Position numbers and translations under genes: made by a program
Notes under the pieces: model-generated
What the model was told of the DNA's origin: nothing
Databases searched by the model: none
Seen by the model: the letters and a program-made list of their open reading frames with translations, nothing else
Virus genome (UHGV): UHGV-0114740
Direction: 5' to 3' (one strand)
Source of the DNA: a virus
DNA length: 35,468 bases
Shown here: piece by piece, positions 1-35,468 of the stretch
How the letters are laid out: each line of letters starts with the position of its first letter
Position numbering within the stretch: position 1 is the stretch's first letter

Positions 1-18
1 TTACCCTGGCAACCGATT

Positions 19-40
19 GACGGGGGATTGCTCCCCCGTC
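19..40 (-). other. GC-rich hairpin (9-bp stem GACGGGGGA / TCCCCCGTC, loop TTGC) just 3' of the hok-like ORF
   Basis: Perfect inverted repeat seen in sequence 10 nt downstream of the stop codon; could be an mRNA 3' stabilising or terminator structure. No U-tract follows. Confidence 0.35.
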
Positions 41-49
41 GCGGTTTCC

Positions 50-190
50 TTACTGCTTACACTGTAAGAACGCCGCAAACTCCGCTCCCCAGAAGCTTAT
101 CCGTATTTCGCACAGCGAACCGTGCAGCATCCAGATGATGAGGATTGCCGTCACGCAGAACGTGATGGCCGTAAGCGATTTTTGCGACAT
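50..190 (-). CDS. Hok/Gef-family type I toxin-like small membrane protein (46 aa, MSQKSLTAITFCVTAILIIWMLHGSLCEIRISFWGAEFAAFLQCKQ)
   Basis: Own translation of the minus strand; below the ORF-track size cutoff. N-terminal hydrophobic helix then SLCEIR...AAFL.CK, recalling HokA/Hok. SD AGGAG 8 nt upstream of ATG (190..188); stop TAA at 52..50. Confidence 0.55.
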   Translation of the reverse strand: MSQKSLTAITFCVTAILIIWMLHGSLCEIRISFWGAEFAAFLQCKQ

Positions 191-380
191 AGCGCTTGCT
201 CCTTTTTCAGGGAGGCGCTAACCTATCACTTGCTAAGGTTAGACGGTTAGGGCCTCGGTTAAACAGAAATGTTTTCCGGGGCCTTTCCACATCTGGCCTT
301 CGGGTATTCCCTCCGACCATCAGCCGAAAGGCACCCGCGCGTAATCTATCGCTTTTTTGTTACTCCGGCAATTCTGCCTG

Positions 381-641
381 TTAATTCTGAGATAAAGGCA
401 AACTCATCTGATTGTTTCCCCTGTGTGAAGCTGGCAACTCATGCCACGGGATACCTTCTGAAGAGTGAACGCCGGGGGCGTGTTTCGATGTGAATTTATG
501 GAAAGCTTCCAGTGTTGAGAAACTTATGCCGCATTCCAGGTTGTTACACTGGTAATATTTTTTCCGTACGGTGTTTGAATCATTTTCCGAACGACTGGTG
601 CGGATACGGGCAGATGCGCCACAAAGCGGACAACGGAACAT
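381..641 (-). CDS. ogr: Ogr-like zinc-finger late-gene transcriptional activator
   Basis: Translation MFRCPLCGASARIRTSR...YYQCNNLECGISF has the CxxC...CxxxxC arrangement of P2 Ogr; strong SD AAGGGAGG upstream; sits downstream of D as in P2. Confidence 0.8.
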   Translation of the reverse strand: MFRCPLCGASARIRTSRSENDSNTVRKKYYQCNNLECGISFSTLEAFHKFTSKHAPGVHSSEGIPWHELPASHRGNNQMSLPLSQN

Positions 642-683
642 AGCGACCTCCCTTAACGTGGTGCTTCTGCTATTCTAAGTTGC

Positions 684-1793
684 TCACTCTGTTTCTGCTA
701 TCCATTCCGGGATTTTTGCTTCAAGCTCAAGCTGCGTGGTAAAGCCACTGTTATCAATGGTGTGCTCGGCTTTCGCAATAATCCAGTCCTGATTATCAAT
801 CTCGCTTTTAAATCCTGTTACCGTGCCATGCATTTCGGGGTAGAGTTCTGCGCGTCCACGAGCCAGTGTGATGGAGAATGATGCGGCTCCGCGTTGTAGC
901 TGCTGCCACTTTGCCGCCGCTGCGCGTCTTGCTGCCAGCTCGTTCTGATAAGTCTTGCGTAACACAAACACATTGCCATCCGCGCCTTCCATATAGTCAC
1001 CTTCACGGCTGCTGCTTTTCTCCTTTTTGGGTTTTGGCGGTTTACGGCGTTTCACGCTGACTTTTTTCTTTTTCCCGTAATTAAGATCAAGCCAGTAGGC
1101 GCGTACCCCCGTATACGCCTCGCGGTCAGCAATACGGAACTGATGGCGATCGCCGCTGCTGCGTGTAATGGCGAACGAGGGCAACGGCTGGCCCTGTGCG
1201 TTCACGCCACCACCTGGCATGATGAATAACAGATTACCGCTTTTTACCGTGGTGATTGCGCCCAGCATTTCCGCCATGCGCGTAAGGAAGGACATGTCGC
1301 TTTCTTCGGTCTGGTCGGCGTGGTCGATTTCGATATCCATCAGCATTTCGCTGATTTGCGGTTTCAGACCATACCGATGAGCGATGGCGGATACCACACG
1401 CTCAACGGTCACATCATGCCAGGACACCTCACGTTTAACGTTAAATTCATCCCGAAAATCTGCGCTTCTGGCTGAAACAGTCAGCCTGTCCGGCGGTCCT
1501 TCGTGAGCGATTTCATCAACAATGTAAGTGCCTTTTTCTGTCAGCGGTTCCCCTTTCCAGCCAATGAGAACCGTCAGGCGCGCGCCCCGTGGCGGTAGCT
1601 GCAACTGACCATCTGCATCATCCAGCGTGATGGTGAGCTGGTCTGCTTCAAATCCCCGGTTGTCGGTCAGTGACAGGCTCATCAGGCGCTCTGCCACGCC
1701 TGACAGCGTTTTACCCTCCGCGAGAATATCAAAATCCGGCATTTTCACGGGGTCTGTGCCCTGACTGATCAATTGCATGGTGGTGTCGGTCAT
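684..1793 (-). CDS. D: Tail protein D (late control gene D family)
   Basis: Translation contains LTDNRGFEADQLTITLDDADG, SWHD and FLTR blocks matching P2 gpD. Start placed at internal ATG 1793 (MTDTTMQ...) preceded by SD GGGAGGG; the track ORF runs to 1925. Confidence 0.85.
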   Translation of the reverse strand: MTDTTMQLISQGTDPVKMPDFDILAEGKTLSGVAERLMSLSLTDNRGFEADQLTITLDDADGQLQLPPRGARLTVLIGWKGEPLTEKGTYIVDEIAHEGPPDRLTVSARSADFRDEFNVKREVSWHDVTVERVVSAIAHRYGLKPQISEMLMDIEIDHADQTEESDMSFLTRMAEMLGAITTVKSGNLLFIMPGGGVNAQGQPLPSFAITRSSGDRHQFRIADREAYTGVRAYWLDLNYGKKKKVSVKRRKPPKPKKEKSSSREGDYMEGADGNVFVLRKTYQNELAARRAAAAKWQQLQRGAASFSITLARGRAELYPEMHGTVTGFKSEIDNQDWIIAKAEHTIDNSGFTTQLELEAKIPEWIAETE

Positions 1794-1950
1794 CTGTTCC
1801 CTCCCTGTGCGGCATGGTCGCATGTGCGTGCGGAGGGGGTTACTGCTTTTTGTTGTCGCCGGGTCGGGAGAACGGCGCAGGGGTGAGATTACGCGCGTGG
1901 TGGGTGATGATTGTTGCCGAATCATTTAACGGATACAAGGGGCTGAAGCT

Positions 1951-3135
1951 ATGAGTGAAACTCGTTTTCATGGTGCCCGTGTTACGGAAAATACCGACCT
2001 GGTAACAGCGATTAACGATGTTGATTCCAGCGTTATCGGTATCGTGGCAACGGCGGATGATGCGGACGCGAAGCTGTTCCCGCTGAACAAGCCCACATTG
2101 CTGACCCGCGTCAATGACGTGCTGGGAAAATGCGGAACAACGGGGACGCTTTATCGTGCGCTTAAGGCCATCGCAGACCAGGTGAGCACAAAGGTGATCG
2201 TCGTTCGCGTGGCTGAACACAAAGAAGAAGACGGAAAGACGCAGGATCAACTGGTTATCGGTGGTTCTGAGGATGACGGCAGCTATACGGGGATGTATGC
2301 GCTGCTTGTTGCAGAGCAGGATGAAAGCATCGGATACCGTCCGCGTATTCTGGCCGCGCCGGAGCTGGACACGGAGGCTGTAACAAAATCCCTGTGCGTG
2401 ATTGCAGGTAAACTGCGCGCGTTTGTGTATGCCTCATGTCACGGCTGTAACACGATGGCTGAGGCGATTACCTATCGCCAGAAATTCAACGAACGTGAGG
2501 TGATGCTCTTATGGCCGGACTTCATCGCCTACAACCCGAAAAGTGGCAAAAACGAAACGTTCCCCGCGCCTGCCTATGCGTGCGGCCTTCGTGCGTACAT
2601 TGACCATGAGCAGGGGTGGCACAAATCACTGTCCAACGTTCCGGTTAAAAATGTGCTGGGGATGTCGAGGCATGTGTTCTGGTCGTTGCAGGCCGAAGAC
2701 AGCGATGCCAACAGCCTCAACAACAAAGAAATCACGACCATTATTCGTCGCAACGGGTTCCGCTTCTGGGGCAACCGCACACCGGAAACGAACGCCTACA
2801 TCTTTGAGGTGTATACCCGAACCGCACAGGTGCTGGCTGATTCAATTGCGGAAGCGCAGTTTGAAACCATCGACAGTCCACTGACGCCTGCGAACGTGAA
2901 GGATGTTATCAGTGCCATCAGGGCAAAACTGGATTCGCTGGTTACTGCCGGGAAACTGATTGGCGCGGAGTGCTGGTATGACGTGGTGGATAACGGCACC
3001 ACGGATTTACGTCAGGGGCGTGTGCGTATTCGCTACAAATATACGCCCGTTCCGCCACTGGAAGACATGGAGCTTTACCAGACGTTTACTGATGAATTCT
3101 TTGGTCCCGCATTTGCGGTGCTGGGAGGTGCCTGA
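1951..3135 (+). CDS. FI: Contractile tail sheath protein FI
   Basis: 394-aa translation aligns by eye along its length with P2 FI (LRAF.Y..CHGC, LWPDF, EQGWHK.LSNV, RRNGFRFWGNRT, YTPVPPLE). Confidence 0.9.
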   Translation: MSETRFHGARVTENTDLVTAINDVDSSVIGIVATADDADAKLFPLNKPTLLTRVNDVLGKCGTTGTLYRALKAIADQVSTKVIVVRVAEHKEEDGKTQDQLVIGGSEDDGSYTGMYALLVAEQDESIGYRPRILAAPELDTEAVTKSLCVIAGKLRAFVYASCHGCNTMAEAITYRQKFNEREVMLLWPDFIAYNPKSGKNETFPAPAYACGLRAYIDHEQGWHKSLSNVPVKNVLGMSRHVFWSLQAEDSDANSLNNKEITTIIRRNGFRFWGNRTPETNAYIFEVYTRTAQVLADSIAEAQFETIDSPLTPANVKDVISAIRAKLDSLVTAGKLIGAECWYDVVDNGTTDLRQGRVRIRYKYTPVPPLEDMELYQTFTDEFFGPAFAVLGGA

Positions 3136-3647
3136 TGGCTGTACCAAAACATCTTCGCTTTTTTACGTTGTTTGTGGATGGTGAAAACGAAGTGGGTAAA
3201 GTGACATCCGTCACGCCGCCCAAACTGACGCGCAAAACCGACAGCTATCGTGGTGGTGGCATGATGGGGGCGGTAAGTATTGATCTCGGTCTGGACGACT
3301 CCGCGCTTGATGCGAGTTTTGTCATGGGGGGAGCTGTTCGTGCGCTGTTCCTTAAATATGGCGGCACGATTGACGGCACGCTGCTGCGTTTTGCGGGTGA
3401 ATACTACACCGATGCAGAAAGCGATCTGTATGAAATCGAGATGCGCGGACGTGTGACGGAAATTGATATGGGGGAAGCCAAACAGGGCGAAGCCACATCA
3501 CACACTTACGCTGTCAAAAACACCTACTACAAGCTGAGCGTTAACGATCGCCCGCTGTGGGAAATCGACCTGTTGAACCACATCTACCGGAAGGACGGCA
3601 AGGACATTGTGCCTGACCGTATCCGTTCCGCACTTGGGCTTGGCTGA
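3135..3647 (+). CDS. FII: Tail tube protein FII
   Basis: 170 aa, directly downstream of the sheath with ATGA start/stop overlap; size and position match P2 FII. Confidence 0.85.
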   Translation: MAVPKHLRFFTLFVDGENEVGKVTSVTPPKLTRKTDSYRGGGMMGAVSIDLGLDDSALDASFVMGGAVRALFLKYGGTIDGTLLRFAGEYYTDAESDLYEIEMRGRVTEIDMGEAKQGEATSHTYAVKNTYYKLSVNDRPLWEIDLLNHIYRKDGKDIVPDRIRSALGLG

Positions 3648-3701
3648 TAAGTAATATGCAGGCGGCGCAGTGCGTCGCCTCTGACTGAAAGGAGTTTCCT
3701 G

Positions 3702-4067
3702 ATGAAAGAGACGAAAAACATCGATAACGAAAACACGGTCGTTGCTGACACTGTGAAAGAAACCAGTGAGCGTGGCGTAAAACTTACCCAACCAATTGAG
3801 CGAGGCGGCGAAAAAATCACGTATGTGGAGATTACCGGAGCTATTGAGCAGGCTGGATCTCTGCGAGATTTGTCGCTGTCTGATGTGCTGAATCTGAAAG
3901 CGGAATCCATGTTTACGCTGCTGTCACGCGTGACATCACCGCGACTGGATGAAGTGACGATCAAAAAAATGGCATCCCGTGACTTTATTCAGTTATGTGT
4001 GGTTGCCGTAAATTTTTTGAGCGGTGCGGACTCTGGCGGGAAGAACGAACAGGCGACGGAAGCCTGA
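3702..4067 (+). CDS. E: Tail assembly chaperone E (0-frame product)
   Basis: Position between tube and tape-measure genes; SD GGAG upstream; contains a slippery heptamer near its 3' end. Confidence 0.75.
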   Translation: MKETKNIDNENTVVADTVKETSERGVKLTQPIERGGEKITYVEITGAIEQAGSLRDLSLSDVLNLKAESMFTLLSRVTSPRLDEVTIKKMASRDFIQLCVVAVNFLSGADSGGKNEQATEA

Positions 4068-4231
4068 TCACGGTTGTGTGCTTTGAGCACATAGAAGACT
4101 TTGTGGCAGATATTGCCGTTATTTTTAACTGGTCGCCCGCCGAAATCTTCATGATGACGCCCGGCGAAGTGGTTAGCTGGCGTGAGCGGGCGGCACTTCG
4201 CAGCGGGAGTGCAGACAATGAAGACTCTTGA
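3702..4231 (+). CDS. E+E' frameshift fusion product (tail assembly chaperone, long form)
   Basis: Inferred by joining E (3702..4019) to the -1 frame ORF ending at 4231 via the slippery site; not experimentally verifiable here. Confidence 0.5.
4013..4019 (+). other. Candidate -1 programmed ribosomal frameshift site T_TTT_TTG (E to E+E')
   Basis: Heptamer lies in E frame as aaT TTT TTG; the -1 frame continues as the track ORF 3995..4231, which ends inside the start of T, as for P2 E/E'. Confidence 0.6.
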
Positions 4232-7025
4232 TATCCGGGTCGCTTTCAGCGCCGTTGACAGGCTGACCCGGCCTGCCGAAAACGCCCGCCGCCTGATGGG
4301 GCAGTTTGGTGACTCCATCCAGCGAACGCAGGGGGCGATCAAAAATCTCGAGCGTCAGGCGCGTTCATTTGAGCGCGCCCGTGACGCTGTCAGTAAAGCG
4401 GATGCGGGCATCGTGAAAGCACGACGCCAGCTTAACGCCCTTAATCAGTTACAACGCACGGGTACAGTGCTCAGCGAAAAACAACAAAAGCTGATGCAGC
4501 AGTTAAGCACCCGGCTTGAACGCCTGAATGAATCGCGCACGCGGGAAATTCAGAAAATGCGGGAGCTTGGCGGAGAGCTGAAACGCCACGGCATTTCCCT
4601 GACAGGCAGCGATAACACCATCCAGCAGGCCATCAGACGCACCGAACAGTACAACAACCAGCTTGAACGCGAACGGCAGGCGCTTGCGCGTGTAACGCGG
4701 GCGCGTGAGCGGTATTCGCGCGCGCAGGAAACAGCGGGAAAACTGAAAACAGGTGGTGCACTGGCAATTGGTGCGGCAGCGGCGGGCGGCTATGCTGCCG
4801 GGCGTTTTTTGCAGCCTGCGATCGGGTTCGGCAAAGAGATGTCCCGCGTTCAGGCACTGACGCGAATCGACCAGAACAGCCCGCAGTTTAAGGCGCTGCG
4901 TGAGCAGGCGTTAAAACTTGGCTCTGAAACGCAGTTCACCGCAGGCGATGCCGCCAGTGGACAGGCATTTCTTGCAATGGCTGGCTTCACTCCGCAGGCC
5001 ATTCAGGCTGCGCTTCCCGGCGTGCTGAGCATGGCAACGGCTGGCGGTATGGATCTCGGCGAGACGGCAGATATTGGCTCAAATATCCTGACGCAGTTCG
5101 GCCTTTCTGCTGACCAGATGGACCGGGTCGGTGACACACTCACCGCAGCGTTTACCCGTACCAACACTGACCTTCGCGCACTGGGCGAAACCATGAAATA
5201 TGCAGGTCCGGTGGCGGGTAAGCTGGGAATATCGCTGGAGCAGGCCGCAGCGATGGCGGGCGTGCTGGCGAATATGGGCATCAGAGGGAGTGATGCCGGG
5301 ACGGCAATGCGTGCCAGCCTGGCTCGTCTGGCATCACCGCCAAAGGCGGCGGCAGAAGCTCTGAAAGAGCTGGGCGTGTCCGTCTCGGATGCCGGGGGCA
5401 AAATGCGCCCGATGGAAGATCTGCTGGCTGACCTTTATAAAGCTACCCGCAAATACGGGGAAGTTGACCGGGTATCCTTCTTTAAGGACATCGCCGGGGA
5501 AGAGGCTTTCACATCGTTTATGGCACTCGTTGATGCGGCGGGTGACGGTTCCTTACCCAAACTGAGAAAAGAACTTGAGGGCGCACGCGGTGAGGCTGAA
5601 CGCACGGCAAAGGTTATGGCCGACAACCTTGATGGCGACCTGAAAAATCTCGACAGCGCATGGGAAGGTCTTCGTATTCGCATCAGTGATCTGGTTGACG
5701 GTCCGCTGCGTTCTATCACGCAGTGGCTAACACGGGTGGTCTCAAAGGTGACGGTACTGGCGCAGGCCCATCCTGTACTGACGCGCCAGCTACTGATTGC
5801 AGGCGGTGCGCTGCTGGCAGTGACTGCAACCGTAGGCTCATTGGCGCTTGCTCTTGGTGTGCTTGCTGGCCCGCTGGCAAAACTGCGTCTTGGTTTTTCC
5901 CTCCTGATCGGATCAATGAATGCTGTCAGGGTCCTGCCAGCACTATGGGGAATGGTGACGGGTTCCGTTTCTTTGCTGGGAGGTGCTATCGGGGCGCTGT
6001 TCAGTCCGGTTGGTCTTATCGTGGCTGCGCTTGCCGGAGCTGCCATTCTTATCTGGAAATATTGGGATCCCATCAGGGCATTTTTTGCCGGGGTGTTCAG
6101 CGGAATTATGGAAAGGCTGACCCCGTTGCGCGAAACCTTTGAACGGTTTGGTCCTGTTTTTGACGCAATCGGAAGCGGGATCAGCCAGGTGTTTAACTGG
6201 TTTAAATCGCTGTTGTCACCGATGGAGTCCAGCAAGGAAACGCTGGATAAATGCACCAGTGCTGGCGAGGTATTCGGCAACGTTCTTGGTGGCGCGTTAC
6301 AGCTTGTTCTGACGCCAGCAAAAATGTTGCTGGATACGCTGGCGTGGATACTTGAAAAACTCGGTGTGCTTCCGGATGAAGCGGAAAGGGCGAGAAAGAA
6401 AATCGAAGACGCACAGCGTGCGGCCATTCTTCAGGACAAGGTTGCCTTGCTTCAGGGTGACCTGGCGAAAACTAATCCGCCGAAGCCTGTGGAAAATGGC
6501 AATGGCACCGGAGGTGATAAACCCAAAGACAACAAACCGCTCACAGACAGCAATACCGGTACGCTACGCAGACTCAGCAAAATTGCTGATAACACAGGTA
6601 AGCTGGTTGATGAGACGAAAAAACGCATTGGCCCCGGCGATATTGTCTTTAAGAACCTGCCCCGCGCACTTGCCGTTCGTGGGGAGTGGCAGGAGCGGAA
6701 GATTGCGCAGGTCAGTAAGCCTGCCCCCGCAATTAATATCCCGCCTGTGGTTCCGGCCCTGCTGCCTCCGGCGCTGGTCCCTGTTGTTGCGGCCAGCTCC
6801 CGCCCGGTGGCGGAGGCCATACGATCGCCAGTGGCATCAGCCCCAACACCTTCGCGTAACCGGGAACCTGTTGCCTCAGGACTTGGCGGTGAAATTCATG
6901 TTCATCTGCATAACGTTGTTACGCAGAATCCCCGCGAACTGGCGAAACTGGTCGGTGAAATGGTCAGGGCAGAAATGGAACGGCGCGCCCGTGCCGGGCG
7001 TGGCAGTTTTTACGATAAAGATTGA
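4218..7025 (+). CDS. T: Tail tape measure protein T
   Basis: ~940-aa ORF after E/E', coiled-coil-rich N-terminus, hydrophobic middle, Pro/Ala-rich C-terminus. Start placed at MKTLD (4218) with SD GGGAG; the track ORF begins at 4182. Confidence 0.85.
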   Translation: MKTLDIRVAFSAVDRLTRPAENARRLMGQFGDSIQRTQGAIKNLERQARSFERARDAVSKADAGIVKARRQLNALNQLQRTGTVLSEKQQKLMQQLSTRLERLNESRTREIQKMRELGGELKRHGISLTGSDNTIQQAIRRTEQYNNQLERERQALARVTRARERYSRAQETAGKLKTGGALAIGAAAAGGYAAGRFLQPAIGFGKEMSRVQALTRIDQNSPQFKALREQALKLGSETQFTAGDAASGQAFLAMAGFTPQAIQAALPGVLSMATAGGMDLGETADIGSNILTQFGLSADQMDRVGDTLTAAFTRTNTDLRALGETMKYAGPVAGKLGISLEQAAAMAGVLANMGIRGSDAGTAMRASLARLASPPKAAAEALKELGVSVSDAGGKMRPMEDLLADLYKATRKYGEVDRVSFFKDIAGEEAFTSFMALVDAAGDGSLPKLRKELEGARGEAERTAKVMADNLDGDLKNLDSAWEGLRIRISDLVDGPLRSITQWLTRVVSKVTVLAQAHPVLTRQLLIAGGALLAVTATVGSLALALGVLAGPLAKLRLGFSLLIGSMNAVRVLPALWGMVTGSVSLLGGAIGALFSPVGLIVAALAGAAILIWKYWDPIRAFFAGVFSGIMERLTPLRETFERFGPVFDAIGSGISQVFNWFKSLLSPMESSKETLDKCTSAGEVFGNVLGGALQLVLTPAKMLLDTLAWILEKLGVLPDEAERARKKIEDAQRAAILQDKVALLQGDLAKTNPPKPVENGNGTGGDKPKDNKPLTDSNTGTLRRLSKIADNTGKLVDETKKRIGPGDIVFKNLPRALAVRGEWQERKIAQVSKPAPAINIPPVVPALLPPALVPVVAASSRPVAEAIRSPVASAPTPSRNREPVASGLGGEIHVHLHNVVTQNPRELAKLVGEMVRAEMERRARAGRGSFYDKD

Positions 7026-7031
7026 GGAGTC

Positions 7032-7526
7032 ATGGCCATGATGATGATCTACGGCATGTTTGTTTTTGAGCTGCGCACGCTGCCGCATCAGCAGTTACAG
7101 CAAAACAAAAGCTGGCGGCATGTGAAAAATGAACGCGTTAACCGTTCAGCAAGCTGGCAGTATATCGGTGCAGGTGATGATCGCATCGTTCTTTCTGGTG
7201 TGCTTTATCCTGAAATTACAGGTGGCGAAGTGTCGCTGTCGCTGCTGACCACGCAGGCGTATACAGGACGACCCTGGCCTTTGATTGATGGCGTCGGGCA
7301 GATTTACGGCATGTATGTCCTGACCGGAACGAATACGACCCGTTCCGAGTTTGATCGCTACGGTAAGGCGAAAAAGATAGAATTTTCACTGACCCTTGAA
7401 CGCTGTGATGAGGATTTGCGGGAGCGCCTGCAATCCTCATCGTTCAGTGATATGCTGTCCGGCTTCAAAGATAAGGTCACATCCTCCCTTAACAGCGCGG
7501 CCAGCTCCGTTAAAGGGCTGTTTTGA
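7032..7526 (+). CDS. U: Tail protein U
   Basis: 164 aa immediately after T; N-terminus MMMIYGMFVFELRTLPHQQLQ resembles P2 gpU. Confidence 0.8.
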   Translation: MAMMMIYGMFVFELRTLPHQQLQQNKSWRHVKNERVNRSASWQYIGAGDDRIVLSGVLYPEITGGEVSLSLLTTQAYTGRPWPLIDGVGQIYGMYVLTGTNTTRSEFDRYGKAKKIEFSLTLERCDEDLRERLQSSSFSDMLSGFKDKVTSSLNSAASSVKGLF

Positions 7527-7533
7527 TTAACGC

Positions 7534-7563
7534 AAAACCGCTAATGGTCAGATTAGCGGTTTT
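7534..7563. terminator. Probable bidirectional intrinsic terminator between convergent U and invertase genes
   Basis: Perfect 12-bp stem AAAACCGCTAAT / ATTAGCGGTTTT with 6-nt loop, T-run after it on + strand and on the - strand; overlaps the last codons of the invertase. Confidence 0.5.
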
Positions 7564-8152
7564 CATTTTCCTGAGTCTGCCTGGTTGTTTCTTCAGCCTG
7601 TATATCGCCTACAGGGTGATAACGATAAATCGTCGATATGCCGATGTCGTAAATGATCGCCAGTTGTTTCCTGTCATGACCGTTTTTGATCAGCCTTGCT
7701 ATTTGCTCATGCTGTTCTTTTGTCAGCTTCGGGCGACGTCCGCCTGTGCGCCCCCGTGCGCGCGCTGCCGCCAGTCCGGCCAGTGTACGTTCAACAATTA
7801 ATTCACGTTCCATTTCAGCCAGGGCACCCATAACGTGGAAGAAAAAACGCCCCATTGGAGAAGATGTATCTATGCTGTCGGTCAGACTGCGAAAATTAAT
7901 CCCTCGCTCCCGTAGTTCCCCGACGAGAGAAATCAGATGTTTCATGCTTCGCCCGAGGCGATCCAGTTTCCAGACAACCAGCGTGTCACCTTTTTGAAGC
8001 CGCTTTAAAGCGCGTTTTAATCCCGGTCGGTCTGTCTTTGTCCCGCTTAATTTATCTTCAAATATTTGTTCACATCCTGCACAAACAAGAGCGTTTCGTT
8101 GCAGGTCTGTATTCTGGTCATTTGTTGATACCCTTACATAACCAATCAGCAC
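7553..8152 (-). CDS. Serine-recombinase DNA invertase (Gin/Hin/Cin/Pin family)
   Basis: Translation LIGYVRVSTNDQNTDLQRNAL...TLVVWKLDRLGRSMKHL...SLTDSIDTSSPMGRFFFHVMGALAEMERELI is near-identical in blocks to Mu Gin. Start taken as GTG at 8152 after SD GGGAGA; the track uses TTG at 8170. Confidence 0.9.
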   Translation of the reverse strand: MLIGYVRVSTNDQNTDLQRNALVCAGCEQIFEDKLSGTKTDRPGLKRALKRLQKGDTLVVWKLDRLGRSMKHLISLVGELRERGINFRSLTDSIDTSSPMGRFFFHVMGALAEMERELIVERTLAGLAAARARGRTGGRRPKLTKEQHEQIARLIKNGHDRKQLAIIYDIGISTIYRYHPVGDIQAEETTRQTQENENR

Positions 8153-8206
8153 ACTGAATCTCCCGTCCAAAAGCGCAAATCATGCCATGCAGGCCGGAAA
8201 CGGCCA

Positions 8207-8232
8207 TTATCTAAAACCTCGGTTTGCAGGAA
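8207..8232. promoter_or_regulatory. gix/hix-like 26-bp inversion crossover site (left)
   Basis: TTATCTAAAACCTCGGTTTGCAGGAA; its reverse complement matches the site at 11510..11535 at 23/26 positions and resembles the Gin gix site. Confidence 0.65.
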
Positions 8233-9471
8233 ACGGTAAATCTGGCTTCTGGCGCATTACAAAAAAACCAGAACGGCGCGGATATTCCTGATAAGGATCG
8301 CTTCCTGAGTAACATTAATGTTTACAGCAAAGGCGAGGTGGATAAGAAAAAAGGAATGCGGCAGTACGCATTTAATGCGCCGTCTAATGCAGTTGGTGGA
8401 AAGTGGTATCCAGTTATTTTCCGGCGTTCCACAGGCAGCACTGGCGAGCTGGCTTCCAGAGTGATTATAACGACCACATCTGCCAGTGGTGATTACGCAA
8501 TGAATAACTGCGAATTCAATGGAATGGTAATGCCTGGTGGCTGGACTGATCGTGGTTCATATGCGGCAGGTTATTTTTCGACGTATCAGACTAATGAGCG
8601 CGCAATCCATTCCATTGTAACAAGCCTTAAAGAAGATGATGTATGCAGCGTTTTTTACGTTGAAGGCAGGGCTTTTCCTGTGCGAGTTTTTGCCGAAGAA
8701 GGGCTAACGGTTATTGTTCCAACTCAGGATTATACCGTCGGTCAAACAACATATAAGTGGGGAGCAACTAATCCCGCGACAGAAAGCACGAACGCACAAG
8801 CCATTCTGGATTTTAACAATGGGCGAGGGTTTTATTGTTCTCACTCAATATTCGGTATTAATGCCATTTTTAGCGGAAATCTGGGGATTGGAACGGCTAA
8901 TGCCCTGGGGGGAAATTCAATAGTTTTAGGAGATAACGATACTGGGTTTAAACAAAATGGTGATGGGGTGCTGGATGCTTATGCTAATGGTGTGCATGTA
9001 TTCCGCTTTAGAAATGGCTCAGCAATATCATTAAAGGGTATTCAGGCTGGGGAAAGTAAGTTATTCACACTTTCAAGTGCAAATACCGCTGCCCGTAATG
9101 CATCATTTAACTTGTGGGGAAATTCGTCAAGACCAACTGTTGCAGAGCTTGGTGATGATTCAGGCTGGCATTTCTATAGTCAGCGAAATACAGATAACTC
9201 GGTGACATTTGCTGTAAACGGTCAGATACAACCAAGCAACTGGGGTAACATTGATTCCAGATATGTGAAAGATGTTCGGCTTGGCTCACAGCAATATTAT
9301 GGTGTGAACAACTGGCAAACATGGAACTTCCAGTGCCCTTCAGGTCATGTATTGTCTGGTATAAATGTTCAGGATACAGGTTCCAACTCCGCCGATAATA
9401 TTGCGGGTGTTTATTACAGACCCGTTCAAAAGTATATAAATGGCACATGGTATAATGTAGCGAGCGTTTAA
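8224..9471 (+). CDS. Alternative tail-fibre C-terminal cassette (silent in this orientation)
   Basis: Begins [21 protein letters not shown], the same junction peptide found inside H ([21 protein letters not shown]), then diverges; ends ...[11 protein letters not shown] versus H ...INGTWYNAGSI. No independent start expected. Confidence 0.75.
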
Positions 9472-9472
9472 T

Positions 9473-10000
9473 ATGATGCACTTAAAGAACATAAAAGCGG
9501 GTAACGCTAAAACACTGGAACAGTATGAGTTAACAAAGAAGCATGGAGTCATCTGGCTTTACACTGAAGACGGGAAAAACTGGTATGAGGAAGTGAAGAA
9601 CTTTCAGTCAGACACAATAAAGATTGTTTACGATGAAAATAATATTATTGTCGCTATCACCAGAGATGCTTCAACGCTTAATCCTGAAGGTTTTAGCGTT
9701 GTTGAGGTTCCTGATATTACCTCCAACCGACGTGCTGACGACTCAGGTAAATGGATGTTTAAGGATGGTGCTGTGGTTAAACGGATTTATACGGCAGATG
9801 AACAGCAACAACAGGCAGAATCACAAAAGGCCGCGTTACTTTCCGAAGCGGAAAGCGTTATTCAGCCACTGGAACGCGCTGTCAGGCTGAATATGGCGAC
9901 GGATGAGGAATGCGCACGACTGGAGTCATGGGAACGCTACAGTGTTATGGTCAGCCGTGTGGATACGGCAAAGCCCGAATGGCCACAAAAGCCTGAGTAA
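9473..10000 (+). CDS. Tail fibre assembly chaperone, alternative copy
   Basis: 175 aa, [11 protein letters not shown]...; paralogous to the chaperone at 10029..10562 and directly follows the alternative fibre cassette. Confidence 0.8.
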
Positions 10001-10028
10001 AAATTAAGGCCCGATATCAGGCCTTCTC

Positions 10029-10562
10029 TCATTCTGGTTGTTCGGGAAACGTTACTGGCAGGCTGGAAGTGTCTGTAGATTCGACTTTCTGCGCAAAGAG
10101 CATCCACTCTGTTAATTTTTGTTTATTCTCGTCGGAAATGATGCCCAGCCGTAGCTGTGAGTCCCATAGCTGGGTTTTATCCCTGACGAGCTGTAGCAGG
10201 CTTTGCTTTTCATTTTCCGCCTGCTGCCTCTGCTCTTCCTCGGTATAAGTTCGCTTTACCACTACGCCATCTTTGAACATCCATTTACCCGAAATGTCAG
10301 CACGGCGATTTGCTGTAATATCAGGTAATTCAACGACGCTTGCGCCTTCCGGATTAATTGCTGAAACATCCTTTTCAATACAAATAATAACGCCGTTATG
10401 GTCATAGACCATTTTCAAAGTGTCTGGCTGGAAATTCTTTTGTTCCTCATACCAGTTTTTTCCATCCTCTGAATAAAGCCATTTGATGTTAAATTGTTTC
10501 GTTAGCTGGTATTGCTCTTTTGTTTTAGGGTTGCCAGCAGTAATGTTTTTTAAGTGCATCAT
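10029..10562 (-). CDS. Tail fibre assembly chaperone (G-like), expressed copy
   Basis: 177 aa, MMHLKNITAGN...; immediately downstream of H on the same strand, as P2 G follows H. Confidence 0.8.
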   Translation of the reverse strand: MMHLKNITAGNPKTKEQYQLTKQFNIKWLYSEDGKNWYEEQKNFQPDTLKMVYDHNGVIICIEKDVSAINPEGASVVELPDITANRRADISGKWMFKDGVVVKRTYTEEEQRQQAENEKQSLLQLVRDKTQLWDSQLRLGIISDENKQKLTEWMLFAQKVESTDTSSLPVTFPEQPE

Positions 10563-10564
10563 CG

Positions 10565-12799
10565 TTAAATACTCCCCGCGTTATACCACGTCCCATTAAT
10601 GCAATACTGAACTGGCCTTGCCTGAGTTGTATCAATTAATTCATCACGGTTTCCGTTAACTGAACCCGTAACGACATAACCTGACCTGTCAGACCAGCCG
10701 GGACCATTCCATGTCTGAACAGATGACAGACCGCCCAAGCGAATACCTGTAATAAACCTTGAATTACATTCTGCCTGCGTATATGCACCAACATCCCCCG
10801 CAGAGGGTTTGCGGGTTGTGGTGTAAAACTCTGACCAGTTAGCTTCAAAGCCATAACCATCACGCGCTGAACGATAAAAGATACCGCCGTTCCTGTAATT
10901 CACGCGGAACTGTACAGCAGGGCAACTCCCCGCATTCATATTGAAGTGGAGGATTAATGTCGATGCACCACTGATATCTGCATCATAAACACCGCTATTC
11001 CAGTTCCAGCCAACAGCTTTATCATTTGCGACCCTGCGTCCTGTTTGCCCTAAAGCAAATGCAGGCTGCTGGTTTTTCGTGTTGTAGTCTCGTCGCCAGC
11101 CAGGAGCATAAGCATCACCATGATTAATATAGGTGAATTGAGCGTTAGTAATTCCGCCGCCGCTGGACGTACTCGGCGTAGTAACGCGTATGGTCATTGC
11201 GCCGCGAGTGCCAATAACTTCCACCACAGCACCTGCAAGACAAATATTTCCGCAACCTGTATCTGTAATGACCTTATTATTTGCATAAGCCCATGAGCCT
11301 TTGCACATCCAGTAAGGATGGTTAAATGCCCCCTGACTCTCCAGCCACGAAATAAATTGCGCAGTTGTCCAGACCTGACTATCGCCACCAATATTCAGCC
11401 ATGCGCTATATGCGCGGCAGGCACCAATGTTTTTGGTGAAGGTATCTTTACCCGGAATATCTGCGCCGTTCTGGTTTTTCTGTAATGCGCCAGAAGCCTG
11501 ATTTACCGTTTCCTGTAAACCGAGGTATTCGATAACGGCAGCAACGGTCGATTTCGCAAGAATATCCCGCCCGACTTTTGTCAGGGTTGCCAGGCTGGCG
11601 ACATCATTCCCCGTAAAATACGGAAACCTGTCTGCCGCAGTAGCAAGCCCGGCCAGCGCCGTCAGGGTGGCATCTTTCGGTTGCTTACCCGCAAGCGCGT
11701 TAGTCATGGTGGTCGCAAAATTCGGGTCGTTTCCCAGCGCCGCCGCTAACTTGTTCAGCGTATTCAGTGCGTCAGGTGACGAATCTACAAGGGCGGCAAT
11801 CGCAGCCATAACGAAAGCCGTGCTTGCGATTTGGGTATTATTCGTTCCCTGTCGCGCAGTTGGCGTTGTTGGCGTTCCGGTCAGCGCAGGACTGTTTAAA
11901 GGCGCTTTCTTGTTCGTTTCATCCATTACCGCCTTAACCGCTTTTGGTGTCGCAGCCAGCGTTTCAGACGGGCTGTTAGTGGCGCTACTGAGCTGAACTA
12001 TCCCTTTTCGTGCCGTCGTTGCGTCCTGAGCGGTATATTTTGCGTTAGCAAGGTCATATGCCGCCTTTACTGCTTTCGGCGTTGCAGCCTGCGTTTCAGA
12101 CGTGCTGTTGGTTGCACTGCTGAGCTGGACTATCCCTTTTCGTGCCGTCGTGGCGTCCTGAGCGGTATATTTTCCGTTAGCCAGGTCATACGCGGCCTTA
12201 ACCGCTTTCGGCGTTGCGGCCAGCGTTTCAGAATCGCTGTTAGTGGCGCTACTGAGTTGAACAAAGCCTTTTGCGGTCAGCGAGGCATCCGGGTGACGTC
12301 GTGACTGTTCATGCTCTTTCAGTTTGTCATCCACGTAATCCACTGTGGCCATCACCATGGTGTTATCCACGGTAAGCGCCACGCTGGCAGTGCTGGATAC
12401 GGTCAGAATGGTGCGAAATGTTTGTGCACGTCCGGACCCCTCGGCAACGGTTGGCTTGTAACTTTCGGCAGTATTGCCCACCGCGATTAAATCGCCGTGC
12501 TCATCAAATACACCAATTTCCCGGATCCAGAATCCGCCCGTTTCAGGAGGTATAACCAGCTCCGCAATAATGCGGTTCTGATGTGTTGCGTCCAGGATGA
12601 CGCGATTAACAGTGTGTCGCCACACCTCATGCACCAGACGGGTCTGCTTACTGTCTGGTGTGGGCAACGTGCCGCCACCGTCGCCCACGGCCATATGAGT
12701 CAGGCGGACAGGCTTACCATCTGGCGCGGCTGCCTGAGCTAATTTTTTTGCACCTGTATCGGTGATAACGGTTTTAAATTTTCGTGTTGTGGTACTCAT
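10565..12799 (-). CDS. H: Tail fibre protein H (constant N-terminal part plus currently joined variable C-terminal cassette)
   Basis: 744 aa; internal tandem fibre repeats; the C-terminal ~315 aa lie inside the invertible segment. Confidence 0.9.
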   Translation of the reverse strand: MSTTTRKFKTVITDTGAKKLAQAAAPDGKPVRLTHMAVGDGGGTLPTPDSKQTRLVHEVWRHTVNRVILDATHQNRIIAELVIPPETGGFWIREIGVFDEHGDLIAVGNTAESYKPTVAEGSGRAQTFRTILTVSSTASVALTVDNTMVMATVDYVDDKLKEHEQSRRHPDASLTAKGFVQLSSATNSDSETLAATPKAVKAAYDLANGKYTAQDATTARKGIVQLSSATNSTSETQAATPKAVKAAYDLANAKYTAQDATTARKGIVQLSSATNSPSETLAATPKAVKAVMDETNKKAPLNSPALTGTPTTPTARQGTNNTQIASTAFVMAAIAALVDSSPDALNTLNKLAAALGNDPNFATTMTNALAGKQPKDATLTALAGLATAADRFPYFTGNDVASLATLTKVGRDILAKSTVAAVIEYLGLQETVNQASGALQKNQNGADIPGKDTFTKNIGACRAYSAWLNIGGDSQVWTTAQFISWLESQGAFNHPYWMCKGSWAYANNKVITDTGCGNICLAGAVVEVIGTRGAMTIRVTTPSTSSGGGITNAQFTYINHGDAYAPGWRRDYNTKNQQPAFALGQTGRRVANDKAVGWNWNSGVYDADISGASTLILHFNMNAGSCPAVQFRVNYRNGGIFYRSARDGYGFEANWSEFYTTTRKPSAGDVGAYTQAECNSRFITGIRLGGLSSVQTWNGPGWSDRSGYVVTGSVNGNRDELIDTTQARPVQYCINGTWYNAGSI
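11510..11535. promoter_or_regulatory. gix/hix-like 26-bp inversion crossover site (right, inside H)
   Basis: TTCCTGTAAACCGAGGTATTCGATAA, inverted relative to the site at 8207..8232; encodes the conserved junction EYLGLQETV. Confidence 0.65.
11929..12271 (-). repeat. Three tandem ~105-bp coding repeats in the tail fibre gene
   Basis: Protein repeats KG(F/I)VQLSSATNS.SET.AATPKAVKAAYDLAN.KYTAQDATTAR x3, visible as near-identical DNA blocks. Confidence 0.8.
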
Positions 12800-12801
12800 G
12801 C

Positions 12802-13332
12802 TTAATCGTCCGGATAAATGGTAATAACTTCACCGTCATAAGTTGCCGCCGCTGCAAAAATATCCCCCGGAATTTCCTGAATGATATTCAGCCCTGTCAT
12901 GTGGCGGCTGACTGGACGGGCATCAGCAATCAACCGCTCCATTTCCAGATACATTTCCTCAGTCACACCACTGTCCAGCGTGCCAACATCAACCTTGAAT
13001 GTTCCGGGTTCGCCGTCGAACTCCCACCACTCAGACACGCGAATGAGGTATCCCAGCGACTCAATGGCCCGGCGCAGTGCGCTGATGGTCCCTTTGTGTC
13101 GGTGTATCAGCCATGCATCACGAATAACCTGTCGCTTTGTCTCTTCCGGCCAGTTGCGATCCCAGCGGTCAACGGAAAATGCCCAGGCGAGATAAGGCAG
13201 CAGATGCACCGGGCAGGTGTCCGGTGACCACAGCGTGTTGAGGTCTACCGGGATGTTTGTAATGCGCGCTCCGACAGCTTCGGCGCAACGCATGAAATTG
13301 CTGGCTGATGGTGGTAACAGTGAATTACTCAT
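12802..13332 (-). CDS. I: Baseplate assembly protein I
   Basis: Translation has WSPDTCP..LLPYLAWAFSVDRWD and MERLIADARPVSRH blocks matching P2 gpI; start chosen at the internal Met after J. Confidence 0.85.
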   Translation of the reverse strand: MSNSLLPPSASNFMRCAEAVGARITNIPVDLNTLWSPDTCPVHLLPYLAWAFSVDRWDRNWPEETKRQVIRDAWLIHRHKGTISALRRAIESLGYLIRVSEWWEFDGEPGTFKVDVGTLDSGVTEEMYLEMERLIADARPVSRHMTGLNIIQEIPGDIFAAAATYDGEVITIYPDD

Positions 13333-14221
13333 TACGCCCACCTTCGCTGATGGTGAATGACTCACAGCGCGCCGCCTGTATGTCGCTAATGGCCATATTC
13401 TGTGTGGGTTCGATTATCTCCACGCGTTGCACACCGTGCACATGCAGTGCGGCAGCAATGGCGGACAACGCCACATCCTGACCGATAAGCCCCTGCTCAG
13501 CCAGCCACTTCCTGAACGACGATTCAGCCGCAGCCAGAATAGGTTCGGATTCCGGGCCGGGGTAAAAGTACAGTTTTGCATTCAGCCGCCATGTCACGAT
13601 TCTGGCACTCTGTACGGTCAGGCGGTCGGCCACCGGGCGGGTATCCTCTGCATTCAGAACGGCGCGAACGGTATTAAGCAACGCCTCCGTTGCTGTGCCG
13701 TCGCCTTCAGTGGACAGAATGGAAACCGTCACATTTGCCGGAGACGGACTGATAGCCCGCGCATCACGCACCAGACCGCTGGCGCTGCGGGCAAAATACT
13801 CGTATGCACCTGACGGGCCAGCAACACTCAGGCCGTCGTACGCCCGCTGCGCCCGCAGTCTCAGCGAGGTGTCGCTCTCCATCACCGCGTCGGTGGTATC
13901 TGTTGCCGGAGTGATAACCAGGCGCTTTGTGTTCATATTGCCCGCGAGGTTGTCCAGGTCTGTCCCGGCGCTGTGACTTAACATGCAGGCGCGTGCACCC
14001 TCATTGACCCGCTGGCGTAACAGCATTTCACGAAAAGACATGATTTGAGCGATAACGTTCAGTGGTTCTGATTCCAGTTCCAGCGCGGCGGAGACGGCTT
14101 CACGCTGTTCGGCGGGATAAGCCGCAATCATCATGGCCTTTGTGTCAGCCAGAATTGCCTCAAAATCAGGCTCCGCGATGATGGCGGGTTCCGGTAACTG
14201 GGAAAGGTCAACGGCAGGCAT
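13325..14221 (-). CDS. J: Baseplate assembly protein J
   Basis: 298 aa, position and size as P2 gpJ, between W and I. Confidence 0.8.
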   Translation of the reverse strand: MPAVDLSQLPEPAIIAEPDFEAILADTKAMMIAAYPAEQREAVSAALELESEPLNVIAQIMSFREMLLRQRVNEGARACMLSHSAGTDLDNLAGNMNTKRLVITPATDTTDAVMESDTSLRLRAQRAYDGLSVAGPSGAYEYFARSASGLVRDARAISPSPANVTVSILSTEGDGTATEALLNTVRAVLNAEDTRPVADRLTVQSARIVTWRLNAKLYFYPGPESEPILAAAESSFRKWLAEQGLIGQDVALSAIAAALHVHGVQRVEIIEPTQNMAISDIQAARCESFTISEGGRNE

Positions 14222-14223
14222 GA

Positions 14224-14574
14224 TTACTCCCTCAGCGTGATGGTTAATTCAACATTCTGCATGGTCTGCATGACAGTGCCCGACAGCGTCACCCCGGCGC
14301 GGCCTCCCGCTTTCCAGACAACGTCGATGGCATCCAGGGCAATGCGGGGTTCCCATCGTGTCAGCGCAATCACGGCAGCACTCATGCATTGCAGACGCGT
14401 GGTGTTATTCATGGGTTCGTCAATCAAATCAGGCACAAGGCTGCCATATTCCCGTCGCATAACCCGGCTTGCCAGCGGGGTGGTCAGGATGTCCCTGACT
14501 GACTGTTTCAGGTGCTCCATATCGTTCAGGTTTCCCGTTCCGTCCGGGTTCATTCCTGTGTAGCGGGTTGTCAC
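14224..14574 (-). CDS. W: Baseplate protein W
   Basis: 116 aa; size and order (V-W-J-I) as in P2. Confidence 0.75.
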   Translation of the reverse strand: MTTRYTGMNPDGTGNLNDMEHLKQSVRDILTTPLASRVMRREYGSLVPDLIDEPMNNTTRLQCMSAAVIALTRWEPRIALDAIDVVWKAGGRAGVTLSGTVMQTMQNVELTITLRE

Positions 14575-15152
14575 TGCGGGCCTCCTGTCGAATCGCTGCC
14601 ACCTTTAACGCCACCGTGTTTATGCGTATGCACGGTAATGCCGTTTGAGGTGAAGTTGCCGCCGCTGTGCGTGATATTGCCGCTCATCTTTCCTCCTTTT
14701 GTGACGTCAAGCGTCGCCGTTCTCAGAAGGTTTGTGCATTCCACGACGGGCGTATCCAGTTTCACGCTGACGGATGCCTGTAAAGTGGCCGTTTTCATGC
14801 CGCTGGCGCTCAGTGCGCCTGCGTCCGCGTCGTAGCTGAACACCGCGCCATCCGGCGCGCTGACCACGATTTCTTTCAGGCTTTTGCCGGGGGCCGGACT
14901 GGCATCACTCCACAGGCTGCCAATTATCATGGCGGTTTCCGGGTTGCCGCCAATGCAGGCAATTGCCACCTGTTCGCCGGGTGATGGCGGCAGCCACACA
15001 TTGAAGGCTCCCGCGCGCGTGGTGTTCCAGCGCAACCAGCCTGTTTCCAGTTCGCCGCTGCGAACGCGCACGCACCAGGATTCCTCATCAACTTCAGAGA
15101 TGATCCCGGTGCGGATGATGTTGCTCAGCAGTCGCATGAGTTCTGCGCTCAC
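14571..15152 (-). CDS. V: Baseplate spike/assembly protein V
   Basis: 193 aa; ATGA overlap with W; order as in P2. Confidence 0.75.
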   Translation of the reverse strand: MSAELMRLLSNIIRTGIISEVDEESWCVRVRSGELETGWLRWNTTRAGAFNVWLPPSPGEQVAIACIGGNPETAMIIGSLWSDASPAPGKSLKEIVVSAPDGAVFSYDADAGALSASGMKTATLQASVSVKLDTPVVECTNLLRTATLDVTKGGKMSGNITHSGGNFTSNGITVHTHKHGGVKGGSDSTGGPQ

Positions 15153-15793
15153 CGTACAGCCTCCGCAATCCGGCCCAGCACCGTGTTATAAATCAGGCGT
15201 TCATCTGCCTGGCTGATACCCAGCAGCTCACGTACCGGGTAATCGGTGAAAATGCCCGGCGCAACCTGATCGCGCTCACCGAACTGATGAACGCGTGCAA
15301 TACGTGCGGCCACGCCGCTGTAACCCACCGTCACACCGGAAGCATCTGCACGGGCTTTCAGGTAGCGGGCGGTGCGCAGTTTTACGAACATGGGGACGCG
15401 CTTTGTGCTGTCCTGGTTGATGCGCCGGGTGCGTATTTCCAGAAAACGGTCGATGTCATCCCGGTAAAACGTGCGGATATTGTTTTTATCCTCATCCCAC
15501 CCGGTAATGGTTCGCCCGTATTTCCCCGTGTCGTGATGCCAGTTTTTCAGCGTGCGTGCTTCGTTATTCCAGATAAAGCGAATGCGCTCCTGTATCCGGG
15601 TTACGCGGCGTCTGCGTGGTGTCCATGCAGTCCCGTCCGGCGCTTTCTGTGACCGGATACGTGCCTGCTGGGCGCGGCGTAAATCCTGTGCCAGCTTTCT
15701 GGCGATGTTATTGATGGCCTGCTGATTCAGGCTGTCGCGGATGGCCTCAAAGGTTTCATCCACGCGGGTGAATGCCTTATCCATCGCTTTCAC
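15149..15793 (-). CDS. S: Virion morphogenesis / tail completion protein (gpS-like)
   Basis: 214 aa, basic; sits between R and V as P2 S does but is longer than I remember P2 S to be. Confidence 0.6.
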   Translation of the reverse strand: MKAMDKAFTRVDETFEAIRDSLNQQAINNIARKLAQDLRRAQQARIRSQKAPDGTAWTPRRRRVTRIQERIRFIWNNEARTLKNWHHDTGKYGRTITGWDEDKNNIRTFYRDDIDRFLEIRTRRINQDSTKRVPMFVKLRTARYLKARADASGVTVGYSGVAARIARVHQFGERDQVAPGIFTDYPVRELLGISQADERLIYNTVLGRIAEAVR

Positions 15794-16244
15794 CCCACGT
15801 CACATCCTGGAATACATGCGACCAGTCGCCTTCGGAAGATGGCAGGCGGGGTTTTGGCTCCGGCAGGTGTTCTGCCTGCGGTGTGCCCTGACTGCTGCAC
15901 GTGATGCGAACGCGTTCCCGCAGGGGGAGCGTAAACAGGAGATCGGCGCTGTCATCGTCATTGATAACGGCGGAGAATTTGATGTCCTGATTACGCTCCG
16001 GATTGAGCAACAACTGTGGCTGATTTTCGGATAACCACGCCAGCAGCGGCAGCGTGAGGTCGTCCAGCTCCCCGGCGTAATCCATGACAAACATCACCAT
16101 CTGATAGCGGTAAACAAACGAGGGCGTTTCTCCGGTCGTTTCAATGTTGCCGCTCTCCACGAAAATGGTGAATTTTTCCGGGTTAGCCTGACACCATCGG
16201 CATGAACGGGTCATGGCTTCACGCAGGGAATCAGTTTTCAGCAT
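15777..16244 (-). CDS. R: Tail completion protein R
   Basis: 155 aa; position after the lysis cassette and before S, as in P2. Confidence 0.7.
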   Translation of the reverse strand: MLKTDSLREAMTRSCRWCQANPEKFTIFVESGNIETTGETPSFVYRYQMVMFVMDYAGELDDLTLPLLAWLSENQPQLLLNPERNQDIKFSAVINDDDSADLLFTLPLRERVRITCSSQGTPQAEHLPEPKPRLPSSEGDWSHVFQDVTWGESDG

Positions 16245-16551
16245 GGTTGTTGTCCTCGTTGTTCAGTCGTTGCAGCCTGCGCTGTTCCAGTAATTCAATG
16301 GCCCGTTTATCCGCGTTACAGGTTTCCAGTGCATCCAGAAGGCGGTCGCCCCATATACCGAGATTTCCCCATGTGGGAGTGTCAGGGAAGGGGGGAGGCG
16401 TTACCGGTATGGTCAGCGTCTGCGGTATAAGCCGGACTGACGGCGCTGGCCGTAGCGCGTTCTGCGTGCCTGCGCAGCCTGTCAGTAAAACGAGCGTCAG
16501 GCAAAGCGTGGGCGCATTCATCTTTTGCAATATCGTTGCGTAGCTGTTCAC
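16231..16551 (-). CDS. o-spanin (Rz1-like outer-membrane lipoprotein)
   Basis: Signal peptide with lipobox LLTGC, Pro-rich mature part (PVTPPPFPDTP); lies in a different frame overlapping the 3' end of the i-spanin. True start may be the internal Met (MNAPTLC). Confidence 0.65.
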   Translation of the reverse strand: MNSYATILQKMNAPTLCLTLVLLTGCAGTQNALRPAPSVRLIPQTLTIPVTPPPFPDTPTWGNLGIWGDRLLDALETCNADKRAIELLEQRRLQRLNNEDNNHAEN

Positions 16552-16789
16552 GTCTGACCTCTCCGTCCTGATTGCGTTGCTGATTTTCCACGCGGAGTTG
16601 CGCCAGCACCTGCTGCATATCCTGTACCCCGGCGCTGATGATATTCAGGGTGTCGGCGGTACTTTTCAGGGTGCTGGCCTGTGCTTCGTTTCTGGCGTTC
16701 TCCCGGCCAAGCGACCATGACAGACGCATGGATGTTCCCCATGCGGCAATCAGAAGGAAAGCGACGCCCAGCGTGGGCCAGAGCTTCAT
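16382..16789 (-). CDS. i-spanin (Rz-like inner-membrane spanin)
   Basis: Start placed at MKLWPTLGVAFLLIAAWG (N-terminal TM segment) with ATGA overlap onto the endolysin stop; coiled-coil-like remainder. The track ORF extends further 5' in another protein's coding region. Confidence 0.65.
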   Translation of the reverse strand: MKLWPTLGVAFLLIAAWGTSMRLSWSLGRENARNEAQASTLKSTADTLNIISAGVQDMQQVLAQLRVENQQRNQDGEVRREQLRNDIAKDECAHALPDARFTDRLRRHAERATASAVSPAYTADADHTGNASPLP

Positions 16790-17178
16790 GCCGGATAGGC
16801 TCCGTGTGGTAACTGAAAATGCGGTCCGTCTTTCAGAGTCTTCCAGTCGCCGCCCCATTCCACCGGAATATTCAGTTCCCGGCTGGCCTGTCTGAATGCT
16901 GCTGCGATTTTTTCGTACAGCGGCCATTCCCATGACACCTGGCTGCCGATATAAGCCACAACATCCACGGCATGCCCCGTAAGGTGGCGGCTGTTCATGG
17001 TCTGGCTCTTACCTGTGGCCACCAGTTGCTTCTGGCGGTAACGGCTGCGCACCCCTTCGGTGATACCAAAATCCACTTCCGAGATTTCCAGTGCCCGTCG
17101 GGTCACTTTCACCAGATCAGGATTTACGCCCTGCAAATTCTTTTCGCTCCGGCTGCTGAATTTAAATGTGTTGCTCAT
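16786..17178 (-). CDS. Endolysin, probable zinc peptidase (M15 / L-Ala-D-Glu peptidase type)
   Basis: 130 aa between holin and spanins; motif HLTGHAVDV plus a downstream His is reminiscent of VanY/M15 peptidases. Differs from the P2 K lysozyme-type endolysin. Confidence 0.6.
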   Translation of the reverse strand: MSNTFKFSSRSEKNLQGVNPDLVKVTRRALEISEVDFGITEGVRSRYRQKQLVATGKSQTMNSRHLTGHAVDVVAYIGSQVSWEWPLYEKIAAAFRQASRELNIPVEWGGDWKTLKDGPHFQLPHGAYPA

Positions 17179-17513
17179 TCGTCCTTCTCCTTCACCCTGC
17201 GATTAAAGGCCGCAATAACCTTGTCGCGTGCTTTCTCTGCACCCATAAAACCGATTGATGCGCCGATAAACGTCACGGCATCTTCAGGAAACCCGAAGAA
17301 GCGCAACGACCCGGCCACGGCCATGGCAAGAACGCCGCACGCCAGCGATCCCGTTACGGTCTGAACCAGTGTTCGTCCGTCATAAAGACTCATCAGCGCG
17401 GAAATGCTGACCGCCGCGCCTACTGCATACACCGTTGGCAGGTGGTCAAAGAGCCACGCAATAACCTGCTCTGTGATCCCTGTTTGAATGGTGCTCACTG
17501 CTACTTCCCCCAC
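17175..17513 (-). CDS. Putative holin
   Basis: 112 aa with ~3 hydrophobic helices and a charged C-terminus (RRVKEKDE); position between X and endolysin corresponds to P2 Y. Confidence 0.6.
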   Translation of the reverse strand: MGEVAVSTIQTGITEQVIAWLFDHLPTVYAVGAAVSISALMSLYDGRTLVQTVTGSLACGVLAMAVAGSLRFFGFPEDAVTFIGASIGFMGAEKARDKVIAAFNRRVKEKDE

Positions 17514-17701
17514 AACTGAATCATTTCTCGTTTCTTCTTCTCCGGCTCCGGCATCTCAACTTCCTGCCCGGCGTCCAGAAATACCTGCTGACAGAGTCCG
17601 GGGTTGGCATCCAGCACCTTTTCGGTGACGCCCTGCGTCGTGCCGTAGTACCGGAAACAGAGCGAATCCACGGTGTCGCCTTCCAGTGCCTTCACTTTCA
17701 T
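17501..17701 (-). CDS. X: Tail protein X
   Basis: From internal Met MKVKALEGDTVDSLCFRYYG...ANPGL, resembling P2 gpX (MKTFALQGDTLDAICVRYYG...ANPGL). Confidence 0.8.
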   Translation of the reverse strand: MKVKALEGDTVDSLCFRYYGTTQGVTEKVLDANPGLCQQVFLDAGQEVEMPEPEKKKREMIQLWGK

Positions 17702-18204
17702 CAGCACAACTCCGCAAAGATTCGCGGGCGGCACAGAATGTCAGAGATGGCCCAGCTCACATCACGCCACAAATCCGATGTCTGTATATCCAGAGCGTCC
17801 GCCCGGCGGTCGCCCTTGTCCGTTGTGTCTGCATCACGATAACGCTCCAGAATCAGGGCGCGCGTGGCGGTATAAACAGCATTGCGCCAGTGCCAGAGAT
17901 TGACGCTTTCTCCGTTAATTACGGGTGCCGGAACATCGGCCAGCGTCTGATGGCCAGCTGCCTGCTGTTCCTGCTGCCATGCTTCCAGCTCGCGGGTAAC
18001 GTGTGCCACAGCCCCGGTGGCAGTATGCAGCAGGCGGGAGGTGGTCACGCGGCCCGGCAGTCGTACCGCCAGACGCAGCTCGCGCAGCACAATATCCGGC
18101 CAGAATGCACCCGCTGAAATGCGGGTATCGCCATCATCGGTATCGGTGATGTCGTCCTCTGCGGGTCTGGGTTCAGTTCTGGCAACCATACTCATGGGGT
18201 TCAC
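17701..18204 (-). CDS. L: Head completion/stabilisation protein L
   Basis: 167 aa; size and position between M and X as in P2. Confidence 0.7.
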   Translation of the reverse strand: MNPMSMVARTEPRPAEDDITDTDDGDTRISAGAFWPDIVLRELRLAVRLPGRVTTSRLLHTATGAVAHVTRELEAWQQEQQAAGHQTLADVPAPVINGESVNLWHWRNAVYTATRALILERYRDADTTDKGDRRADALDIQTSDLWRDVSWAISDILCRPRIFAELC

Positions 18205-18297
18205 TCCTGAAAAAAATCGGGCGGTGGGTGCGCGGTGTAAACGGTCACGGAGTCAAACCGGAACACCGCGCACGCCGCCCGCTGACGGGGTCAGTCG

Positions 18298-19098
18298 TTA
18301 ACCGCGCTTCGCCTTCTGCGTCGCGGTGGTTTTTCGTGTTGCAGGCTTCCGCGTTGTCTTTTTACTTTTGCTGCTTTCGTCCTGCGTCTGCTGTGCGCTG
18401 GCGTCTTCTGGTGCGGCTGCGGAATCGGCTTTTTTCAGGGCGCGGGAAAGGGTTGCAATCTCGCGTTTCACACCTGCGTTCGGGTTCAGGTGCATTGCTT
18501 CGCGCAGCAGCTTCAGTGACAGGGCCATGCTGTCCGTATCACTCAGGCCACGGCGGGCAAAGGCGCACGCTTTGCATAATTTGGCGCGCACTTCGTCCGG
18601 CATGTCCTGGTCGGTGACAATCTCCCGGAGGGTGTCCAGTGGTTCGATAAAGGCGGACAAATCCGCGTCGGCATCCGTCCCGGCCTGCGTCAGTACCGGA
18701 TTACAGATTTCTTCGGTCAGTACCGTGGCAGCAGTACGTCCAAAGTTATCCGGCATGATGAGGTTGTGACGGACCACATATGCACCAATACGCAGCGCCA
18801 GCGGAAGATCGCCGCAGTCAATCGCCCAGACCATCAGCGTGGCAATCACTTCATCCTGCTGCCCGCCGTCAGCCTCCAGCGTTCCCTCAATCCAGCCGGA
18901 AAAGTCCGGCAATAACTCTTTTTTGATGGCGGCTTTCGCGCTTCTGGCCTGTACGCCCTTAAGCCGGGCCTGTGCCAGACGCAGACGATACAGCACCTCT
19001 TCATGCGCGGTACGCGCGGCGTGGTCCACGCCTTCATTCGCCCGGCCTGCGCGCTGTGCCATCACGTTCTGCCAGTGTTGCTGTGCAGGAGTAATCAT
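18298..19098 (-). CDS. M: Terminase endonuclease (small) subunit M
   Basis: 266 aa with basic C-terminal tail; position between N and L as in P2. Confidence 0.75.
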   Translation of the reverse strand: MITPAQQHWQNVMAQRAGRANEGVDHAARTAHEEVLYRLRLAQARLKGVQARSAKAAIKKELLPDFSGWIEGTLEADGGQQDEVIATLMVWAIDCGDLPLALRIGAYVVRHNLIMPDNFGRTAATVLTEEICNPVLTQAGTDADADLSAFIEPLDTLREIVTDQDMPDEVRAKLCKACAFARRGLSDTDSMALSLKLLREAMHLNPNAGVKREIATLSRALKKADSAAAPEDASAQQTQDESSKSKKTTRKPATRKTTATQKAKRG

Positions 19099-19143
19099 TT
19101 TTTCTCTCCGTTACAGGCGGGCATGATGCCCGCCGTGAGGTGA

Positions 19144-20196
19144 TTAGCTGTCGGCGAACTTCAGGCCAGTGACCATCGCGCACTTGCCATAGTCTTCAAC
19201 GACATAAGCGTCATTGATGGACTGGTAGGTGGCGATGCGGTTGTATTCCGGCTCGTCTTTCATCAGGCGACGCATTGTTCCTTTCTGCCAGTAAATTGAC
19301 AGGTTGTTGAACGAGGTGATCAGCATCGTTGCATCCGGGAAGAACGGCGCAAGGAATACATCCAGCCCGCCAATGGCGCGCGATGACAGGATGAGCTGTC
19401 CGGCAAGTAATTCCGCATTGGGATTCTGGCCGCTGATGCTGTTCAGCACGGGCAGACGCAGCGAGTTAAACAGGTTGCGCCCCATAATCACCACGAGGTC
19501 GTCAGCTTCCTTGTGCCATTCATCCAGCAGGGATGAGCGCGCGTCCTGTACCAGTGCATCAGCGTTCGCATATTTACCCGCGTGCGCCACGGTGTTGTCC
19601 ATGTTGCGGGAGGTCAGCGTTACATCATTCATAACGCGCTCGCTGGCGTCGGTTCTGATGTGCTCCAGCCATCCCACGTTAACGTCCTGAAGCAGCTTGT
19701 TAGTGCTGAAGTTGGACTCATCTGCGTGAGACGTGCCGTTGAAACCGATCATGATGCGGTCAAGCGCCACCTGCCGGGCAATCTGTGTGCTGACGCGGGA
19801 CTGAAAATCAGGGTGTGCCGCCCAGGCATCAAGCTGCGGATACGAAATAAACGTGTCGTAGTTCACCTGTTCGCACTGGTATTTGCGGTTTTTCAGATCA
19901 ACCACGTTATTCGGGTTACGGCGTTTTGTGCCGTCATAACTGGTATTCGTGCGCGCAATCGGCCCGGTGGTGTCCAGGAGGATTTTTTCGCCTTTCTGGT
20001 CAGTCACACCGAACACGTTAATTTTTTTTGTAAATTCAGTGCTCTCCTTTACTGCGTTTTCAAAACGCTGCTGCACCGAGGGTTCTACGGTAAATCGCGA
20101 TACCAGTGCAGATACCGGGATATTGTTAAGCGACGCCTGCTGCGCCATATAGCAACCCAGCTTGTTGCGGGTAATATCTGACATCACCAGATTCAT
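19144..20196 (-). CDS. N: Major capsid protein N
   Basis: Translation aligns by eye with P2 gpN (FTVEPSV, IMIGFNG, LQDVNVGWL, DLVVIMGR, YFPDATMLIT, NLSIYW, YVVEDY). Confidence 0.9.
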   Translation of the reverse strand: MNLVMSDITRNKLGCYMAQQASLNNIPVSALVSRFTVEPSVQQRFENAVKESTEFTKKINVFGVTDQKGEKILLDTTGPIARTNTSYDGTKRRNPNNVVDLKNRKYQCEQVNYDTFISYPQLDAWAAHPDFQSRVSTQIARQVALDRIMIGFNGTSHADESNFSTNKLLQDVNVGWLEHIRTDASERVMNDVTLTSRNMDNTVAHAGKYANADALVQDARSSLLDEWHKEADDLVVIMGRNLFNSLRLPVLNSISGQNPNAELLAGQLILSSRAIGGLDVFLAPFFPDATMLITSFNNLSIYWQKGTMRRLMKDEPEYNRIATYQSINDAYVVEDYGKCAMVTGLKFADS

Positions 20197-20218
20197 AAAA
20201 ATTTGCTCCTTTGTCTTA

Positions 20219-21088
20219 TCAGAAGTCAGCCAGCTGGTCGGAGGCTGCGCCCGTTGCGGTGAAGCGGTTCTGCGGATCGCCGTCCTGCGTGCGCAGTTTT
20301 TCCTTCAGTGCTGTCAGCTCTGTGGTCAGTGACGTGATTTTCTGGCGGTCCTGCTGATGGCGGGTTTCCAGCACATTAAAACGGTCGATAATGTCGGCCT
20401 GTGACGTTGCGACGCCTTCCACCGCTTCCTGAATACGGGAGAAACTGGCGTCATCCGCTTTGCGGCCACGACCAATAATCCCCATTACGCGGTTAAACCA
20501 CTGGGTGCCTTCTTCCTGGCGTTGTTCTGCCATTTCGATGATTTCAGACTCGATGGCTTCGGAAATGAGCGGTGCTTCACCCTGGACACTGTTGAACGTC
20601 ATCACCGCCTGACGTTGCTGTGCCGTGAATTTCAGGCGCTCAGTGCCCAGGCTTGCCGGGGTGTCGGTCATCGCCAGCCCGACCAGATAGGCGCGCCCGT
20701 TAACGGAGAACTGCGGGTGCAGTTCGATACTGGAATAGATTTTCTTGCCGTCCGCGACAAGCTGCTTCATGCGCTCGGTCGGTTCGATTTCTGCATACAG
20801 CGCAGTACGTCCGGCCAGCGGACCTTCCGTAATGTCTTCCGTACTCAGTGCGGTGACATCGCCCATTGCGGAAAATTCGCTTGACGGGCATGGCGAGAGA
20901 TAGTGCTCAACGTTCACGCGGGCAGCGTAAACATCCGGGTTGAAGTTCTCGGCGGCTTCACGCAGATGCACCGGACTGATTTCACGGCCATCAACAGTTG
21001 ATCCGGAGACAGCCACGCGAAACTTTTTGCGGGATGTCTTTTTTTCATTAGCCATAGTTTTTGCCCCTCTGACTGGTTCTTCAGTCAT
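20219..21088 (-). CDS. O: Capsid scaffolding protein O
   Basis: 289 aa, acidic/coiled-coil C-terminus; upstream of N and divergent from P, as in P2. Confidence 0.8.
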   Translation of the reverse strand: MTEEPVRGAKTMANEKKTSRKKFRVAVSGSTVDGREISPVHLREAAENFNPDVYAARVNVEHYLSPCPSSEFSAMGDVTALSTEDITEGPLAGRTALYAEIEPTERMKQLVADGKKIYSSIELHPQFSVNGRAYLVGLAMTDTPASLGTERLKFTAQQRQAVMTFNSVQGEAPLISEAIESEIIEMAEQRQEEGTQWFNRVMGIIGRGRKADDASFSRIQEAVEGVATSQADIIDRFNVLETRHQQDRQKITSLTTELTALKEKLRTQDGDPQNRFTATGAASDQLADF

Positions 21089-21209
21089 GATGGCAAAGCG
21101 TAACAGGCTGATACAAAGGGCTTTTGTTGTAAGAAAACGGCCAGAACAGGGGGTTAAGGAGAACGGTTTCGCGCGCGGGTAATCTTCCTGTAATTACTCA
21201 GGGGGAGCA

Positions 21210-22961
21210 ATGATTCAGGACGCTTTTGTGCGCCAGCGTGCGCGGCAACTTTACTGGCAGGGTTATCCGCCCGCAGAAATATCACGTCTGATGGGAATAA
21301 ACCCGAACACGATTTATGCGTGGAAAAAACGCGACCAGTGGGATGAAACGCCACCCGTGCAGCGTGTCACGCAGTCCATCGATGCGCGCCTCATCCAGCT
21401 TACTGAAAAACAGAATAAAACAGGTGGTGACTTTAAGGAAATAGACCTGCTGACCCGGCAGCTTAAAAAACTGCATGATGGCCAGCCGGATGCGACGGCC
21501 ACAGGAAAGAAAGGCCGGGCGAAAAAACTTAAAAATCATTTCACGCCGGAGCAGATTGCCGCACTGCGGGAAAAAATCATCAGCAGGCTGGAGTGGCATC
21601 AGCGGGGCTGGTTTGACTCCCTGACCCTTTGCAGGGAAGCCGGGATACGTAACAGGATGATCCTGAAATCCCGACAGATTGGGGCGACCTGGTATTTTGC
21701 ACAGGAAGCACTGCTGATGGCGCTGTGTGACGATGTGGCACAACCTTACCAGCGTAACCAGATTTTTTTGTCTGCGTCGCGTCGTCAGGCGTTCCAGTTT
21801 AAAAGCATTATTCAGAAGGCCGCGGCTGAAGTTGATGTGGAGCTGAAAGGGGGCGATAAAATCATCCTCTCCAACGGCGCAGAACTGCATTTTCTCGGTA
21901 CTTCTGCTGCGACGGCACAGTCCTACACAGGCAATTTTTATTTTGATGAATTTTTCTGGGTCAGTCGCTTTGCTGAACTGCGCAAGGTGGCTGGCGCTAT
22001 GGCAACCCTCAGCGGACTGCGGCGCACCTACTTCTCCACGCCATCCACCGAAACGCACGAGGCATACGTCTATTGGAACGGCGACCGCTGGAACGAGAAA
22101 AAGGCCGCGCATAAACGCCAGCGTTTTTCTGTGGACTGGAAAACCCTGCATAACGGGCTTATCTGCCCCGACCGGACGTGGCGGCAAATTGTCACGCTGG
22201 AAGATGTGGTTAATCACGGCTGGAAACACACCGATATTGATGAAATTCGTGATGAAAACACCGAAGACGAGTTCCGCAATCTCTATATGTGTGAGTTTGT
22301 CCGCGAAGGGGAATCGGCATTTAACCTGAATATCCTGATTGGCTGCGGTGTTGATGGATACGACGACTGGAAAGACTGGAAACCTTTTGCTCCCCGCCCG
22401 ATGGGGAATCGTCCGGTATGGATTGGGTATGACGCAAACGGCAGCAGTGGCAACGGCGACAGCGGCGCTGTGTCCGTGGTGGTTCCTCCGGCTGTTCCTG
22501 GTGGCCGTTTTCGAACGGTGGAGACGCGACGCGTTCAGGGGCTGGAGTTTGAAGAACAGGCCAGAGTCATTGAAGAGTTCACGTATCGCTACAACGTGGA
22601 ACACATCGGCATTGATGTGACGGGCGGGAACGGGGAGGCTGTTTATCAGATAGTGAAACGGTTTTTCCCTGCAGCTATTCCGTACACCTTCACCCTGTCA
22701 TCAAAACGGTCGCTGGTACTGAAAATGCTGCAAATAATGCGTGCCGGGCGGTGGGAATACGATCGCGCCGAACGCGAGCTGGTCGCGGCCTTTAACGCCG
22801 TGCGTAAGGTGAAAACACCGGGCGGCTTTATCACTTACGAAACGGACCGTGCGAGGGGGATCAGCCACGGCGACCTTGCGTGGGCAACCATGCTTGCTGT
22901 CATTAACGAACCGATTGGCGGCGAAGGAGAAAACGAGCGTTTCACGGTTATGGAGTTCTGA
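21210..22961 (+). CDS. P: Terminase ATPase (large) subunit P
   Basis: 583 aa; N-terminal HTH-like segment; size and position as P2 gpP. Confidence 0.85.
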   Translation: MIQDAFVRQRARQLYWQGYPPAEISRLMGINPNTIYAWKKRDQWDETPPVQRVTQSIDARLIQLTEKQNKTGGDFKEIDLLTRQLKKLHDGQPDATATGKKGRAKKLKNHFTPEQIAALREKIISRLEWHQRGWFDSLTLCREAGIRNRMILKSRQIGATWYFAQEALLMALCDDVAQPYQRNQIFLSASRRQAFQFKSIIQKAAAEVDVELKGGDKIILSNGAELHFLGTSAATAQSYTGNFYFDEFFWVSRFAELRKVAGAMATLSGLRRTYFSTPSTETHEAYVYWNGDRWNEKKAAHKRQRFSVDWKTLHNGLICPDRTWRQIVTLEDVVNHGWKHTDIDEIRDENTEDEFRNLYMCEFVREGESAFNLNILIGCGVDGYDDWKDWKPFAPRPMGNRPVWIGYDANGSSGNGDSGAVSVVVPPAVPGGRFRTVETRRVQGLEFEEQARVIEEFTYRYNVEHIGIDVTGGNGEAVYQIVKRFFPAAIPYTFTLSSKRSLVLKMLQIMRAGRWEYDRAERELVAAFNAVRKVKTPGGFITYETDRARGISHGDLAWATMLAVINEPIGGEGENERFTVMEF

Positions 22962-24007
22962 TGAGCAGAAAAAATAAAAAATTGCGCATGAGTTCACGCA
23001 TTGATCTCGCTGATGCGCTCAGGAAAGAATCGTCGCTCAGTGCATTCACATTTGATGGTCCTTACCGCCTGACCGGGCATGACCTGCTGGACAATATGTA
23101 CTGTGCTGATAACGGTCGGTGGTATGAAACCCCGGTGGACTGGTACGGTCTGGCAAGAGCTGCCCGGCAAACGTCCTGGCATCAGTCTGCGCTTTACTTT
23201 AAGCGCAATGTATTACTCGGTTGCTACATCCCGCACCCGCTGCTTTCCCGGCAGGATTTCTCGGCGCTGGCGCTGGACTGGTTTGTGTTCGGTAACGCAT
23301 TCCTTGAGCTTCGGAGCAATATGCTCGGCGAACCGCTTAAATTACGGCACGCCCTGGCGAAATACATGCGACGCGGAAGCGATCTTGAATCATGGTGGTA
23401 TGTGCAGGATGGTAAGGACGCGTTTCAGTTTCGCCCTGGCAAAGTGTGCCACCTGATGAATCCTGACATTAACCAGGAAATCTACGGCATGCCGGAATAT
23501 CTCGGCGCATTACTCTCGGCCAGCCTGTCTCATTCGGCGGACATGTTCAGAAAACTGTATTACGACAACGGATCCCACGCCGGGTGCATCATCTACATCG
23601 GTGCAGCGCAGGTAAACCGCGAAAGCATGGACTCCCTGAAAGAAACGCTACAGGGTGCACGTGGTGGTGGTGCGTTTAAAAATGTGCTCATTCATGCGCC
23701 CAACGGGGGCAAAGAGGGAGTGCAAATTTTACCGTTCCAGCAGATCACCGCAAAGGATGAGTTCATGAATGTTAAGGCGGCATCCCGTGATGATGTGCTG
23801 GCTGCGCACCGCGTTCCGCCGCAACTGATGGGGGCGATGCCGGGCGAAAAAAGTGCGTTTGGCGATGTGGAGAAGGCTGCGCGGGTTTACGCAATTAACG
23901 AGCTGATGCCTGTCATGGAGGCCATGAAGCACATCAATGACTGGCTTGGCGAAGAGGTGATCCGCTTTAACCCTTACGCACTGTTAGACACCCAGCCCAC
24001 ATCCTGA
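22961..24007 (+). CDS. Q: Portal (capsid vertex) protein Q
   Basis: 348 aa directly after P with ATGA overlap; size and position as P2 gpQ. Confidence 0.85.
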   Translation: MSRKNKKLRMSSRIDLADALRKESSLSAFTFDGPYRLTGHDLLDNMYCADNGRWYETPVDWYGLARAARQTSWHQSALYFKRNVLLGCYIPHPLLSRQDFSALALDWFVFGNAFLELRSNMLGEPLKLRHALAKYMRRGSDLESWWYVQDGKDAFQFRPGKVCHLMNPDINQEIYGMPEYLGALLSASLSHSADMFRKLYYDNGSHAGCIIYIGAAQVNRESMDSLKETLQGARGGGAFKNVLIHAPNGGKEGVQILPFQQITAKDEFMNVKAASRDDVLAAHRVPPQLMGAMPGEKSAFGDVEKAARVYAINELMPVMEAMKHINDWLGEEVIRFNPYALLDTQPTS

Positions 24008-24034
24008 CGCGCTTCGCTTGTCTGCTGCTTCGCC

Positions 24035-24057
24035 GGGGCATAAAAAATTTATGCCCC
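24035..24057. other. Perfect 10-bp-stem hairpin GGGGCATAAA aaa TTTATGCCCC just 3' of Q
   Basis: Seen in sequence 28 nt after the Q stop; no flanking U-tract, so either a weak terminator or a protein-binding palindrome. Confidence 0.4.
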
Positions 24058-24333
24058 GACTCTCCAGCTCCTGTATCAATCAGATAATTTCACGATGCTT
24101 TTCTGCTGATTGCCATCATCGACAGTCAGACTCTTACGCAATCCCACCGCGTTGACTGCATGTTCTCGCCGTCTCAGTGCGATTTTGACGGCCTTACCTA
24201 AATCAAAAGCCCTCACGTCTTTTTCACGCTCAGCGTGAGAAATACAGCCATTCTGTTGTATCTCTGCGACATCGTTCAGGGAATGCTATTTACCCCCTGA
24301 AACGCGGGCTGTTCCCCCGTCACCTGCGCGCAG

Positions 24334-24472
24334 AAAAAACGCGTTTTTTTGTGCACGCACGGATCCTTGACGGATCCAGCCGCCACGGGGGCTGGAAGGG
24401 CAAAAAGTCGTTCAAAAAAATTGTGCAAATTTGTGCACTATTGTGCAGCAGGGCGATGCGCGATTATCGCCC
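24334..24472. repeat. Repeat cluster in the putative cos/packaging region: 16-bp perfect palindrome AAAAAACGCGTTTTTT, four TTGTGCA copies (three phased at 10 bp), palindrome GGGCGAT-n8-ATCGCCC
   Basis: Palindrome at 24334..24349; TTGTGCA at 24349, 24421, 24431, 24441; palindrome at 24451..24472. In P2, cos lies next to Q. The exact cos cleavage site was not identified. Confidence 0.4.
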
Positions 24473-24486
24473 TGGTTTGAGGGGGA

Positions 24487-25077
24487 TCAGGTGTTATTTT
24501 TATCTGTCGTCAGTGGGCTAAACCATCCACAATTTACATCGCAGGACTGATGCGTTCTGTCCTCGTGTTTCTCCTGCCACAATGCTTTTCCGCCAGCCTT
24601 TATGATGGCTCTTTCAACATCCCGCTCGTATCGCAAGGGCTGAAATACGTTATTAATGAAATATTCGCTTATGTCCGGAAGCAATACTGCAAAATTATTG
24701 GTTTGTTGCGCCGTTCGGCTATGCAGCAAAGCGGCGTACTTTAATGCGTCCTGTGCTTTCTGGAATTTAAGTGCATAGTCAGTGGCGATTTTTTCCAGTT
24801 CAGCGATTCGGTTGTCTTTAGTTTCCAGCCAATCAAGTAGCGCCAATACTTCAGGATCCCCGACATCCAACACTGTTACGCGTGATTTTTCATAATGTTC
24901 GTCGGCAAGAGTTCGACCAATTTTGAAATCTCCATCATCACCATAACCGGAGCAGGCATAAACAACCTGTGCTCCAGATATTCGCTGAATTGACATTTCC
25001 TCGCCGCAAATAGGGCATTTCGGTACTGGCACAGGTGAATAACGTTCGCGTAATGCCTGATAGTCAATCTTGCTCAC
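24487..25077 (-). CDS. Hypothetical protein (196 aa) in the tin/old-position cargo locus; possible Zn-ribbon
   Basis: GTG start with strong SD AAGGAGG; N-terminal CPICGEE...YACSGYG, acidic coiled-coil middle, C-terminal CDVNCGW. The N-terminus MSKIDYQALRE faintly recalls Ead/Ea22-like phage proteins; no confident family. Confidence 0.6.
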   Translation of the reverse strand: MSKIDYQALRERYSPVPVPKCPICGEEMSIQRISGAQVVYACSGYGDDGDFKIGRTLADEHYEKSRVTVLDVGDPEVLALLDWLETKDNRIAELEKIATDYALKFQKAQDALKYAALLHSRTAQQTNNFAVLLPDISEYFINNVFQPLRYERDVERAIIKAGGKALWQEKHEDRTHQSCDVNCGWFSPLTTDKNNT

Positions 25078-25109
25078 TGGTTGCCTCCTTTGTGTTGCGC
25101 CAGCTCTTC

Positions 25110-25598
25110 CTACGCCTGCATCATGCGATTGACCTGAACGCGTGTGCGTCGAACGGCAAAATTAAATTGAAACATGAGCCGGAACATTTCTGAGGCTTCC
25201 GTGTGAGCATCATGGAGAGGTGACAGGCGGTACAGTTCTGCCTCCGTAGCTTGTTGAATCAATGACAGATCAAATTGAAGTGCGGGTCTGGTACATTTTG
25301 CACATCTGGCAGCAAGCTCCGGCATCAGTTTCTTAACGAAGGTGTTTTGCACCGCTTTGTTGAGTTGTGTCTGCATCCAAATCGCAAATTTCAGCGAACG
25401 CATAAGTTTGATAGCCTCGGGCAGCGGCAGATAGATCATGCTGGTAGATTTGGGTGGTTGATGAATCATCTTCACGGATACGCGATTTCGCAGCGTTCGG
25501 AAAATCGTGTTCCCAACAACAGCCTCTACGGATACAGGACAGGGAGCCAGACCAGCCCGCAGTGCTTCTTTCATTAGCATGTATTCGTATTTTTTCAT
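25110..25598 (-). CDS. Hypothetical protein (162 aa) in the tin/old-position cargo locus
   Basis: ATG with SD GAGGA; no recognisable motif; co-oriented with and 32 bp upstream of the 196-aa gene. Confidence 0.6.
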   Translation of the reverse strand: MKKYEYMLMKEALRAGLAPCPVSVEAVVGNTIFRTLRNRVSVKMIHQPPKSTSMIYLPLPEAIKLMRSLKFAIWMQTQLNKAVQNTFVKKLMPELAARCAKCTRPALQFDLSLIQQATEAELYRLSPLHDAHTEASEMFRLMFQFNFAVRRTRVQVNRMMQA

Positions 25599-25658
25599 CG
25601 TGTTTTCCTCGTGCGGGGCGACAGTGCACCCCGATAAAATTAAAAGCCGTCAAATTCG

Positions 25659-25970
25659 TCATTCAGGAAATAATGCCCGGATATTCCCTGCCATCTGACT
25701 GGTTATCTGTGCGGTTGGTACTGGCTGTGACACGGGGCGTTCTGTCCTGGTTTGTGTCACCGATAACGCCTCATCGTCAGCCCATGCAGCCAGTCGGTAA
25801 GCCTCTGCCGGATTCATTTTCAGAAGTGCCAGCCCGGCCAAAAAAGCCACGCGTTGGCCGCTTTTGCGGGCTTCTGGTGTAAGGCTGTCCAGCCAGGCAC
25901 ATGCTTCGCCTTCGTTCTTGACGGCGGCGGGCTTCAGATAGAAACTTATCCGTCTGGTTGGTGTCGTCAT
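25659..25970 (-). CDS. parR: ParR/StbB-like partition adaptor protein
   Basis: Start at internal Met (MTTPTRRISFYLKPA...) with SD AAGGAG, 4 nt after the parM stop. RRISFYLKP...LDSLTP..ARKSGQRVAFLAGLALL parallels plasmid R1 ParR (RRTIAFKLNP...LDSIPQGERSRLNRAALTAGLALY). Confidence 0.7.
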   Translation of the reverse strand: MTTPTRRISFYLKPAAVKNEGEACAWLDSLTPEARKSGQRVAFLAGLALLKMNPAEAYRLAAWADDEALSVTQTRTERPVSQPVPTAQITSQMAGNIRALFPE

Positions 25971-25974
25971 TGGT

Positions 25975-26934
25975 TTACTCCTTGTCCATTGCGTACAGCC
26001 CATTAACCAGAGCAAACTGTGGCACCCCGTCCGCGATGAAAGTCGCATTAACTCCGCAGGCTTCGCGGATAGCGGGTGCCACAATCTCCGCCCCTCCACC
26101 GACAACCATCACCCGCCCGTAACCCGAAAAACCCGCCAGCGCGCGGATCACGCGTTGTTTCAGTGTTTCTTCCTTTTCACGAATAACCGCCATCAGGCTG
26201 TCGTAATGCGCGTCATTGTGGATGTGCTGGCGCAGCCAGGCTTCATCATGGCGATGTTCGATAATGGTATTGGCGATGTGGTGACTGGTACGCATACCGT
26301 TAGTGGCCATCACCGACAGTACGGCATCGGCCATCAGGGAAACGCCTACGTGTGGATCGCAAAACACCTGGCTGATACCTGCCAGTTGTCCCTGAACCTT
26401 TGCCACATCCAGCGTGGTTCCGCCTAAATCCACAATCAGCAGGGATTCAAACGGACTCATGTCAGCCAGTGCTTTAAAGCCAGCCGGAATGGATTCAGGC
26501 ATAACCCGTACGTTACGGATAGTGAATGCTTCGCCGTTCTGGTACTCCACCGGGCGCATGACGTTCGCTTTTTTGCGGTTGATGTTGGCCATGTCCGGCT
26601 GTGCGTTTGTGTCGAAATACTCGCTCAGTGGTAGGGTGACAACCACATCCACTTCCTGTGGTGTGATGCCTGATTTGACCAGTGCGTGATGAATGGCAAC
26701 GACATTCACATCGCTGTACTGGTACTGCGTGTCGGTCGTCTGGACAAAGCGATCGCTGACCGGATCAAAGCCATAGCGCACGCCATCAAGCATGTAGTTC
26801 GCGGGCTGCGTGCCACCGAACGGCGCAGACCATTCCGACTTGAAGCTGTTCGGGCTGATGGCGTTGCGGCGTTCGCCGTTCTCAGTCCATGCCAGCTTGA
26901 TGTTGGTGGAGCCGTCGTCGATACAAATTTTCAT
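25975..26934 (-). CDS. parM: ParM/StbA-like actin-family partition ATPase
   Basis: MKICIDDGSTNIKLAW, ISPNSFKSEW, YSDVNVVAIHHAL, VMPESIPAG, LLIVDLGGTTLD, VMVVGGGAE, LVNGLY all parallel plasmid R1 ParM blocks. Confidence 0.85.
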   Translation of the reverse strand: MKICIDDGSTNIKLAWTENGERRNAISPNSFKSEWSAPFGGTQPANYMLDGVRYGFDPVSDRFVQTTDTQYQYSDVNVVAIHHALVKSGITPQEVDVVVTLPLSEYFDTNAQPDMANINRKKANVMRPVEYQNGEAFTIRNVRVMPESIPAGFKALADMSPFESLLIVDLGGTTLDVAKVQGQLAGISQVFCDPHVGVSLMADAVLSVMATNGMRTSHHIANTIIEHRHDEAWLRQHIHNDAHYDSLMAVIREKEETLKQRVIRALAGFSGYGRVMVVGGGAEIVAPAIREACGVNATFIADGVPQFALVNGLYAMDKE

Positions 26935-26965
26935 GTCGCTTTTCCTTATGTTGATTAATTAATCG

Positions 26966-27074
26966 TTTACGGGATTCTGAAATCCCGCTTTTGCCTGTTT
27001 TGTGCGCACTTCATGTTTTATGGCGCGTTTTTTGCTCATTTACGGGATTTGTGAATCCCGTTTCTGTCTGTTTT
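26966..27074. repeat. Two ~36-bp direct repeats, each with a 7-bp-stem palindrome (CGGGATT n4 AATCCCG), upstream of parM and abutting the A stop codon; parC-like centromere or operator candidate
   Basis: R1 26966..27001 TTTACGGGATTCTGAAATCCCGCTTTTGCCTGTTTT; R2 27039..27074 TTTACGGGATTTGTGAATCCCGTTTCTGTCTGTTTT; 73 bp apart. Confidence 0.5.
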
Positions 27075-29832
27075 TGTTTCCACTGGTCAGTCCACCCCGC
27101 AGCAGGTCTGCTTTGCGGCGGGCGCGTTCAGTGGTTTCACTGATTCTCTGTTCGTGCTCTGCGTCGCGGATGGCGCGCAGCATGTCAGAAAGCACGGTAA
27201 CGGGTGTTTTCATGGTGTTCTGGTCCTGCTGAAGTGTGAATGCCAGGCGTGCGGCGGCTTCGGGGTCTGATGCCCCCAGCTGTTCCAGGTAGCTGACGAC
27301 CGGGTTATGGCGGATCTCCGTGCTGCTTACGCCGTGGTTACGGCTCAGGCGCTGCCAGAGCTGCGTGATTCGGCTGTCCGGGCGGGTATCCGGTTTGCGT
27401 ACAATTTCAAATCCCTGCGGTGCAATGATGCTGCCGTCAACGTACAGACTGCCGCCCCGTAACAGGTGCTGCATCTGCTGTTCACCAATATGCAGGCCGA
27501 GAGATTCAGCAGACTCCCGCCATTCTTTAGCGAGTAACTCGTGGTTATCAGGCAAAGGCTGTGGCTGTTTGCGGCTCTGTGTCCAGTTCTGCATTTCATC
27601 GCTGCTGTTTTTTGCCTGTTTGTCACGAAGCGAACACATCAGCGCCCGGCGTTCGTGCCGTTTCAGTGAATGCATCCATTCGTTCACTTCAACGCCGTCA
27701 GGGAGCTGCGGCCACGGTGCTGGCCGTTCTTCCGGCTGTTCTGTCCCGTTGTTGTCTGTTTCCTGTACACGGGGACAGTTATTGCCACGAGTCCAAGGGG
27801 CGGCAGGGCCGCCCTGAAGGTCAAAACCATTTTCGCTGGCGCTGTCTTTCGCTTCCGGTTTGCGTCTTACCAGCTTCCAGTTATCCGGATGCGTGCACAC
27901 ACGGGAGGATTCCCCGATGAGTGGTGACCAGATCCCGTAAATCTGTACGCTCTGTTCGCCGTAATCGTTCAGCTCATCGGCGAGGTCGTAGGCGGTGCGA
28001 ATCAGGTAGTCTTTGCGTGGAACAAGTACGCCGCCCTGTTTCTCTATGTAGGTGGCAAAACATCCGGCATCAGCGGCGGCAAGAACCGCATCCATTGCGT
28101 CATCCTTCAGCCGTTGCGGGCCTTCCGGGTTGCGTGCCATCTGGCTGGCAAGGCGGCGCAGTTCACGCCATACCTGGCGGGAGGGGATGCCAAAGAACTG
28201 GAACTGGCGGACCCGGTGAAGGCGCGCCCAGCCGATGGCGCGTTCCACGCTCTCGGCCATTGATTTTCCGGTTTCGTGGTCAACGCGTGGTTTGCCCGTT
28301 TTCGGGTCGATGCCATCCACGGCGCGGCTGTCCAGGTTTTTTCCGATGTAGGTCGCGATATAGCTGGTTGGTGTGCCTTTTGAGCCGTCTACGTACTCCG
28401 CCTTAAAGCGCGGAGTAATATCATCGCCCAGCTCGTGACGATCTTCCTGAATGGCAATATCGCGGGCGTGGGACACAATGGTGTCGATTTCTTCCGGATG
28501 GGCAAAGACCATCATATGCCAGTGCACGGTGCCGTCATGGTGAGGCTCCACCGTGCGGATGCCATACCAGCGCAGGCCGTCGCGGTTCAGTTTCTTGCGG
28601 ACCGCCGCAAAAAACGTGTTAACCAGGTAATCGCTGGAGTCGCGCATGGTGGCCCCGTTCCATTTGGGATTCGGATGACCGTTCTCTGTTGTGGCGTGGT
28701 ATTTTGACGGGCAGGTGACAGTCAGAAACACCGCTTTGTCGCCACGGGCTTCGGCCAGAAGTTCCAGCCCCTTCATGGTGGCCATCATTTCTGCCTTACG
28801 GTGAACCGGGTTACTTACTCCCGCGTAATACACTGTCTCGAGATCAATCGTGAACCCATCTTCGTTTTCCAGCATGAAACTTTTCAGGAAATCGCGTGTT
28901 TTCTCGCGCTGTGCGCGAAACTCGCTTAACGCGTCCTGGCTCAGATAGGGCGATGTCTTTCTGGAAACCAGACAGGCGGCGCGGAGTTGTTCTTCTCTCC
29001 ACTCGCAACGTAACAGCCACAGTTTGCGTTTCCACCATTCCGCACAGGTCAGGCGTAGGATTGCGCCCGGCAGCAGTTCCGTGTCCGGTTCGTTCCTCCG
29101 GTCTTTGTCTGTTGTCAGTGCGTCATAATGTGGAGGCATGGCGTGCAGGTGTAACGCCATGCGGGCCAGCATCTGATACGCCTTCAGGGTTACATCCATG
29201 GTCAGCTCGCCATCGGTCGCGCCAAAGCCATTGCAGAGTTTTTCGAAGGTGCTGCTGAACATCGCCGCCGTCATGGTGGCCAGCGTCTGTATCTGGTGCT
29301 TGTTGAGCTGCGGCAGGTAAAGCAAATCGTCCAGGCGTTCGCGTCCGGCAAGGGCGCGATAACCCCGTGTCAGCCAGCGGTGGTCGGTGCGGTCCAGACG
29401 TTCGAATATTTTGCGCAGGGTTCCGCGCGCGTAGCGTTCAGCCTGCCAGCTCTTTTTGCCTTTCTGGCGATCGGCTTCCTGTTTTTTGCGCAGGAAGGAG
29501 AGGTGGCGAATAAGCGGATCGCGCAGATAGGACGGCAGCAGGCGCAGCGAGGCCATGGCTTCATCCACCGCGCCGCGTGCCTGTTTTCTGGCGTCTCCTG
29601 CCAGTGTGATGGTTTTGTCCTGTTTTTCCTGTGCGTCCAGGCTTTTATTAATCAGGTTGCCCAGCGGCGTGGCGGAGAACGCCGCATCAGCCATTTCCTG
29701 GCGGCGCTCGTTCTCTGCCCGGTAAGCATCCAGCCAGGAGGAAAGCGCGGATTCAGGAGCGGGGATCCCCGTTCCTTCACGCCCCACTGCGTGGCGCGGT
29801 TGTTGCCAGTCCCTGATGTACTCTGCCGTCAT
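27040..29832 (-). CDS. A: Replication initiation protein A (rolling-circle HUH endonuclease)
   Basis: 930 aa; contains HWHMMVF (HUH-like) and SYIATYIGK (paired catalytic Tyr) as in P2 gpA; appears longer than I remember P2 A to be. Confidence 0.85.
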   Translation of the reverse strand: MTAEYIRDWQQPRHAVGREGTGIPAPESALSSWLDAYRAENERRQEMADAAFSATPLGNLINKSLDAQEKQDKTITLAGDARKQARGAVDEAMASLRLLPSYLRDPLIRHLSFLRKKQEADRQKGKKSWQAERYARGTLRKIFERLDRTDHRWLTRGYRALAGRERLDDLLYLPQLNKHQIQTLATMTAAMFSSTFEKLCNGFGATDGELTMDVTLKAYQMLARMALHLHAMPPHYDALTTDKDRRNEPDTELLPGAILRLTCAEWWKRKLWLLRCEWREEQLRAACLVSRKTSPYLSQDALSEFRAQREKTRDFLKSFMLENEDGFTIDLETVYYAGVSNPVHRKAEMMATMKGLELLAEARGDKAVFLTVTCPSKYHATTENGHPNPKWNGATMRDSSDYLVNTFFAAVRKKLNRDGLRWYGIRTVEPHHDGTVHWHMMVFAHPEEIDTIVSHARDIAIQEDRHELGDDITPRFKAEYVDGSKGTPTSYIATYIGKNLDSRAVDGIDPKTGKPRVDHETGKSMAESVERAIGWARLHRVRQFQFFGIPSRQVWRELRRLASQMARNPEGPQRLKDDAMDAVLAAADAGCFATYIEKQGGVLVPRKDYLIRTAYDLADELNDYGEQSVQIYGIWSPLIGESSRVCTHPDNWKLVRRKPEAKDSASENGFDLQGGPAAPWTRGNNCPRVQETDNNGTEQPEERPAPWPQLPDGVEVNEWMHSLKRHERRALMCSLRDKQAKNSSDEMQNWTQSRKQPQPLPDNHELLAKEWRESAESLGLHIGEQQMQHLLRGGSLYVDGSIIAPQGFEIVRKPDTRPDSRITQLWQRLSRNHGVSSTEIRHNPVVSYLEQLGASDPEAAARLAFTLQQDQNTMKTPVTVLSDMLRAIRDAEHEQRISETTERARRKADLLRGGLTSGNKNRQKRDSQIP

Positions 29833-29838
29833 AGTGAT

Positions 29839-30204
29839 TTACTTCGTCATGCCATTCAGGGTGTCGCGGCAGACTGTAGCCAGCCGCTGAATTTCCAGCA
29901 CGGTGTCTTCTGTGTCGGCATGGCGATGTGTGATGCGGATGCTGTCGGCAATCACATCGACGATTGCAGAGGATGGGCGCTGGTAAATGCCAATAACGGA
30001 CGGGGTGCCACCTTCAATGCGGTAAAGCCTGTAATTTCCCTCGTGGCTGTCAATCATGTAGCGACCATCAATAACAATCTTTCCGTCAGCGAGCTGCGGT
30101 ACAGGCAGGGATTTCTGGTACATGTCATAACGATCACGCACGCGAGCGGCAAGATCACGTTCTGTGTTGAGCAGGTATTCAAGAAAGTCGTTGGCGAGAA
30201 TCAT
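29839..30204 (-). CDS. Hypothetical early protein (121 aa)
   Basis: ORF immediately upstream of A in the same operon; no recognisable motif. Confidence 0.5.
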   Translation of the reverse strand: MILANDFLEYLLNTERDLAARVRDRYDMYQKSLPVPQLADGKIVIDGRYMIDSHEGNYRLYRIEGGTPSVIGIYQRPSSAIVDVIADSIRITHRHADTEDTVLEIQRLATVCRDTLNGMTK

Positions 30205-30276
30205 TGCGGCAATCCTCTTGTTACAGATGTGCGAAGGCCTCCCGCCGCAAGGTGCAGGAAAGGCCCGGAACAGGAA

Positions 30277-30507
30277 TTAATGGAGTTTGTTTTGCTGCTG
30301 GATGAGCTGTTGAAGCTCGTGCAGATCATCCGCCAGATAGCTGAAAACAGAGGCGGAATAAATGTTTGATAGTGCGTGACTGCGCTCATGCAGCATATTG
30401 ATGTGCATGATTTGCGCGACGCGTGATGCGCGGGAAAGTCTGCGGTTGATTTCAGTCTGGATGTGACGACGCTCCGCGATAGCGCGGTGCTGTTTGCGGT
30501 CTGCCAT
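30277..30507 (-). CDS. Hypothetical small basic protein (76 aa)
   Basis: ATG with SD AAGAGG; basic helical composition; overlaps a longer low-complexity track ORF that I reject. Confidence 0.45.
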   Translation of the reverse strand: MADRKQHRAIAERRHIQTEINRRLSRASRVAQIMHINMLHERSHALSNIYSASVFSYLADDLHELQQLIQQQNKLH

Positions 30508-30829
30508 GGTGTGGCCTCTTTGCTCGGTGATAGAAATAACTCACCATCCAGAGTTGAGAATCTCGGGGTGGCGAGACGTACAGGGTTCTCAACACCGGAG
30601 AGCAAAGAATCCGGCCCGACCGAAGTCGGCCCCGTACGCCCCGCCATAATTCTGACGCGAAAAAGACGTGGCAATACAGTACGCACAAAAAAACCGCTTG
30701 CGCGGTTATGCGCTTTGCTCTGTATCGGGTTGAGAATCCCGGCACCCGTTTTATGAGGTGCAGCGGAAATGTAACCTGACCGATTGAGGCATGGCAAGCG
30801 GTTTTTTTGTGTGTGCATGTTCTGGTTTC

Positions 30830-31129
30830 TTACTGGTTCAGAAAAAAATCAAAAACGTTATCGATGCGTTGCAGCAGCTCTTGCTGCATTGCTTCCGGCG
30901 TTTCCGGTTCGCCAGGTGCCCCCAGCGTTGCGCAGAAATCAGCGATTTCATGATGGAGCGTCAGGCGAATGGCAGGAGCCGTGGTTCTGGCGTGCTCCAG
31001 CTCATCCAGCAGTGCCAGCACAGCAGACGGCGAGAGCATTGCGCGAAATGCCAGTAATTTTTGAGGCGTTGCCATTCGTTGCAGGGCAAATGCCAGTTCG
31101 CGTAGCTTCTGGTGGTTGATGGTGCTCAT
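30830..31129 (-). CDS. Hypothetical early protein (99 aa)
   Basis: ORF with ATGA overlap to the upstream gene; no recognised family. Confidence 0.5.
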   Translation of the reverse strand: MSTINHQKLRELAFALQRMATPQKLLAFRAMLSPSAVLALLDELEHARTTAPAIRLTLHHEIADFCATLGAPGEPETPEAMQQELLQRIDNVFDFFLNQ

Positions 31130-31392
31130 GCTCTGGCTTCCTTTAGTAGCTGGTTAAACATGTGAGTAAGTGGATTGCTACACCCGAACGGCATCGGGTT
31201 TACGTGGTAAGAAGCCTGGCCTCCAGTTTTGCGAGCGCGACCACCTGTGCTGCGGTTTGTTCTGATGACTAAGCCGCCGCGCCAAAGTTGGCGTAACTCA
31301 GCATTAATGGCTGTGGTTGGAGTATTCAGTGCTGCGGCGATTTCTCCGCCGCTACAACCCGGATGGGTAGCGATGTAGTCCAGAATGGTCAT
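31126..31392 (-). CDS. Hypothetical protein, possible winged-helix DNA-binding (88 aa)
   Basis: MTILDYIATHPGCSGGEIAAALNTPTTAINAELRQLWRGGLVIR looks like a wHTH; overlapping starts/stops with neighbours. Confidence 0.5.
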   Translation of the reverse strand: MTILDYIATHPGCSGGEIAAALNTPTTAINAELRQLWRGGLVIRTNRSTGGRARKTGGQASYHVNPMPFGCSNPLTHMFNQLLKEARA

Positions 31393-31592
31393 CTGCGTGG
31401 CTCCTGTACCTGTCGGATAAGATTCACCCGCGCCACGTTGGTGGCGCAGAAATAAGTGCCGTCAGTGAGGTAGATGTGGTGTGCATCCTTTTCCGAACGA
31501 TGTTTGTCGATAGTGGTAATCAGGCGTTCGTCGACCTCGTATTCGCGCCCTCTGGAGGTAAAGCGAACGACGGGAAAATGCTTAATTGCCAT
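31389..31592 (-). CDS. Hypothetical early protein (67 aa)
   Basis: ORF in operon context with SD; unknown function. Confidence 0.5.
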   Translation of the reverse strand: MAIKHFPVVRFTSRGREYEVDERLITTIDKHRSEKDAHHIYLTDGTYFCATNVARVNLIRQVQEPRR

Positions 31593-31615
31593 TGCGCCCC
31601 CTTTGTCCAGTAACC

Positions 31616-32032
31616 CTATGCGTTAAATACGGCACGTTGCGCGTCATCAATGAATACAGCTTGAGAGCGTTCTATCAGGCGGAGATTTGTCAGAAGCTCT
31701 GACTCTTTTGTGTGGTAAGGCGTTATCAGGTATTTGCCGTGCAGTTCGGCAATAATGGTGTATTGCAGCATCATTGCTGAACCAAGAATATAAATGCAGC
31801 GTCCAATGCTGGACGGATTCATGGCTGCAACTGTTGACTGTGTTTTAAGAGTGTCGATTTCTTTGCCCTGTTCCTCAATAACTTTGGCTGCTTCAGAGGT
31901 GGCTATTGCGATGGTCAGTGCGTAAAGCGCTGCCATATGTTGATTATCTTTCTGGGCTGCCCTGGACAGCTTGTCTTGCTCTGCTGACACTATTTTTAAT
32001 GTATTGATAATATTTTTTTCTTTTGCGTTCAT
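31616..32032 (-). CDS. Hypothetical early protein (138 aa)
   Basis: ATG with SD GGAG; unknown function. Confidence 0.5.
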   Translation of the reverse strand: MNAKEKNIINTLKIVSAEQDKLSRAAQKDNQHMAALYALTIAIATSEAAKVIEEQGKEIDTLKTQSTVAAMNPSSIGRCIYILGSAMMLQYTIIAELHGKYLITPYHTKESELLTNLRLIERSQAVFIDDAQRAVFNA

Positions 32033-32124
32033 TTTATATCTCCGTTATTTACGTGTGCGAATACCTCCGCGAATGCGGATAGTTTTCAGGTTTTCGGGTT
32101 TAATCTGGTGTTTTGTTTAATCTG

Positions 32125-32238
32125 TTATTTGTCAGTGAAAAAGCGTTCAATCTTTTTTACTGAATGAATAATTCGCATAATCCCAATGGCGCAGGCCACC
32201 GAAATAATCAGAACAAGCCATGAGATAAATATACTCAT
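32125..32238 (-). CDS. Small hydrophobic peptide (37 aa, MSIFISWLVLIISVACAIGIMRIIHSVKKIERFFTDK)
   Basis: Own translation; ATGA overlap with the stop of the upstream 80-aa gene; single predicted TM helix; below track cutoff. Confidence 0.4.
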   Translation of the reverse strand: MSIFISWLVLIISVACAIGIMRIIHSVKKIERFFTDK

Positions 32239-32477
32239 GCGATATTCCCCAGCTTATACGGTTCAATGTGTTCCCCGCATTCTGCGGCACAGATCAGCTC
32301 GGAAAGTTCGTTAAGTGCATCCAGATCATCAGCGTAAAAAGCAACGTCATACAAACTCCGGATTGCCCTGGTCAATGAGTCACGGGCTGCACGTTCAGCA
32401 TGAGCGCCTGATGCACTTAAGCGAAAATAAAATCGTTCAAGTGCTTTGTTAATGAGAGTTTTATATTCTTTGCCCAT
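32235..32477 (-). CDS. Hypothetical early protein (80 aa)
   Basis: ORF in early operon; unknown function. Confidence 0.5.
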   Translation of the reverse strand: MGKEYKTLINKALERFYFRLSASGAHAERAARDSLTRAIRSLYDVAFYADDLDALNELSELICAAECGEHIEPYKLGNIA

Positions 32478-32488
32478 CGCAACGCCCT

Positions 32489-32776
32489 TTAATCTGCTTT
32501 CTGAATTTCAGCTTCTGAATCCATACAAATAATTTCGATATAGGCTTCATCGCCATTAACCTGACGTGCCTTTTCAGCTTCGCTAATGATTTCTCGTACG
32601 GTCTGGTACGGAAGTTCCACAAGCAGTCGCGTGCCGTTCAGATAAACGTAAGTGGCTTCGTCGGCTCCGTTTTTACCCGCCGGAGTCACTCCGTCAATAG
32701 CGGATGCACGTAATAACAGTTCACCGCGAAAATCAATAAAACGGATAAATACACCTTGTGCATGGTCTTTGGTCAT
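32489..32776 (-). CDS. Hypothetical early protein (95 aa from internal start)
   Basis: Start chosen at Met 39 of the track ORF (SD AGGTG) to avoid overlap with the upstream gene. Confidence 0.45.
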   Translation of the reverse strand: MTKDHAQGVFIRFIDFRGELLLRASAIDGVTPAGKNGADEATYVYLNGTRLLVELPYQTVREIISEAEKARQVNGDEAYIEIICMDSEAEIQKAD

Positions 32777-32786
32777 AAAGCACCTG

Positions 32787-33128
32787 TTATAAATCAGCCT
32801 GTTTAATAAAACTTTGCCCGCGAAGCAGACGATCAACCGTGCGAAGTGCTTCGTATAATGTGAAATCCTGCCCGAACTGATTGTCGCCACTGCTTAGAGC
32901 AAAAATGCGGTTTCCGGTAAACGGATTGCGTGGGCATTTGTGGATCACGATTCCAGCTTTCTCAATCAGCCAGGTGTGCTCGCCGATTTGTTTTACTGGG
33001 TAGCCATCCGGCGTTGCGTGTGTATCACTCAGGCTGTAGCGGATGTTGCTGCGTGATGCACTGGTAGCAAAACGGTTAGCGTGGCGTTCTGCACCATTGC
33101 GAAAGCGTGAATTACGTTGCTGTTTCAT
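32787..33128 (-). CDS. Hypothetical early protein (113 aa)
   Basis: ORF in early operon; occupies roughly the position of P2 B but no similarity recognised. Confidence 0.45.
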   Translation of the reverse strand: MKQQRNSRFRNGAERHANRFATSASRSNIRYSLSDTHATPDGYPVKQIGEHTWLIEKAGIVIHKCPRNPFTGNRIFALSSGDNQFGQDFTLYEALRTVDRLLRGQSFIKQADL

Positions 33129-33129
33129 G

Positions 33130-33237
33130 TTAAAGACTCTGTACAGATTTAATTATTCCGGCATAGAGGCCGAACTCAAAATATTTGCGATTAAATCGCA
33201 TCGCATTGTTTTCACGTTTTGCGGACTGCTGGTTCAT
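33130..33237 (-). CDS. Small basic peptide (35 aa, MNQQSAKRENNAMRFNRKYFEFGLYAGIIKSVQSL)
   Basis: Own translation; strong SD GGAGG; stop 1 nt before the next gene's ATG; below track cutoff. Confidence 0.4.
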   Translation of the reverse strand: MNQQSAKRENNAMRFNRKYFEFGLYAGIIKSVQSL

Positions 33238-33440
33238 TTTCGTTTGCCTCCGCACATGAGAATTGCGCCGCTTAAGAGGTAACCGAAGTTAATTGATAGT
33301 ATTACAATTAACATAAGGTCCAATTTGTCCATGCCACACATAATTACCCTCATTGCAGTAGTTGTGGGTTGTCAGGTTTCTCACCCGATAAACCAGATAA
33401 CAAACGCTATAAACATCGCCCCAATAGCTGCCGGGAAAAG

Positions 33441-33587
33441 TCATTTGGTATAAGCGGCGATATATTCAATGCTGAGTTCAATAAAGCGTTCTTCATGTCC
33501 CGTTAACTTGCGAAACAAATAGATCTCTATTACGCCTATCTCAATAAAAATAAGGGTCAGAATGGCGCTGATGATATGGCTGGTCAT
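33441..33587 (-). CDS. Possible small membrane peptide (48 aa, MTSHIISAILTLIFIEIGVIEIYLFRKL...)
   Basis: Own translation; starts 7 nt after the cox stop, no clear SD; hydrophobic N-terminus. Confidence 0.25.
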   Translation of the reverse strand: MTSHIISAILTLIFIEIGVIEIYLFRKLTGHEERFIELSIEYIAAYTK

Positions 33588-33593
33588 TTATGA

Positions 33594-33881
33594 CTAAAGT
33601 CCCAGCCACAACAACCATGCATCGCGGCGTTCTTTCGGCTGATCAAAAAACGCTTTGCGCATACCTGCGTTAAATGCTGGCAAATATACCCAGTTTTCTG
33701 ATGCTCGCGTCTTCACTGAACCTGGTTTCACAAAGTCAATCGTTGGTAACTTTGCAGCGTCAATCATGGTTCTGACGGTTGATTCTTTGCGACCAATCAT
33801 CTTGGCAAATAGTTGATATGGCACCGCTTCAAGTGGATATGGTGCTACCTGAATGAACCCCTCAAGCTCTGATTCGCTCAT
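33594..33881 (-). CDS. cox: Cox-like excisionase / lytic-switch regulator
   Basis: VPYQLFAKMIGRKESTVRTMID..KLP.ID....ENWVYLPAFNAG....RDAWLLWLGL parallels P2 Cox (IPYQEFAKLIGKSTGAVRRMID..EYWVYLPAWNNG...RDGWLMWLGL). Confidence 0.85.
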   Translation of the reverse strand: MSESELEGFIQVAPYPLEAVPYQLFAKMIGRKESTVRTMIDAAKLPTIDFVKPGSVKTRASENWVYLPAFNAGMRKAFFDQPKERRDAWLLWLGL

Positions 33882-33919
33882 TGTGGTAATCTCCTTAATT
33901 CGTCCAAATGGCCCAAAAT

Positions 33920-33947
33920 GGCTTATATAGGCTTATTTTGGCTATTT
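33920..33947. promoter_or_regulatory. Three 10-bp-phased direct repeats GGCT(T)AT in the cox/C divergent switch region (candidate operator)
   Basis: GGCTTATATAGGCTTATTTTGGCTATT seen between cox and C; P2 C repressor is known to bind direct repeats in this region. Confidence 0.45.
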
Positions 33948-33996
33948 GAATGTTTTGTATTACATGTAACCCAATAGCGTGGAGTTTAGATCACAT

Positions 33997-34317
33997 ATGA
34001 TCCATAAATCAAGCCTTGGAGAAAAACTTCGCCTGATTCGAGAGGCAGAGGGATTGTCACGTAGAGAGATGGAAGAGGTGACAGGGGTATCTCAAAACAA
34101 TCTCAAAAATTATGAAATATTGGGAAGAATGATACCTGGAGAAACGTTACTCCTGATTTTGAATCATCCTCGTTTTCGGAAGTATTCGGATTGGGTGATG
34201 TTTAATCAAACTAATGCTGCGACGGGGCAGATTGCTCCGCCTCTCTCTCTTGATGGTTTCTTCGATTCGGAGGGCGATCAGGTTTCAACCGAAACAAACC
34301 CAAAATCACCCCGCTAA
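33997..34317 (+). CDS. C: Immunity repressor C
   Basis: HTH-like N-terminus (KLRLIREAEGLSRREMEEVTGVSQNNLKNYE) and C-terminal ...QTNAATGQIAPPLS resembling P2 C (...QIAPESGQIAPAL); divergent from cox, upstream of int. Confidence 0.8.
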   Translation: MIHKSSLGEKLRLIREAEGLSRREMEEVTGVSQNNLKNYEILGRMIPGETLLLILNHPRFRKYSDWVMFNQTNAATGQIAPPLSLDGFFDSEGDQVSTETNPKSPR

Positions 34318-34398
34318 GGCCAGAAAACTGGTTAGACCTGCTCTTTTTCTGGTCTGATTATTGCTGGAAAGAGGCTGGAGAAATTGTAGAGCGGTTCA

Positions 34399-35418
34399 TT
34401 GGAGGGCTTCGCAATGTCAATTAAGAAGCTCGAAGATGGTCGTTATTTGCTGGACATCAGGCCGAACGGACGCAAGGGAAAGCGCGTGCGTAAGGTATTT
34501 GACAAAAAATCGGTAGCGGTGGCCACTGAACGCTACATCATGGCGAACGCTGAAAAGCGGGAATATATACAGGGCTACCGTGATCGCCGAACGCTAAATG
34601 ATTTGCTTGAGTTGTGGTGGATGTATCACGGTCAACACAGGCGTAAGGCGGAAGAAGACCGAAAACAACTGCGCAACATAATCAGTGAGCTTGGCGCTGA
34701 TATGCAGGCTGTGGATCTTGATAAGCTGAAAATTATCGCGTGGCGTTCTCAAAAGATAGCTGCTGGATTGAAACCGTCATCTGCTAACAGGTACATGAAC
34801 CGACTATCCGGCATGTTTACTGTTCTGAAAAGAATAGGCCTTTGGGATGCAGAACATCCGGTAAGGGGGATCTCCATTCTTTATGTATCCCCGCGAGAAA
34901 TGGCTTTCCTGTCCCAGAAGGAAGTAGCGCTATTGCTCGATACACTGGAGGGCGACTACTGGCGTGTTGCGCTTTTGTGTTTAAGCACAGGGGCGCGCTG
35001 GAGTGAAGCTTGTAAGCTTCGTGGTGAACAGATAGTTCATAACCGTGTAACGTTTCTTGAAACCAAAAATGGCCGGAAGAGAACAGTGCCAATTTCGCAG
35101 GCAGTTTGTGAGGCGATCAAAACCAGAGAAACAGGCAGCTTGTTTGAGGTGAAGTACCGGGAATTCTGCCTGGCGCTGAAAAGAGTTAAGCCCGATTTAC
35201 CAAAAGGCCAGGCTGCACATGTGCTGCGGCATACGTTCGCCAGCCATTTTGTGATGAACGGAGGAAACATTATTGCGCTTCAGAAGATTCTTGGTCACGC
35301 AACCATTCAGCAAACAATGGCATATGCACATTTTGCACCGGATTACCTGCAGGATGCGGTGGCCCTTAATCCGCTGAAAGGTGGCGTGAGTGTCCACGCA
35401 GTGTCCACGGGGGATTAA
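34399..35418 (+). CDS. int: Tyrosine integrase (P2 Int family)
   Basis: IKKLEDGRYLLDIRPNGRKGKRVRKVFDKK, ILCLSTGARWSEA, HNRVTFLETKNGRKRTVPIS, HVLRHTFASHF, ILGHATIQQTMAYAHFAPDYLQDA closely parallel P2 Int. True start possibly MSIKK at 34414. Confidence 0.9.
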   Translation: MEGFAMSIKKLEDGRYLLDIRPNGRKGKRVRKVFDKKSVAVATERYIMANAEKREYIQGYRDRRTLNDLLELWWMYHGQHRRKAEEDRKQLRNIISELGADMQAVDLDKLKIIAWRSQKIAAGLKPSSANRYMNRLSGMFTVLKRIGLWDAEHPVRGISILYVSPREMAFLSQKEVALLLDTLEGDYWRVALLCLSTGARWSEACKLRGEQIVHNRVTFLETKNGRKRTVPISQAVCEAIKTRETGSLFEVKYREFCLALKRVKPDLPKGQAAHVLRHTFASHFVMNGGNIIALQKILGHATIQQTMAYAHFAPDYLQDAVALNPLKGGVSVHAVSTGD

Positions 35419-35468
35419 TTTTATATAGCCTGAAACGGCTTAAAGGGTGATACTGAATAACAATTTTT

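What the first reader, a model, noticed from the sequence alone, without database searches (positions are those of the whole stretch)
1..380. Hok/Gef-like type I toxin gene downstream of ogr, invisible to the ORF track
A 46-aa minus-strand ORF (50..190) with a TM helix and SLCEIR...AAFL.CK resembles HokA-type toxins. Its SD (AGGAG) sits inside an inverted repeat (AGCGC..CTCC...GGAG..GCGCT, 191..219) that could sequester it, and a 9-bp GC hairpin lies 10 nt past the stop. The ~190-nt leader between ogr and the ORF has room for mok/sok-like control elements. It may be phage cargo (post-segregational killing or abortive infection) or host DNA just outside attR; the window cannot tell.
Basis: partly seen in the sequence, partly recalled or inferred. 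Interest (0 to 1): 0.6.

Follow-up and report, generated by a model that had tools for sequence, protein, structure and literature searches.

The report
Hok toxin module in P2-like prophage
This is a genuine Hok-family membrane-toxin gene with its RNA control elements, carried as cargo near one end of a P88/P2-like E. coli prophage. It is already annotated in public phage and E. coli genomes, so it is ordinary, except that this subfamily seems to lack the usual 'mok' leader reading frame.

Summary
ORF 50..190(-) encodes a 46-aa protein that passes Pfam HOK_GEF (32.2 bits against a cutoff of 22). It is 45% identical to K-12 HokA and evolves under purifying selection (dN/dS 0.11-0.39).

The same locus, 99.7% identical, is annotated in phage P88_4B11, and related copies in P88 and Chuche. 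PGAP calls it 'Hok/Gef family protein' in 1545 of 5426 complete E. coli genomes. It lies inside the prophage. Virion-derived genomes carry it, and in lysogens variable cargo separates it from attR, which sits in pdxB codons 1-8.

The RNA architecture matches R1 hok/sok:
- its own promoter, with +1 predicted at 336;
- a 5' tac element that pairs with a 3' fbi (GGCACCC);
- a ucb/GAGG hairpin and a sequestered SD;
- a protective 3' stem-loop;
- an antisense Sok-like gene whose -10 hexamer (TAACCT, 219-224) is identical and homologous to the experimentally mutated sokW -10.

Twenty-one of 80 predicted pairs covary across 19 relatives.

The window edge cuts the mRNA 12 nt before fbi. No conserved mok frame exists. 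Folding instead suggests that 3' trimming frees the hok SD directly and that Sok binding re-sequesters it.

Known kind, low novelty.

The parts
343..371 (-). Predicted hok promoter. -35 TTGCCG at 371..366, a 17-nt spacer, -10 TAGATT at 348..343, then 6 nt to the predicted +1 (G336). It starts 10 nt after the ogr stop codon.
   Evidence: Read from the sequence. The -10 (TAGATT/TAGAAT/TAAATT) and its distance to GGGTGCC are kept in P2-like, lambdoid and other prophage contexts. It scores 8 of 12 consensus matches, below the scanner's threshold. No transcript data.
322..336 (-). Predicted mRNA 5' end and tac element, GGGUGCCUUUCGGCU. It pairs with the 3' fbi in the full-length RNA, and with ucb (288..278) after 3' trimming.
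   Evidence: Start of the Rfam RF01794 match. MFE fold of the full-length RNA. tac/fbi: 7 near-invariant pairs plus 4 covarying pairs. tac/ucb: the same columns 10-11 covary with columns 51-50.
251..288 (-). ucb-like box GGAAAGGCCCC (288..278) and the sokT-type hairpin (283..251). The hairpin ends in GAGGC, with GAGG at 256..253. This is the equivalent of the R1 mok SD, but no start codon follows it here.
   Evidence: Helix 5 has compensatory changes (GC/AU in 6 sequences, CG/UA in 2). In the truncated consensus GAGGC pairs with the anti-SD GCCUC (column 85/125: GC in 17, AU in 2).
196..290 (+). Predicted Sok-like antisense RNA gene. -35 TTGCTC at 196-201, 17-nt spacer, -10 TAACCT at 219-224, start near 231. 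The RNA has a single-stranded 5' tail of about 14-18 nt, a hairpin GGCCUCGG..CCGGGGCC (about 249-285), then UUUCC.
   Evidence: The -10 hexamer is identical to, and aligns with, the sokW -10 that was mutated to make the 'pro-less' construct (primers; alignment). It is invariant as TA[A/T]CCT, with the 17-nt spacer kept in the E. coli-type and GGAGT-variant sequences read by eye, across the family alignments. Hairpin -24.1 kcal/mol, z -3.2. No expression data.
190..220 (-). SD-sequestering hairpin. UAGCGC/GCGCUA plus CCUC/GGAG enclose the hok SD AAGGAG (204..199) and the first base of the AUG.
   Evidence: helix 7 (99% of cells paired, wobble changes only).
50..190 (-). hok coding sequence, 46 codons plus the TAA stop. 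N-terminal hydrophobic helix (about residues 6-23); conserved GSLCE...AEFAAFLQCK C-terminal part. It carries Ile31 where relatives mostly have Met.
   Evidence: dN/dS 0.11-0.39 against 8 relatives. 45% identity to K-12 HokA.
19..40 (-). 9-bp G+C stem-loop of the 3' UTR. It is homologous in position to the terminal stem-loop that protects processed (truncated) R1 hok mRNA from 3' exonucleases.
   Evidence: -19.7 kcal/mol, z -6.4. 5 of 9 pairs have compensatory changes. Role by analogy with PMC9841398.
1..17 (-). 3' UTR segment AUCGGUUGCCAGG (17..5). In the full-length RNA it pairs with 238..225, which overlaps the target of the Sok 5' tail. The window ends here, 12 nt short of the fbi element GGCACCC seen in all close relatives.
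   Evidence: Helix 6 has 5 covarying pairs. Relatives' downstream sequence.
207..320 (-). 37-codon upstream ORF in the frame used by mok in R1. It starts at an AUG 17 nt from the predicted 5' end, with no SD, and stops (UGA 209..207) in the loop just before the hok SD. It is not conserved, so it is probably not a functional mok.
   Evidence: 13 of 20 family mRNAs have no upstream ORF that reaches the hok SD, and the rest differ in start position.
381..641 (-). ogr (late-gene activator, Ogr/Delta zinc finger). Context gene that marks the late end of the P2-like genome.
   Evidence: Pfam Ogr_Delta 57.8 bits. Annotated in relatives.

Best explanation
Window 1..371 holds most of a hok/sok-type type I toxin-antitoxin module. 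It is carried as accessory cargo of a P88-like (Xuanwuvirus, P2-like) prophage, between ogr and a variable cargo region next to attR.

Shown here:
- The ORF is a Hok/Gef-family protein under purifying selection.
- The module sits inside the phage genome.
- Its mRNA has the conserved, covarying architecture of hok mRNAs.

Inferred mechanism:
1. A constitutive promoter gives an mRNA starting at G336.
2. In the full-length form, the 5' tac element (336..322) pairs with a 3' fbi element (GGCACCC, just outside the window). In that form the GAGG box is held by ucb, the Sok-tail target (246..231) is held by the 3' UTR segment 17..5, and the hok SD/AUG are held in the hairpin 220..190. The RNA is then neither translated nor bound by antisense RNA.
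3. Slow 3' trimming back to the stem-loop 40..19 removes fbi.
4. tac then pairs with ucb, and GAGGC captures the anti-SD GCCUC. The hok SD opens.
5. A short, unstable Sok-like RNA made from the + strand (about 231..288) pairs with the exposed leader. This lets the anti-SD re-sequester the hok SD and probably triggers RNase III cleavage, as reported for R1 and sokW.
6. When Sok synthesis stops (prophage loss, induction, or transcription shut-off by an infecting phage), the stable mRNA pool is translated. Hok inserts into the inner membrane and kills or lyses the cell.

Unlike R1, no mok leader frame appears to be needed.
For: Identity:
- Pfam HOK_GEF above gathering.
- PHROG 251.
- 45% identity to HokA and 34% to HokW.
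- Conserved G24, C27, AEFAAFLQCK.
- dN/dS 0.11-0.39.

Already annotated:
- P88_4B11 at 99.7% identity, also Chuche, P88 and 500465-2.
- PGAP 'Hok/Gef family protein' in 1545 of 5426 E. coli genomes.

Inside the prophage:
- In phage Chuche (isolated from mud) the order is int..., Dam, Com, hok, ogr.
- Lysogens read pdxB|int ... ogr-hok-cargo|flk.
- The 20-nt att core lies 1.76 kb beyond hok.

RNA:
- Rfam hok-leader model, E 2.7e-8.
- The full-length fold closes 5' to 3', z -6.2.
- The RNAalifold structure on 19 distinct mRNAs is 97% paired. 21 of 80 pairs have compensatory changes, against 0-7 in slid controls and 0 of 500 shuffles.
- The truncated consensus gives tac/ucb and GAGGC/anti-SD pairing, with three-way covariation.
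- Opening energy of the hok SD-AUG region in the window is 12.2 kcal/mol (full length), 7.8 (truncated) and 13.5 (truncated with the Sok target blocked).
- All 19 relatives go in the same direction, with means 11.6, 8.2 and 11.8.

Sok:
- The -10 TAACCT is identical and positionally homologous to the sokW -10 whose mutation abolished antitoxin activity.
- Stable hairpin with a U-rich tail.

Mechanistic precedents: PMC9841398 and PMC8621323.
Against: - There are no transcript, toxicity or processing data for this subfamily.
- Both promoters are below the scanner's consensus threshold.
- The Rfam match is below gathering (43.6 against 59), and no relative reaches it.
- The fbi partner and the terminator are not in the window, so for this particular copy the 3' end is inferred from relatives that are 95-99.7% identical.
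- In R1, mok translation is mandatory for hok translation. Its absence here could mean weak or no translation rather than a different mechanism.
- Covariation comes from few lineages (E. coli type, Salmonella types, Sp5 type), and the structure was derived from the same alignment.
- The biological role (addiction, lysis aid or abortive infection) is not resolved by any evidence here. Hok did not match PADLOC.
Confidence: 0.85

Rival explanations
1. Canonical R1-like coupling. The 37-codon upstream ORF (320..207) acts as mok. Ribosomes that terminate at UGA 209..207, in the loop of the SD hairpin, melt it and allow hok initiation. Sok would act by blocking passage or translation of that frame.
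For: The uORF is in the frame mok uses in R1 and stops 2 nt before AAGGAG. In R1, mok translation up to the hok SD is sufficient and necessary. In strain 401651 the same frame runs on over hok for 87 codons.
Against: Its AUG has no SD and lies 17 nt from the 5' end, next to the tac element. The frame is interrupted or frameshifted in Chuche, P88 and the Sp5 copy, and the AUG is absent in Salmonella and Klebsiella members. 13 of 20 mRNAs have no upstream ORF reaching the SD. The canonical mok start after GAGG is AAC/AGC/AGA in the aligned family members.
Confidence: 0.1
2. The locus is an inactive relic, like several K-12 hok loci. It would be carried passively, with no functional toxin expression in this copy.
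For: mok is missing. The window copy has an M31I change. Decayed copies exist in the family: a mutated tac in L033/L034 and a 5'-truncated copy in L020. K-12 hokA is disrupted by IS150.
Against: The ORF, SD, promoter and all RNA elements visible in the window are intact. dN/dS is well below 1. Compensatory changes maintain the RNA helices. Residue 31 is variable (M/L/I/F) in the family. The module is retained in phages that form virions.
Confidence: 0.08
3. On role rather than mechanism: the module mainly helps the phage at induction, through earlier membrane damage and progeny release as shown for hokW-sokW. Alternatively it excludes superinfecting phages by abortive infection. Either would replace prophage addiction as the main role.
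For: hokW-sokW doubles Sp5 release after mitomycin C, and sokW disappears on induction. R1 hok/sok reduces T4 plating (cited). The neighbouring variable cargo includes defence-like genes such as a RES NAD+ phosphorylase.
Against: Nothing has been tested for this subfamily. P2-like phages are not SOS-inducible in the classical way (own knowledge). A survey found hok not enriched near defence systems (section title). No PADLOC match.
Confidence: 0.4
4. The ORF is host chromosomal DNA just outside attR.
For: It is the last gene visible at the window edge, downstream of ogr, which is the last gene in P2.
Against: The locus is present in phage genome records (P88, Chuche, PhiR44_2). In lysogens 1.5-3 kb of phage cargo and the att core lie between hok and flk.
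Confidence: 0.01

Closest known systems
hok/sok (parB) of plasmid R1, the type I TA paradigm
   Same: Hok/Gef toxin. The mRNA has a tac/fbi 5'-3' closure, a ucb box, a GAGG box paired alternately with ucb and with a downstream CCUC box, a sequestered hok SD and a protective 3' stem-loop. A short cis-antisense RNA has its -35 overlapping the hok SD region. The leader matches the Rfam hok-leader model.
   Different: 46 aa against 52 aa. There is no mok start codon after GAGG and no conserved overlapping frame. The module is on a prophage, not a plasmid. The Rfam score is below gathering.
hokW-sokW of Stx2 prophage Sp5 (Takada et al. 2021, PMC8621323)
   Same: A prophage-borne hok/sok module shown to be a working TA. 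It shares the Sok -10 hexamer TAACCT, the 17-nt spacer and the GGGTGC 5' end.
   Different: Only 34% protein identity over 35 aa. hokW has an in-frame upstream AUG (MokW, 70 aa). It sits in a lambdoid phage at a different position.
Second, 46-aa hok module of Stx phages (downstream of lom in VT2-Sakai, 933W-like phages)
   Same: Same subfamily. 82.5% nucleotide identity over window 9..357, with all RNA elements kept and compensatory changes in the 3' hairpin and next to fbi.
   Different: Lambdoid context. Unannotated in AP000363.1 and not studied experimentally.
Annotated orthologues: P88 gp52 (YP_009113095.1), P88_4B11 gp32 (YP_009877421.1), E. coli WP_000078916.1
   Same: Same gene at the same place (ogr-hok), 95-99.7% nucleotide identity.
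   Different: The window protein has Ile31 instead of Met31. Public records annotate only the CDS, not Sok or the mRNA elements.
HokA of E. coli K-12
   Same: Closest named paralogue: 45% identity, and shared ...SLCE..I....E.AAFL.CK. It is also the best NCBIfam model.
   Different: Not an equivalog (35.8 bits against a cutoff of 89). Chromosomal, and disrupted by IS150 in K-12.

Membership tests
Hok/Gef toxin family (Pfam PF01848) | Profile match above the curated gathering score | tested here: met
   32.2 bits against 22, E 7.8e-8, covering profile positions 5-42 of 42. PHROG 251, 80.9 bits.
Hok/Gef toxin family (Pfam PF01848) | Peptide of about 50 aa with an N-terminal transmembrane helix and a conserved L-C-E motif in the C-terminal part | tested here: met
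   46 aa, with hydrophobic residues 6-23. Of the L26-C27-E28 motif, C27 is invariant and L26 and E28 are at least 90% conserved in 31 subfamily members. C31 and E32 are among the most conserved positions of the family logo.
Hok/Gef toxin family (Pfam PF01848) | Toxic to the cell when expressed (membrane damage) | not testable with these tools
   Needs inducible expression. Representative Hok homologues of many clusters were toxic in the bioRxiv survey (abstract), but this cluster was not checked here.
hok/sok-type type I TA locus (R1 paradigm) | Long-range tac/fbi pairing of the mRNA 5' and 3' ends | tested here: met
   Relatives that are 95-99.7% identical carry GGCACCC 59 nt after the stop. 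MFE closure. 7 near-invariant pairs plus 4 covarying pairs. In the window itself the 3' partner lies 12 nt beyond position 1.
hok/sok-type type I TA locus (R1 paradigm) | Alternative tac/ucb pairing, and release of the GAGG box, after 3' truncation | tested here: met
   The truncated consensus fold has tac/ucb with two covarying pairs, and GAGGC/GCCUC with one covarying pair. Window fold. Computational only.
hok/sok-type type I TA locus (R1 paradigm) | [quoted passage not shown] | tested here: met
   Window 40..19, -19.7 kcal/mol, z -6.4, 5 of 9 pairs covary.
hok/sok-type type I TA locus (R1 paradigm) | Cis-encoded antisense Sok RNA with its own promoter, complementary to the leader | tested here: inconclusive
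   -35 TTGCTC, 17 nt, -10 TAACCT. The -10 is identical and homologous to the validated sokW -10. Hairpin plus U-rich tail. The promoter scanner found nothing at its threshold. No expression data.
hok/sok-type type I TA locus (R1 paradigm) | mok leader reading frame (SD GAGG plus a start codon) that overlaps hok and is needed for hok translation | tested here: not met
   GAGG is kept but is followed by AAC/AGC/AGA, not a start codon, in the aligned members. No upstream ORF reaches the hok SD in 13 of 20, and the rest are heterogeneous.
Rfam RF01794 ('sok'; in fact it models the hok mRNA leader, sense strand) | Covariance-model score at or above gathering (59 bits) | tested here: not met
   43.6 bits, E 2.7e-8, full-length match 336..177(-). 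No gathering-level hit in four relatives. The model's orientation was deduced from the hokW primers.
HokA equivalog (NCBIfam NF007290) | Score at or above the equivalog cutoff (89 bits) | tested here: not met
   35.8 bits. 45% identity to K-12 HokA.

The most novel reading that the evidence does not exclude
This 46-aa, prophage-end Hok subfamily may be regulated without any mok leader peptide. After 3' trimming, the retained 'mok SD' box GAGGC would act as an anti-anti-SD that pulls the anti-SD off the hok SD. Sok would repress by occupying GAGGC, so that the hok SD hairpin re-forms. That would be a purely RNA-structural relay in place of translational coupling.
Probability: 0.3. Interest if true: 0.4.

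Novelty: already known. Interest (0 to 1): 0.2.

Why it matters
For annotation, it shows that a short toxin gene missed by ORF-length filters is real. It also shows that public records annotate only the CDS, not the Sok RNA or the mRNA switch elements.

Biologically, it adds little beyond published knowledge. hok modules are already known to be enriched in prophages and to be functional there. The one point that could interest specialists is the apparent loss of mok in a widespread subfamily, present in about 28% of complete E. coli genomes. If confirmed, the textbook requirement for mok coupling would not be general.

Tried and rejected
- With an alignment, the one-genome-per-species scan gave only 6 loci. 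Three have implausible hosts (Planococcaceae MAG, Vagococcus, Xanthomonas pisi) and are probably contamination. Diversity was therefore gathered through the look-up of encoding contigs.
- I tested whether the window is a circularly permuted complete genome by joining its two ends. No phage record spans the junction. Both window ends lie inside the prophage.
- The sigma-70 scanner found no promoter, and only the 3' hairpin as 'terminator-like', on the wrong strand. The promoters were instead placed by homology.
- A search for mok in all frames was negative.
- There were no PDB sequence relatives and no PADLOC match.
- Rfam at gathering threshold finds nothing at the locus, in the window or in relatives.
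- YUNR U-turn motifs occur in the predicted Sok-target loop. They are too short to count as evidence and were read by eye only.

Full report
WHAT IS THERE

The window is a P88-like (genus Xuanwuvirus, Peduoviridae, P2-like) prophage segment.
- gpD is at 684..1925(-) and ogr at 381..641(-). Tail, head and replication genes follow, with the integrase at 34399..35418(+).
- The ORF passes Pfam HOK_GEF: 32.2 bits, gathering 22, E 7.8e-8.
- It matches PHROG 251, 'MokW-like host killing', at 80.9 bits.
- Its best NCBIfam model is HokA, but far below the equivalog cutoff: 35.8 against 89.
- It is 45% identical to K-12 HokA and 34% to HokW.
- No PDB relative and no PADLOC match.

IS IT REAL, AND IS IT NEW?

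The gene is conserved and under purifying selection.
- Thirty-one subfamily proteins from E. coli, Shigella, Salmonella and Klebsiella keep M1, Q3, K4, G24, C27, A36, E37, A39, A40, L42, Q43, C44 and K45.
- dN/dS between the window copy and eight relatives is 0.11-0.39.

It is not new.
- Window 1..700 is 99.7% identical to Xuanwuvirus P88_4B11.
- It is 95-97% identical to phages Chuche, Shae_phiSM, PhiR44_2, P88 and 500465-2.
- PGAP calls it 'Hok/Gef family protein' (WP_000078916.1).
- Window 1..380 is found in 1545 of 5426 complete E. coli genomes.

INSIDE OR OUTSIDE THE PROPHAGE?

Inside.
- Phage Chuche, isolated from mud, has the order cox, C, int..., Dam methyltransferase, Com, hok, ogr, D.
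- In E. coli lysogens the order is pdxB | int ... D, ogr, hok, Zn-ribbon protein, TagO-like protein (with or without a RES NAD+ phosphorylase) | flk.
- In strain 401651 the duplicated att core is AAAATCCTTGTTGATGAAAA, which is pdxB codons 1-8.
- That core lies 133 nt beyond the window's right end and about 1.76 kb beyond its left end.
- Joining the two window ends matches no phage record, so the window is an internal piece of the prophage.
- The same subfamily recurs as the last or nearly last gene of other prophage types. These include Salmonella P2-like, lambdoid tail-fibre ends and HP1_ORF34-type elements, sometimes in tandem arrays of two or three.

RNA ANATOMY

The Rfam 'sok' model RF01794 matches 336..177 on the minus strand, end to end, at 43.6 bits. 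That is E 2.7e-8 but below gathering 59. The model is in fact in hok-sense orientation. Its consensus matches the hokW upstream homology arm, and the hokW mRNA probe is antisense to it. So the match marks the hok mRNA leader, and I predict +1 at G336.

Upstream lie -35 TTGCCG (371..366), a 17-nt spacer and -10 TAGATT (348..343). The -10 and its spacing are kept in very different genomic contexts.

In six close relatives the conserved block runs from this promoter to ...GGTCGATAAGGCACCC(TATCTC) and then diverges. The window therefore stops 12 nt short of a GGCACCC box that is complementary to the 5' GGGUGCC. Several relatives then carry a canonical terminator 20-40 nt further on.

Folding of the full-length and cut RNAs:
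- The full-length RNA of P88_4B11 pairs its first 15 nt with that 3' box (-159.5 kcal/mol, z -6.2).
- The window RNA, which lacks the box, instead folds its 5' end onto GGAAAGGCCCC at 288..278 (z -5.1).

COVARIATION

Nineteen distinct full-length mRNAs were aligned (A4). On the RNAalifold consensus, 97% of cells are paired. Twenty-one of 80 pairs have compensatory changes, against 0-7 in slid controls and 0 of 500 shuffles. The supported helices, with window coordinates where they apply, are:
- tac/fbi: 7 near-invariant pairs plus 4 covarying pairs.
- The ucb/GAGG hairpin (283..251).
- A helix that ties 238..225 to the 3' UTR segment 17..5: 5 covarying pairs.
- The SD hairpin (220..190): wobble changes only.
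- A helix that pairs the start-codon region (188..175) with the AEFAA-coding region (85..72). This explains the invariant synonymous sites there.
- The 3' stem-loop (40..19): 5 covarying pairs.

Truncating the alignment after the 3' stem-loop gives a different consensus. tac pairs with ucb, GAGGC pairs with the anti-SD GCCUC, and the hok SD is unpaired. Columns 10-11 covary with both of their alternative partners. Column 85 covaries with column 56 in the full-length fold and with column 125 in the truncated fold.

Caveats: the lineages are few, and the structures were derived from the same alignment.

THE ANTITOXIN

On the + strand, -35 TTGCTC (196-201), a 17-nt spacer and -10 TAACCT (219-224) precede a predicted RNA of about 58 nt. 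It has a single-stranded 5' tail complementary to 246..231, a hairpin of -24.1 kcal/mol, and UUUCC.

The hokW-sokW locus of Sp5 was fetched. It aligns TAGGTTAGC with the same sequence in this locus. The primers used to build the sokW 'pro-less' mutant change exactly that hexamer (TAACCT to GAGCCG on the Sok strand), and this abolished antitoxin activity.

The hexamer is TA[A/T]CCT in all family members. The 17-nt spacer was counted by eye only, in the E. coli-type and GGAGT-variant sequences. This is good homology evidence, but not expression evidence.

MOK

In R1, a GAGG SD and an AUG 7 nt later start mok, and mok translation up to the hok SD is mandatory (PMC9841398). hokW has such an AUG, in frame.

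In this subfamily GAGG is kept but is followed by AAC/AGC/AGA in the aligned members.

The window has a 37-codon ORF (320..207) in the R1 mok frame. It ends in the loop just before the hok SD. But:
- its AUG has no SD;
- the frame is broken in Chuche, P88 and the Sp5 copy;
- the AUG is absent from the Salmonella and Klebsiella members;
- 13 of 20 mRNAs have no upstream ORF that reaches the SD.

So the mok criterion is not met.

HOW IT PROBABLY WORKS (INFERRED)

The opening energy of the hok SD-AUG region in the window RNA is:
- 12.2 kcal/mol for the full-length RNA;
- 7.8 kcal/mol after truncation;
- 13.5 kcal/mol when the Sok target (mRNA positions 47-106) is blocked.

All 19 relatives move in the same direction, with means of 11.6, 8.2 and 11.8 kcal/mol.

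This fits a relay without a leader peptide. 3' trimming removes fbi, tac captures ucb, GAGGC captures the anti-SD, and the hok SD opens. Sok binding removes GAGGC from play, so the SD hairpin re-forms. RNase III cleavage probably also contributes, as in R1 and sokW.

The helix between 238..225 and 17..5 would also hide the Sok-tail target in the full-length RNA. P(unpaired) there is 0.17 in the full-length RNA and 0.66 in the truncated RNA. This reproduces the R1 rule that only processed mRNA binds Sok.

ROLE

Unresolved. Three roles are on the table:
- Prophage addiction, that is, post-segregational killing.
- Help with lysis and release at induction, as shown for hokW-sokW.
- Exclusion of other phages, as reported for R1 hok/sok against T4 (cited).

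VERDICT

Its only possibly new feature is the absence of mok. Interest is low.

Noticed in passing
window 30564..30651(-) and 30687..30761(-): Two adjacent Rfam hits above gathering in the early region of the prophage: C4 antisense RNA (78.5 bits) and isrK Hfq-binding RNA (63.1 bits). This is a P1/P7-type C4/IsrK-like regulatory RNA pair inside a P2-like phage.
   Followed up: no
L008 2501-2795 (AP000363.1 44588-44882): Stx2 phage Sp5/VT2-Sakai carries a second, unannotated hok module of the 46-aa type downstream of lom. It is 82.5% identical to the window locus and distinct from hokW-sokW. The published hokW-sokW deletion study did not remove it.
   Followed up: partly
L030-L032 2005-3141; L023/L024 4001-4635: Salmonella P2-like prophages have three complete hok modules in tandem right after ogr. 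Other elements have two. Each copy has its own promoter, tac, fbi and terminator.
   Followed up: partly
L033/L034 about 2850-3000; L020 about 3800-4000: Apparently decaying copies. In the P0020-type loci the 5' end reads GGACACC instead of GGGUGCC while fbi GGCACCC is kept, which breaks tac/fbi. The L020 copy lacks the promoter and tac altogether.
   Followed up: partly
L007 about 4260-4322 (E. coli 401651, beyond the window's right end): The phage integrates in pdxB codons 1-8 and replaces the GTG start. Phage DNA supplies AAGGAG plus a TTG start in frame (MSETEKGL-KILVDEN...). PGAP annotates pdxB only from Met9.
   Followed up: partly
L004/L005 3064-5634; L003 1881-2823; L035 3828-4761: The stretch between hok and attR is a variable cargo spot. 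It holds a Zn-ribbon protein plus a TagO-like protein, with or without a RES-family NAD+ phosphorylase, or a Com plus DNA methyltransferase pair.
   Followed up: no
L010, L011, L014: Near-identical hok loci appear in assemblies labelled Planococcaceae MAG, Vagococcus sp. and Xanthomonas pisi. They are on short or enterobacterial-looking contigs and are probably contamination.
   Followed up: no
L017 4295-4492(-): The enterobacterial sRNA STnc540 (171.6 bits) lies immediately beyond the hok module, at the prophage/host junction next to ihfA, in a Salmonella lysogen.
   Followed up: no

Follow-up and report, generated by a model that had tools for sequence, protein, structure and literature searches.

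Why do the tail genes FI to U of a P2-like prophage run opposite to the remaining late genes, D and ogr included, and how might D be transcribed? The question is raised by positions 1794–7563 of the window, by which we mean the whole stretch of DNA analyzed (35,468 nucleotides, UHGV virus genome UHGV-0114740). The window is a P88-like prophage (Xuanwuvirus, Peduoviridae). A sequence-only reading had described FI–U as inverted relative to the other late genes, and the ORF layout, the protein family matches and the P2 annotation agree on this. The genes concerned are:

381–641, minus strand: ogr, late activator of 86 aa with a zinc finger (Pfam Ogr_Delta, E 1e-15; 40% identical to P2 Ogr)
684–1793, minus strand: D, tail/baseplate hub protein (Pfam Phage_GPD; phrog_52; 49% identical to P2 gpD)
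1799–1805, minus strand: Shine-Dalgarno sequence of D, GGGAGGG
1951–3135, plus strand: FI, tail sheath (Pfam Phage_sheath_1 and two more sheath domains; 45% identical to P2 FI)
3135–3647, plus strand: FII, tail tube (Pfam Phage_tube, E 2e-45)
3702–4067, plus strand: E, tail assembly chaperone (phrog_103 tail protein)
3702–4231, plus strand: E+E', tail assembly chaperone produced through a -1 frameshift (the -1 frame matches Pfam Phage_P2_GpE)
4013–4019, plus strand: slippery heptamer T_TTT_TTG, read in the E frame
4182 or 4218 to 7025, plus strand: T, tape measure (Pfam PhageMin_Tail, E 7e-58; P88 annotation)
7032–7526, plus strand: U, tail protein and final gene of the block (Pfam Phage_P2_GpU, E 1.5e-38; 46% identical to P2 gpU)

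By ORF layout and Pfam and PHROG matches, FI, FII, E/E', T and U occupied the plus strand from 1951 to 7526, and D and ogr shared the minus strand with the head and baseplate genes. The annotated P2 record has FI-FII-E-E'-T-U-D-ogr on one strand, the same as that of O to G, which bears out the earlier statement that canonical P2 carries FI to D as a single-strand unit with ogr. In P2, D is the last gene of its operon; in the window, T and U follow on the plus strand, but D lies on the minus strand and diverges from FI. For T, the P88 annotation points to ATG 4218 as the probable start. The reading frame of D stays open to 1925; its start was placed at 1793, again as in P88 and in concordance with relatives, and given this start the D|FI spacer measures 157 bp, as had been stated. 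The independent start proposed for D is also confirmed, with GGGAGGG located five bases before ATG 1793 and the same annotation in P88. The reverse ORFs over the spacer (1840–2250) and a 330-aa antisense ORF within T (5435–6427) had no family match and were set aside as spurious.

The idea that FI–U had been flipped by misassembly of this particular sequence was prompted only by the difference from the P2 order, and no support for it was found. Positions 1–8300 of the window, the only part compared, matched P88 in a single colinear piece with 96.2% identity and 100% coverage. P884B11, Citrobacter phiSM (Shae_phiSM), PhiR44_2, Chuche and others were likewise colinear over this part at 94–96% nucleotide identity, and the colinear matches in P88, Xuanwuvirus and E. 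coli together spanned 94–98%. Such a match was present in 13 phage records and in 1107 of 5426 complete E. coli genomes, so that the layout occurs in about a fifth of the latter. A synthetic canonical U|D junction, on the other hand, was covered in none of the 1419 E. coli genomes that hold its halves. With the same order in independently sequenced phages of five other lineages, a D gene equipped with a Shine-Dalgarno sequence and an ATG of its own, and a conserved spacer, the chance of a misassembly is negligible, and the earlier view that the arrangement is natural holds. The flip is neither a recent event nor an assembly error. The inverted order can already be seen in annotated public genomes and is not a new arrangement. 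It goes unmentioned in the P88, phiSM and SEN4/5 papers; a literature search that left subscription journals mostly outside its reach found no paper that treats it.

Relatives were compared through their annotations, ORF lists and spacer sequences, and P2 through pairwise protein comparisons. This synteny comparison, which had been proposed as a check, showed that close relatives share the inverted order, whereas the canonical order is seen in P2 and in P2-like phages that are more distant. The same inverted layout occurs in five further lineages (Novemvirus, Reginaelenavirus, Reipivirus, Senquatrovirus and Serratia KSP20), with U-T-E-FII-FI divergent from D in SEN5, Kp4871-3, Kp4850-1, phiT5282H, KSP20 and ST16-OXA48phi5.4. 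The canonical order is found in Kapieceevirus, AP3, RSA1, Vibrio MAR and ECOO78. The layout is thus a property of the whole clade rather than of the window, and is the ancestral order of at least six Peduoviridae lineages. Searching with D alone retrieved only relatives that were 98–99% identical and hence uninformative about divergence. In the phage collection, D sequences of the clade were at least 62.7% identical (48 records), compared to at most 52.7% for all others, and the FI identities split the collection in the same way, which indicates that the block and D diverged together.

This shared history bears on a second explanation, in which FI–U is a module from another phage that was inserted in reverse and replaced the original genes. 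Tailed phages exchange modules, and both ends of the block adjoin cargo slots. However, the distances from P2 are similar for FI, U, D, O and Ogr (45, 46, 49, 37 and 40% identity, respectively), FI and D display the same clade structure and identity gap, and the geometry of the promoter on the FI side is that of P2 pF. An ancient replacement of this kind would be hard to tell apart strictly from an inversion in place; we consider it improbable.

A third explanation is suggested by the gene that adjoins the block, a Gin-like invertase, which might have flipped FI–U either as a second invertible segment or through secondary gix sites; Gin-type invertases can act on quasi-sites. The relevant features are:

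7534–7563, both strands: hairpin with a 12-bp stem, a two-way intrinsic terminator by terminator scan (A-tract before, T-tract after)
7553–8170, minus strand: Gin/Hin-type serine invertase (Pfam Resolvase and HTH_7), outside the inverted block
8207–8232, plus strand: gix-like crossover site at the left end of the invertible tail-fibre segment (2 mismatches to Mu gix; inverted repeat)
11510–11535, minus strand: gix-like crossover site at the right end of that segment, inside H (inverted repeat)

A scan of the window for gix sites with up to 3 mismatches, in which none would be expected by chance, returned only these two, both flanking the tail-fibre segment. No inverted repeats joined 1794–1950 to 7527–7563, and the long ones occurred only at the tail-fibre segment. 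The inverted sites of about 26 bp that bound a Gin/Hin/Cin segment were thus not seen at the ends of the block, and the alternative junction was found in 0 of 1419 E. coli genomes. Furthermore, the five sister lineages are inverted, yet the invertase is absent from the U junction in SEN5, Kp4871-3, Kp4850-1, phiT5282H and ST16-OXA48phi5.4. In the window, it fills the slot for cargo that separates U from the tail-fibre genes, and the gin region is 92–96% identical in nucleotide sequence to Mu/D108 gin, which suggests a recent acquisition. An invertase-driven flip is therefore very improbable; the Mu-like invertase is a later insertion that is unrelated to the flip and did not cause it.

FI–U and the invertase gene had been described as convergent across a two-way terminator, and the hairpin at 7534–7563 indeed folds on both strands (-18.6 kcal/mol, z -2.2 on the plus strand; -16.9 kcal/mol, z -3.0 on the minus strand). 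The final codons of the invertase gene lie within the hairpin, which is predicted to serve as the terminator of both this gene and the FI–U operon. At the corresponding G|U junction of relatives, the terminator scan found a terminator in phiT5282H and Kp4871-3, but not in SEN5.

The claim that D needs a promoter of its own in 1794–1950 is also supported. Upstream of D on its own strand lie 5.6 kb antisense to FI–U, and then the terminator, and the spacer holds a conserved candidate activator box with a well-placed -10-like element from which D might be transcribed. The features of this spacer, and the box used for comparison, are:

1794–1950, both strands: divergent D|FI spacer, putative bidirectional late promoter region (157 bp; conserved islands)
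1854–1871, both strands: candidate late-activator (Ogr) box TGT-N12-AGA, centered on 1862.5 and preceded by conserved CTTTTTGTTGT
1906–1911, plus strand: -10-like hexamer GATGAT of the putative FI promoter pF (predicted start near 1918)
1814–1819, minus strand: -10-like hexamer GACCAT of the putative D promoter pD (predicted start near 1807)
21128–21145, both strands: comparison box TGT-N12-AGA in the prophage's own divergent P|O spacer, the same variant as the D|FI box

The consensus of P2-type late-activator sites is TGT-N12-ACA (PMC3931495), and the box in the window departs from it in one half-site (AGA for ACA). In all six lineages, the D|FI spacer is 151–157 bp long and contains one box of the TGT/TCT-N12-ACA type; the aligned boxes of relatives read TGT-N12-ACA (KSP20, Kp4871-3, SEN5) or TCT-N12-ACA on the D strand. 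Across the window, TTGT-N12-ACAA with one mismatch was found 15 times against 16.6 expected. Since the pattern is not enriched, the argument for the box rests on its position and its conservation across lineages, not on counts. The distance from the box center is 68.5–76.5 bp to the D ATG and 81.5–88.5 bp to the FI ATG in the six lineages; in P2 pF, the box lies 83 bp before FI. In Kapieceevirus, a sister with the canonical order, a perfect TGT-N12-ACA box immediately follows a terminator and lies 78.5 bp ahead of FI, and U and D overlap as GTGA.

In the window, both hexamers end 48.5 bp from the box center. The GATGAT columns are conserved across four genera, and GACCAT is aligned with AACCAT, AATCAT or GACGAT in relatives, after conserved CGCGCGCGCATG. 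Both hexamers are weak matches to a -10 element. Weak matches are expected for activator-dependent promoters, but they also arise easily by chance. The leader of pD would be only about 14 nt long. The D side of the spacer also carries a conserved CGCGCGCG-CATG element.

The spacing at D|FI can be compared with that at the divergent P and O genes. In the P2 record, pP and pO share one annotated activator site (3057–3087), whose center is 56 and 55 bp away from their respective starts, and the pO hexamer GAAACT ends 48 bp from the box center. In the P|O spacer of the window, TAATCT (21180–21185) ends 48.5 bp from the center on the P side and CATCAT (21092–21087) ends 49.5 bp from it on the O side. 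(The likely start of O is the second ATG, at 21055.)

A variant of the ancestral inversion should be considered here, in which transcription of D begins at a separate promoter that is constitutive or relies on another factor and is located in the spacer or antisense within FI. The -10-like hexamers on the D side are weak and vary between lineages, the CGCGCGCG-CATG element has no known role, and the P2 record gives ogr a non-late promoter of its own. Nevertheless, a scan for the sigma-70 consensus found no promoter within 1794–1950, the distance between box and D is kept at 68.5–76.5 bp in six lineages despite a diverging D N-terminus, and the arrangement mirrors pP/pO, both in P2 and in this prophage. 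A separate promoter for D is thus unlikely, but should be kept in mind.

The reading that we favor, with a probability of roughly 0.75, is an ancestral in-place inversion that is now fixed, combined with a single Ogr box that activates both pF and a new pD. In an ancestor common to the window phage and several sister genera, a segment that carried pF and FI-FII-E/E'-T-U would have been inverted in place, severing D from the end of a P2-type F operon. The same event would have set the dyad-symmetric Ogr box of pF 68–77 bp upstream of D, where the single box, about 55 bp from each start, could activate two divergent late promoters, as in pP/pO of P2. pF would drive FI to U and end at the 7534–7563 hairpin, and the new pD would drive D and probably ogr too. 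In canonical relatives, D is coupled to U by overlapping stop and start codons; in their place, D would have acquired its own ribosome-binding site and ATG. Binding of Ogr to the box, the two transcription starts and the co-transcription of D and ogr are inferred here from the sequence. Whether D, any cargo in the D–ogr slot and ogr form a fifth late unit, driven by the pF activator box acting in the reverse direction, we regard as an even proposition.

If such a fifth unit exists, one symmetric Ogr site would control both halves of a split tail operon, and the locus would illustrate in detail that an operon with a dyad-symmetric activator site can be split by inversion and keep its regulation. 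The symmetry of the box appears to have let an essential tail gene leave its operon while it remained under late control. A fifth late unit, if real, would also subject ogr to direct positive feedback, and a defence gene inserted between D and ogr would come under a promoter induced late. For annotation, FI–U lying opposite to D in a P2-like prophage should not be taken as a sign of misassembly or decay, since Xuanwuvirus and at least five related lineages normally have this order; the relative orientation of FI–U and D is a simple marker for the clade. The general understanding of P2-like phages is unaltered.

Among known systems, the window is closest to P88 and other Xuanwuvirus phages, which have the same order of ogr (minus), D (minus), FI–U (plus) and invertase (minus); the only differences are small indels and which allele of the tail-fibre segment is present. 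A defence-type gene that lies between D and ogr in some E. coli prophages of the P88 group is absent from the window. The sister genera (Novemvirus phiT5282H, Reginaelenavirus 3LV2017/Kp4871-3, Reipivirus, Senquatrovirus SEN4/5 and KSP20) share the inverted layout, a spacer of 151–157 bp and the box, with D proteins 63–77% identical to that of the window, but have no invertase adjoining U and carry other cargo at both junctions. All seven gene products of the P2 F operon are found in the window at 40–49% identity. P2 and the window also have in common the E/E' -1 frameshift on TTTTTTG, ogr following D, and a box sequence of the TGT-N12 type about 83–88 bp before FI. The difference is that in the window, D lies outside the operon, diverges from FI, has a ribosome-binding site of its own and needs its own promoter; furthermore, the P2 Z/fun slot is occupied by the Mu-type invertase. 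This invertase and its two gix sites are of the same type as the Mu G segment and gin, flanking alternative tail-fibre ends, but the system acts on the tail-fibre segment, whereas FI–U has neither crossover sites nor an orientation polymorphism. A regulatory parallel is pP/pO of P2, where, as at D|FI, a single dyad box sits midway in a 120–170-bp spacer between divergent late genes. The P2 pair serves head genes and was mapped experimentally, whereas the FI/D pair is predicted; in both, the starts, known in P2 and predicted in the window, lie about 55 bp from the box center on each side.

The genes in the left part of the window were identified from the ORF map together with Pfam and PHROG scans of the window:

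381-641, minus strand, ogr (Ogr/Delta zinc finger)
684-1793, minus strand, D (Phage_GPD)
1951-3135, plus strand, FI (sheath)
3135-3647, plus strand, FII (tube)
3702-4067, plus strand, E (tail chaperone)
4182 or 4218 to 7025, plus strand, T (tape measure)
7032-7526, plus strand, U (Phage_P2_GpU)
7553-8170, minus strand, invertase (serine recombinase)

A -1 shift at T_TTT_TTG (4013-4019) gives an E' extension with Phage_P2_GpE. Identity to the P2 counterparts is 49% for D, 45% for FI, 46% for U and 40% for Ogr. In the annotated P2 genome, FI-FII-E-E'-T-U-D-ogr share a strand with the O and V operons; thus, the sequence-only reading was correct that the FI-U block is inverted with respect to D, ogr and the genes for head and baseplate. 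Taking ATG 1793 as the D start, as in the P88 annotation and with GGGAGGG five bases 5' of it, gives a spacer of 157 bp between D and FI. At the other end of the block, a hairpin at 7534-7563, preceded by an A-tract and followed by a T-tract, folds well on either strand and overlaps the end of the invertase gene. Within the tape measure gene, a 330-aa ATG-started antisense ORF (5435-6427, minus strand) had no matches in the PHROG scan and is most likely a by-product of GC-rich coding sequence.

Positions 1-8300 of the window gave single colinear matches, at 94-96% identity, to P88, Xuanwuvirus P884B11, Citrobacter phage phiSM, PhiR44_2, Chuche and other records, and were colinear in 1107 of 5426 complete E. 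coli genomes. We also searched these genomes with a synthetic canonical junction, consisting of the D 5' end and the reverse complement of the U 3' end. The halves were joined in none of the 1419 E. coli genomes that hold both, and the orientation of FI-U is therefore fixed. The colinear matches and the absent canonical junction rule out an assembly artefact or a recent event, supporting the earlier view of a natural rearrangement rather than a misassembly. The layout works, since P88 and phiSM are viable phages that form plaques (PMC5285337, PMC6456863).

In a tblastn search of the phage collection with D, 48 records had at least 62.7% identity, while all others had at most 52.7%, and FI showed the same split. 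U-T-E-FII-FI is divergent from D in every lineage opened above the gap: Senquatrovirus SEN5, Reginaelenavirus Kp4871-3, Reipivirus Kp4850-1 and ST16-OXA48phi5.4, Novemvirus phiT5282H, and Serratia KSP20 (a fragment). Every lineage opened below it (Kapieceevirus, Burkholderia AP3, Ralstonia RSA1, Vibrio MAR and Escherichia ECOO78) has the canonical order. The inverted order, rather than the canonical one expected had the assembly been wrong, thus recurs in the relatives above the gap. These gene orders are most simply read as a single inversion in an ancestor shared by the lineages above the gap. Inversion of FI-U in place is more probable than acquisition of the block from elsewhere, because FI and D share the same divergence pattern and all of the proteins are about equally distant from P2. 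Gene order of this kind is ordinary and inherited within a known phage clade, and the inverted block is accordingly of little novelty. The window belongs to the P88-like phages, in whose public annotations the layout is already visible; the accessible papers on P88, phiSM and SEN4/5 do not remark on it.

The neighbouring invertase was considered as the cause of the flip and rejected. A scan of the window allowing up to three mismatches gave exactly two gix-like sites (8207-8232 and 11510-11535), which flank the alternative tail-fibre ends; an inverted-repeat search of the window found none linking both ends of the block; and an invertase next to U is absent from five sister lineages with the same inversion. 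Unlike Gin-type invertible segments, the block has neither crossover sites nor orientation polymorphism. The gin region looks like a recent module transfer, because the invertase gene and adjoining crossover site (7773-8288) have 92-96% DNA identity to gin of Mu and D108 while the remaining prophage is only distantly P2-like. This points to gin as a probable later insertion into the cargo slot filled by Z/fun in P2. The invertible tail-fibre segment (8207-11535) holds two alternative fibre ends, each with assembly proteins, of which the minus-strand set is joined to H in the current state of the window:

8224-9471 and 9473-10000, plus strand, first fibre-end set
10029-10562 plus the H 3' end, minus strand, second fibre-end set

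The tail-fibre|U slot (7527-8206), the counterpart of P2 Z/fun, contains the invertase in the window, nothing in SEN5, DUF262 plus a hypothetical gene in ST16-OXA48phi5.4 (L093 1-1160) and a 452-aa ORF in Kp4850-1 (L086 2548-3906). The D-ogr junction, only 42 bp in the window (642-683), is another cargo slot in related E. coli prophages, with a GmrSD-domain endonuclease gene in one (L094 1199-2782) and a PIN-domain gene in another (L095 1027-2097). RefSeq calls D in these two prophages (regions L094 3134-3987 and L095 2270-3123) as an 801-nt gene of the VgrG/Pvc8 family, with a 93-nt partial pseudo-ORF upstream and ≈300 nt of the D frame uncalled; either the start site is misplaced or these strains have a frameshift. 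Beyond ogr, at the left end of the window (about 50-190, minus strand), lies a hok/gef-type toxin gene, MokW-like in the P88 annotation (L001 747-887), in a stretch matching Stx-converting phages at ≈80% identity. Rfam placed a C4 antisense RNA (78.5 bits; 30564-30651, minus strand) beside an isrK RNA (63.1 bits; 30687-30761, minus strand). C4 RNA is part of the immunity system in phages P1 and P7.

Nothing but the antisense FI-U block and the terminator precedes D on its strand, so a promoter for D is required in the spacer (1794-1950), as previously proposed. Spacers from six lineages, aligned on the one island that is strongly conserved, are all 151-157 bp long, and each has one P2-type late-activator (Ogr) box. 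The box is TGT-N12-ACA in KSP20, Kp4871-3 and SEN5. The window, phiT5282H and Kp4850-1 have TCT-N12-ACA on the D strand, which in the window reads TGT-N12-AGA on the plus strand (1854-1871), preceded by CTTTTTGTTGT. TGT-N12-ACA is described as the consensus of the four P2 late promoters in a passage of PMC3931495 that cites Christie and Calendar 1985 and Julien and Calendar 1995. A pattern search found no enrichment of the loose box pattern across the whole window. In the six lineages, the box centre is separated from the ATG of D by 68.5-76.5 bp and from that of FI by 81.5-88.5 bp, compared to 83 bp from box centre to FI for pF, the FI promoter, in P2. Two -10-like hexamers, both weak matches, lie in conserved columns of the window spacer:

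1906-1911, towards FI, GATGAT, ending 48.5 bp from the box centre
complement of 1814-1819, towards D, GACCAT, ending 48.5 bp from the box centre

All relatives have a CGCGCG(CG) run between box and hexamer on the D side. In the window this run is degenerate on the D side (1820-1835) but is also present on the FI side (1892-1897), and the P|O spacer of the window has it on the P side (21170-21177).

In the P2 annotation, a single activator site (3057-3087) serves the divergent late promoters pP and pO, whose mapped starts lie 56 and 55 bp from the centre of the site; the pO hexamer ends 48 bp from the centre. The P|O spacer of the window has TGT-N12-AGA at 21128-21145, flanked by TAATCT on the P side and CATCAT on the O side, which end 48.5 and 49.5 bp away, respectively; this geometry holds with O started at its second ATG (21055). 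In its longest ORF, this scaffold gene begins at 21088; judging by the alignment with P2 gpO and by a GAGGGG ribosome-binding site, 21055 is the probable start, and a start at 21088 would put the predicted pO start site within the gene (region 21053-21088). In Kapieceevirus, the sister with the canonical order, a perfect box lies 78.5 bp 5' of FI, immediately downstream of a terminator, and U and D overlap at GTGA, an arrangement that is likely to represent the ancestral state.

From the conservation and spacing of the box, its parallels in P2 pP/pO and the window P|O spacer, and the Kapieceevirus arrangement, we infer that one predicted Ogr box is common to pF and pD, the putative promoters of FI-U and D. 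The inversion would have carried pF along with FI-U, and the symmetric box would now serve both pF and a new pD, with D and probably also ogr read from the latter. The shared box, proposed from sequence, is the sole new element here. Compared to the P2 F operon, one defining feature differs in the window, in that the operon does not end with D. The sheath and tube genes and the E/E' -1 frameshift are retained, and an Ogr-dependent FI promoter is predicted. The spacer itself resembles P2 pP/pO, with one box between two divergent predicted promoters.

Follow-up and report, generated by a model that had tools for sequence, protein, structure and literature searches.

The window analyzed here, the whole 35,468-nt stretch of virus genome UHGV-0114740, almost certainly carries a working Gin/gix-type inversion switch, that is, a Mu-like G segment with its gin in a P2-like Xuanwuvirus prophage. 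The switch in the window's own copy is very probably active. The invertible segment spans 3.3 kb, with a silent tail-fiber tip and its chaperone on one strand and the expressed tip and chaperone on the other. Among complete E. coli genomes, sibling prophages show the segment either way round, and the breakpoints fall within the 26-bp recombination sites. The locus comprises the following features.

7534-7563, no strand: terminator-like hairpin with a 12-pair stem (AAAACCGCTAATGGTCAGATTAGCGGTTTT) and T/A runs on both sides
7553-8152, minus strand: Gin-type serine DNA invertase, 199 aa from the GTG at 8152, the likelier start
7999-8059, minus strand: candidate recombinational enhancer, two Fis-like G-N13-C motifs towards the 5' end of the invertase gene
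8207-8232, plus strand: gix-like site, invertase-proximal (TTATCTAAAACCTCGGTTTGCAGGAA; 24/26 identical to Mu gix, central TC)
8233-9471, plus strand: silent alternative C-terminal (receptor-binding) fiber part, without a start of its own in the present orientation
9473-10000, plus strand: silent tail-fiber assembly chaperone of the Mu U / P2 G type (Caudo_TAP, 1.2e-36)
10029-10562, minus strand: expressed tail-fiber assembly chaperone of the Mu U' type (Caudo_TAP, 2.7e-36; 97.2% identical to Mu U')
10565-11509, minus strand: variable C-terminal portion of H that is expressed at present, of the Mu Sv' (G(-)) type (95.7% identity over 323 aa)
11510-11535, minus strand: gix-like site inside gene H (TTATCGAATACCTCGGTTTACAGGAA; 24/26 identical to Mu gix, central TC)
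11536-12799, minus strand: constant N-terminal part of H, outside the invertible segment, with a Phage_tail_fib N-terminal domain and three Phage_fiber_2 repeats (Pfam)

The switch lies in the tail module of a Xuanwuvirus prophage

The host element is an E. coli prophage of the genus Xuanwuvirus (P2-like, Peduoviridae; phage P88 type). The window shares 96-98% nucleotide identity with P88 over positions 3-8304, 11497-24447 and 25658-30811, and gene order is conserved between the two. Pfam matches to FI, FII, T, U, D, V, W, J, I, R and S bear out the assignment of a P2-like tail module made in the preliminary description. PADLOC and Pfam scans found no defense system among the cargo ORFs.

In P2, the genes are ordered H-G-Z/fun-FI-FII-E-T-U-D, with Z/fun opposite in strand to the rest. 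The FI-to-U block lies on the opposite strand in the window and in all relatives examined. Because this block is reversed, the invertase gene has the invertible segment on one side and the 3' end of U on the other, separated from the convergent U gene by the hairpin, and does not adjoin FI. Its earlier placement in the P2 Z/fun slot is thus only approximate. More speculatively, the genus-wide FI-to-U reversal could date back to an ancient inversion by the invertase acting at secondary sites.

The invertase is a close relative of Mu Gin

The invertase ORF called mechanically (7553-8170, minus strand) reaches back to a TTG at 8170. The protein combines an N-terminal resolvase catalytic domain carrying the active-site serine (Resolvase, PF00239, 1.3e-50) with a C-terminal HTH domain (HTH_7, PF02796, 8.8e-13), as in the Din family. 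Over 191 aa it shares 82% identity with Mu Gin, and its top PDB matches are the Gin structures 4m6f and 3uj3 (~1e-101). Within the catalytic domain (residues 1-120), 118 of 120 residues are those of Mu Gin, including the YVRVSTNDQ motif, whose serine, residue 9 counted from the GTG, aligns with that of Gin. NCBIfam returned no specific family above cut-off for any of the five proteins. The gene sits just outside the segment, as had been proposed by analogy with gin and the Mu G segment, and the 54 bp between its start and the site are the same in Mu.

Kahmann et al. (1985) reportedly located the enhancer of Mu (sis) in the 5' part of gin. Din-family invertases need a recombinational enhancer with Fis sites in cis (PMC4513852). 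The first 200 nt of the invertase gene are 97.5% identical to Mu gin (195/200), and two Fis-like motifs are centered at gene nt 101 and 147. Mu, SfMu and P88 share the former unchanged; the latter, also found in SfMu and P88, departs from the Mu motif at a single non-consensus base. Given this likeness to the 5' region of Mu gin, the invertase gene here may carry its enhancer in the corresponding place.

Two gix-like sites bound the segment

Exact alignment upheld the two inverted 26-bp sites of the preliminary description, which are identical to each other at 23 of 26 positions. The comparison with gix that it had proposed as a check was made against the Mu sequence TTATCCAAAACCTCGGTTTACAGGAA, found at the annotated G-segment boundaries of NC_000929, and gave the scores listed above. 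As expected of the Din family, the sites are imperfectly palindromic and share the central dinucleotide TC. A gix-derived pattern allowing up to three mismatches found just these two sites in the 35.5-kb window (0 expected, from 100 shuffles). A scan of the full window against gix gave no third site of the kind that makes one E2348/69 prophage shufflon-like: the best other score, 17/26, is random background, so the window holds only two sites. Possible gix remnants bounding the reversed FI-to-U block reached 17/26 (7505-7530) and 14/26 (near 1850-2020) at best, no better than elsewhere.

The sites lie outermost in an inverted repeat of 114 nt (8203-8316 / 11426-11539) that is 85% complementary. 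The site within H encodes V-I-E-Y-L-G-L-Q-E. The crossover had been assigned to the conserved junction peptide, which is incorrect: it lies in the Y-L-G codons just ahead of QETVN, the central dinucleotide being part of the Leu codon in E-Y-L-G-L-Q-E, three codons upstream. Most of the junction peptide itself is encoded where the inverted repeat extends inwards from the site, whose last six bases supply only the first two residues (Q-E).

Inversion would exchange the fiber tip together with its chaperone

The ORFs agree with the earlier description of two alternative fiber C-termini and two paralogous chaperones bracketed by the sites. The chaperone genes, which had been described as head-to-head, are instead tail-to-tail (convergent), their 3' ends facing each other at 10000/10029. 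Gene H as a whole runs from 10565 to 12799 (minus strand), and its residues 1-502 are 87.5% identical to P88 H. As an ORF, the silent fiber C-terminus covers 8224-9471 (plus strand).

Inverting the segment in silico places the silent tip in frame with the constant part of H, giving a fiber of 842 aa, compared with 744 aa in the current orientation. The silent chaperone then begins 1 nt past the stop of the alternative fiber. As in a G segment, the constant N-terminus fuses in frame with either tip and each tip has its own chaperone, which agrees with the proposal that inversion swaps the receptor-binding end of H and its chaperone. The two Caudo_TAP chaperones are 56% identical to each other, one being U'-like and the other, silent one U-like, sharing 89.7% identity with Mu U and 89.1% with P2 G.

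The two tips are alike solely in their first 31 and last ~75 residues, and on this basis the tips of the two orientations would differ in host range. The nearest phage matches of the silent tip, the fiber C-termini of the Peduovirus phages 9W and P22H4, are 58% identical to it. SfMu gp52 shares 82% identity with its last 96 aa, and its central ~290 aa are unrelated to the Mu, SfMu and P88 tips. There is a small chance that the silent cassette (8233-9471) encodes a receptor-binding tip characterized so far in no phage. In that case, the prophage would alternate between the host range of Mu G(-) and a specificity yet to be characterized.

We propose that the invertase would bind both gix-like sites and recombine them at the central TC, presumably with the help of host Fis acting from a candidate enhancer near the 5' end of the invertase gene, and that this recombination would flip the 3.3-kb segment. 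In the present orientation, residues 1 to ~425, the constant part of H, are joined to the Mu Sv'-type tip and followed by the U'-type chaperone. In the other, the same constant part would be joined to a different tip of 415 aa and followed by the U/G-type chaperone. With two orientations, a lysogen population would therefore release two kinds of virion differing in receptor specificity. We infer that the reaction depends on Fis and the enhancer, and that it proceeds in the DNA molecule of the window.

Both orientations occur in related prophages

E. coli NR1430 carries the same prophage in the flipped state, and its annotated fiber matches the predicted 842-aa product at 840 of 842 residues (99.8%). 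The segment of phage P88 is also flipped relative to the window. The O145 strains RM9467-C1 and RM9872 have near-identical genomes that differ at the switch locus only by the inversion, with 3.3 kb inverted between flanks showing 0 mismatches over 5413 and 5408 nt. Comparison of NR1430, P88 and the O145 pair thus indicates that inversion between the sites does occur. Across complete E. coli genomes, the current junction is found in 126 and the flipped junction in 22. Invertible tail-fiber loci of P2-like prophages in the EPEC strain E. coli E2348/69 flip continuously, as seen by reads and PCR (Goldberg et al., 2014; PMC4272514).

These differences in orientation might have arisen by RecA-dependent homologous recombination across the 114-nt inverted repeat and not through the invertase. 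The arms share ~80 nt of near-perfect identity, and in the O145 pair the crossover can be placed only between site positions 9 and 83, both of which would suit such an origin. Marker analysis of the window against NR1430, however, confines the crossover to the 11-nt interval between site positions 9 and 20, which holds the gix core, despite ~70 further nt of homology. An intact Gin orthologue adjoins the sites, and RecA recombines repeats of ~100 nt poorly in comparison with a dedicated invertase. We therefore consider a RecA origin extremely improbable.

It is also very unlikely that the locus is a frozen relic, its parts intact but its invertase unexpressed or its variant sites unused, so that only the Mu Sv'-type fiber is made. 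A simple scan found no sigma-70-like promoter upstream of the invertase gene, the sites differ at 3 of 26 positions, and a single window displays one orientation only, all of which would fit a frozen switch. Against this, the invertase is identical at 199 of 199 residues to that of the RM9467 and RM9872 prophages, which differ by exactly this inversion; its catalytic domain is nearly that of the active Gin; and NR1430 holds the same cassette pair flipped at 99.8% identity. The sites themselves also speak against a relic: position 20 of the left site is G, where Mu gix has A, and this G-variant half-site is found in NR1430 on the opposite side. Having switched sides, it evidently took part in recombination. 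A working invertase-driven switch remains by far the better account of the locus.

Discussion

Gin/Cin/Pin switches are already known, also from P2-like E. coli prophages, and since both the switches and their occurrence in such prophages are established, current understanding is unchanged. The locus offers a clean natural case of phage bet-hedging on host range, and an example of modular exchange in which a Mu-type switch has been grafted onto a P2-type tail. For annotation, the RefSeq "hypothetical protein" beside the invertase is the silent half of a tail-fiber gene, and near-clonal strain assemblies can differ by a 3.3-kb inversion here and nothing else.

The Mu G segment shares with the window an invertase gene outside the segment and the Sv-U / U'-Sv' layout with convergent chaperones, and its Sv' and U' share 96-97% identity with the expressed tip and chaperone of the window. 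In contrast to Mu, the constant fiber part and the whole virion module of the window are P2-like, and its second tip is unrelated to Mu Sv across the central ~290 aa. The inverted repeat is ~114 nt here, that of the Mu G segment 34 bp. Phage P2 has homologous tail-module families, and its G is the 89% match of the silent chaperone, but P2 lacks an invertase and has one fiber tip only. Moreover, Z/fun fills the G-FI interval in P2, where FI-to-D is co-oriented with H.

The Cin/cix C segment of P1/P7, the Pin P segment of e14 and Salmonella Hin/hix likewise belong to the Din family, with Fis dependence and 26-bp sites, but reside in other host elements. Cassettes of P1, P7 and D6 match window positions 9427-11490 at 88-93%. 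The inverted repeats of P1 are much longer, and Hin controls a promoter, not a fiber fusion.

P88 and other Xuanwuvirus prophages have an annotated DNA invertase between the fiber cassettes and gpU, as in the window. P88 was deposited in the opposite segment orientation and carries another partner cassette, window positions 8305-9426 being unmatched in it; the P88 paper that was searched mentions neither an invertase nor an inversion. The P2-like prophages of E2348/69, compared here by description, likewise use an invertase and inverted repeats to switch tail-fiber C-termini, and both orientations of these loci coexist in single-colony cultures, as determined by sequencing and PCR (PMC4272514). 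One of the E2348/69 loci has three repeats and is shufflon-like, whereas the window has two sites.

A Gin-type tail-fiber switch

The segment and its surroundings comprise the following features, in which H is the tail-fiber gene, with its constant part outside the segment and its current tip inside.

7534-7563: hairpin between the convergent U and invertase genes
7553-8170, minus strand: resolvase/invertase ORF with an HTH_7 domain
8207-8232, plus strand: gix-like 26-bp site (left), TTATCTAAAACCTCGGTTTGCAGGAA
8224-9471, strand opposite to H: silent tip, a 415-aa open frame starting within the left site
9473-10000, strand opposite to H: second chaperone, sharing 90% identity with Mu U and 89% with P2 G
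10029-10562: chaperone following H, 97% identical to Mu U'
10565-12799, minus strand: H, with a P2-type collar domain and fiber repeats
11510-11535, minus strand: gix-like 26-bp site, TTATCGAATACCTCGGTTTACAGGAA

The site positions are exactly those given in the preliminary description, and the two sites match each other at 23/26 positions. Both sites were the sole matches in the 35.5-kb window to a Mu gix-derived pattern (≤3 mismatches), with 0 expected from 100 dinucleotide-preserving shuffles, and the full window scan revealed no third gix-like site, the next-best 26-mers reaching 17/26. In the Mu reference, TTATCCAAAACCTCGGTTTACAGGAA occurs twice, once per annotated G-segment boundary, so that each window site is 24/26 identical to a genuine gix. 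Both share the central dinucleotide TC, making them compatible for strand exchange, as is required, and each makes up the outer end of one arm of a 114-nt inverted repeat (8203-8316 and 11426-11539, 85% complementary).

Read from a GTG at 8152, the invertase is 199 aa long and 82% identical to Mu Gin, with two differences in the first 120 residues and the active-site serine motif kept; its closest solved structures are Gin crystal structures. Over its 5' 200 nt, the gene matches Mu gin at 195/200 positions and carries two Fis-like motifs as in Mu, the second differing at one non-consensus base. Because the Mu enhancer lies in the region matching these 200 nt, the 5' part of the invertase gene probably holds an enhancer too. 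A simple scan for an invertase promoter gave no sigma-70-like match.

Inside the segment, H shares 95.7% identity with Mu Sv'. The silent tip, which matches fiber C-termini from the Peduovirus phages 9W and P22H4 at 58% identity and, over its last 96 aa, SfMu gp52 at 82%, is by its sequence a normal fiber C-terminus. The chaperone genes, initially described as head-to-head, are instead convergent, as in the Mu G segment.

The constant part of H contains a tandem repeat (11929-12324; 132-nt or 44-aa unit, 2.5 copies by TRF) with a diverged third copy, 63% identical. H measures 744 aa here versus 700 aa in the related prophage of E. coli O145 RM9467-C1, a gap of exactly one 44-aa unit, which suggests that copy-number variation alters fiber length.

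Both orientations occur among related prophages

We inverted the segment in silico between the central dinucleotides of both sites. The constant part of H and the silent tip were joined in frame (842 aa), with the second chaperone starting 1 base past the fiber stop. The crossover had been placed in a conserved junction peptide; the dinucleotide instead falls in the Leu codon of E-Y-L-G, and most of that peptide is coded by the repeat's inner extension.

This predicted state exists in nature. In E. coli NR1430, the same prophage has its entire 3337-nt segment reversed, at 99.8% identity, and the fiber annotated there, of 842 aa, is 840/842 identical to the predicted product. Phage P88 matches the window at 96-98%, with both flanks on one strand and 9427-11539 on the opposite one. 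In O145 RM9467-C1 and RM9872, the prophage occupies a shared chromosomal position and the two strains carry the 3.3-kb segment in opposite orientations, with 0 mismatches over flanks of 5413 and 5408 nt and an invertase 199/199 identical to that of the window. A chimeric 851-nt query for the flipped H junction matched 22 complete E. coli genomes over its full length; the current junction was present in 126. Strain pairs of one lineage, such as 95JB1 and 95NR1, appear on both lists.

Markers differing between the repeat arms were used to map the crossover between the window and NR1430. Those through site position 9 remain with the flanks (position 6 being uninformative owing to an extra NR1430 substitution) and those from position 20 inward travel with the segment; from this split, the exchange is mapped within an 11-nt interval holding the gix core.

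A Gin-type invertasome reaction is the best-supported mechanism. Invertase dimers would bind both 26-bp sites, Fis at the enhancer would activate the complex, and strand exchange would take place at the TC dinucleotide in the middle of each site. Dependence on an enhancer bound by Fis is a defining trait of the Gin-type invertase family (PMC4513852). RecA-mediated exchange across the repeat is very improbable: with ~70 nt of extra homology available, it leaves a crossover at the gix core unexplained. That the switch is a frozen relic is also unlikely, since both states are seen with the same enzyme sequence and an almost identical pair of cassettes.

Gene order of the host prophage

The window is a nearly complete P2-like prophage; its left end carries hok and ogr, its right end cox, repressor and integrase. 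The prophage is a Xuanwuvirus, a genus (with phages P88 and 503458) in which a DNA invertase is already annotated at the same position.

50-190, minus strand: Hok/Gef-type toxin ORF
381-641, minus strand: ogr/delta zinc-finger late activator
684-1925, minus strand: D
1951-3135, plus strand: FI
3135-3647, plus strand: FII
3702-4067, plus strand: E
4182-7025, plus strand: T
7032-7526, plus strand: U

The first two are named after the annotation of the near-identical AH21F008 locus. P2 itself is arranged H-G-Z/fun-FI-FII-E-T-U-D-ogr, and there only Z/fun lies on the opposite strand. In the window, by contrast, the sheath-tube-tape-measure-U block is reversed, and H-I-J-W-V and D/ogr lie on the other strand. 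The Xuanwuvirus FI-to-U block thus places the invertase between the segment and the U end, so its proposed equivalence to the P2 Z/fun slot holds only approximately. The reversal also leaves D cut off from the F operon and divergent from FI over a short interval. As P88, 503458 and the AH21F008, O145 and NR1430 prophages share this arrangement, it is, on gene order, a genus trait. Scanning the ends of the block against gix revealed no gix remnants.

Other features of the prophage

Among complete genomes, AH21F008 is the closest relative, with 99.8% identity across the switch region. Its D is truncated and accompanied by a pseudogene fragment (13685-14538 of the AH21F008 locus), whereas the D ORF of the window is full-length; the AH21F008 prophage is probably defective, while that of the window may not be.

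A cargo slot at 24447-25658, between the portal and partition genes, is unlike both P88 and the 99.8%-identical AH21F008 prophage, and PADLOC gave 0 matches to defense genes within it. Its contents and neighbors are:

24487-25077, minus strand: Ead/Ea22-like protein, in the slot
25110-25598, minus strand: ORF without family, in the slot
within 25659-26105, minus strand: gene whose product has the Pfam domain Plasmid_stab_B (plasmid stability protein)
25975-26934, minus strand: ParM plasmid-segregation homologue, annotated in P88 and AH21F008

The ParM homologue and the Plasmid_stab_B gene are common to the window and P88. At 30564-30761 (minus strand), C4 antisense RNA (RF01695, 78.5 bits) and isrK (RF01394, 63 bits) both exceed the Rfam gathering score, their matches falling within an ORF of weak Ash-family similarity (30201-30818) or upstream of it; this region could be a P1-immI-like antisense-RNA/antirepressor module in a P2-like prophage.

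Comparison with known systems

The P88 paper that was searched leaves the invertase unmentioned; RefSeq records annotate it. Inversion of fiber segments by Gin, Cin and Pin is classical, and invertible loci of this kind in E. coli P2-like prophages flip continuously in culture, as seen by sequencing and PCR (Goldberg et al., 2014; PMC4272514). The switch described here is a known system, and the preliminary description had recognized it correctly.

Follow-up and report, generated by a model that had tools for sequence, protein, structure and literature searches.

The two small genes that separate parR from cos in this P88-like (Xuanwuvirus) P2-family prophage are ordinary mosaic accessory cargo, not demonstrably a new defence system. 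We put the probability at about one half that they are independently shuffled accessory modules of the lambdoid 'ea' style, lodged in the gpA-gpQ hotspot, rather than a dedicated two-gene defence system. Both are encoded on the minus strand of the window (the whole 35,468-nucleotide stretch of viral DNA that was analysed): orf162 at 25110..25598, with an ATG start and a product of 162 aa, and orf196 at 24487..25077, with a GTG start and a product of 196 aa. The Shine-Dalgarno sequences described as strong in an earlier, sequence-only reading of this DNA are there: GAGGAA at 25605-25610 for orf162, within the 60-nt parR-orf162 intergenic region (25599..25658, minus strand), and AAGGAGG at 25084-25090 for orf196. 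Gene order also confirms that the two genes share the direction of the actin-type partition cassette parMR immediately upstream (25659..26934, minus strand), as well as that of the gpA-like replication gene (27040..29832, minus strand). The identity of parM (25975-26934, minus strand; Pfam StbA_N, E 1e-82, and ParM_N, E 1e-68) and of parR/StbB (25659-25970, minus strand; Pfam Plasmid_stab_B, E 4e-24) agrees with their RefSeq annotation, and the opposite side of the cos region holds the portal and terminase genes. The G+C content of the orf162/orf196 cassette is 44-49%, against 52-60% in the flanks, and Rfam detects no RNA gene in the interval.

The first line of evidence comes from the family of orf196, which had been taken to have none. 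Its product is an Ead/Ea22-like protein: Pfam PF13935 (Ead_Ea22) matches residues 2-138 with 111.2 bits for a cut-off of 27 (E 7.9e-32), PHROG 368 matches with E 3e-30, and RefSeq names it Ead/Ea22-like protein. We found 524 homologues, with PF13935 in 120 of 120 of the matches listed, and the identical protein was seen on 49 contigs. Three parts can be told apart. The N-terminal module (residues 1-85; 24823..25077, minus strand) opens with MSKIDYQALRE, continues with C21-x2-C24 and C42, and matches PF13935 by itself (E 6e-21). The three cysteines are kept among the homologues having this module, with no fourth cysteine, and the matches to Pfam zinc-ribbon models are weak and sub-threshold (E 0.004-0.1); the CxxC...C arrangement is a putative zinc-ribbon-like hairpin. 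Some homologues bear unrelated N-terminal modules, and tblastn against phage records retrieves the module of orf196 only in relatives of ES18, ST64B, D6 and P88_4B11; its sameness with the Ea22 N-terminal module of Phi24B or 933W could not be demonstrated. The central helix (residues 75-126; 24700..24855, minus strand; includes RIAELEKIATDYALKFQKAQDALKYA), delimited from the AF2 model and from alignment A3, is the segment most widely common to the homologues. It is modelled as a coiled coil, the best-confidence part of a model that is poor overall (pLDDT 59), and is likely a recombination joint: in the alignment of homologues, N- and C-terminal modules recombine around this shared helix. The C-terminal module (residues 127-170), which carries FAVxLPDxxEYFINxVFQPLRYERDVERAIIKAGGK, and the non-conserved tail (171-196), which carries CDVNCGW, span 24490..24699 on the minus strand. 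In the contexts examined, the C-terminal module was found in P88-like prophages, and it has no Pfam or PDB match. Searches of the PDB with orf196, by sequence or profile, returned coiled-coil noise only. All three cysteine-containing motifs picked out in the sequence-only reading (CPICGEE, YACSGYG and CDVNCGW) occur in the translation. We dropped the last of them as a C-terminal zinc site, its cysteines not being conserved: the representative of a 486-member cluster has CDVNRGW, E. albertii has SDVNSGW, and other full-function-length homologues lack the entire tail.

The second line of evidence is the likeness to Ea22 itself. Ea22 is encoded by an early pL gene and consists of a short N-terminal region, then a coiled coil, then a C-terminal domain (CTD) that varies; it is tetrameric, its deletion favours lytic growth, and the pro-lysogenic phenotype has been demonstrated for the lambda and Phi24B proteins (PMC10834534, PMC7093339). 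This layout recurs in orf196, which starts with MSxIxYQALRE and joins an N-terminal module through a long helix to a C-terminal domain that varies, and the setting is also Ea22-like, an array of small genes that overlap and run in the direction of the early genes. The N-terminal region of Stx-phage Ea22 (Dydecka et al.) resembles the helix and three beta-strands predicted for orf196. There are also differences. BLASTP between orf196 and lambda Ea22 gives E = 7.4, with the N-terminal residues alone aligning, and in pairwise comparison about the first 11 residues are common to orf196 and the lambda or Phi24B protein. The solved lambda Ea22 CTD is unrelated to the C-terminal module of orf196, the K/RGE ending of Ea22 is absent from orf196, which ends in ...DKNNT, and Ea22 is housed in the lambdoid exo-xis early-left region, whereas orf196 lies between parR and cos. 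Because CTDs differ between members of the Ea22 family, according to the literature, the absence of a lambda-like CTD does not exclude orf196 from it. It weighs against our reading that the Ea22 phenotype comes from lambda and Phi24B proteins with which orf196 has only those roughly 11 residues in common, and that orf196, lacking the K/RGE ending, belongs to a P2-type and not to a lambdoid genome.

The third line of evidence is the sequence between the two genes. The region 25074..25109 (minus strand) is a conserved module boundary. It corresponds to the last 11 codons and the TGA of a longer form of orf162, hereafter orf174, which are untranslated in the window and which contain the Shine-Dalgarno of orf196 and the ancestral GTGA. 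The 48 nt at 25045-25092 share 93.8% identity with records of Stx phages (Oslovirus and others), in which the counterpart sits where two tandem Ead/Ea22 genes meet; this conserved stretch of about 48 nt runs from the end of one gene, across the Shine-Dalgarno, through codon 11 of the gene that follows. The same boundary, with AAAGGAG just before the stop, closes other cargo genes besides orf174. Linkers in the lambdoid early accessory region are conserved gene boundaries of the same kind, common with the tandem Stx-phage Ead genes, whereas the orf174/orf196 boundary stands in a P2-family backbone. Judging from the mosaic breakpoints, such boundaries would mediate recombination. The K/RGE motif of Ea22 proteins is simply the Shine-Dalgarno of the next gene, embedded in this conserved module boundary. 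The 32-bp spacer pointed out between orf162 and orf196 is indeed present and, instead of being an ancestral gap, reflects a recent nonsense mutation. Codon 163 is TAG in the window, whereas the three close relatives compared (L001-L003) all have CAG; in them the gene encodes 174 aa and its TGA stop overlaps the GTG start of orf196 (GTGA); the gap exists because of this CAG to TAG change. The amber removes just 12 C-terminal residues, largely encoded by the boundary and lying where model confidence falls. The exact 162-aa sequence is WP_261631472.1, and this allele is recorded on 6 contigs.

The shortened gene belongs to a narrow, Escherichia-restricted orphan family in rapid turnover, confined to P2-like prophages of Escherichia and Shigella. 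A profile search with orf174 found 13 clusters only, every named one from these two genera, and the gene is rare, being present in 30 of 5426 complete E. coli genomes. An exhaustive phmmer search of orf162 against 1.84 billion representatives returned three real clusters; two marginal matches (a cadherin and a 525-aa protein) were discarded as spurious by Pfam. That the family of orf162 could not be recognised from the raw sequence is thus borne out: there was nothing usable in Pfam, PHROGs, PADLOC or NCBIfam, no match in the PDB by sequence or by profile, and none among phage records. The protein is predicted to be mostly helical (AF2, pLDDT 71). Foldseek gave nothing below E 0.2 for either protein, with BFVD as the target for orf162 and with the poor model (pLDDT 59) as the query for orf196. 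A LexA-controlled antirepressor resembling Tum of phage 186 was considered and rejected, with no LexA box nearby and no phage-record match for orf162. The dN/dS of orf174 is 0.2-0.38, and the family is therefore under purifying selection. Its product is basic (pI about 10), that of orf196 acidic (pI 5.3). Homologues of orf174 (44-100% identity) precede Ead/Ea22 genes with three different N-terminal modules, truncated Ead remnants (of 28 aa, of 38 aa, or start-less) or, in one lineage, a DUF7446 gene. A stop/start overlap (GTGA or TAATG) marks the 3' junction of orf174 in five lineages. This near-universal adjacency to an Ead start could be functional coupling and not a recombination scar.

The two genes had been placed at the tin/old-position hotspot, and this holds: the locus is the P2-family gpA-gpQ slot adjoining cos, and it is hypervariable. 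A survey of relatives, made up of an unbiased set of 57 P88-like IMG/VR loci with a 99%-identical ParM, revealed 30 gene arrangements between parR and cos. The commonest cargo is orf196 as the sole gene between parR and cos (10 of the 57 loci), which is also the state of the isolated phage P88_4B11; orf196 and orf174 occur together in three loci, and orf174 without an orf196-type Ead in another three. The notion of a fixed two-gene module does not survive these counts, nor the presence of orf174 next to other downstream genes or Ead remnants, and orf196 is self-sufficient, the gene most often found as the slot's only occupant. The slot is rich in shortened or fused derivatives, among them a 127-aa Ead (128 contigs), a fusion of orf174 with an Ead tail (P0003) and read-through variants. 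YafO-type toxin-antitoxin pairs are present in the same slot of relatives, and cargo genes nearby in the forward orientation encode a ClpX-zinc-finger protein, an SSB and a product with a weak Mom-like match below the Pfam cut-off. The arrangement itself is not novel, being already catalogued in Table S5 of Rousset et al. 2022 (PMC9122126), where the systems tested did not include it.

The P2 genes tin and old block other phages, and orf162 and orf196 might be their counterpart here, a novel prophage-encoded module, made up of both genes or of either, for anti-phage defence or superinfection exclusion, expressed from the lysogen. We consider this improbable. Its appeal lies in the position: in the gpA-gpQ hotspot of P2-like phages, old/tin conferred defence, as did three of the eight further systems that were cloned (Rousset et al. 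2022, PMC9122126), and our locus has in common with P2 tin/old and with that cargo the slot beside cos and the hypervariability. At this position in relatives, PADLOC recognises AbiLi/AbiLii, IetA(S), RmrA-like, PDC-M04A and PDC-M11A/B as systems or candidates, the G+C content of the cassette is below that of the backbone, and orf174 is rare and turns over rapidly. A proven defence reservoir and an AT-richer cassette make a prophage-expressed exclusion role possible. The proteins themselves argue otherwise. As the sequence-only reading had it, they do not resemble Tin or Old; with these and with the systems validated by Rousset et al. they share neither sequence nor domain. Neither has any recognisable enzymatic or effector domain, and neither matches any model of PADLOC-DB v2 (0 families at E up to 1), in a search sensitive enough to find AbiL, IetA, RmrA and PDC-M04A/M11 in the relatives' cargo. 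Some of the recognised systems, AbiL and PDC-M04A, are on the opposite strand, whereas orf162 and orf196 are co-oriented with the early and par genes, have no evident promoter of their own and stand in forward-oriented runs of small, mutually overlapping 'ea'-type genes. They are not an obligate pair, and the one phenotype tested in the Ead/Ea22 family concerns development (it is pro-lysogenic) and not exclusion.

No sigma-70-like promoter was found upstream of orf162 or orf196, even at 8/12 consensus matches, a weak negative given that the scan also missed the expected par promoter; a dedicated promoter was set aside on this basis. In the parR-orf162 intergenic region lies a GC-rich hairpin that no T-run follows, and ahead of the hairpin at 24438..24423 we found no convincing terminator on the minus strand. 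This hairpin is part of a terminator-like element (24413..24438, minus strand; GTGCACAAATTTGCAC then AATTTTTTTG), about 50 nt past the orf196 stop, where the transcription unit likely ends, ahead of cos. The proposal that A to orf196 form a single transcription unit is therefore plausible. The same co-orientation with the early replication operon, with no promoter of their own found, would suit an anti-defence or host-takeover cassette, whose early genes would disable an immune or stress pathway of the host during infection or induction and whose swappable Ead termini would track variable targets. Extensive exchange of N- and C-terminal modules around an unchanging oligomerising helix is what target-tracking binders would be expected to show, orf196 is acidic like many inhibitor proteins, and the ClpX-zinc-finger, SSB and weak Mom-like genes nearby are typical of host manipulation. 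We hold this, too, to be unlikely: there is neither homology to a known anti-defence protein nor a fold match for orf162 or orf196, the arguments are circumstantial, and the idea differs from our preferred explanation in the target alone.

Two further readings are doubtful. One is that orf174 and Ead/Ea22 form a two-component module, in which a basic effector or nucleic-acid binder would be controlled by an oligomeric Ea22 scaffold, for exclusion by the lysogen or phage protection against competing elements; if true, the Ead/Ea22 family would serve in conflicts between phages as a modular class of sensors or adaptors, not as a lysis-lysogeny regulator. The other is that the cargo is decaying in this prophage, the amber being the onset of pseudogenisation and the cassette inert here. 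The premature TAG and the many shortened or fused derivatives in the slot point that way, but the 12 residues lost are largely boundary-encoded and of declining model confidence, orf196 is intact and identical on 49 contigs, and purifying selection acts on the orf174 family. A type II toxin-antitoxin or addiction pair that stabilises the prophage or a plasmid form together with parMR, as opposite charges (pI 10 and 5.3), the GTGA overlap in relatives, the adjoining partition cassette and the YafO-type pairs might suggest, is largely refuted and very improbable, given that orf196 is alone in most loci that have it (and in P88_4B11), that orf174 stays intact beside 28-38-aa Ead remnants or a DUF7446 gene, that neither protein matches a toxin or antitoxin family, and that the amber uncouples the two genes in an allele found on 6 contigs.

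We thus return to shuffled 'ea'-style accessory modules. By analogy with lambda and Phi24B Ea22, orf196, a mosaic of a zinc-ribbon-like N-terminal module, a long helix and a small swappable C-terminal module, would oligomerise via its coiled coil; soon after infection or induction, its terminal modules would engage a factor of the host or of the phage and would bias development towards lysogeny and host survival. Such a developmental role, modelled on Ea22, is possibly that of the modules studied here. In the lineages examined, orf174 lies near-universally just 5' of an Ead/Ea22 start, at a conserved AAAGGAGnnAnCCAGTGA boundary that would supply the downstream gene with its ribosome-binding site and with translational coupling; orf174 would therefore be an optional extra that may act with the acidic Ead protein or modify it. 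Read-through from the A/parMR unit is the probable source of transcription of both genes, with parMR on the same transcript, which probably ends at the hairpin before cos.

If our reading is right, little changes: the locus is one more case of lambdoid 'ea' modules in a P2-family defence hotspot, and three misreadings of the raw sequence are put right (the 'unknown' family of orf196, the C-terminal zinc site and the 32-bp spacer). The K/RGE motif of Ea22 proteins, previously of unknown significance, receives an explanation as an embedded Shine-Dalgarno. Cargo in the cos-proximal hotspot of P88-like phages is of two kinds, bona fide defence or toxin-antitoxin systems and forward arrays of small overlapping early-type genes, and position alone therefore predicts defence weakly.

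The window belongs to an E. coli P88-like prophage (Xuanwuvirus, Peduoviridae) of the P2 family, as identified by megablast, and carries, where the sequence-only reading had placed them, two adjacent minus-strand genes: orf162 (25110..25598, ATG start, 162 aa) and orf196 (24487..25077, GTG start, 196 aa), each preceded by a good Shine-Dalgarno sequence and separated by 32 bp. Co-oriented with the pair and upstream of it are parR (Plasmid_stab_B, E 4e-24), parM (StbA_N, E 1e-82; ParM_N, E 1e-68) and a gpA-type replication endonuclease of 930 aa; downstream come a cos region of ~480 bp and, on the other strand, the portal and large terminase genes. The G+C content of the two-gene cassette is 44-49%, against 52-60% in its flanks.

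The same reading had proposed a single transcription unit from A to orf196. Scanning both strands from 23900 to 27200 gave no sigma-70-like site, a laxer search ahead of orf162, orf196 and parM gave no promoter either, and there is no convincing minus-strand terminator from gpA to orf196; ~50 nt past the orf196 stop there is a terminator-like hairpin with a T-run (24438..24413, minus strand). This fits transcription of both genes by read-through from the A/parMR unit, but this evidence is weak, as the promoter that serves parMR, whichever it is, also escaped the scan. The 60-nt parR-orf162 spacer holds a GC-rich hairpin without a T-run (CGGGG-N10-CCCCG; 25620-25640, minus strand), which, instead of terminating transcription, may serve RNA processing or stability. 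Just upstream of parM, an 18-bp palindrome, CGGGATTnnnnAATCCCG, occurs twice (27043-27060, adjoining the gpA stop codon, and 26970-26987); the two copies look like candidate ParR operator (parC) sites and enclose ~55 bp in which no consensus sigma-70 promoter was found. In the early/immunity region, a C4 antisense RNA (30564-30651, minus strand; Rfam 78.5 bits) and the Hfq-binding sRNA isrK (30687-30761, minus strand; 63.1 bits) stand side by side, which suggests that this P2-family prophage has an immunity element in the antisense-RNA style of P1/P7.

Both genes had been assigned to unknown families, which holds for orf162 and fails for orf196. The latter matches Pfam PF13935 (Ead_Ea22) at 111 bits (cut-off 27) and PHROG 368 at 3e-30, and is named 'ead/Ea22-like family protein' in RefSeq; identical sequences occur on 49 contigs, its 90% cluster has 486 members, and PF13935 was present in 120/120 homologues among the matches listed, of 524 in all. 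These profile matches show that orf196 belongs to the known Ead/Ea22 family; its pairwise alignment with lambda Ea22 is limited to the first ~11 residues. Alignment resolves the protein into a three-part mosaic: an N-module (MSKIDYQALRE, then CxxC...C), a shared helix (RIAELEKIATDYALKFQKAQDALKYA) and a C-module (FAVxLPDxxEYFINxVFQPLRYERDVERAIIKAGGK), and other family members have unrelated sequence in place of either terminal module. A metal site at the C-terminal CDVNCGW, suggested earlier, was rejected, its cysteines not being conserved: the 486-member cluster's representative has CDVNRGW at this place, E. albertii has SDVNSGW, and elsewhere the tail is missing. Zinc binding by the N-module is possible, with three conserved cysteines, no evident fourth ligand and sub-threshold Pfam zinc-ribbon matches. 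With the long helix excepted, AF2 modelled the protein poorly (pLDDT 59); there was no PDB match, and Foldseek on this model returned none.

Annotation of the closest genomes, which are 98% identical over 2.9 kb, gives the first gene as a 174-aa hypothetical protein (orf174) with a 4-nt overlap between its stop and the Ead start. Direct comparison gives TAG in the window and CAG in three relatives, whose frame runs on as ...QEELTQHKGGNQ*, ending GTGA. The change costs 12 residues and abolishes the GTGA overlap with the Ead gene (25074-25112, minus strand); the 32-bp spacer, though present, is thus not the ancestral layout and reflects a nonsense mutation uncoupling translation. RefSeq holds the identical 162-aa allele (WP_261631472.1, 6 contigs). 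The protein matched none of the libraries searched (Pfam, PHROG, PADLOC, NCBIfam). Exhaustive scanning of 1.84 billion representatives gave three real clusters for orf174, and a profile search 13 clusters at 90% identity, all source-named ones from Escherichia or Shigella; the gene occurs in 30/5426 complete E. coli genomes and in 0/50,697 phage records. By these searches, orf174 is a narrow orphan family, and dN/dS values of 0.2-0.38 among homologues down to 44% identity mark it as a real gene. Its protein is predicted to be soluble and strongly basic (pI 10, +12), that of orf196 being acidic (pI 5.3).

The two genes were shown to be separable modules, and their dependence is asymmetric. In an unbiased sample of 57 loci, the 196-aa Ead alone was the commonest cargo (10/57), orf174 and orf196 occurred together in three and orf174 without this Ead in another three; the Ead is also the sole cargo of the isolated phage P88_4B11. 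Conversely, in every lineage examined (44-100% identity) orf174 stands immediately 5' of an Ead/Ea22 start, and the sequence after it differs: full-length Ead genes, with three N-modules among them, Ead remnants (28 aa, 38 aa or one without a start codon) or, in a single lineage, a DUF7446 gene. A GTGA or TAATG stop/start overlap is present in five of these lineages. In our reading, orf174 is a module that inserts ahead of Ead genes; it may act as a functional partner of the Ead protein, for instance in a basic-acidic complex, but need not, since intact orf174 persists next to Ead remnants. Directly ahead of orf174, several lineages (50-99% identity; loci L002, L062 and L004-L007) encode a protein of 110 aa that has a C4 zinc finger of the ClpX type, which suggests an older three-gene array (zf-ClpX, orf174, Ead) whose first gene was lost in the window. 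Among protein variants from this slot, P0003 (147 aa) is a deletion fusing the first ~120 orf174 residues to an Ead tail, P0025/P0027 (204/199 aa) are Eads extended into the cos side by stop-codon read-through, and P0147 (127 aa, 128 contigs) is a widespread Ead that has lost its C-module, at sites where the opposite strand carries a membrane-protein gene.

The orf174 lineages share a junction, AAAGGAGGCAACCAGTGAGCAA, which provides the ribosome-binding site of the downstream gene. Across it, a 48-nt stretch (25045-25092) matches the junction between two tandem Ead genes of Stx phages at 94% identity, and other forward cargo genes share the ending ...ATCAAAGGAGAGTGA, translated IKGE*. We read the orf174/Ead junction as a probable recombination boundary; such boundaries have long been noted in lambdoid early accessory regions, which the P2-family boundary resembles. 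In the window and in loci L012, L025, L048, L052, L066, L076 and L095 (2501-2548), the K/RGE motif at the C-terminus of Ea22-type proteins, whose significance the literature calls unknown, and the 'KGGNQ' end of orf174 are both the next gene's Shine-Dalgarno (AAAGGAG), placed within the 3' coding end of a module boundary that is conserved.

The sequence-only reading was right in taking this position for a hypervariable hotspot: among 80 IMG/VR loci fetched by ParM, the parR-to-portal interval, delimited in 57, had 30 different gene arrangements, came as 50 distinct sequences and measured 1.0 to 4.2 kb. The gpA-gpQ hotspot, with a partition system in ~1/4 of P2-like phages, is already published (Rousset et al. 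2022, PMC9122126), and the proteins catalogued there are exactly those of the close relative L001; the two-gene arrangement is thus already catalogued, and the table of evaluated systems has no Ea22 entry. PADLOC, run on cargo of relatives with ParM 99% identical, identified AbiLi/AbiLii (AbiL-like; L016/L018/L045), IetA (IetAS-like; L067/L078/L093, beside a 734-aa gene we took to be the putative subtilase partner IetS), RmrA-like with a PIN-like gene (L063/L074), PDC-M04A (L046) and PDC-M11A/B (L087); L003 carries a YafO-family toxin as TA-type cargo. AbiL and PDC-M04A lie on the opposite strand. Other relatives hold forward arrays of small overlapping genes (ClpX-zinc-finger protein, Mom-like, weak and below the Pfam cut-off, DUF7446, SSB), so the slot takes two kinds of cargo.

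We put the odds that the cassette is mosaic accessory cargo of the ea type, and not a dedicated defence system, at roughly even. A novel defence or exclusion module is favoured by the slot being a defence reservoir, but no PADLOC model matched orf162 or orf196; this candidate is not supported as first stated and seems unlikely. An anti-defence or host-takeover cassette, for which the grounds are circumstantial, is just as improbable. The amber mutation in orf162 would suit decaying cargo in the window copy, an explanation we think less likely still, and a toxin-antitoxin pair, largely refuted by the co-occurrence data, is very improbable. For ea-type cargo, lambda and Phi24B offer a model: Ea22 is there an early, tetrameric protein whose CTD varies, and deletion of its gene favours lytic growth (PMC10834534, PMC7093339). 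By analogy, orf196 would oligomerise via its helix and its terminal modules would bind a host or phage factor, with orf174 as an optional accessory or partner; and, though we propose this specific phenotype very tentatively, such binding may tip development towards lysogeny or host survival.

Follow-up and report, generated by a model that had tools for sequence, protein, structure and literature searches.

Why should a temperate phage that integrates into the chromosome carry an actin-like partition cassette of the plasmid type? The question is raised by a ParM/ParR gene pair in the UHGV virus genome UHGV-0114740, a stretch of 35,468 nucleotides that was analyzed at its full length and is called the window here. 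A first-pass annotation, made from the letters alone, had placed the pair in an integrative P2-like element with int, C and cox genes and had regarded its presence there as unexpected. We examined the two proteins, the DNA upstream of them, their conservation and their distribution, and weighed the functions that parMR might serve in such an element.

Results

Identity of the host element

The DNA of the window is 95–97% identical to that of Escherichia phage P88 and other Xuanwuvirus (Peduoviridae) genomes, and the element is a P2-like, P88-type phage (Xuanwuvirus). Domain searches agree with its description as integrative: the window encodes an intact tyrosine integrase (Int_N and Phage_integrase), a C-type HTH repressor, and Cox. 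There are no host flanks in the window, and its own integrated state is deduced from the chromosomal location of near-identical copies. Directly upstream of parM, and in the same orientation, lies gene A (27040..29832, minus strand), which encodes the P2-type rolling-circle replication endonuclease (PF05840 Phage_GPA, 8.9e-131); no sense-strand terminator is predicted between gene A and parM. Gene A encodes the sole replication protein of the element, and neither the annotation of P88 nor the early-region ORFs yielded a plasmid-type replication initiator. P2-type replication by gene A gives circles that are monomeric and that also serve as the substrate for packaging, and gene A is presumed to be the source of circular genome copies for parMR. 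The large terminase and portal genes (named as in P88) are found past a short cargo region and a cos-proximal gap. A Hok/Gef-family toxin ORF (53..190, minus strand; PF01848, 8.4e-08, 32.1 bits against a cutoff of 22) is annotated also in P88 and in the circular record NZ_CP148288.1, and hok is a second plasmid-type stability determinant of the element, a possible companion that lies outside the cassette.

The presence of parMR in P88-like phages is already known and is not novel. RefSeq names the pair "plasmid segregation protein ParM" and "plasmid partitioning/stability family protein", PHROGs holds families for both ParM and ParR, and in the PhiSM paper parM is listed as a factor for "fitness". 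Rousset et al. (2022) put the share of P2-like phages with a putative partition system at about one quarter, and suggested that such phages are "maintained as plasmids". The cassette can therefore not be called unexpected: it is a core module of the P88-like lineage, annotated and in print, and it has precedents in SrpMRC and AlpAC. No functional or expression data on the parMR of P88-like phages came to light in a literature search. What is added here is the depth of conservation, the selection on the genes, the cis region, the shape of ParR, hok in the same element, and the nearly exclusive location of the copies in chromosomes.

ParM and ParR are intact members of the R1 families

The parM gene (25975..26934, minus strand) has an ATG start and a TAA stop at 25977-25975, and encodes an intact actin-like segregation ATPase of 319 aa. 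The protein matches Pfam StbA_N (1.5e-82, 275.7 bits) and the C-terminal domain PF21523 (9.9e-69, 230.9 bits) end to end, PHROG 691 "partition protein" (2.9e-90) and, in a PDB sequence search, the crystal and cryo-EM chains of R1 ParM across residues 2-316 (E=9.5e-93). An NCBIfam search gave ParM/PRTRC matches below threshold only and was uninformative. Identity to the IncF/R1-type ParM is approximately 47%, and the nucleotide motifs are all intact: phosphate 1 (DDGSTNIK), the catalytic Glu (PESIPAG), phosphate 2 (DLGGTTLD), and adenosine (GGGAE). The motif forms DDGSTxIK, PESxPAG, DLGGTTLD, and GGGA can be aligned with those of R1-type ParM, and each of the five phage lineages has kept them. 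The Pfam, PDB and PHROG matches bear out the original assignment of the 319-aa protein as an R1-like ParM, and identify it as a full-length actin-fold ATPase of the ParM/StbA family.

The parR gene (25659..25970, minus strand) encodes a ribbon-helix-helix-type adaptor of the StbB family, 103 aa in length. Its ATG at 25970 follows the parM stop after 4 nt (ACCA), its Shine-Dalgarno sequence AAGGAG is inside the parM 3' end, and the two genes are translationally coupled. ParR matches PF10784 Plasmid_stab_B, the R1 StbB/ParR family (1.6e-24, 85.9 bits), and PHROG 2515 (1.3e-58), and is 34% identical to R1-type ParR in the N-terminal DNA-binding domain; no ParR match was found among solved structures in the PDB sequence search. 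A small DNA-binding adaptor is thus found directly downstream of parM. The first-pass annotation had given the coordinates of both genes and the 4-nt spacing exactly, and the HMM search of the ParM/StbA and ParR families that it had proposed as a check matched both. It had also taken disruption of the genes as grounds for abandoning its proposal; both ORFs are full length and ParM has kept its ATP-binding motifs.

The N-terminal strand RRISFYLKP is common to plasmid and phage ParRs, and the C-terminal tail N-x-x-x-L-F(P) is, by alignment, also present in plasmid ParRs, including R1-type KKNAMKLIN. In plasmid systems this tail is the part of ParR that contacts ParM. P88-type ParR is without the middle helix (LLAELL..T....I...I.SV.P) that is found in every other phage or plasmid ParR aligned, and scaffold formation may therefore be impaired or different. 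Across P88-like phages the DNA-binding residues of ParR and the upstream palindromes are uniform, and a comparison of ParR alleles with the repeats gave no covariation indicative of specificity switching, the variation being confined to the linker. In some genome sets truncated parM alleles are frequent, with a 229-aa cluster of 649 members and a 188-aa cluster of 555 members, so loss of parM is tolerated after phage integration; such alleles speak against parMR being essential once the phage is a prophage.

Paired palindromic repeats upstream of parM

The interval that runs from the 3' end of gene A to parM (26935..27078, minus strand) is a candidate parC-like centromere/operator to which ParR would bind. 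Repeats had been mentioned there in the first-pass annotation, and two 39-nt direct repeats are present, at 26963-27001 and 27036-27074, 73 bp apart. Inside each is the palindrome CGGGATT-N4-AATCCCG, a pattern that occurs twice in the window and in none of 100 shuffles. The proximal palindrome, CGGGATTTCAGAATCCCG(TAA) (26967..26987, minus strand), is approximately 30 nt upstream of the parM start, and the last three bases of the distal palindrome, CGGGATTCACAAATCCCG(TAA) (27040..27060, minus strand), are the gene A stop codon. Adjoining the parM Shine-Dalgarno sequence on its upstream side is an AT-rich box, CGATTAATTAATCAAC (26950..26965, minus strand), that is invariant in 8 P88-like sequences and is a possible -10 region; the Plesiomonas and Hafnia phages likewise have ATTAATCAA. 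Among P88-like phages the repeat arms and the proximal AT box are invariant and the spacer is variable. CAnAAA(N)Y motifs number 6 within the 130 bp upstream of parM versus at most 2 anywhere else in the window, a contrast that is only suggestive since the motif was picked after inspection of the upstream region.

Paired sites are found upstream of parM in every phage lineage examined: YGGG-N10-CCCR sites 72 bp apart in the Plesiomonas phage and approximately 72-84 bp apart in the Hafnia phage, and a pair of inverted 21-bp sites in the Serratia and Enterobacter phages. An 11-bp-phased iteron array is absent upstream of phage parM and present in four of four plasmid homologues examined; in these, including an R1-type IncF plasmid, two 11-bp-phased iteron clusters flank the promoter.

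No promoter was found in a sigma-70 consensus scan of positions 24000-27400, and a weak promoter, TTCAGA-N16-ATTAAT, read by eye, overlaps the proximal palindrome. The P2 late-promoter dyad TGT-N12-ACA gave 8 matches against 8.5 expected, with 0 near parM. With parMR co-oriented after gene A, no predicted sense terminator separating the two, and no consensus promoter found for parMR itself, the cassette is probably expressed with the early replication genes. The RNA fold of the upstream region (z=-3.6) is accounted for by pairing of the two palindromes, which are terminator-like on the antisense strand only. A reading of the region as an RNA structure was dropped because the arm changes among relatives are not compensatory.

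Conservation and selection

The gene order gene A-parM-parR-cargo-portal is found in P2-like prophages of Plesiomonas, Hafnia, Serratia, and Enterobacter ludwigii, and the Plesiomonas prophage with parMR also has int, C, and cox. The contig scan was made with a single ParM protein and returned near-identical loci only; the divergent relatives came from the protein database and contig look-ups. ParM homologues in phage context in the four genera are 54-63% identical, and homologues at 53% identity or less are in plasmid or ICE contexts. Across the phage lineages, ParM identity of 54-63% compares with 29-48% for the portal, 39-47% for the large terminase, and 32-57% for GPA. In a neighbour-joining tree, midpoint-rooted and without bootstrap, the phage-context ParMs form one group apart from the plasmid ParMs and R1. 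The nearest plasmid ParM is only approximately 53% identical, so any capture from a plasmid was not recent.

The dN/dS ratios among P88-like sequences are 0.04-0.18 for parM, 0.06-0.46 for parR, and 0.12-0.15 for gene A, and parMR is under strong purifying selection. With approximately 1300 E. coli genomes and four other genera represented, the par locus is conserved in an integrating family of elements.

The cassette is chromosomal and its downstream neighbors are variable

The parMR segment is present in 1307 of 5426 complete E. coli genomes, with up to 3 copies per genome, and the strains that carry it include EPEC E2348/69, O157:H7, ST131, and O104:H4. When at least 80% coverage was required, P88-type gene A was found in 1321 complete E. 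coli genomes and parMR in 1278, from which it follows that parMR is a fixed part of the P88-like lineage and not occasional cargo. An O157:H7 defective remnant that has lost its capsid genes retains parMR intact, which is at odds with both a purely lytic role and simple decay.

In the complete E. coli genomes parMR occupies 1453 chromosomal places versus 2 plasmid places, so the cassette does not reside on a low-copy extrachromosomal replicon as is typical of type II ParMRC loci. The element likewise lacks the attributes of a phage-plasmid, being without a plasmid-type initiator, retaining integrase, C and Cox intact, and having chromosomal copies. Because the copies are chromosomal, an integrase is present and no plasmid replicon was found, a routine plasmid lifestyle is unlikely, and the plasmid-like carrier state that had been suggested for the element is poorly supported as a regular lifestyle. 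A search for extrachromosomal relatives, suggested with it, turned up one phage-sized circular record: P88-type ParM is found in 6 of 72,556 PLSDB plasmid records, of which just 1 is phage-sized and the rest are very large. The phage-sized record is circular, 34,461 bp, and deposited as a plasmid; int is joined to the hok/ogr end, and the record is the excised attP circle of a P88-like phage. Its gpD gene is fragmented, and it may therefore be a low-quality assembly of induced phage. The 0.4-1.4 Mb "plasmid" records are unlikely to be true plasmids, and a Shigella boydii "plasmid" record obtained by DNA search was rejected as a linear IS1-disrupted fragment.

Downstream of parR, the window encodes a 162-aa protein that matched no family and an Ead/Ea22-like protein that begins with a zinc ribbon at its N-terminus, an arrangement that is common to only 146 genomes. 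The interval between gene A and the portal gene is a cargo hotspot (Rousset et al. 2022), and the genes after parR vary among otherwise near-identical phages (Ea22-like, ClpX zinc finger, YafO, DUF4760, DUF3800, SSB), with HicAB or a KAP NTPase at this position in distant relatives. The post-parR genes are variable while parMR is constant, so the proposal that the cassette was repurposed together with the two downstream genes is not supported: these are variable hotspot cargo and not partners of parMR. A PADLOC scan of parM, parR and both downstream genes gave 0 matches and hence no support for a defence system; with parMR constant as well, its identification as anti-phage defence cargo was rejected.

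Discussion

Comparison with known partition systems

The closest counterparts of the cassette are the ParMRC (StbA/StbB/parC) loci of R1/IncF/IncI plasmids, which agree with it in both protein families, in the order of the genes and in their translational coupling. Their ParMs are approximately 47-53% identical to the phage protein over the full length, with like ATPase motifs; the N-terminal DNA-binding domain and C-terminal tail of ParR are alike, and both systems have a repeat-bearing region upstream of parM. They differ in that the phage cassette is in an integrating element without a plasmid replicon, and in the upstream region itself, where the plasmid homologues have 11-bp-phased iteron clusters around a clear promoter and the phage has two palindromic 39-nt repeats and the loose CAnAAAY motif. 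R1-type ParR has the middle helix that P88-type ParR is without, and the phage ParMs cluster separately.

The nearest parallel among integrating elements is SrpMRC of the SXT/R391 ICEs. SrpMRC reduces loss of the excised form and stabilises a partition-deficient single-copy test plasmid, and deletion and plasmid-stability assays with R391 srpMRC and hipAB showed active partition (Carraro et al. 2015, PMC4489591). Like the phage cassette, it is a type II actin-like par locus that is strictly conserved throughout one integrating-element family, that adjoins the rolling-circle-type replication function of the element, and that has a toxin-antitoxin stabiliser alongside. However, SrpM is distant from R1 ParM, to which the phage ParM is closely related within one family; SrpMRC resides in an ICE and not in a tailed phage; and partition was demonstrated for SrpMRC, whereas the phage cassette is known from its sequence.

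AlpAC/alpS of the Corynebacterium glutamicum prophage CGP3 is also a prophage actin-like ATPase and adaptor, and links circular phage DNA to filaments. AlpAC is induced early, AlpA binds upstream of the operon that encodes it, and efficient CGP3 replication needs both proteins (Donovan et al. 2015, PMC4446434). AlpAC belongs to another actin-like family, has the reversed gene order, and functions in a Gram-positive host, and its role in replication efficiency is experimental, in contrast to phage parMR, for which the evidence is genomic. Phage D6 is temperate and has a plasmid-type partition gene, a StbA-type ParM that is 48% identical to the window ParM. Burkholderia KS14, a P2-like plasmid prophage with RepB and ParA, indicates that a P2-like virion module is compatible with a plasmid lifestyle. 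P1 (with ParAB), D6, and KS14 have plasmid replicons and are found as plasmids, whereas phages of the P88-like lineage encode an integrase and occur in chromosomes.

What parMR might do for an integrating phage

We tentatively favor, at somewhat short of an even chance, parMR being a type II segregation module for the transient circular phage genome that raises lysogen yield or retention. Of the first-pass suggestions, stabilisation of the excised circle is the one that survives. ParR dimers would bind the repeat/palindrome region upstream of parM, and the bound ParR would both repress the local promoter and form a DNA-bound cap for ParM-ATP filaments. Filaments growing between two phage circles would push them apart, the substrate being the extrachromosomal monomeric circular phage genome made by gene A, which would be present after infection before integration, and again after excision. 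The pay-off would be copies in both daughter cells, and hence more lysogen descendants and fewer cells that lose the element. The hok toxin could serve as a back-up, by the same logic as SrpMRC and toxin-antitoxin in SXT/R391.

A segregation function is supported by the intact ParM motifs, the conserved ParR tail, purifying selection and conserved gene order; by the approximately 1:1 linkage to gene A, the higher conservation of ParM than of portal, terminase and GPA, and the separate cluster of phage ParMs; and by the paired upstream sites, the attP-joined circle in one assembly, hok, and the srpMRC precedent. Counting against it are the lack of 11-bp iterons, the missing ParR helix, the lack of a consensus promoter, and the truncated parM alleles. 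It also counts against segregation that a partition system is useless to a non-replicating single copy, and that inheritance is irrelevant in a cell committed to lysis.

parMR could instead act in the lytic cycle, as AlpAC does, with ParR tethering replicating circles to ParM filaments that organise or disperse them and thereby raising the efficiency of replication or packaging after induction or infection; transmission to daughter cells would then be beside the point. The position of parMR directly after the early gene A, with which it is likely expressed, suits such a role, as does the fact that the monomeric circles are also what is packaged. The early induction of AlpAC and its requirement for efficient CGP3 replication are a precedent (PMC4446434), and the deep conservation and purifying selection extend to the functional inducible phages P88 and PhiSM. 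However, most P2-like phages, including P2 itself, are without parMR, a partition system being present in approximately a quarter of them (Rousset et al. 2022), and the capsid-less O157:H7 remnant has kept both genes intact. We consider lytic DNA positioning rather unlikely, though it is the strongest competitor of the segregation model.

Long-term persistence of the phage as a low-copy plasmid prophage, made possible by the cassette, has been suggested in print (Rousset et al. 2022), and KS14, the single 34,461-bp attP-joined record and the presence of hok are all consistent with it. We nevertheless regard it as improbable. The few plasmid places among the complete E. coli genomes and the near absence of P88-type ParM from PLSDB both oppose it, as do the intact integrase, C and Cox, the lack of a plasmid-type initiator such as KS14 has in RepB (with ParA), and the fragmented gpD that marks the sole circular record as a potentially poor assembly of induced phage.

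Slightly more improbable still is a role expressed in the lysogen and separate from phage segregation, be it incompatibility or exclusion exerted by chromosomal ParR/parC on incoming elements with the same centromere, action on the chromosomal locus itself, or ParR functioning mainly as a transcription factor. The cassette does border the gene A-portal hotspot, which houses lysogen-expressed exclusion genes (Rousset et al. 2022), its reduced two-palindrome site resembles an operator more than a centromere, multiple copies are found in some genomes, and the O157:H7 remnant has retained it. Yet it matched no PADLOC defence model, and its presence follows the gene A type almost 1:1, unlike cargo. 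Purifying selection acts on the ParM ATPase and the ParR tail, which a pure repressor would not need, and the uniformity of the ParR DNA-binding residues and palindromes gives no sign of specificity diversification. That parMR is an evolutionary relic, a plasmid partition cassette captured once and carried passively without current function, is very improbable: the frequent truncated alleles in some clusters, the reduced parC-like region and the shortened ParR would suit decay, but dN/dS is well under 1, full-length ORFs with intact motifs persist where core genes have diverged to 30-50% identity, and the distance to the nearest plasmid ParM indicates that capture was not recent.

A broader proposition, possible but in our estimate below an even chance, is that Enterobacterales P2-like phages carry a long-inherited ParMR clade, with a pared-down centromere of two palindromic sites and a shortened ParR, that serves as a viral DNA-handling machine for efficient lysogenisation or productive replication. 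If so, integrating temperate phages of Gram-negative bacteria would have their first demonstrated actin-like cytoskeletal function, and there would be an explanation for a "plasmid" gene that is under stronger constraint than the phage's own portal and terminase. Were the cassette to segregate transient circles, as in the model that we favor, active partition would be known from integrating tailed phages as well as from ICEs, there would be a mechanistic basis for how P2-like phages secure lysogeny, and the boundary between integrative phage and phage-plasmid would blur further. Approximately one-quarter of complete E. coli genomes carry the cassette, and the annotation "Plasmid segregation protein ParM" in chromosomes or phage-sized contigs is not evidence of a plasmid.

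Two plasmid-type stability determinants in an integrating phage

The integrating phage possesses two plasmid-type stability determinants: a Hok/Gef-family toxin ORF and the parMR pair, which comprises the actin-like ATPase gene parM (25975-26934, minus strand) and the adaptor gene parR (25659-25970, minus strand). The Hok/Gef-family ORF (53-190, minus strand; PF01848, 32 bits) is found at the end of the prophage where ogr and the attachment site lie. No Sok-type RNA was detected above threshold in the Rfam search.

Variation in ParR and ParM

The window ParR (25659-25970, minus strand) was compared with the ParRs of loci L006, L007, L009, L010, L019, and L020. The P88-type ParR, at 103 aa, lacks a middle helix that is kept in all the other phage and plasmid ParR proteins aligned. 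In E. albertii (L003), a near-identical ParM is accompanied by a second allele of ParR whose linker differs. The ParR of E. coli O157:H7 EDL933 (L021) is annotated at the length of this second allele (104 aa) and, compared with the window, departs from the window ParR over the same stretch. Hundreds of truncated ParM variants fall into each of the protein clusters P0010 and P0017 (229 and 188 aa) and are found within long contigs, so some lineages that have been sampled widely carry an inactivated parM.

parMR in other records

The EDL933 locus (chromosomal positions 4761566-4780725) is a defective P2-like remnant, in which an IS3-family element directly follows parR. In the stretch examined, 4761566-4780725, capsid, portal, and terminase genes are not annotated; int, the early genes, gene A, parM, and parR are all still intact. 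The 34,461-bp circular record NZ_CP148288.1 (L002/L018), deposited as a 'plasmid' of E. coli Z1323PEC0009, is an entire P88-like phage genome closed at attP. It contains an additional methyltransferase/Com pair adjoining hok, and three ORFs in place of one gpD. An E. coli-type phage region whose parM is 97.8% identical in DNA to that of the window is present in a 226-kb contig labelled as the Gram-positive Vagococcus sp. (L005, NZ_JBQPOM010000071.1), most likely through contamination or a mislabelled assembly.

Gene A and the early region

Gene A (27040-29832, minus strand) encodes a protein of 930 aa, compared with 940 aa in P88, 907 aa in the Serratia relative, and 785-835 aa in the Plesiomonas, Hafnia, and Enterobacter relatives. 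The Phage_GPA domain is limited to residues 179-503, leaving a long, unassigned C-terminal part outside it, and the last codons of the gene overlap the distal palindrome (27040-27060, minus strand) upstream of parM. The early region contains, adjacent to each other, a C4 antisense RNA (30564-30651, minus strand; RF01695, 78.5 bits) and isrK (30687-30761, minus strand; RF01394, 63.1 bits), with a 'derepression protein' gene nearby, judged from the P88 gene order. A mechanically listed 205-aa ORF (30201-30818) overlaps both RNAs and is probably spurious.

Cargo genes after parR

Directly after parR, in the cargo hotspot between gene A and portal, is a 162-aa ORF (25110-25598, minus strand) that matched nothing in Pfam, NCBIfam, PHROGs, or PADLOC. 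Since this hotspot usually houses anti-phage genes, the ORF is a candidate for an unknown defence or exclusion gene. An Ead/Ea22-like protein (24487-25077, minus strand; PF13935, 7.9e-32) exhibits a weak zinc-ribbon signal at its N-terminus. A 230-bp piece of its gene is ~83% identical to genes on ~110-kb plasmids and on Stx and P22-like phages, and this similarity points to a widely shared mosaic segment.

Follow-up and report, generated by a model that had tools for sequence, protein, structure and literature searches.

Two phased dyad-symmetric repeats upstream of parM in a P88-like prophage: a predicted parC-like site for ParR

ParMRC systems are textbook actin-like machines for DNA segregation; the centromeres described for them lie on low-copy plasmids and consist of direct iterons in arrays. 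What is the role of a pair of palindromic repeats that lies directly upstream of parM in an integrating phage? The window analyzed here is the whole 35,468-nt stretch of viral DNA (UHGV-0114740), which belongs to a P88-like phage of the P2-like group (genus Xuanwuvirus, Peduoviridae). A 600-bp query around the repeats matches 14 phage records at 95–97% identity. When 351 bp comprising the repeats and their flanks (window 26850–27200) are used as query, 1371 out of the 5426 complete genomes of E. coli give a match, and one of these matches is prophage Sp13 of O157 Sakai. The features that matter for the question are the following.

25659–25970, minus strand: parR, encoding a ribbon-helix-helix-family adaptor of 103 aa (Pfam PF10784, E 4e-24).
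25975–26934, minus strand: parM, encoding an actin-like segregation ATPase of 319 aa (Pfam StbA_N, E 1.5e-82; ParM C-terminal domain, E 1e-68).
26935–26962, minus strand: parM leader of 28 nt, with TTAATCAA at 26958–26951, the Shine–Dalgarno sequence AAGGA at 26947–26943 and the ATG at 26934.
26963–27001: proximal 39-nt repeat, with the dyad CGGGATT-CTGA-AATCCCG at 26970–26987, centered 44.5 bp upstream of the parM ATG.
27002–27035: variable spacer of 34 nt between the repeats.
27036–27074: distal 39-nt repeat, with the dyad CGGGATT-TGTG-AATCCCG at 27043–27060, centered 117.5 bp upstream of the parM ATG.
27040–29832, minus strand: A, encoding a P2-type replication endonuclease of 930 aa (Pfam Phage_GPA, E 9e-131).

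A repeat search reports these two direct repeats, which are 79% identical and lie 73 bp apart from start to start, as one family. The original prediction had given repeats of about 36 bp and about 80% identity at a distance of 73 bp; the spacing is confirmed, and size and identity are corrected to 39 nt and 79%. It had also read CGGGATT-n4-AATCCCG in each repeat, and indeed both contain a perfect palindrome with 7-bp arms and a 4-nt loop. Both repeats had been placed between A and parM. This is correct for the proximal one only, as the distal repeat overlaps the last 11 codons and the stop codon TAA (27042–27040) of A. Neither do the repeats fill the whole parM upstream region, of which the spacer and the leader are separate parts. 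The pair is unusual within its genome: allowing at most two mismatches, the dyad is found only twice in the 35.5-kb window against 0.15 matches expected, and none of 200 dinucleotide-preserving shuffles of the window contains a pair of same-arm palindromes within 150 bp. The repeat region additionally has a 10.5-bp AA/TT periodicity with a power of 1.37, which places it in the top 0.8% of the 150-bp windows of the genome and below plasmid parC (1.7–2.9).

On the minus strand the gene order is A, parM, parR. The hairpin 3′ of parR (CGGGGTGCACTGTCGCCCCG, 25605–25660) has no T-run, and the first terminator-like site on this strand is located at 24438–24423, after two more ORFs (one encoding an unknown protein of 162 aa, the other Ead/Ea22-like), which suggests that A-parM-parR-orf162-ead is one transcription unit. 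Since this apparent operon extends from A to the terminator-like site, parMR would be expressed together with the early lytic genes.

The 3′ end of A is a first indication of the level at which the distal dyad is constrained. The A-run at 27071–27075 reads AAAAA in the window and AAAAAA in most relatives; because of this one missing base, A of the window stops just after the distal dyad at 930 aa and ends in ...NKNRQKRDSQIP. In P88 and most relatives A has 940 aa, crosses the distal dyad in another frame, ends in ...NKKQTETGFTNPVNEQKTRRDI and has its stop codon in the spacer, 77 nt before parM. Evidently, the last 10–20 residues of A are dispensable or frame-tolerant. Across relatives the distal dyad is translated as RDSQIP-stop, TGFTNP, RDS-stop, GIEETQ or GQQKPE. 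Since the dyad is kept in several frames, the constraint is on the nucleic acid and not on the protein.

Both products of the downstream genes belong to families known from plasmid partition. ParM matches the structures of R1 ParM (1MWK and others) over residues 2–316 with an E-value of about 1e-92, and the ParR-family profile matches the structure of pB171 ParR (2JD3; E 1.6e-14). In the prophage population both genes are intact and under purifying selection, with a pN/pS of 0.065 for parM and 0.19 for parR. ParR of the window combines a conserved N-terminal strand, RRISFYLKP, with a C-terminal tail, NIRALFPE. In all 28 ParR variants compared, which are 42–95% identical to that of the window, RRI(S/N)FYLKP and the C-terminal NI..FP are kept and the linker is replaced wholesale. 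An AlphaFold2 model of ParR built on a 28-sequence alignment is of low confidence, with a pLDDT of 55 and the N-terminal strand not modeled. ParR is also mosaic (window 25659–25970; 4501–4815 in L103–L105): the N-terminal ~50 aa and the last 8 aa are nearly invariant and the linker is swapped between alleles, which suggests recombination or relaxed constraint in this part of the protein. The three loci L103–L105 have a ParR that is only 53–57% identical to that of the window, next to a ParM of 98–99% identity and unchanged dyads.

If the repeats serve parMR, they should be found where parMR is found. To this end, 85 relatives were aligned that had been collected regardless of the dyads, on the basis of having parMR and sufficient upstream sequence for alignment. 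The dyads are present in 80 of these 85 close relatives, and a complete relative of 34.5 kb has exactly two of them, at the same position as in the window. The test that had been set for the original prediction was whether P2-like phages without parMR contain the repeats unchanged. In E. coli, the prophages L007 and L008 are of this kind; their A is related, with ~100 bp near its 3′ end matching the window at 85–92%. In ~8 kb of these prophages there is no such dyad, so the hypothesis survives. The borders of homology point in the same direction. The repeats are found in three unrelated upstream contexts, i.e., the A tail as in the window, a zinc-finger-like ORF153 (L006, L052, L105) and a third sequence (L065), and homology to the window begins at 27075/27076, at most 2 bases from the outer end of the distal repeat. 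Judged from these alignments, the repeats appear to belong to the par cassette rather than to A, which is a neighbor of the cassette and not part of it. The outer end of the distal repeat would then mark the precise limit of a mobile par cassette and could help to annotate prophages.

Between A and the portal gene, L007 (1249–3756) and L008 (1395–3922) carry three unannotated genes on the opposite strand (~458, 113, and 265 aa) that are unrelated to parMR. This position thus looks like a variable cargo hotspot. A PADLOC analysis of parM, parR, the downstream ORFs and these replacing cargo genes gave no matches. Another observation concerns a 226-kb contig of a Gram-positive assembly, Vagococcus sp. 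WN89Y (NZ_JBQPOM010000071.1; L011), in which the cassette is 97% identical to the one of E. coli. Most likely this is contamination.

More distant relatives reveal which part of the site is kept over larger distances. By protein searches and contig look-ups, diverged parMR cassettes were found in P2-like prophages, downstream of A. Other searches added little: a ParM search of genome contigs returned only three loci, all of at least 97% identity, an IMG/VR scan with alignment only 99% relatives, and scans with ParM of Hafnia and Plesiomonas almost nothing. The positions of the dyad centers relative to the parM ATG are as follows.

Window (reference ParM): −117.5 and −44.5.
L106 (ParM 94% identical): −116.5 and −43.5.
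L012, Hafnia (ParM 62% identical): −120.5 and −47.5.
L014, Plesiomonas (ParM 62% identical): −123.5 and −51.5.

Upstream of the parM ATG there are exactly two GGG-N10-CCC dyads in each of these relatives, in a region of 200 bp for L106 and of 300 bp for L012 and L014, and the chance of finding such a pair is at most 2e-4 per 150-bp region. In these three and in the close relatives, the dyads are spaced by 72–74 bp. The diverged relatives do not keep the loops, the outer C-G pair, the spacer or the A-rich flanks, nor is the A-tract phasing, measured as 10.5-bp AA/TT periodicity, seen in L012 or L014. In L012, A is separated from the dyads by an unrelated ORF of 167 aa, which overlaps each of the two. 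The genes that always accompany the dyads in the window, L106, L012, and L014 are parM and parR only. Besides the dyads, the octamer TTAATCAA (26951–26958, minus strand) is common to the window and the Hafnia and Plesiomonas loci, with different flanks. A −10-like element is one possibility for this octamer, a further binding site another.

The same cassette has a different cis architecture in a sister clade of Serratia and Enterobacter prophages (ParM 54–59%). Here, elements of the type TTAAAcGGC lie 93–99 bp apart upstream of parM, and between them there is an inverted repeat with arms of 19–20 bp (AGGAACGAAATAGAAAAAT...) and a center of 26–28 nt. The inverted repeat is perfect in L015 (4882–4947) and L098 (3881–3946), and its arms are 85% complementary in L099 (3883–3950). 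The N-terminal strand of ParR differs along with the site. ParR of Hafnia and Plesiomonas, with GGG/CCC dyads, keeps TRR(I/V)SFYL; the strand reads NRKISFYL in the Serratia/Enterobacter clade, with its different sites, NRKCSFYIYP in the nearest plasmid loci (ParM ~52%), with T-rich direct iterons, and RRTIAFKLNP in R1-type loci, with AAACCC iterons. This pattern, which comes from few clades (two), is suggestive of ParR strand and site co-varying.

Altogether, the repeats are probably a parC-like centromere, bound by ParR and possibly serving as an operator as well, of a phage type II (ParMRC-like) partition cassette. What is conserved are two G/C triplets per site, at a fixed distance from each other, and a distance between the sites of about seven helical turns, and this is therefore the signature of a protein site on duplex DNA, not of an RNA hairpin or a terminator. 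The locus has several properties of a type II partition system: an actin-like ParM is encoded beside the site, a ParR-family gene follows downstream, the cis site is directly upstream of parM, and the ParR tail NI..FP is invariant in the 28 variants. A tandem array of direct iterons, another property of such systems, is not what is found here, as there are two 39-nt repeats with one dyad each. The repeats are therefore called a parC-like site of variant architecture and not a canonical parC. The preference of the original prediction for protein binding (a putative ParR centromere/operator) over termination is supported, as the dyads track parMR and the terminator-like appearance is confined to the E. 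coli clade.

It has to be considered whether the dyads could act as RNA instead. On the sense (minus) strand they would form stem-loops that affect the processing or stability of the early transcript or, as attenuators, adjust the ratio at which A and parMR are expressed, with ParR uninvolved. We consider this improbable. The minus-strand hairpins do fold well (−11.0 and −11.7 kcal/mol, z about −3.8), and the site is found at a gene junction inside an operon, as such elements would be. The pattern of variation among the 85 relatives can also be read in this way, since the loops vary and the arms are kept: mean heterozygosity is 0.16 in the loops, 0.07 in the spacer and 0.04 in the arms. Among close relatives the arms and the non-palindromic parts of the repeats that flank them are conserved to about the same degree, only the loops and the spacer being more variable. 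Two single substitutions in the arms are common. The change of CCC to CCT in the proximal arm preserves a G-U pair on the sense strand, whereas the frequent change of T to C in the distal arm results in a C-A mismatch there; both are single transitions, and compensatory arm changes are not seen in the 85 relatives. The diverged loci are more telling. In L012 and L014 only a GGG/CCC stem of 3–4 bp with a 10-nt loop is left, and at the distal L012 site folding is not better than in shuffles (z = 0.03); the pair of dyads and the distance between them are kept nonetheless. Moreover, neither hairpin is followed by a U-run on the sense strand, Rfam 15 gives no match at E ≤1 for 26700–27300 on either strand, and a fixed spacing of seven helical turns has no obvious meaning for an RNA.

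Alternatively, the dyads could be the site of another protein, i.e., the phage A protein, a replication or regulatory factor or a host factor, or they could be part of a replication origin. P2-family origins (P2, 186) lie within A, and the distal copy overlaps the end of this gene. We see only a slight chance for this reading, because parM and parR are the only constant companions of the dyads in the window, L106, L012, and L014, and the rest of the genome contains no additional dyad of this kind. A role in replication origin function, which the original prediction had left possible, is contradicted by the distribution of the dyads and was rejected: they are absent from L007 and L008 despite the related A, and in L012, L105, and L006 they lie next to ORFs other than A or have other genes between them and A.

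Lastly, intrinsic terminators on the plus strand, stopping antisense transcription from the late or cargo side from entering the early operon, are very improbable and were rejected as the main explanation: L012 and L014 have the homologous dyads but not the hairpin and T-run, no gene lies upstream on the plus strand for ~3 kb, the T-runs are short and interrupted, the z-scores are weaker than on the minus strand (−1.6 and −2.7), and terminators leave two copies at a fixed 73-bp phase unexplained. The resemblance itself, as the original prediction had noticed, is real. Both dyads have stems of 7–8 bp with four G-C pairs and T-rich tails on this strand, fold at −9.1 and −10.2 kcal/mol and score as weak terminators. 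Its other observation, that no plus-strand gene reads into the repeats, also stands, as no credible one was found; the nearest is the portal gene, which ends at 24007 and has separate terminator-like sites at its end.

Returning to the reading as a parC-like site for ParR, a possible working mechanism can be outlined, in which we infer ParR binding, stoichiometry, filament capture and regulation from the sequences. Each repeat would provide one 18-bp dyad with the core GGGAYT-N4-ARTCCC, the half-sites of which are about one helical turn apart. ParR, as a ribbon-helix-helix protein, would read the half-sites by means of its N-terminal β-strand RRISFYL, each dyad probably being occupied by a dimer of dimers. 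The distance of 73 bp, i.e., about seven helical turns, would bring both dyads to one side of a segment that has phased A-tracts and is probably curved, so that two ParR complexes could form one compact nucleoprotein structure. The AA/TT periodicity likewise suggests curvature that aids the formation of a single complex. The C-terminal tails of ParR (NIRALFPE) would capture the ends of ParM filaments, which in turn would push or position the phage DNA. It is doubtful whether two dyads can build a scaffold that caps a filament, because there are only four half-sites compared to ten iterons in R1. A second possible role follows from the location of the complex at the junction of A and parM within the early operon, where it may dampen transcription into parMR as an operator or roadblock. 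A scan of the window, L016, L012, and L014 gave no sigma-70 promoter between the dyads or next to them; the same scan also misses the promoter region of an R1-type parC and finds the IncL/M promoter. Possibly, parMR are read through from the early operon. With such early expression of parMR, the main role of the site may be that of a centromere on phage DNA that is replicating or has just become circular.

A more specific proposal is that P88-like and related P2-like phages have a type II centromere of minimal size, with ParR reading the inverted half-sites of two phased 18-bp dyads in place of tandem direct iterons, and that ParMRC, rather than serving classical plasmid inheritance, positions or segregates the circular DNA of the phage, either in early lytic replication or in an episomal carrier state. 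This is conceivable, and we put it forward as tentative and rather unlikely in this full form. Separately, a complete P88-like genome of 34461 bp (NZ_CP148288.1; L101) has been deposited as a circular ‘plasmid’ of an E. coli isolate from a cat. It holds integrase, cox, A, parMR and the late genes. The record could represent a circular form that arose by induction or a true episomal carrier state, and in the latter parMRC would have a purpose.

Public records already carry annotations of parM and parR for these prophages, and a literature search found no paper on the cis site or on the function of parMR in P88-like or P2-like phages. What is added here is that a homologous ParMRC cassette resides in the early operon of an integrating P2-like prophage, with its cis site reduced to two phased dyads. 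If ParR binds these dyads, they define the minimal DNA for nucleating a ParR-ParM complex, ParR is able to read inverted half-sites, and dyad mutants become a handle on the role of an actin-like system in an integrating phage, i.e., positioning versus a carrier state. If, in addition, the tentative proposal of a minimal centromere is true, this ParR would be the first one shown to bind sites with dyad symmetry, and among the integrating phages of enterobacteria the site would be the first functional ParMRC centromere, one that about a quarter of the complete E. coli genomes contain.

How does the phage site compare to known systems? One reference is parC of plasmid R1 (Dam & Gerdes, 1994; Hoischen et al., 2008), which consists of two clusters of repeats around a spacer in curved DNA, with about one ParR dimer per 11-bp iteron (PMC2241845). 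The phage locus resembles it in being directly upstream of parM, with parR downstream, and in its bipartite arrangement of blocks around a non-repeated spacer; the AA/TT periodicity of the window hints at phased A-tracts as a further parallel. The spacer at 27002–27035 has the position of the promoter-bearing spacer of plasmid parC. The ParM and ParR families are homologous to those of R1, with ParM being only ~47% identical. The phage half-site AA(A/T)CCC also resembles the core AAACCC of the R1-type iterons in L004, a resemblance that is no more than that. In other respects the two differ. R1 parC has two sets of five tandem 11-bp iterons in 159 bp, with a promoter spacer of 39 bp, whereas the phage has two single dyad-symmetric sites of 18 bp. 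Moreover, the distal phage site is inside the 3′ end of the upstream gene, and the replicon is an integrating P2-like phage and not a low-copy plasmid.

The lack of direct iterons also sets the phage site apart from other plasmid systems. Arrays of direct iterons are present in R1 (2 × 5 × 11 bp), pSK41 (4 × 20 bp), and pCW3 (4 × 17 bp), but not in the phage. According to a survey, all ParR proteins that had been characterized by 2018 bind direct repeats (bioRxiv 10.1101/462192). The parMR loci of IncL/M and IncI-gamma/K plasmids (L001, L002), which encode the closest plasmid ParM (~52%), share the gene order of the phage. In L002 (IncL/M) the two iteron clusters are also 73 bp apart, and they flank a promoter, TTTACA-17-AATAAT. 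The IncL/M and IncI-gamma/K sites themselves are T-rich direct iterons of 10–11 bp without GGG/CCC dyads, and the ParR strand reads NRKCSFYIYP compared to TRRISFYLKP in the phage.

Dyad symmetry as such is tolerated by ribbon-helix-helix proteins, which can read inverted repeats. On the operators of Arc, Mnt, and CopG, and on the heptads of omega, which are direct or inverted, a dimer binds per half-site and adjacent dimers are one turn apart. These four proteins are transcriptional repressors, omega being a type Ib centromere-binding protein as well; to our knowledge, none of them is the ParR of a ParM system.

A parallel in a prophage is AlpA-AlpC-alpS of the Corynebacterium prophage CGP3, for which a role in the replication and positioning of phage DNA, and not in plasmid inheritance, has been shown (Donovan et al., 2015; PMC4446434). 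There too, a prophage encodes both an actin-like filament and a DNA-binding adaptor, and the repeats that the adaptor binds lie in its own promoter region. Neither the actin-like lineage nor the adaptor is related to those described here, alpS consists of 24 short TTAAnnG repeats and not of two dyads, and the adaptor gene comes first. As a functional analogy for what an actin-like cassette may do in an integrating phage, CGP3 is nevertheless plausible.

Follow-up and report, generated by a model that had tools for sequence, protein, structure and literature searches.

The window analysed here (UHGV-0114740, 35,468 nt) was identified from its gene content as a complete P2-family prophage of E. 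coli. The right end of the window was found to encode an integrase, a C-type HTH repressor and Cox, and the terminase, portal, capsid, scaffold, sheath, tape-measure and fibre proteins were also of the P2 type. The nearest phages were P88 and other Xuanwuvirus members (Peduoviridae), with 92-94% identity in the 1 kb around the region described below. P4-like satellites are recognised by an alpha primase-helicase and sid/delta/psu and by the lack of structural genes, whereas the window contained gpA together with P2-type structural genes. The region itself, 320 bp in length, was located on the minus strand within the early operon that leads from cox to the replication gene A. An earlier sequence-only reading had put it just upstream of the A operon, which is imprecise, since the element is itself part of the early operon, with two genes between it and gene A. 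In minus-strand order, the genes around it were the following:

Upstream neighbour in the early operon, minus strand: MarR-type winged-helix protein, 88 aa
End at 30830, minus strand, directly upstream of the 320-bp region: Ead/Ea22-like protein, 99 aa
30507..30277, minus strand, after the 320-bp region: epsilon-like ORF, 76 aa
30204..29839, minus strand: orf121, 121 aa, phrog_3237, function not assigned
29832..27040, minus strand: gpA, replication initiator, 930 aa (Pfam PF05840 Phage_GPA, 436 bits)
After gpA in minus-strand order: ParM/StbB-like partition genes

The gpA gene was the last essential gene downstream of the region.

The motif GTTGAGAAYC was found in exactly three copies in the 35.5-kb window, where 0.02 copies were expected and none of 100 shuffled sequences reached three. 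A motif search of the window placed them as follows:

30553-30562, plus strand: GTTGAGAAYC, first copy
30584-30593, minus strand: GTTGAGAAYC, second copy
30729-30738, plus strand: GTTGAGAAYC, third copy

All three had been noticed in the sequence-only reading, which gave the third position exactly, in the loop of a CGGG...CCCG hairpin, and set the other two at 30552-30561 and 30588-30597, 1 and 4 nt off. The inverted 15-mer AAAAAAACCGCTTGC that it had described was also recovered, at 30687-30701 on the plus strand with its reverse complement at 30794-30808 (expected number 0), and the repeat was found to be longer, extending over 21 nt with 95% complementarity (30681-30701 against 30794-30814). 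A second complementary set had been overlooked, consisting of CTTTGCTC at 30518-30525 and 30713-30720 and of GAGCAAAG at 30600-30608. All of these elements make sense only when they are read on the minus strand.

The suggestion that the region could be an sRNA proved correct, as a search with the Rfam covariance models returned two RNA families, C4 and IsrK, above their curated gathering cut-offs. Both matches were full length, covering model positions 1-77 of 77 for IsrK (RF01394) and 1-87 of 87 for C4 (RF01695). The RNA features of the region, from upstream to downstream, were the following:

30797..30768, minus strand: predicted sigma-70 promoter of IsrK, TTGCCA, 18 nt spacer, TACATT (consensus scan)
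30761..30687, minus strand: IsrK-like RNA (seqA of P4), Rfam RF01394, 63.1 bits against a cut-off of 50
30738-30729, minus strand: b1, GAUUCUCAAC, in the loop of the second IsrK hairpin
30721-30713, minus strand: a1, AGAGCAAAG, single-stranded, ahead of the IsrK terminator
30707-30692, minus strand: stem-loop of the IsrK terminator, with a U7 run (terminator scan)
30651..30564, minus strand: C4 / CI-type antisense RNA, Rfam RF01695, 78.5 bits against a cut-off of 45
30607-30599, minus strand: a', CUUUGCUCU, in the loop of the second inner C4 hairpin
30593-30584, minus strand: b', GUUGAGAACC, in the single-stranded C4 junction
30562..30553, minus strand: b2, target of b', GAUUCUCAAC in the RNA, co-varying with b'
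30525-30517, minus strand: a2, target of a', GAGCAAAGA, co-varying with a'

Folding from 30761 gave the IsrK-like RNA a 5' hairpin followed by the b1 hairpin, the single-stranded a1 and an intrinsic terminator, and this terminator was the sole canonical intrinsic terminator that the scan detected on the minus strand between cox and A. The predicted promoter ends 7 nt ahead of IsrK model position 1, with an expected start at about 30761, and its sequence was invariant across an alignment of six phages. A spacer of 35 nt separates IsrK from C4, which was found to fold as a long closing stem around two hairpins, followed by the conserved CCACC flank on its 3' side. In an RNAalifold run with 16 diverse homologues, 27 pairs of the C4 fold were recovered with none broken, and 16 carried changes on both sides. 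A second promoter-like site (TTGCCA-17-AATTAT, 30674..30646) is probably not a promoter, as a start there would truncate the C4 closing stem; its AATTATGG belongs to the conserved C4 flank, which also speaks against a promoter role.

The c4 and c4-a1b1 motifs have been defined in PMC2864571. The c4-a1b1 motif (RF03163) stayed below threshold in the window, with 15.9 bits against a cut-off of 46.7, and P4 itself also fell just under that cut-off, with 44.1 bits. The comparison shows the upstream a1/b1 target region to be a divergent variant, better described by the IsrK model than by c4-a1b1.

With these RNAs in place, the GTTGAGAAYC copies were recognised as the b' element of C4 and its two targets, b1 in the IsrK loop and b2 downstream, and the second set (CTTTGCTC/GAGCAAAG) as a1, a' and a2. 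The a' and b' elements of C4 were thus complementary to one pair of sites inside IsrK (a1 and b1) and to another pair downstream (a2 and b2). The arrangement corresponds to a1b1 / a'b' / a2b2 in the c4 system of P1/P7 and to seqA / seqB / seqC in P4. The last member of the second set, a2, lies on the Shine-Dalgarno sequence of the epsilon-like gene, overlapping AAGAGG at 30520-30515, 7 nt ahead of the ATG at 30507.

The six sites were found to change in concert among relatives. Over six Xuanwuvirus genomes, the region was 86% identical against 92-94% in the flanks, and the differences were concentrated in a1, a', a2, b1, b' and b2. Four types were present among these genomes, in which a1, a' and a2 switch together and b1, b' and b2 do likewise, the rest being conserved. 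When IMG/VR was scanned with the invariant C4 hairpin, 120 loci were recovered, most of them with an epsilon-like gene and gpA downstream and a few belonging to P4-like satellites; the loci sharing this hairpin core contained 28 a'/b' combinations. Two further IMG/VR scans with other C4 cores were drawn upon for the classification into lineages. The P88-like loci (n=114) were found to contain 21 types, formed by reassortment of 13 a' and 6 b' sequences, and the P4-like satellite loci (n=78) contained 13 types; no a' or b' sequence was common to the 114 P88-like loci and the 78 satellite loci. The window carries the commonest a'/b' type, and another natural type is CUUGUGUAG / CUGCGAA. The targets always changed together with the antisense loops in the 114 P88-like loci. 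Perfect pairing runs had means of 8.6, 9.1, 7.3 and 7.3 nt for cognate pairs against 4.2-4.6 nt for non-cognate pairs. One type (L009) was found to pair only through a G.U wobble; this would be a mismatch in DNA and favours pairing between RNAs over recognition of DNA.

These patterns bear on the proposal, also made in the sequence-only reading, that the repeats form an operator array, that is, DNA sites for a phage regulator such as the MarR-type winged-helix protein encoded nearby. A 10-mer and a 9-mer, each in three copies, do lie within 220 bp, next to a gene for a DNA-binding protein, and repeats bound by one protein would co-vary too. However, the copies of each set comprise one antisense and two sense members at fixed positions of known RNA structures, in an RNA loop and a single-stranded junction, and they co-vary as complements, including the wobble pair. 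The two sets of motifs also reassort independently, while the flanking protein genes remain about 93% identical, and the homologous elements of P4 and Gifsy-1 act as RNA by experiment (PMC4825925). An operator array is accordingly not supported and is considered extremely improbable. The third proposal of that reading, an origin-associated element, found no support either, as nothing in the region points to an origin.

We identify the region with high confidence as an antisense-RNA immunity cassette of the IsrK-C4 kind, carried by a P88-like prophage of the P2 family in its early (cox...A) operon. Each of the two RNAs falls in a known family, and the regulatory logic matches that of P1, P4, N15 and Gifsy-1. 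The cassette is a device of the type represented by immI of P1/P7, seqA-cI-seqC of P4, the CA RNA of N15 and IsrK/STnc1160 of Gifsy-1. From these systems we infer the promoter activity, the RNA ends and the direction of the regulation, be it repression or activation by IsrK.

The 76-aa protein encoded directly after the cassette matched the Pfam family PF25738 Derepression with 32.5 bits (cut-off 27) and showed 32% identity with P4 epsilon (E 6e-9). The epsilon protein of P4 is an anti-repressor that inactivates the C repressor of P2. By analogy, the epsilon-like protein may act on this phage's own C repressor, and the epsilon-like gene is probably the first gene under C4 control, the cassette probably gating both the anti-repressor and the replication gene. 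The next product, orf121, was without similarity to orf151 of P4.

In a lysogen, an internal promoter independent of C would produce IsrK and then, by read-through and processing, C4. Mature RNAs of the C4 family arise from a longer transcript by RNase P cleavage and trimming at the 3' end. By the same analogy, C4 would pair with b2 and a2, occlude the ribosome-binding site and keep the epsilon-like gene from being translated. As is the case in P1, P4 and N15, the block on epsilon-like translation could lead to Rho-dependent polarity, with transcription stopping before orf121 and A. The second copy of the targets, carried by IsrK, may aid C4-dependent termination in cis, as in P4, or may act in trans as a decoy that titrates C4 and as an activator, which has been shown for Gifsy-1 (PMC4825925). 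The numerous a'/b' types would then be immunity specificities, and a superinfecting relative of another type might express its anti-repressor in the lysogen, which would explain why the types diversify.

Two weaker steps of this mechanism concern transcripts from the early promoter far upstream. Such transcripts contain the distal arm of the long inverted repeat and may escape by pairing it with the IsrK terminator's 3' half, and they may also be translated through IsrK and C4, like P4 eta, in the following frame:

30818..30201, minus strand: 205-codon frame, starting 12 nt past the upstream stop and ending with ATGA on the orf121 start

This frame was found to span the promoter, IsrK, C4 and the epsilon-like gene, with which it is out of frame, and orf121 is apparently translationally coupled to it. 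The statement of the sequence-only reading that the region holds no credible ORF therefore needs to be divided. It applies to the plus-strand ORFs (97, 51, 111 and 88 aa), which were rejected as spurious, being without family matches and antisense to conserved RNA structures; it does not apply to the minus strand, where the 205-codon frame crosses the region and is kept open in relatives. Among related sequences, in which openness is partly inherited and does not represent independent events, the frame was open in 85 of 87 unique P88-like sequences and contained three stop triplets, the other two frames having 67 and 135 (one against 31 and 45 when only the variable segments were counted). Length variants of 294 or 297 nt preserved the frame, the ATGA junction was retained in 70/84 sequences, and an in-frame ATG was present 17-20 nt ahead of the arm in 71/84, with differing upstream genes. 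These counts suggest that the frame may stay open to give ribosomes passage across the cassette.

An equivalent frame was found in P4, with three methionines and 197-199 codons, starting upstream of the internal promoter and passing through both RNAs in the same register. We take this frame to be eta, the translation of which reportedly makes P4 transcripts from the upstream promoter insensitive to immunity. As proteins, the 205-aa product and P4 Eta showed no significant similarity (E 0.08), the frame and its position alone being common to both.

The same frame could be taken to mean that the region is mainly protein-coding, for a 205-aa Ash-like protein or a 'transcriptional regulator', with the repeats incidental. 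Its openness in 85 of the 87 relatives and its depletion in stops would fit such a reading, as would a weak match to Pfam Phage_ASH, a stronger match to a PHROG 'regulator' and its annotation as a CDS in NC_049391 and PV340564. The family matches, however, cover exactly the IsrK-C4 bases (residues 15-105) and so reflect conservation of the RNA rather than a regulator protein. On these bases two covariance models score above cut-off and 16 pairs are compensatory, and the hypervariable sites switch as complementary triplets and not as conservative codon changes. As the likeness to Eta at the protein level is insignificant, and as translation of the frame, as in P4 eta, fits the RNA explanation too, a mainly protein-coding region is regarded as very improbable.

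The long inverted repeat had been described in the sequence-only reading as a terminator-like hairpin on either strand. One half of this description stands: the arm at 30687-30707 is the intrinsic terminator of the minus strand and the 3' end of IsrK. The other half does not, as the distal arm is no terminator and coincides in part with the A-tract and -35 of the predicted IsrK promoter. In the RNA, the proximal arm (30701..30681) consists of the IsrK terminator's 3' half and U-run plus a few bases beyond, and its partner is the following:

30814..30794, minus strand: distal arm, ACACACAAAAAAACCGCUUGC in the RNA, candidate antiterminator arm

The distal arm was located at -50..-32 of the predicted IsrK promoter and, within the 205-codon frame, runs from codon 2 to the first base of codon 9. 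At this position, it is present only in transcripts started upstream. When the RNA was folded from 30830, with the arm included, the long-range helix replaced the terminator (-56 kcal/mol, z -5.4); when it was folded from 30761, without the arm, the terminator formed. Pairing of 15-18 bp between arm and terminator was found in all P88-like loci, with z of -4.9 to -6.7 against shuffled sequences. Weaker counterparts, of other sequence and position, were present in L023 (z -3.1) and in the P4-like satellites at -90..-71 (z about -3), among which L300 showed one compensatory pair (A>G / T>C). In P4 itself the pairing was weak (z -0.7), and no significant counterpart was found in the mEp460 and N15 lineages, so the arm is not universal among IsrK loci. 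The lengths of the A/T runs in the two arms showed no convincing co-variation, and the distal arm was invariant within the P88-like lineage, hence no co-variation within the lineage was available.

The arm is read as a likely antiterminator that would let transcripts from the early promoter reach gene A. A serious rival is that the repeat has no RNA function, the arm being kept as an UP-like A-tract and -35 element and its match to the terminator being left over from an inverted duplication. The arm occupies -50..-32, where A7 is found at -46..-40 and TTGCCA provides the -35, the conserved module starts exactly at the arm although the upstream genes differ, and the mEp460 and N15 lineages have no significant counterpart, all of which conservation as a promoter element would accommodate. 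Eight matched bases, however, fall outside the A/T tract and the -35, the pairing in P88-like loci reaches z of -4.9 to -6.7, the counterparts in L023 and the P4-like satellites have other positions and other stems, with the compensatory pair in L300, and gene A sits behind the IsrK terminator, no N-like antiterminator being known from P2-type phages. This promoter-based account is considered a real possibility, with the balance somewhat against it.

A lesser rival takes the 21-bp long-range helix to be an RNase III processing site at which cleavage would detach the cassette from the mRNA upstream. This helix, 95% complementary, closes IsrK when RNA initiated upstream is given its minimum-energy fold, and a length of 21 bp suits RNase III. 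In most relatives, however, the helix has just 15 bp, which is short for that enzyme, and processing of this kind is held to be improbable.

The P4 region was found to have the order IsrK (8692-8615), C4 (8507-8420), kil, epsilon, orf151 and the alpha replication gene. The locus described here resembles it in having an IsrK-like RNA, a C4-type RNA, a target at a ribosome-binding site, an epsilon-family gene, a small ORF and a replication gene, in the long frame that runs from upstream of the internal promoter across both RNAs in the same frame, and in its two expected classes of transcript, one started at an internal promoter and one upstream. It differs from P4 in that the host is a complete P2-family phage and not a satellite, and in its replication gene, which is gpA whereas that of P4 is the alpha primase; no alpha homologue was found in the P88-like loci. 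No kil-like gene follows C4, unlike in P4, and the epsilon-like gene comes first after C4, 57 nt away, where P4 has about 245 nt. Here the long frame runs over the epsilon-like gene in another register, whereas that of P4 ends as kil, and the IsrK-C4 spacer has 35 nt here and 107 nt in P4.

With immI of P1/P7 (c4, a1/b1, a2/b2, icd, ant), the proposed cassette shares an antisense RNA made from the same transcript as the one regulated, two recognition elements with two target pairs, a downstream target over the ribosome-binding site, and an anti-repressor as the regulated product. The specificity of P1 and P7 differs between these related phages through matched changes in loop and target, and so it does at this locus. 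The differences are that the regulated protein belongs to the epsilon family and not to Icd/Ant, that the cassette lies inside the replication operon, and that at least 21 specificity types are present against two in the classic pair.

In N15 (CA RNA, 'cA', antA-C), IsrK and C4 were both detected above cut-off upstream of the anti-repressor, and the b' sequence GUUGAGAA was identical to that of the window, whereas N15 is a linear plasmid-prophage with other downstream genes. For Gifsy-1, IsrK, STnc1160 and anrP have been described and likened to seqA/CI of P4 (PMC4825925), and IsrK has been equated with seqA and C4 with CI in a paper that also names P1, P7 and N15 (PMC3632133). The Gifsy-1 locus (IsrK, STnc1160 (orf45), anrP) resembles the window in the order of IsrK, a C4-type RNA overlapping a translated frame and an anti-repressor, and also in a terminator that is partly read through and in an IsrK middle hairpin complementary to downstream RNA (PMC4825925). 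Activation of translation in trans by the short IsrK, for which Hfq binding has also been reported (PMC4825925), is a result on Gifsy-1, a lambdoid Salmonella prophage with another anti-repressor family.

Taken further, and only as a speculation that we hold rather unlikely, Xuanwuvirus phages, that is, 'helper-type' P2-family phages, may have built a satellite-type RNA cassette with epsilon into their replication operon. The operon would then have two modes, with internal-promoter transcripts gated by C4 and early-promoter transcripts blind to the immunity RNA through the antiterminator arm and eta-like translation. The types, 21 or more and none shared with satellites, might be the trace of an arms race, of helpers with one another and with satellites, over which of them derepresses which.

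The cassette suggests a second, RNA-based layer in the lysogeny control of the P2 family, an anti-repressor gate of the P1/P4 type. If the bypass features are true, they would give a testable account of how a single operon can respond to an immunity RNA when transcribed from one promoter and ignore it when transcribed from another, a question first raised for P4. The 21 or more natural, orthogonal antisense/target pairs on a constant scaffold are also usable for studying or engineering the specificity of RNA-RNA pairing.

No description of the cassette in P2-like, P88 or Xuanwuvirus phages was found in the searchable literature, and none of the 12 RefSeq records listed carried an RNA annotation at it. 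The region is labelled as a CDS in several phage records, either as 'hypothetical protein' or as 'transcriptional regulator', and recognition of the cassette corrects these annotations. The cassette was found in 1178 of 5426 complete E. coli genomes.

The recognition elements a′ and b′ of the C4 antisense RNA were compared between P88-like and P4-like loci of the IMG/VR scans (L006-L125, L251-L324), and no a′ or b′ sequence was found to be common to the P2-family phages (21 types, each type being one a′/b′ combination) and the P4-like satellites (13 types). Despite this, the 23-nt hairpin core of C4 was found to be identical in some P4-like satellites. The b′ element of P88, GUGGAAA, was exactly complementary to UUUCCAC, a common b′ element of the satellites.

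More than one C4 gene was present on some elements. Locus L029 (IMGVR_UViG_2825488710_000003) was found to contain three C4 genes in about 900 nt (1195-2052), the second and third preceded by an IsrK match and the first listed in the scan with no IsrK match. The a′/b′ loops differed among all three, and L029 therefore seems to be one element with a multi-specificity C4 array. On the contig L023, two IsrK/C4 cassettes that belong to different lineages were separated by about 8 kb:

266-463, first IsrK/C4 cassette of L023
8633-8720, second IsrK/C4 cassette of L023

In the window, the IsrK-C4 cassette was found to contain a second promoter-like site and to be preceded by the shorter of two Ead/Ea22-like genes:

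30646-30674, minus strand, second promoter-like site (TTGCCA, 17 nt, AATTAT), directly before C4
30830-31129, minus strand, Ead/Ea22-like gene (99 aa, sub-threshold match), directly upstream of the cassette
24487-25077, minus strand, the other Ead/Ea22-like gene

The promoter-like site was conserved, and is probably not used because its start would lie within the closing stem of C4. The short Ead/Ea22-like gene was replaced by other genes, or other genes were inserted there, in P88 and Shae_phiSM, which marks the cassette's left edge as a recombination junction.

Translations of the IsrK-C4 regions were found to match Pfam Phage_ASH and PHROG 'transcriptional regulator' families:

30201-30818, minus strand, window
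8168-8584, P4
gp41, mEp460
gene 32, N15

Several records contained CDSs drawn over the RNA genes, named 'cI gene product', 'cA secondary immunity repressor' or 'transcriptional regulator'. These protein families and names are probably based on translated RNA genes or on frames like P4 eta.

Directly 3′ of the replication initiator gene gpA, a ParM (StbA) gene and one plasmid-stability StbB-like gene were present (25659-26934, minus strand); both were annotated in P88 as well. Their presence hints that prophages of this family may have the option of being maintained like a plasmid.
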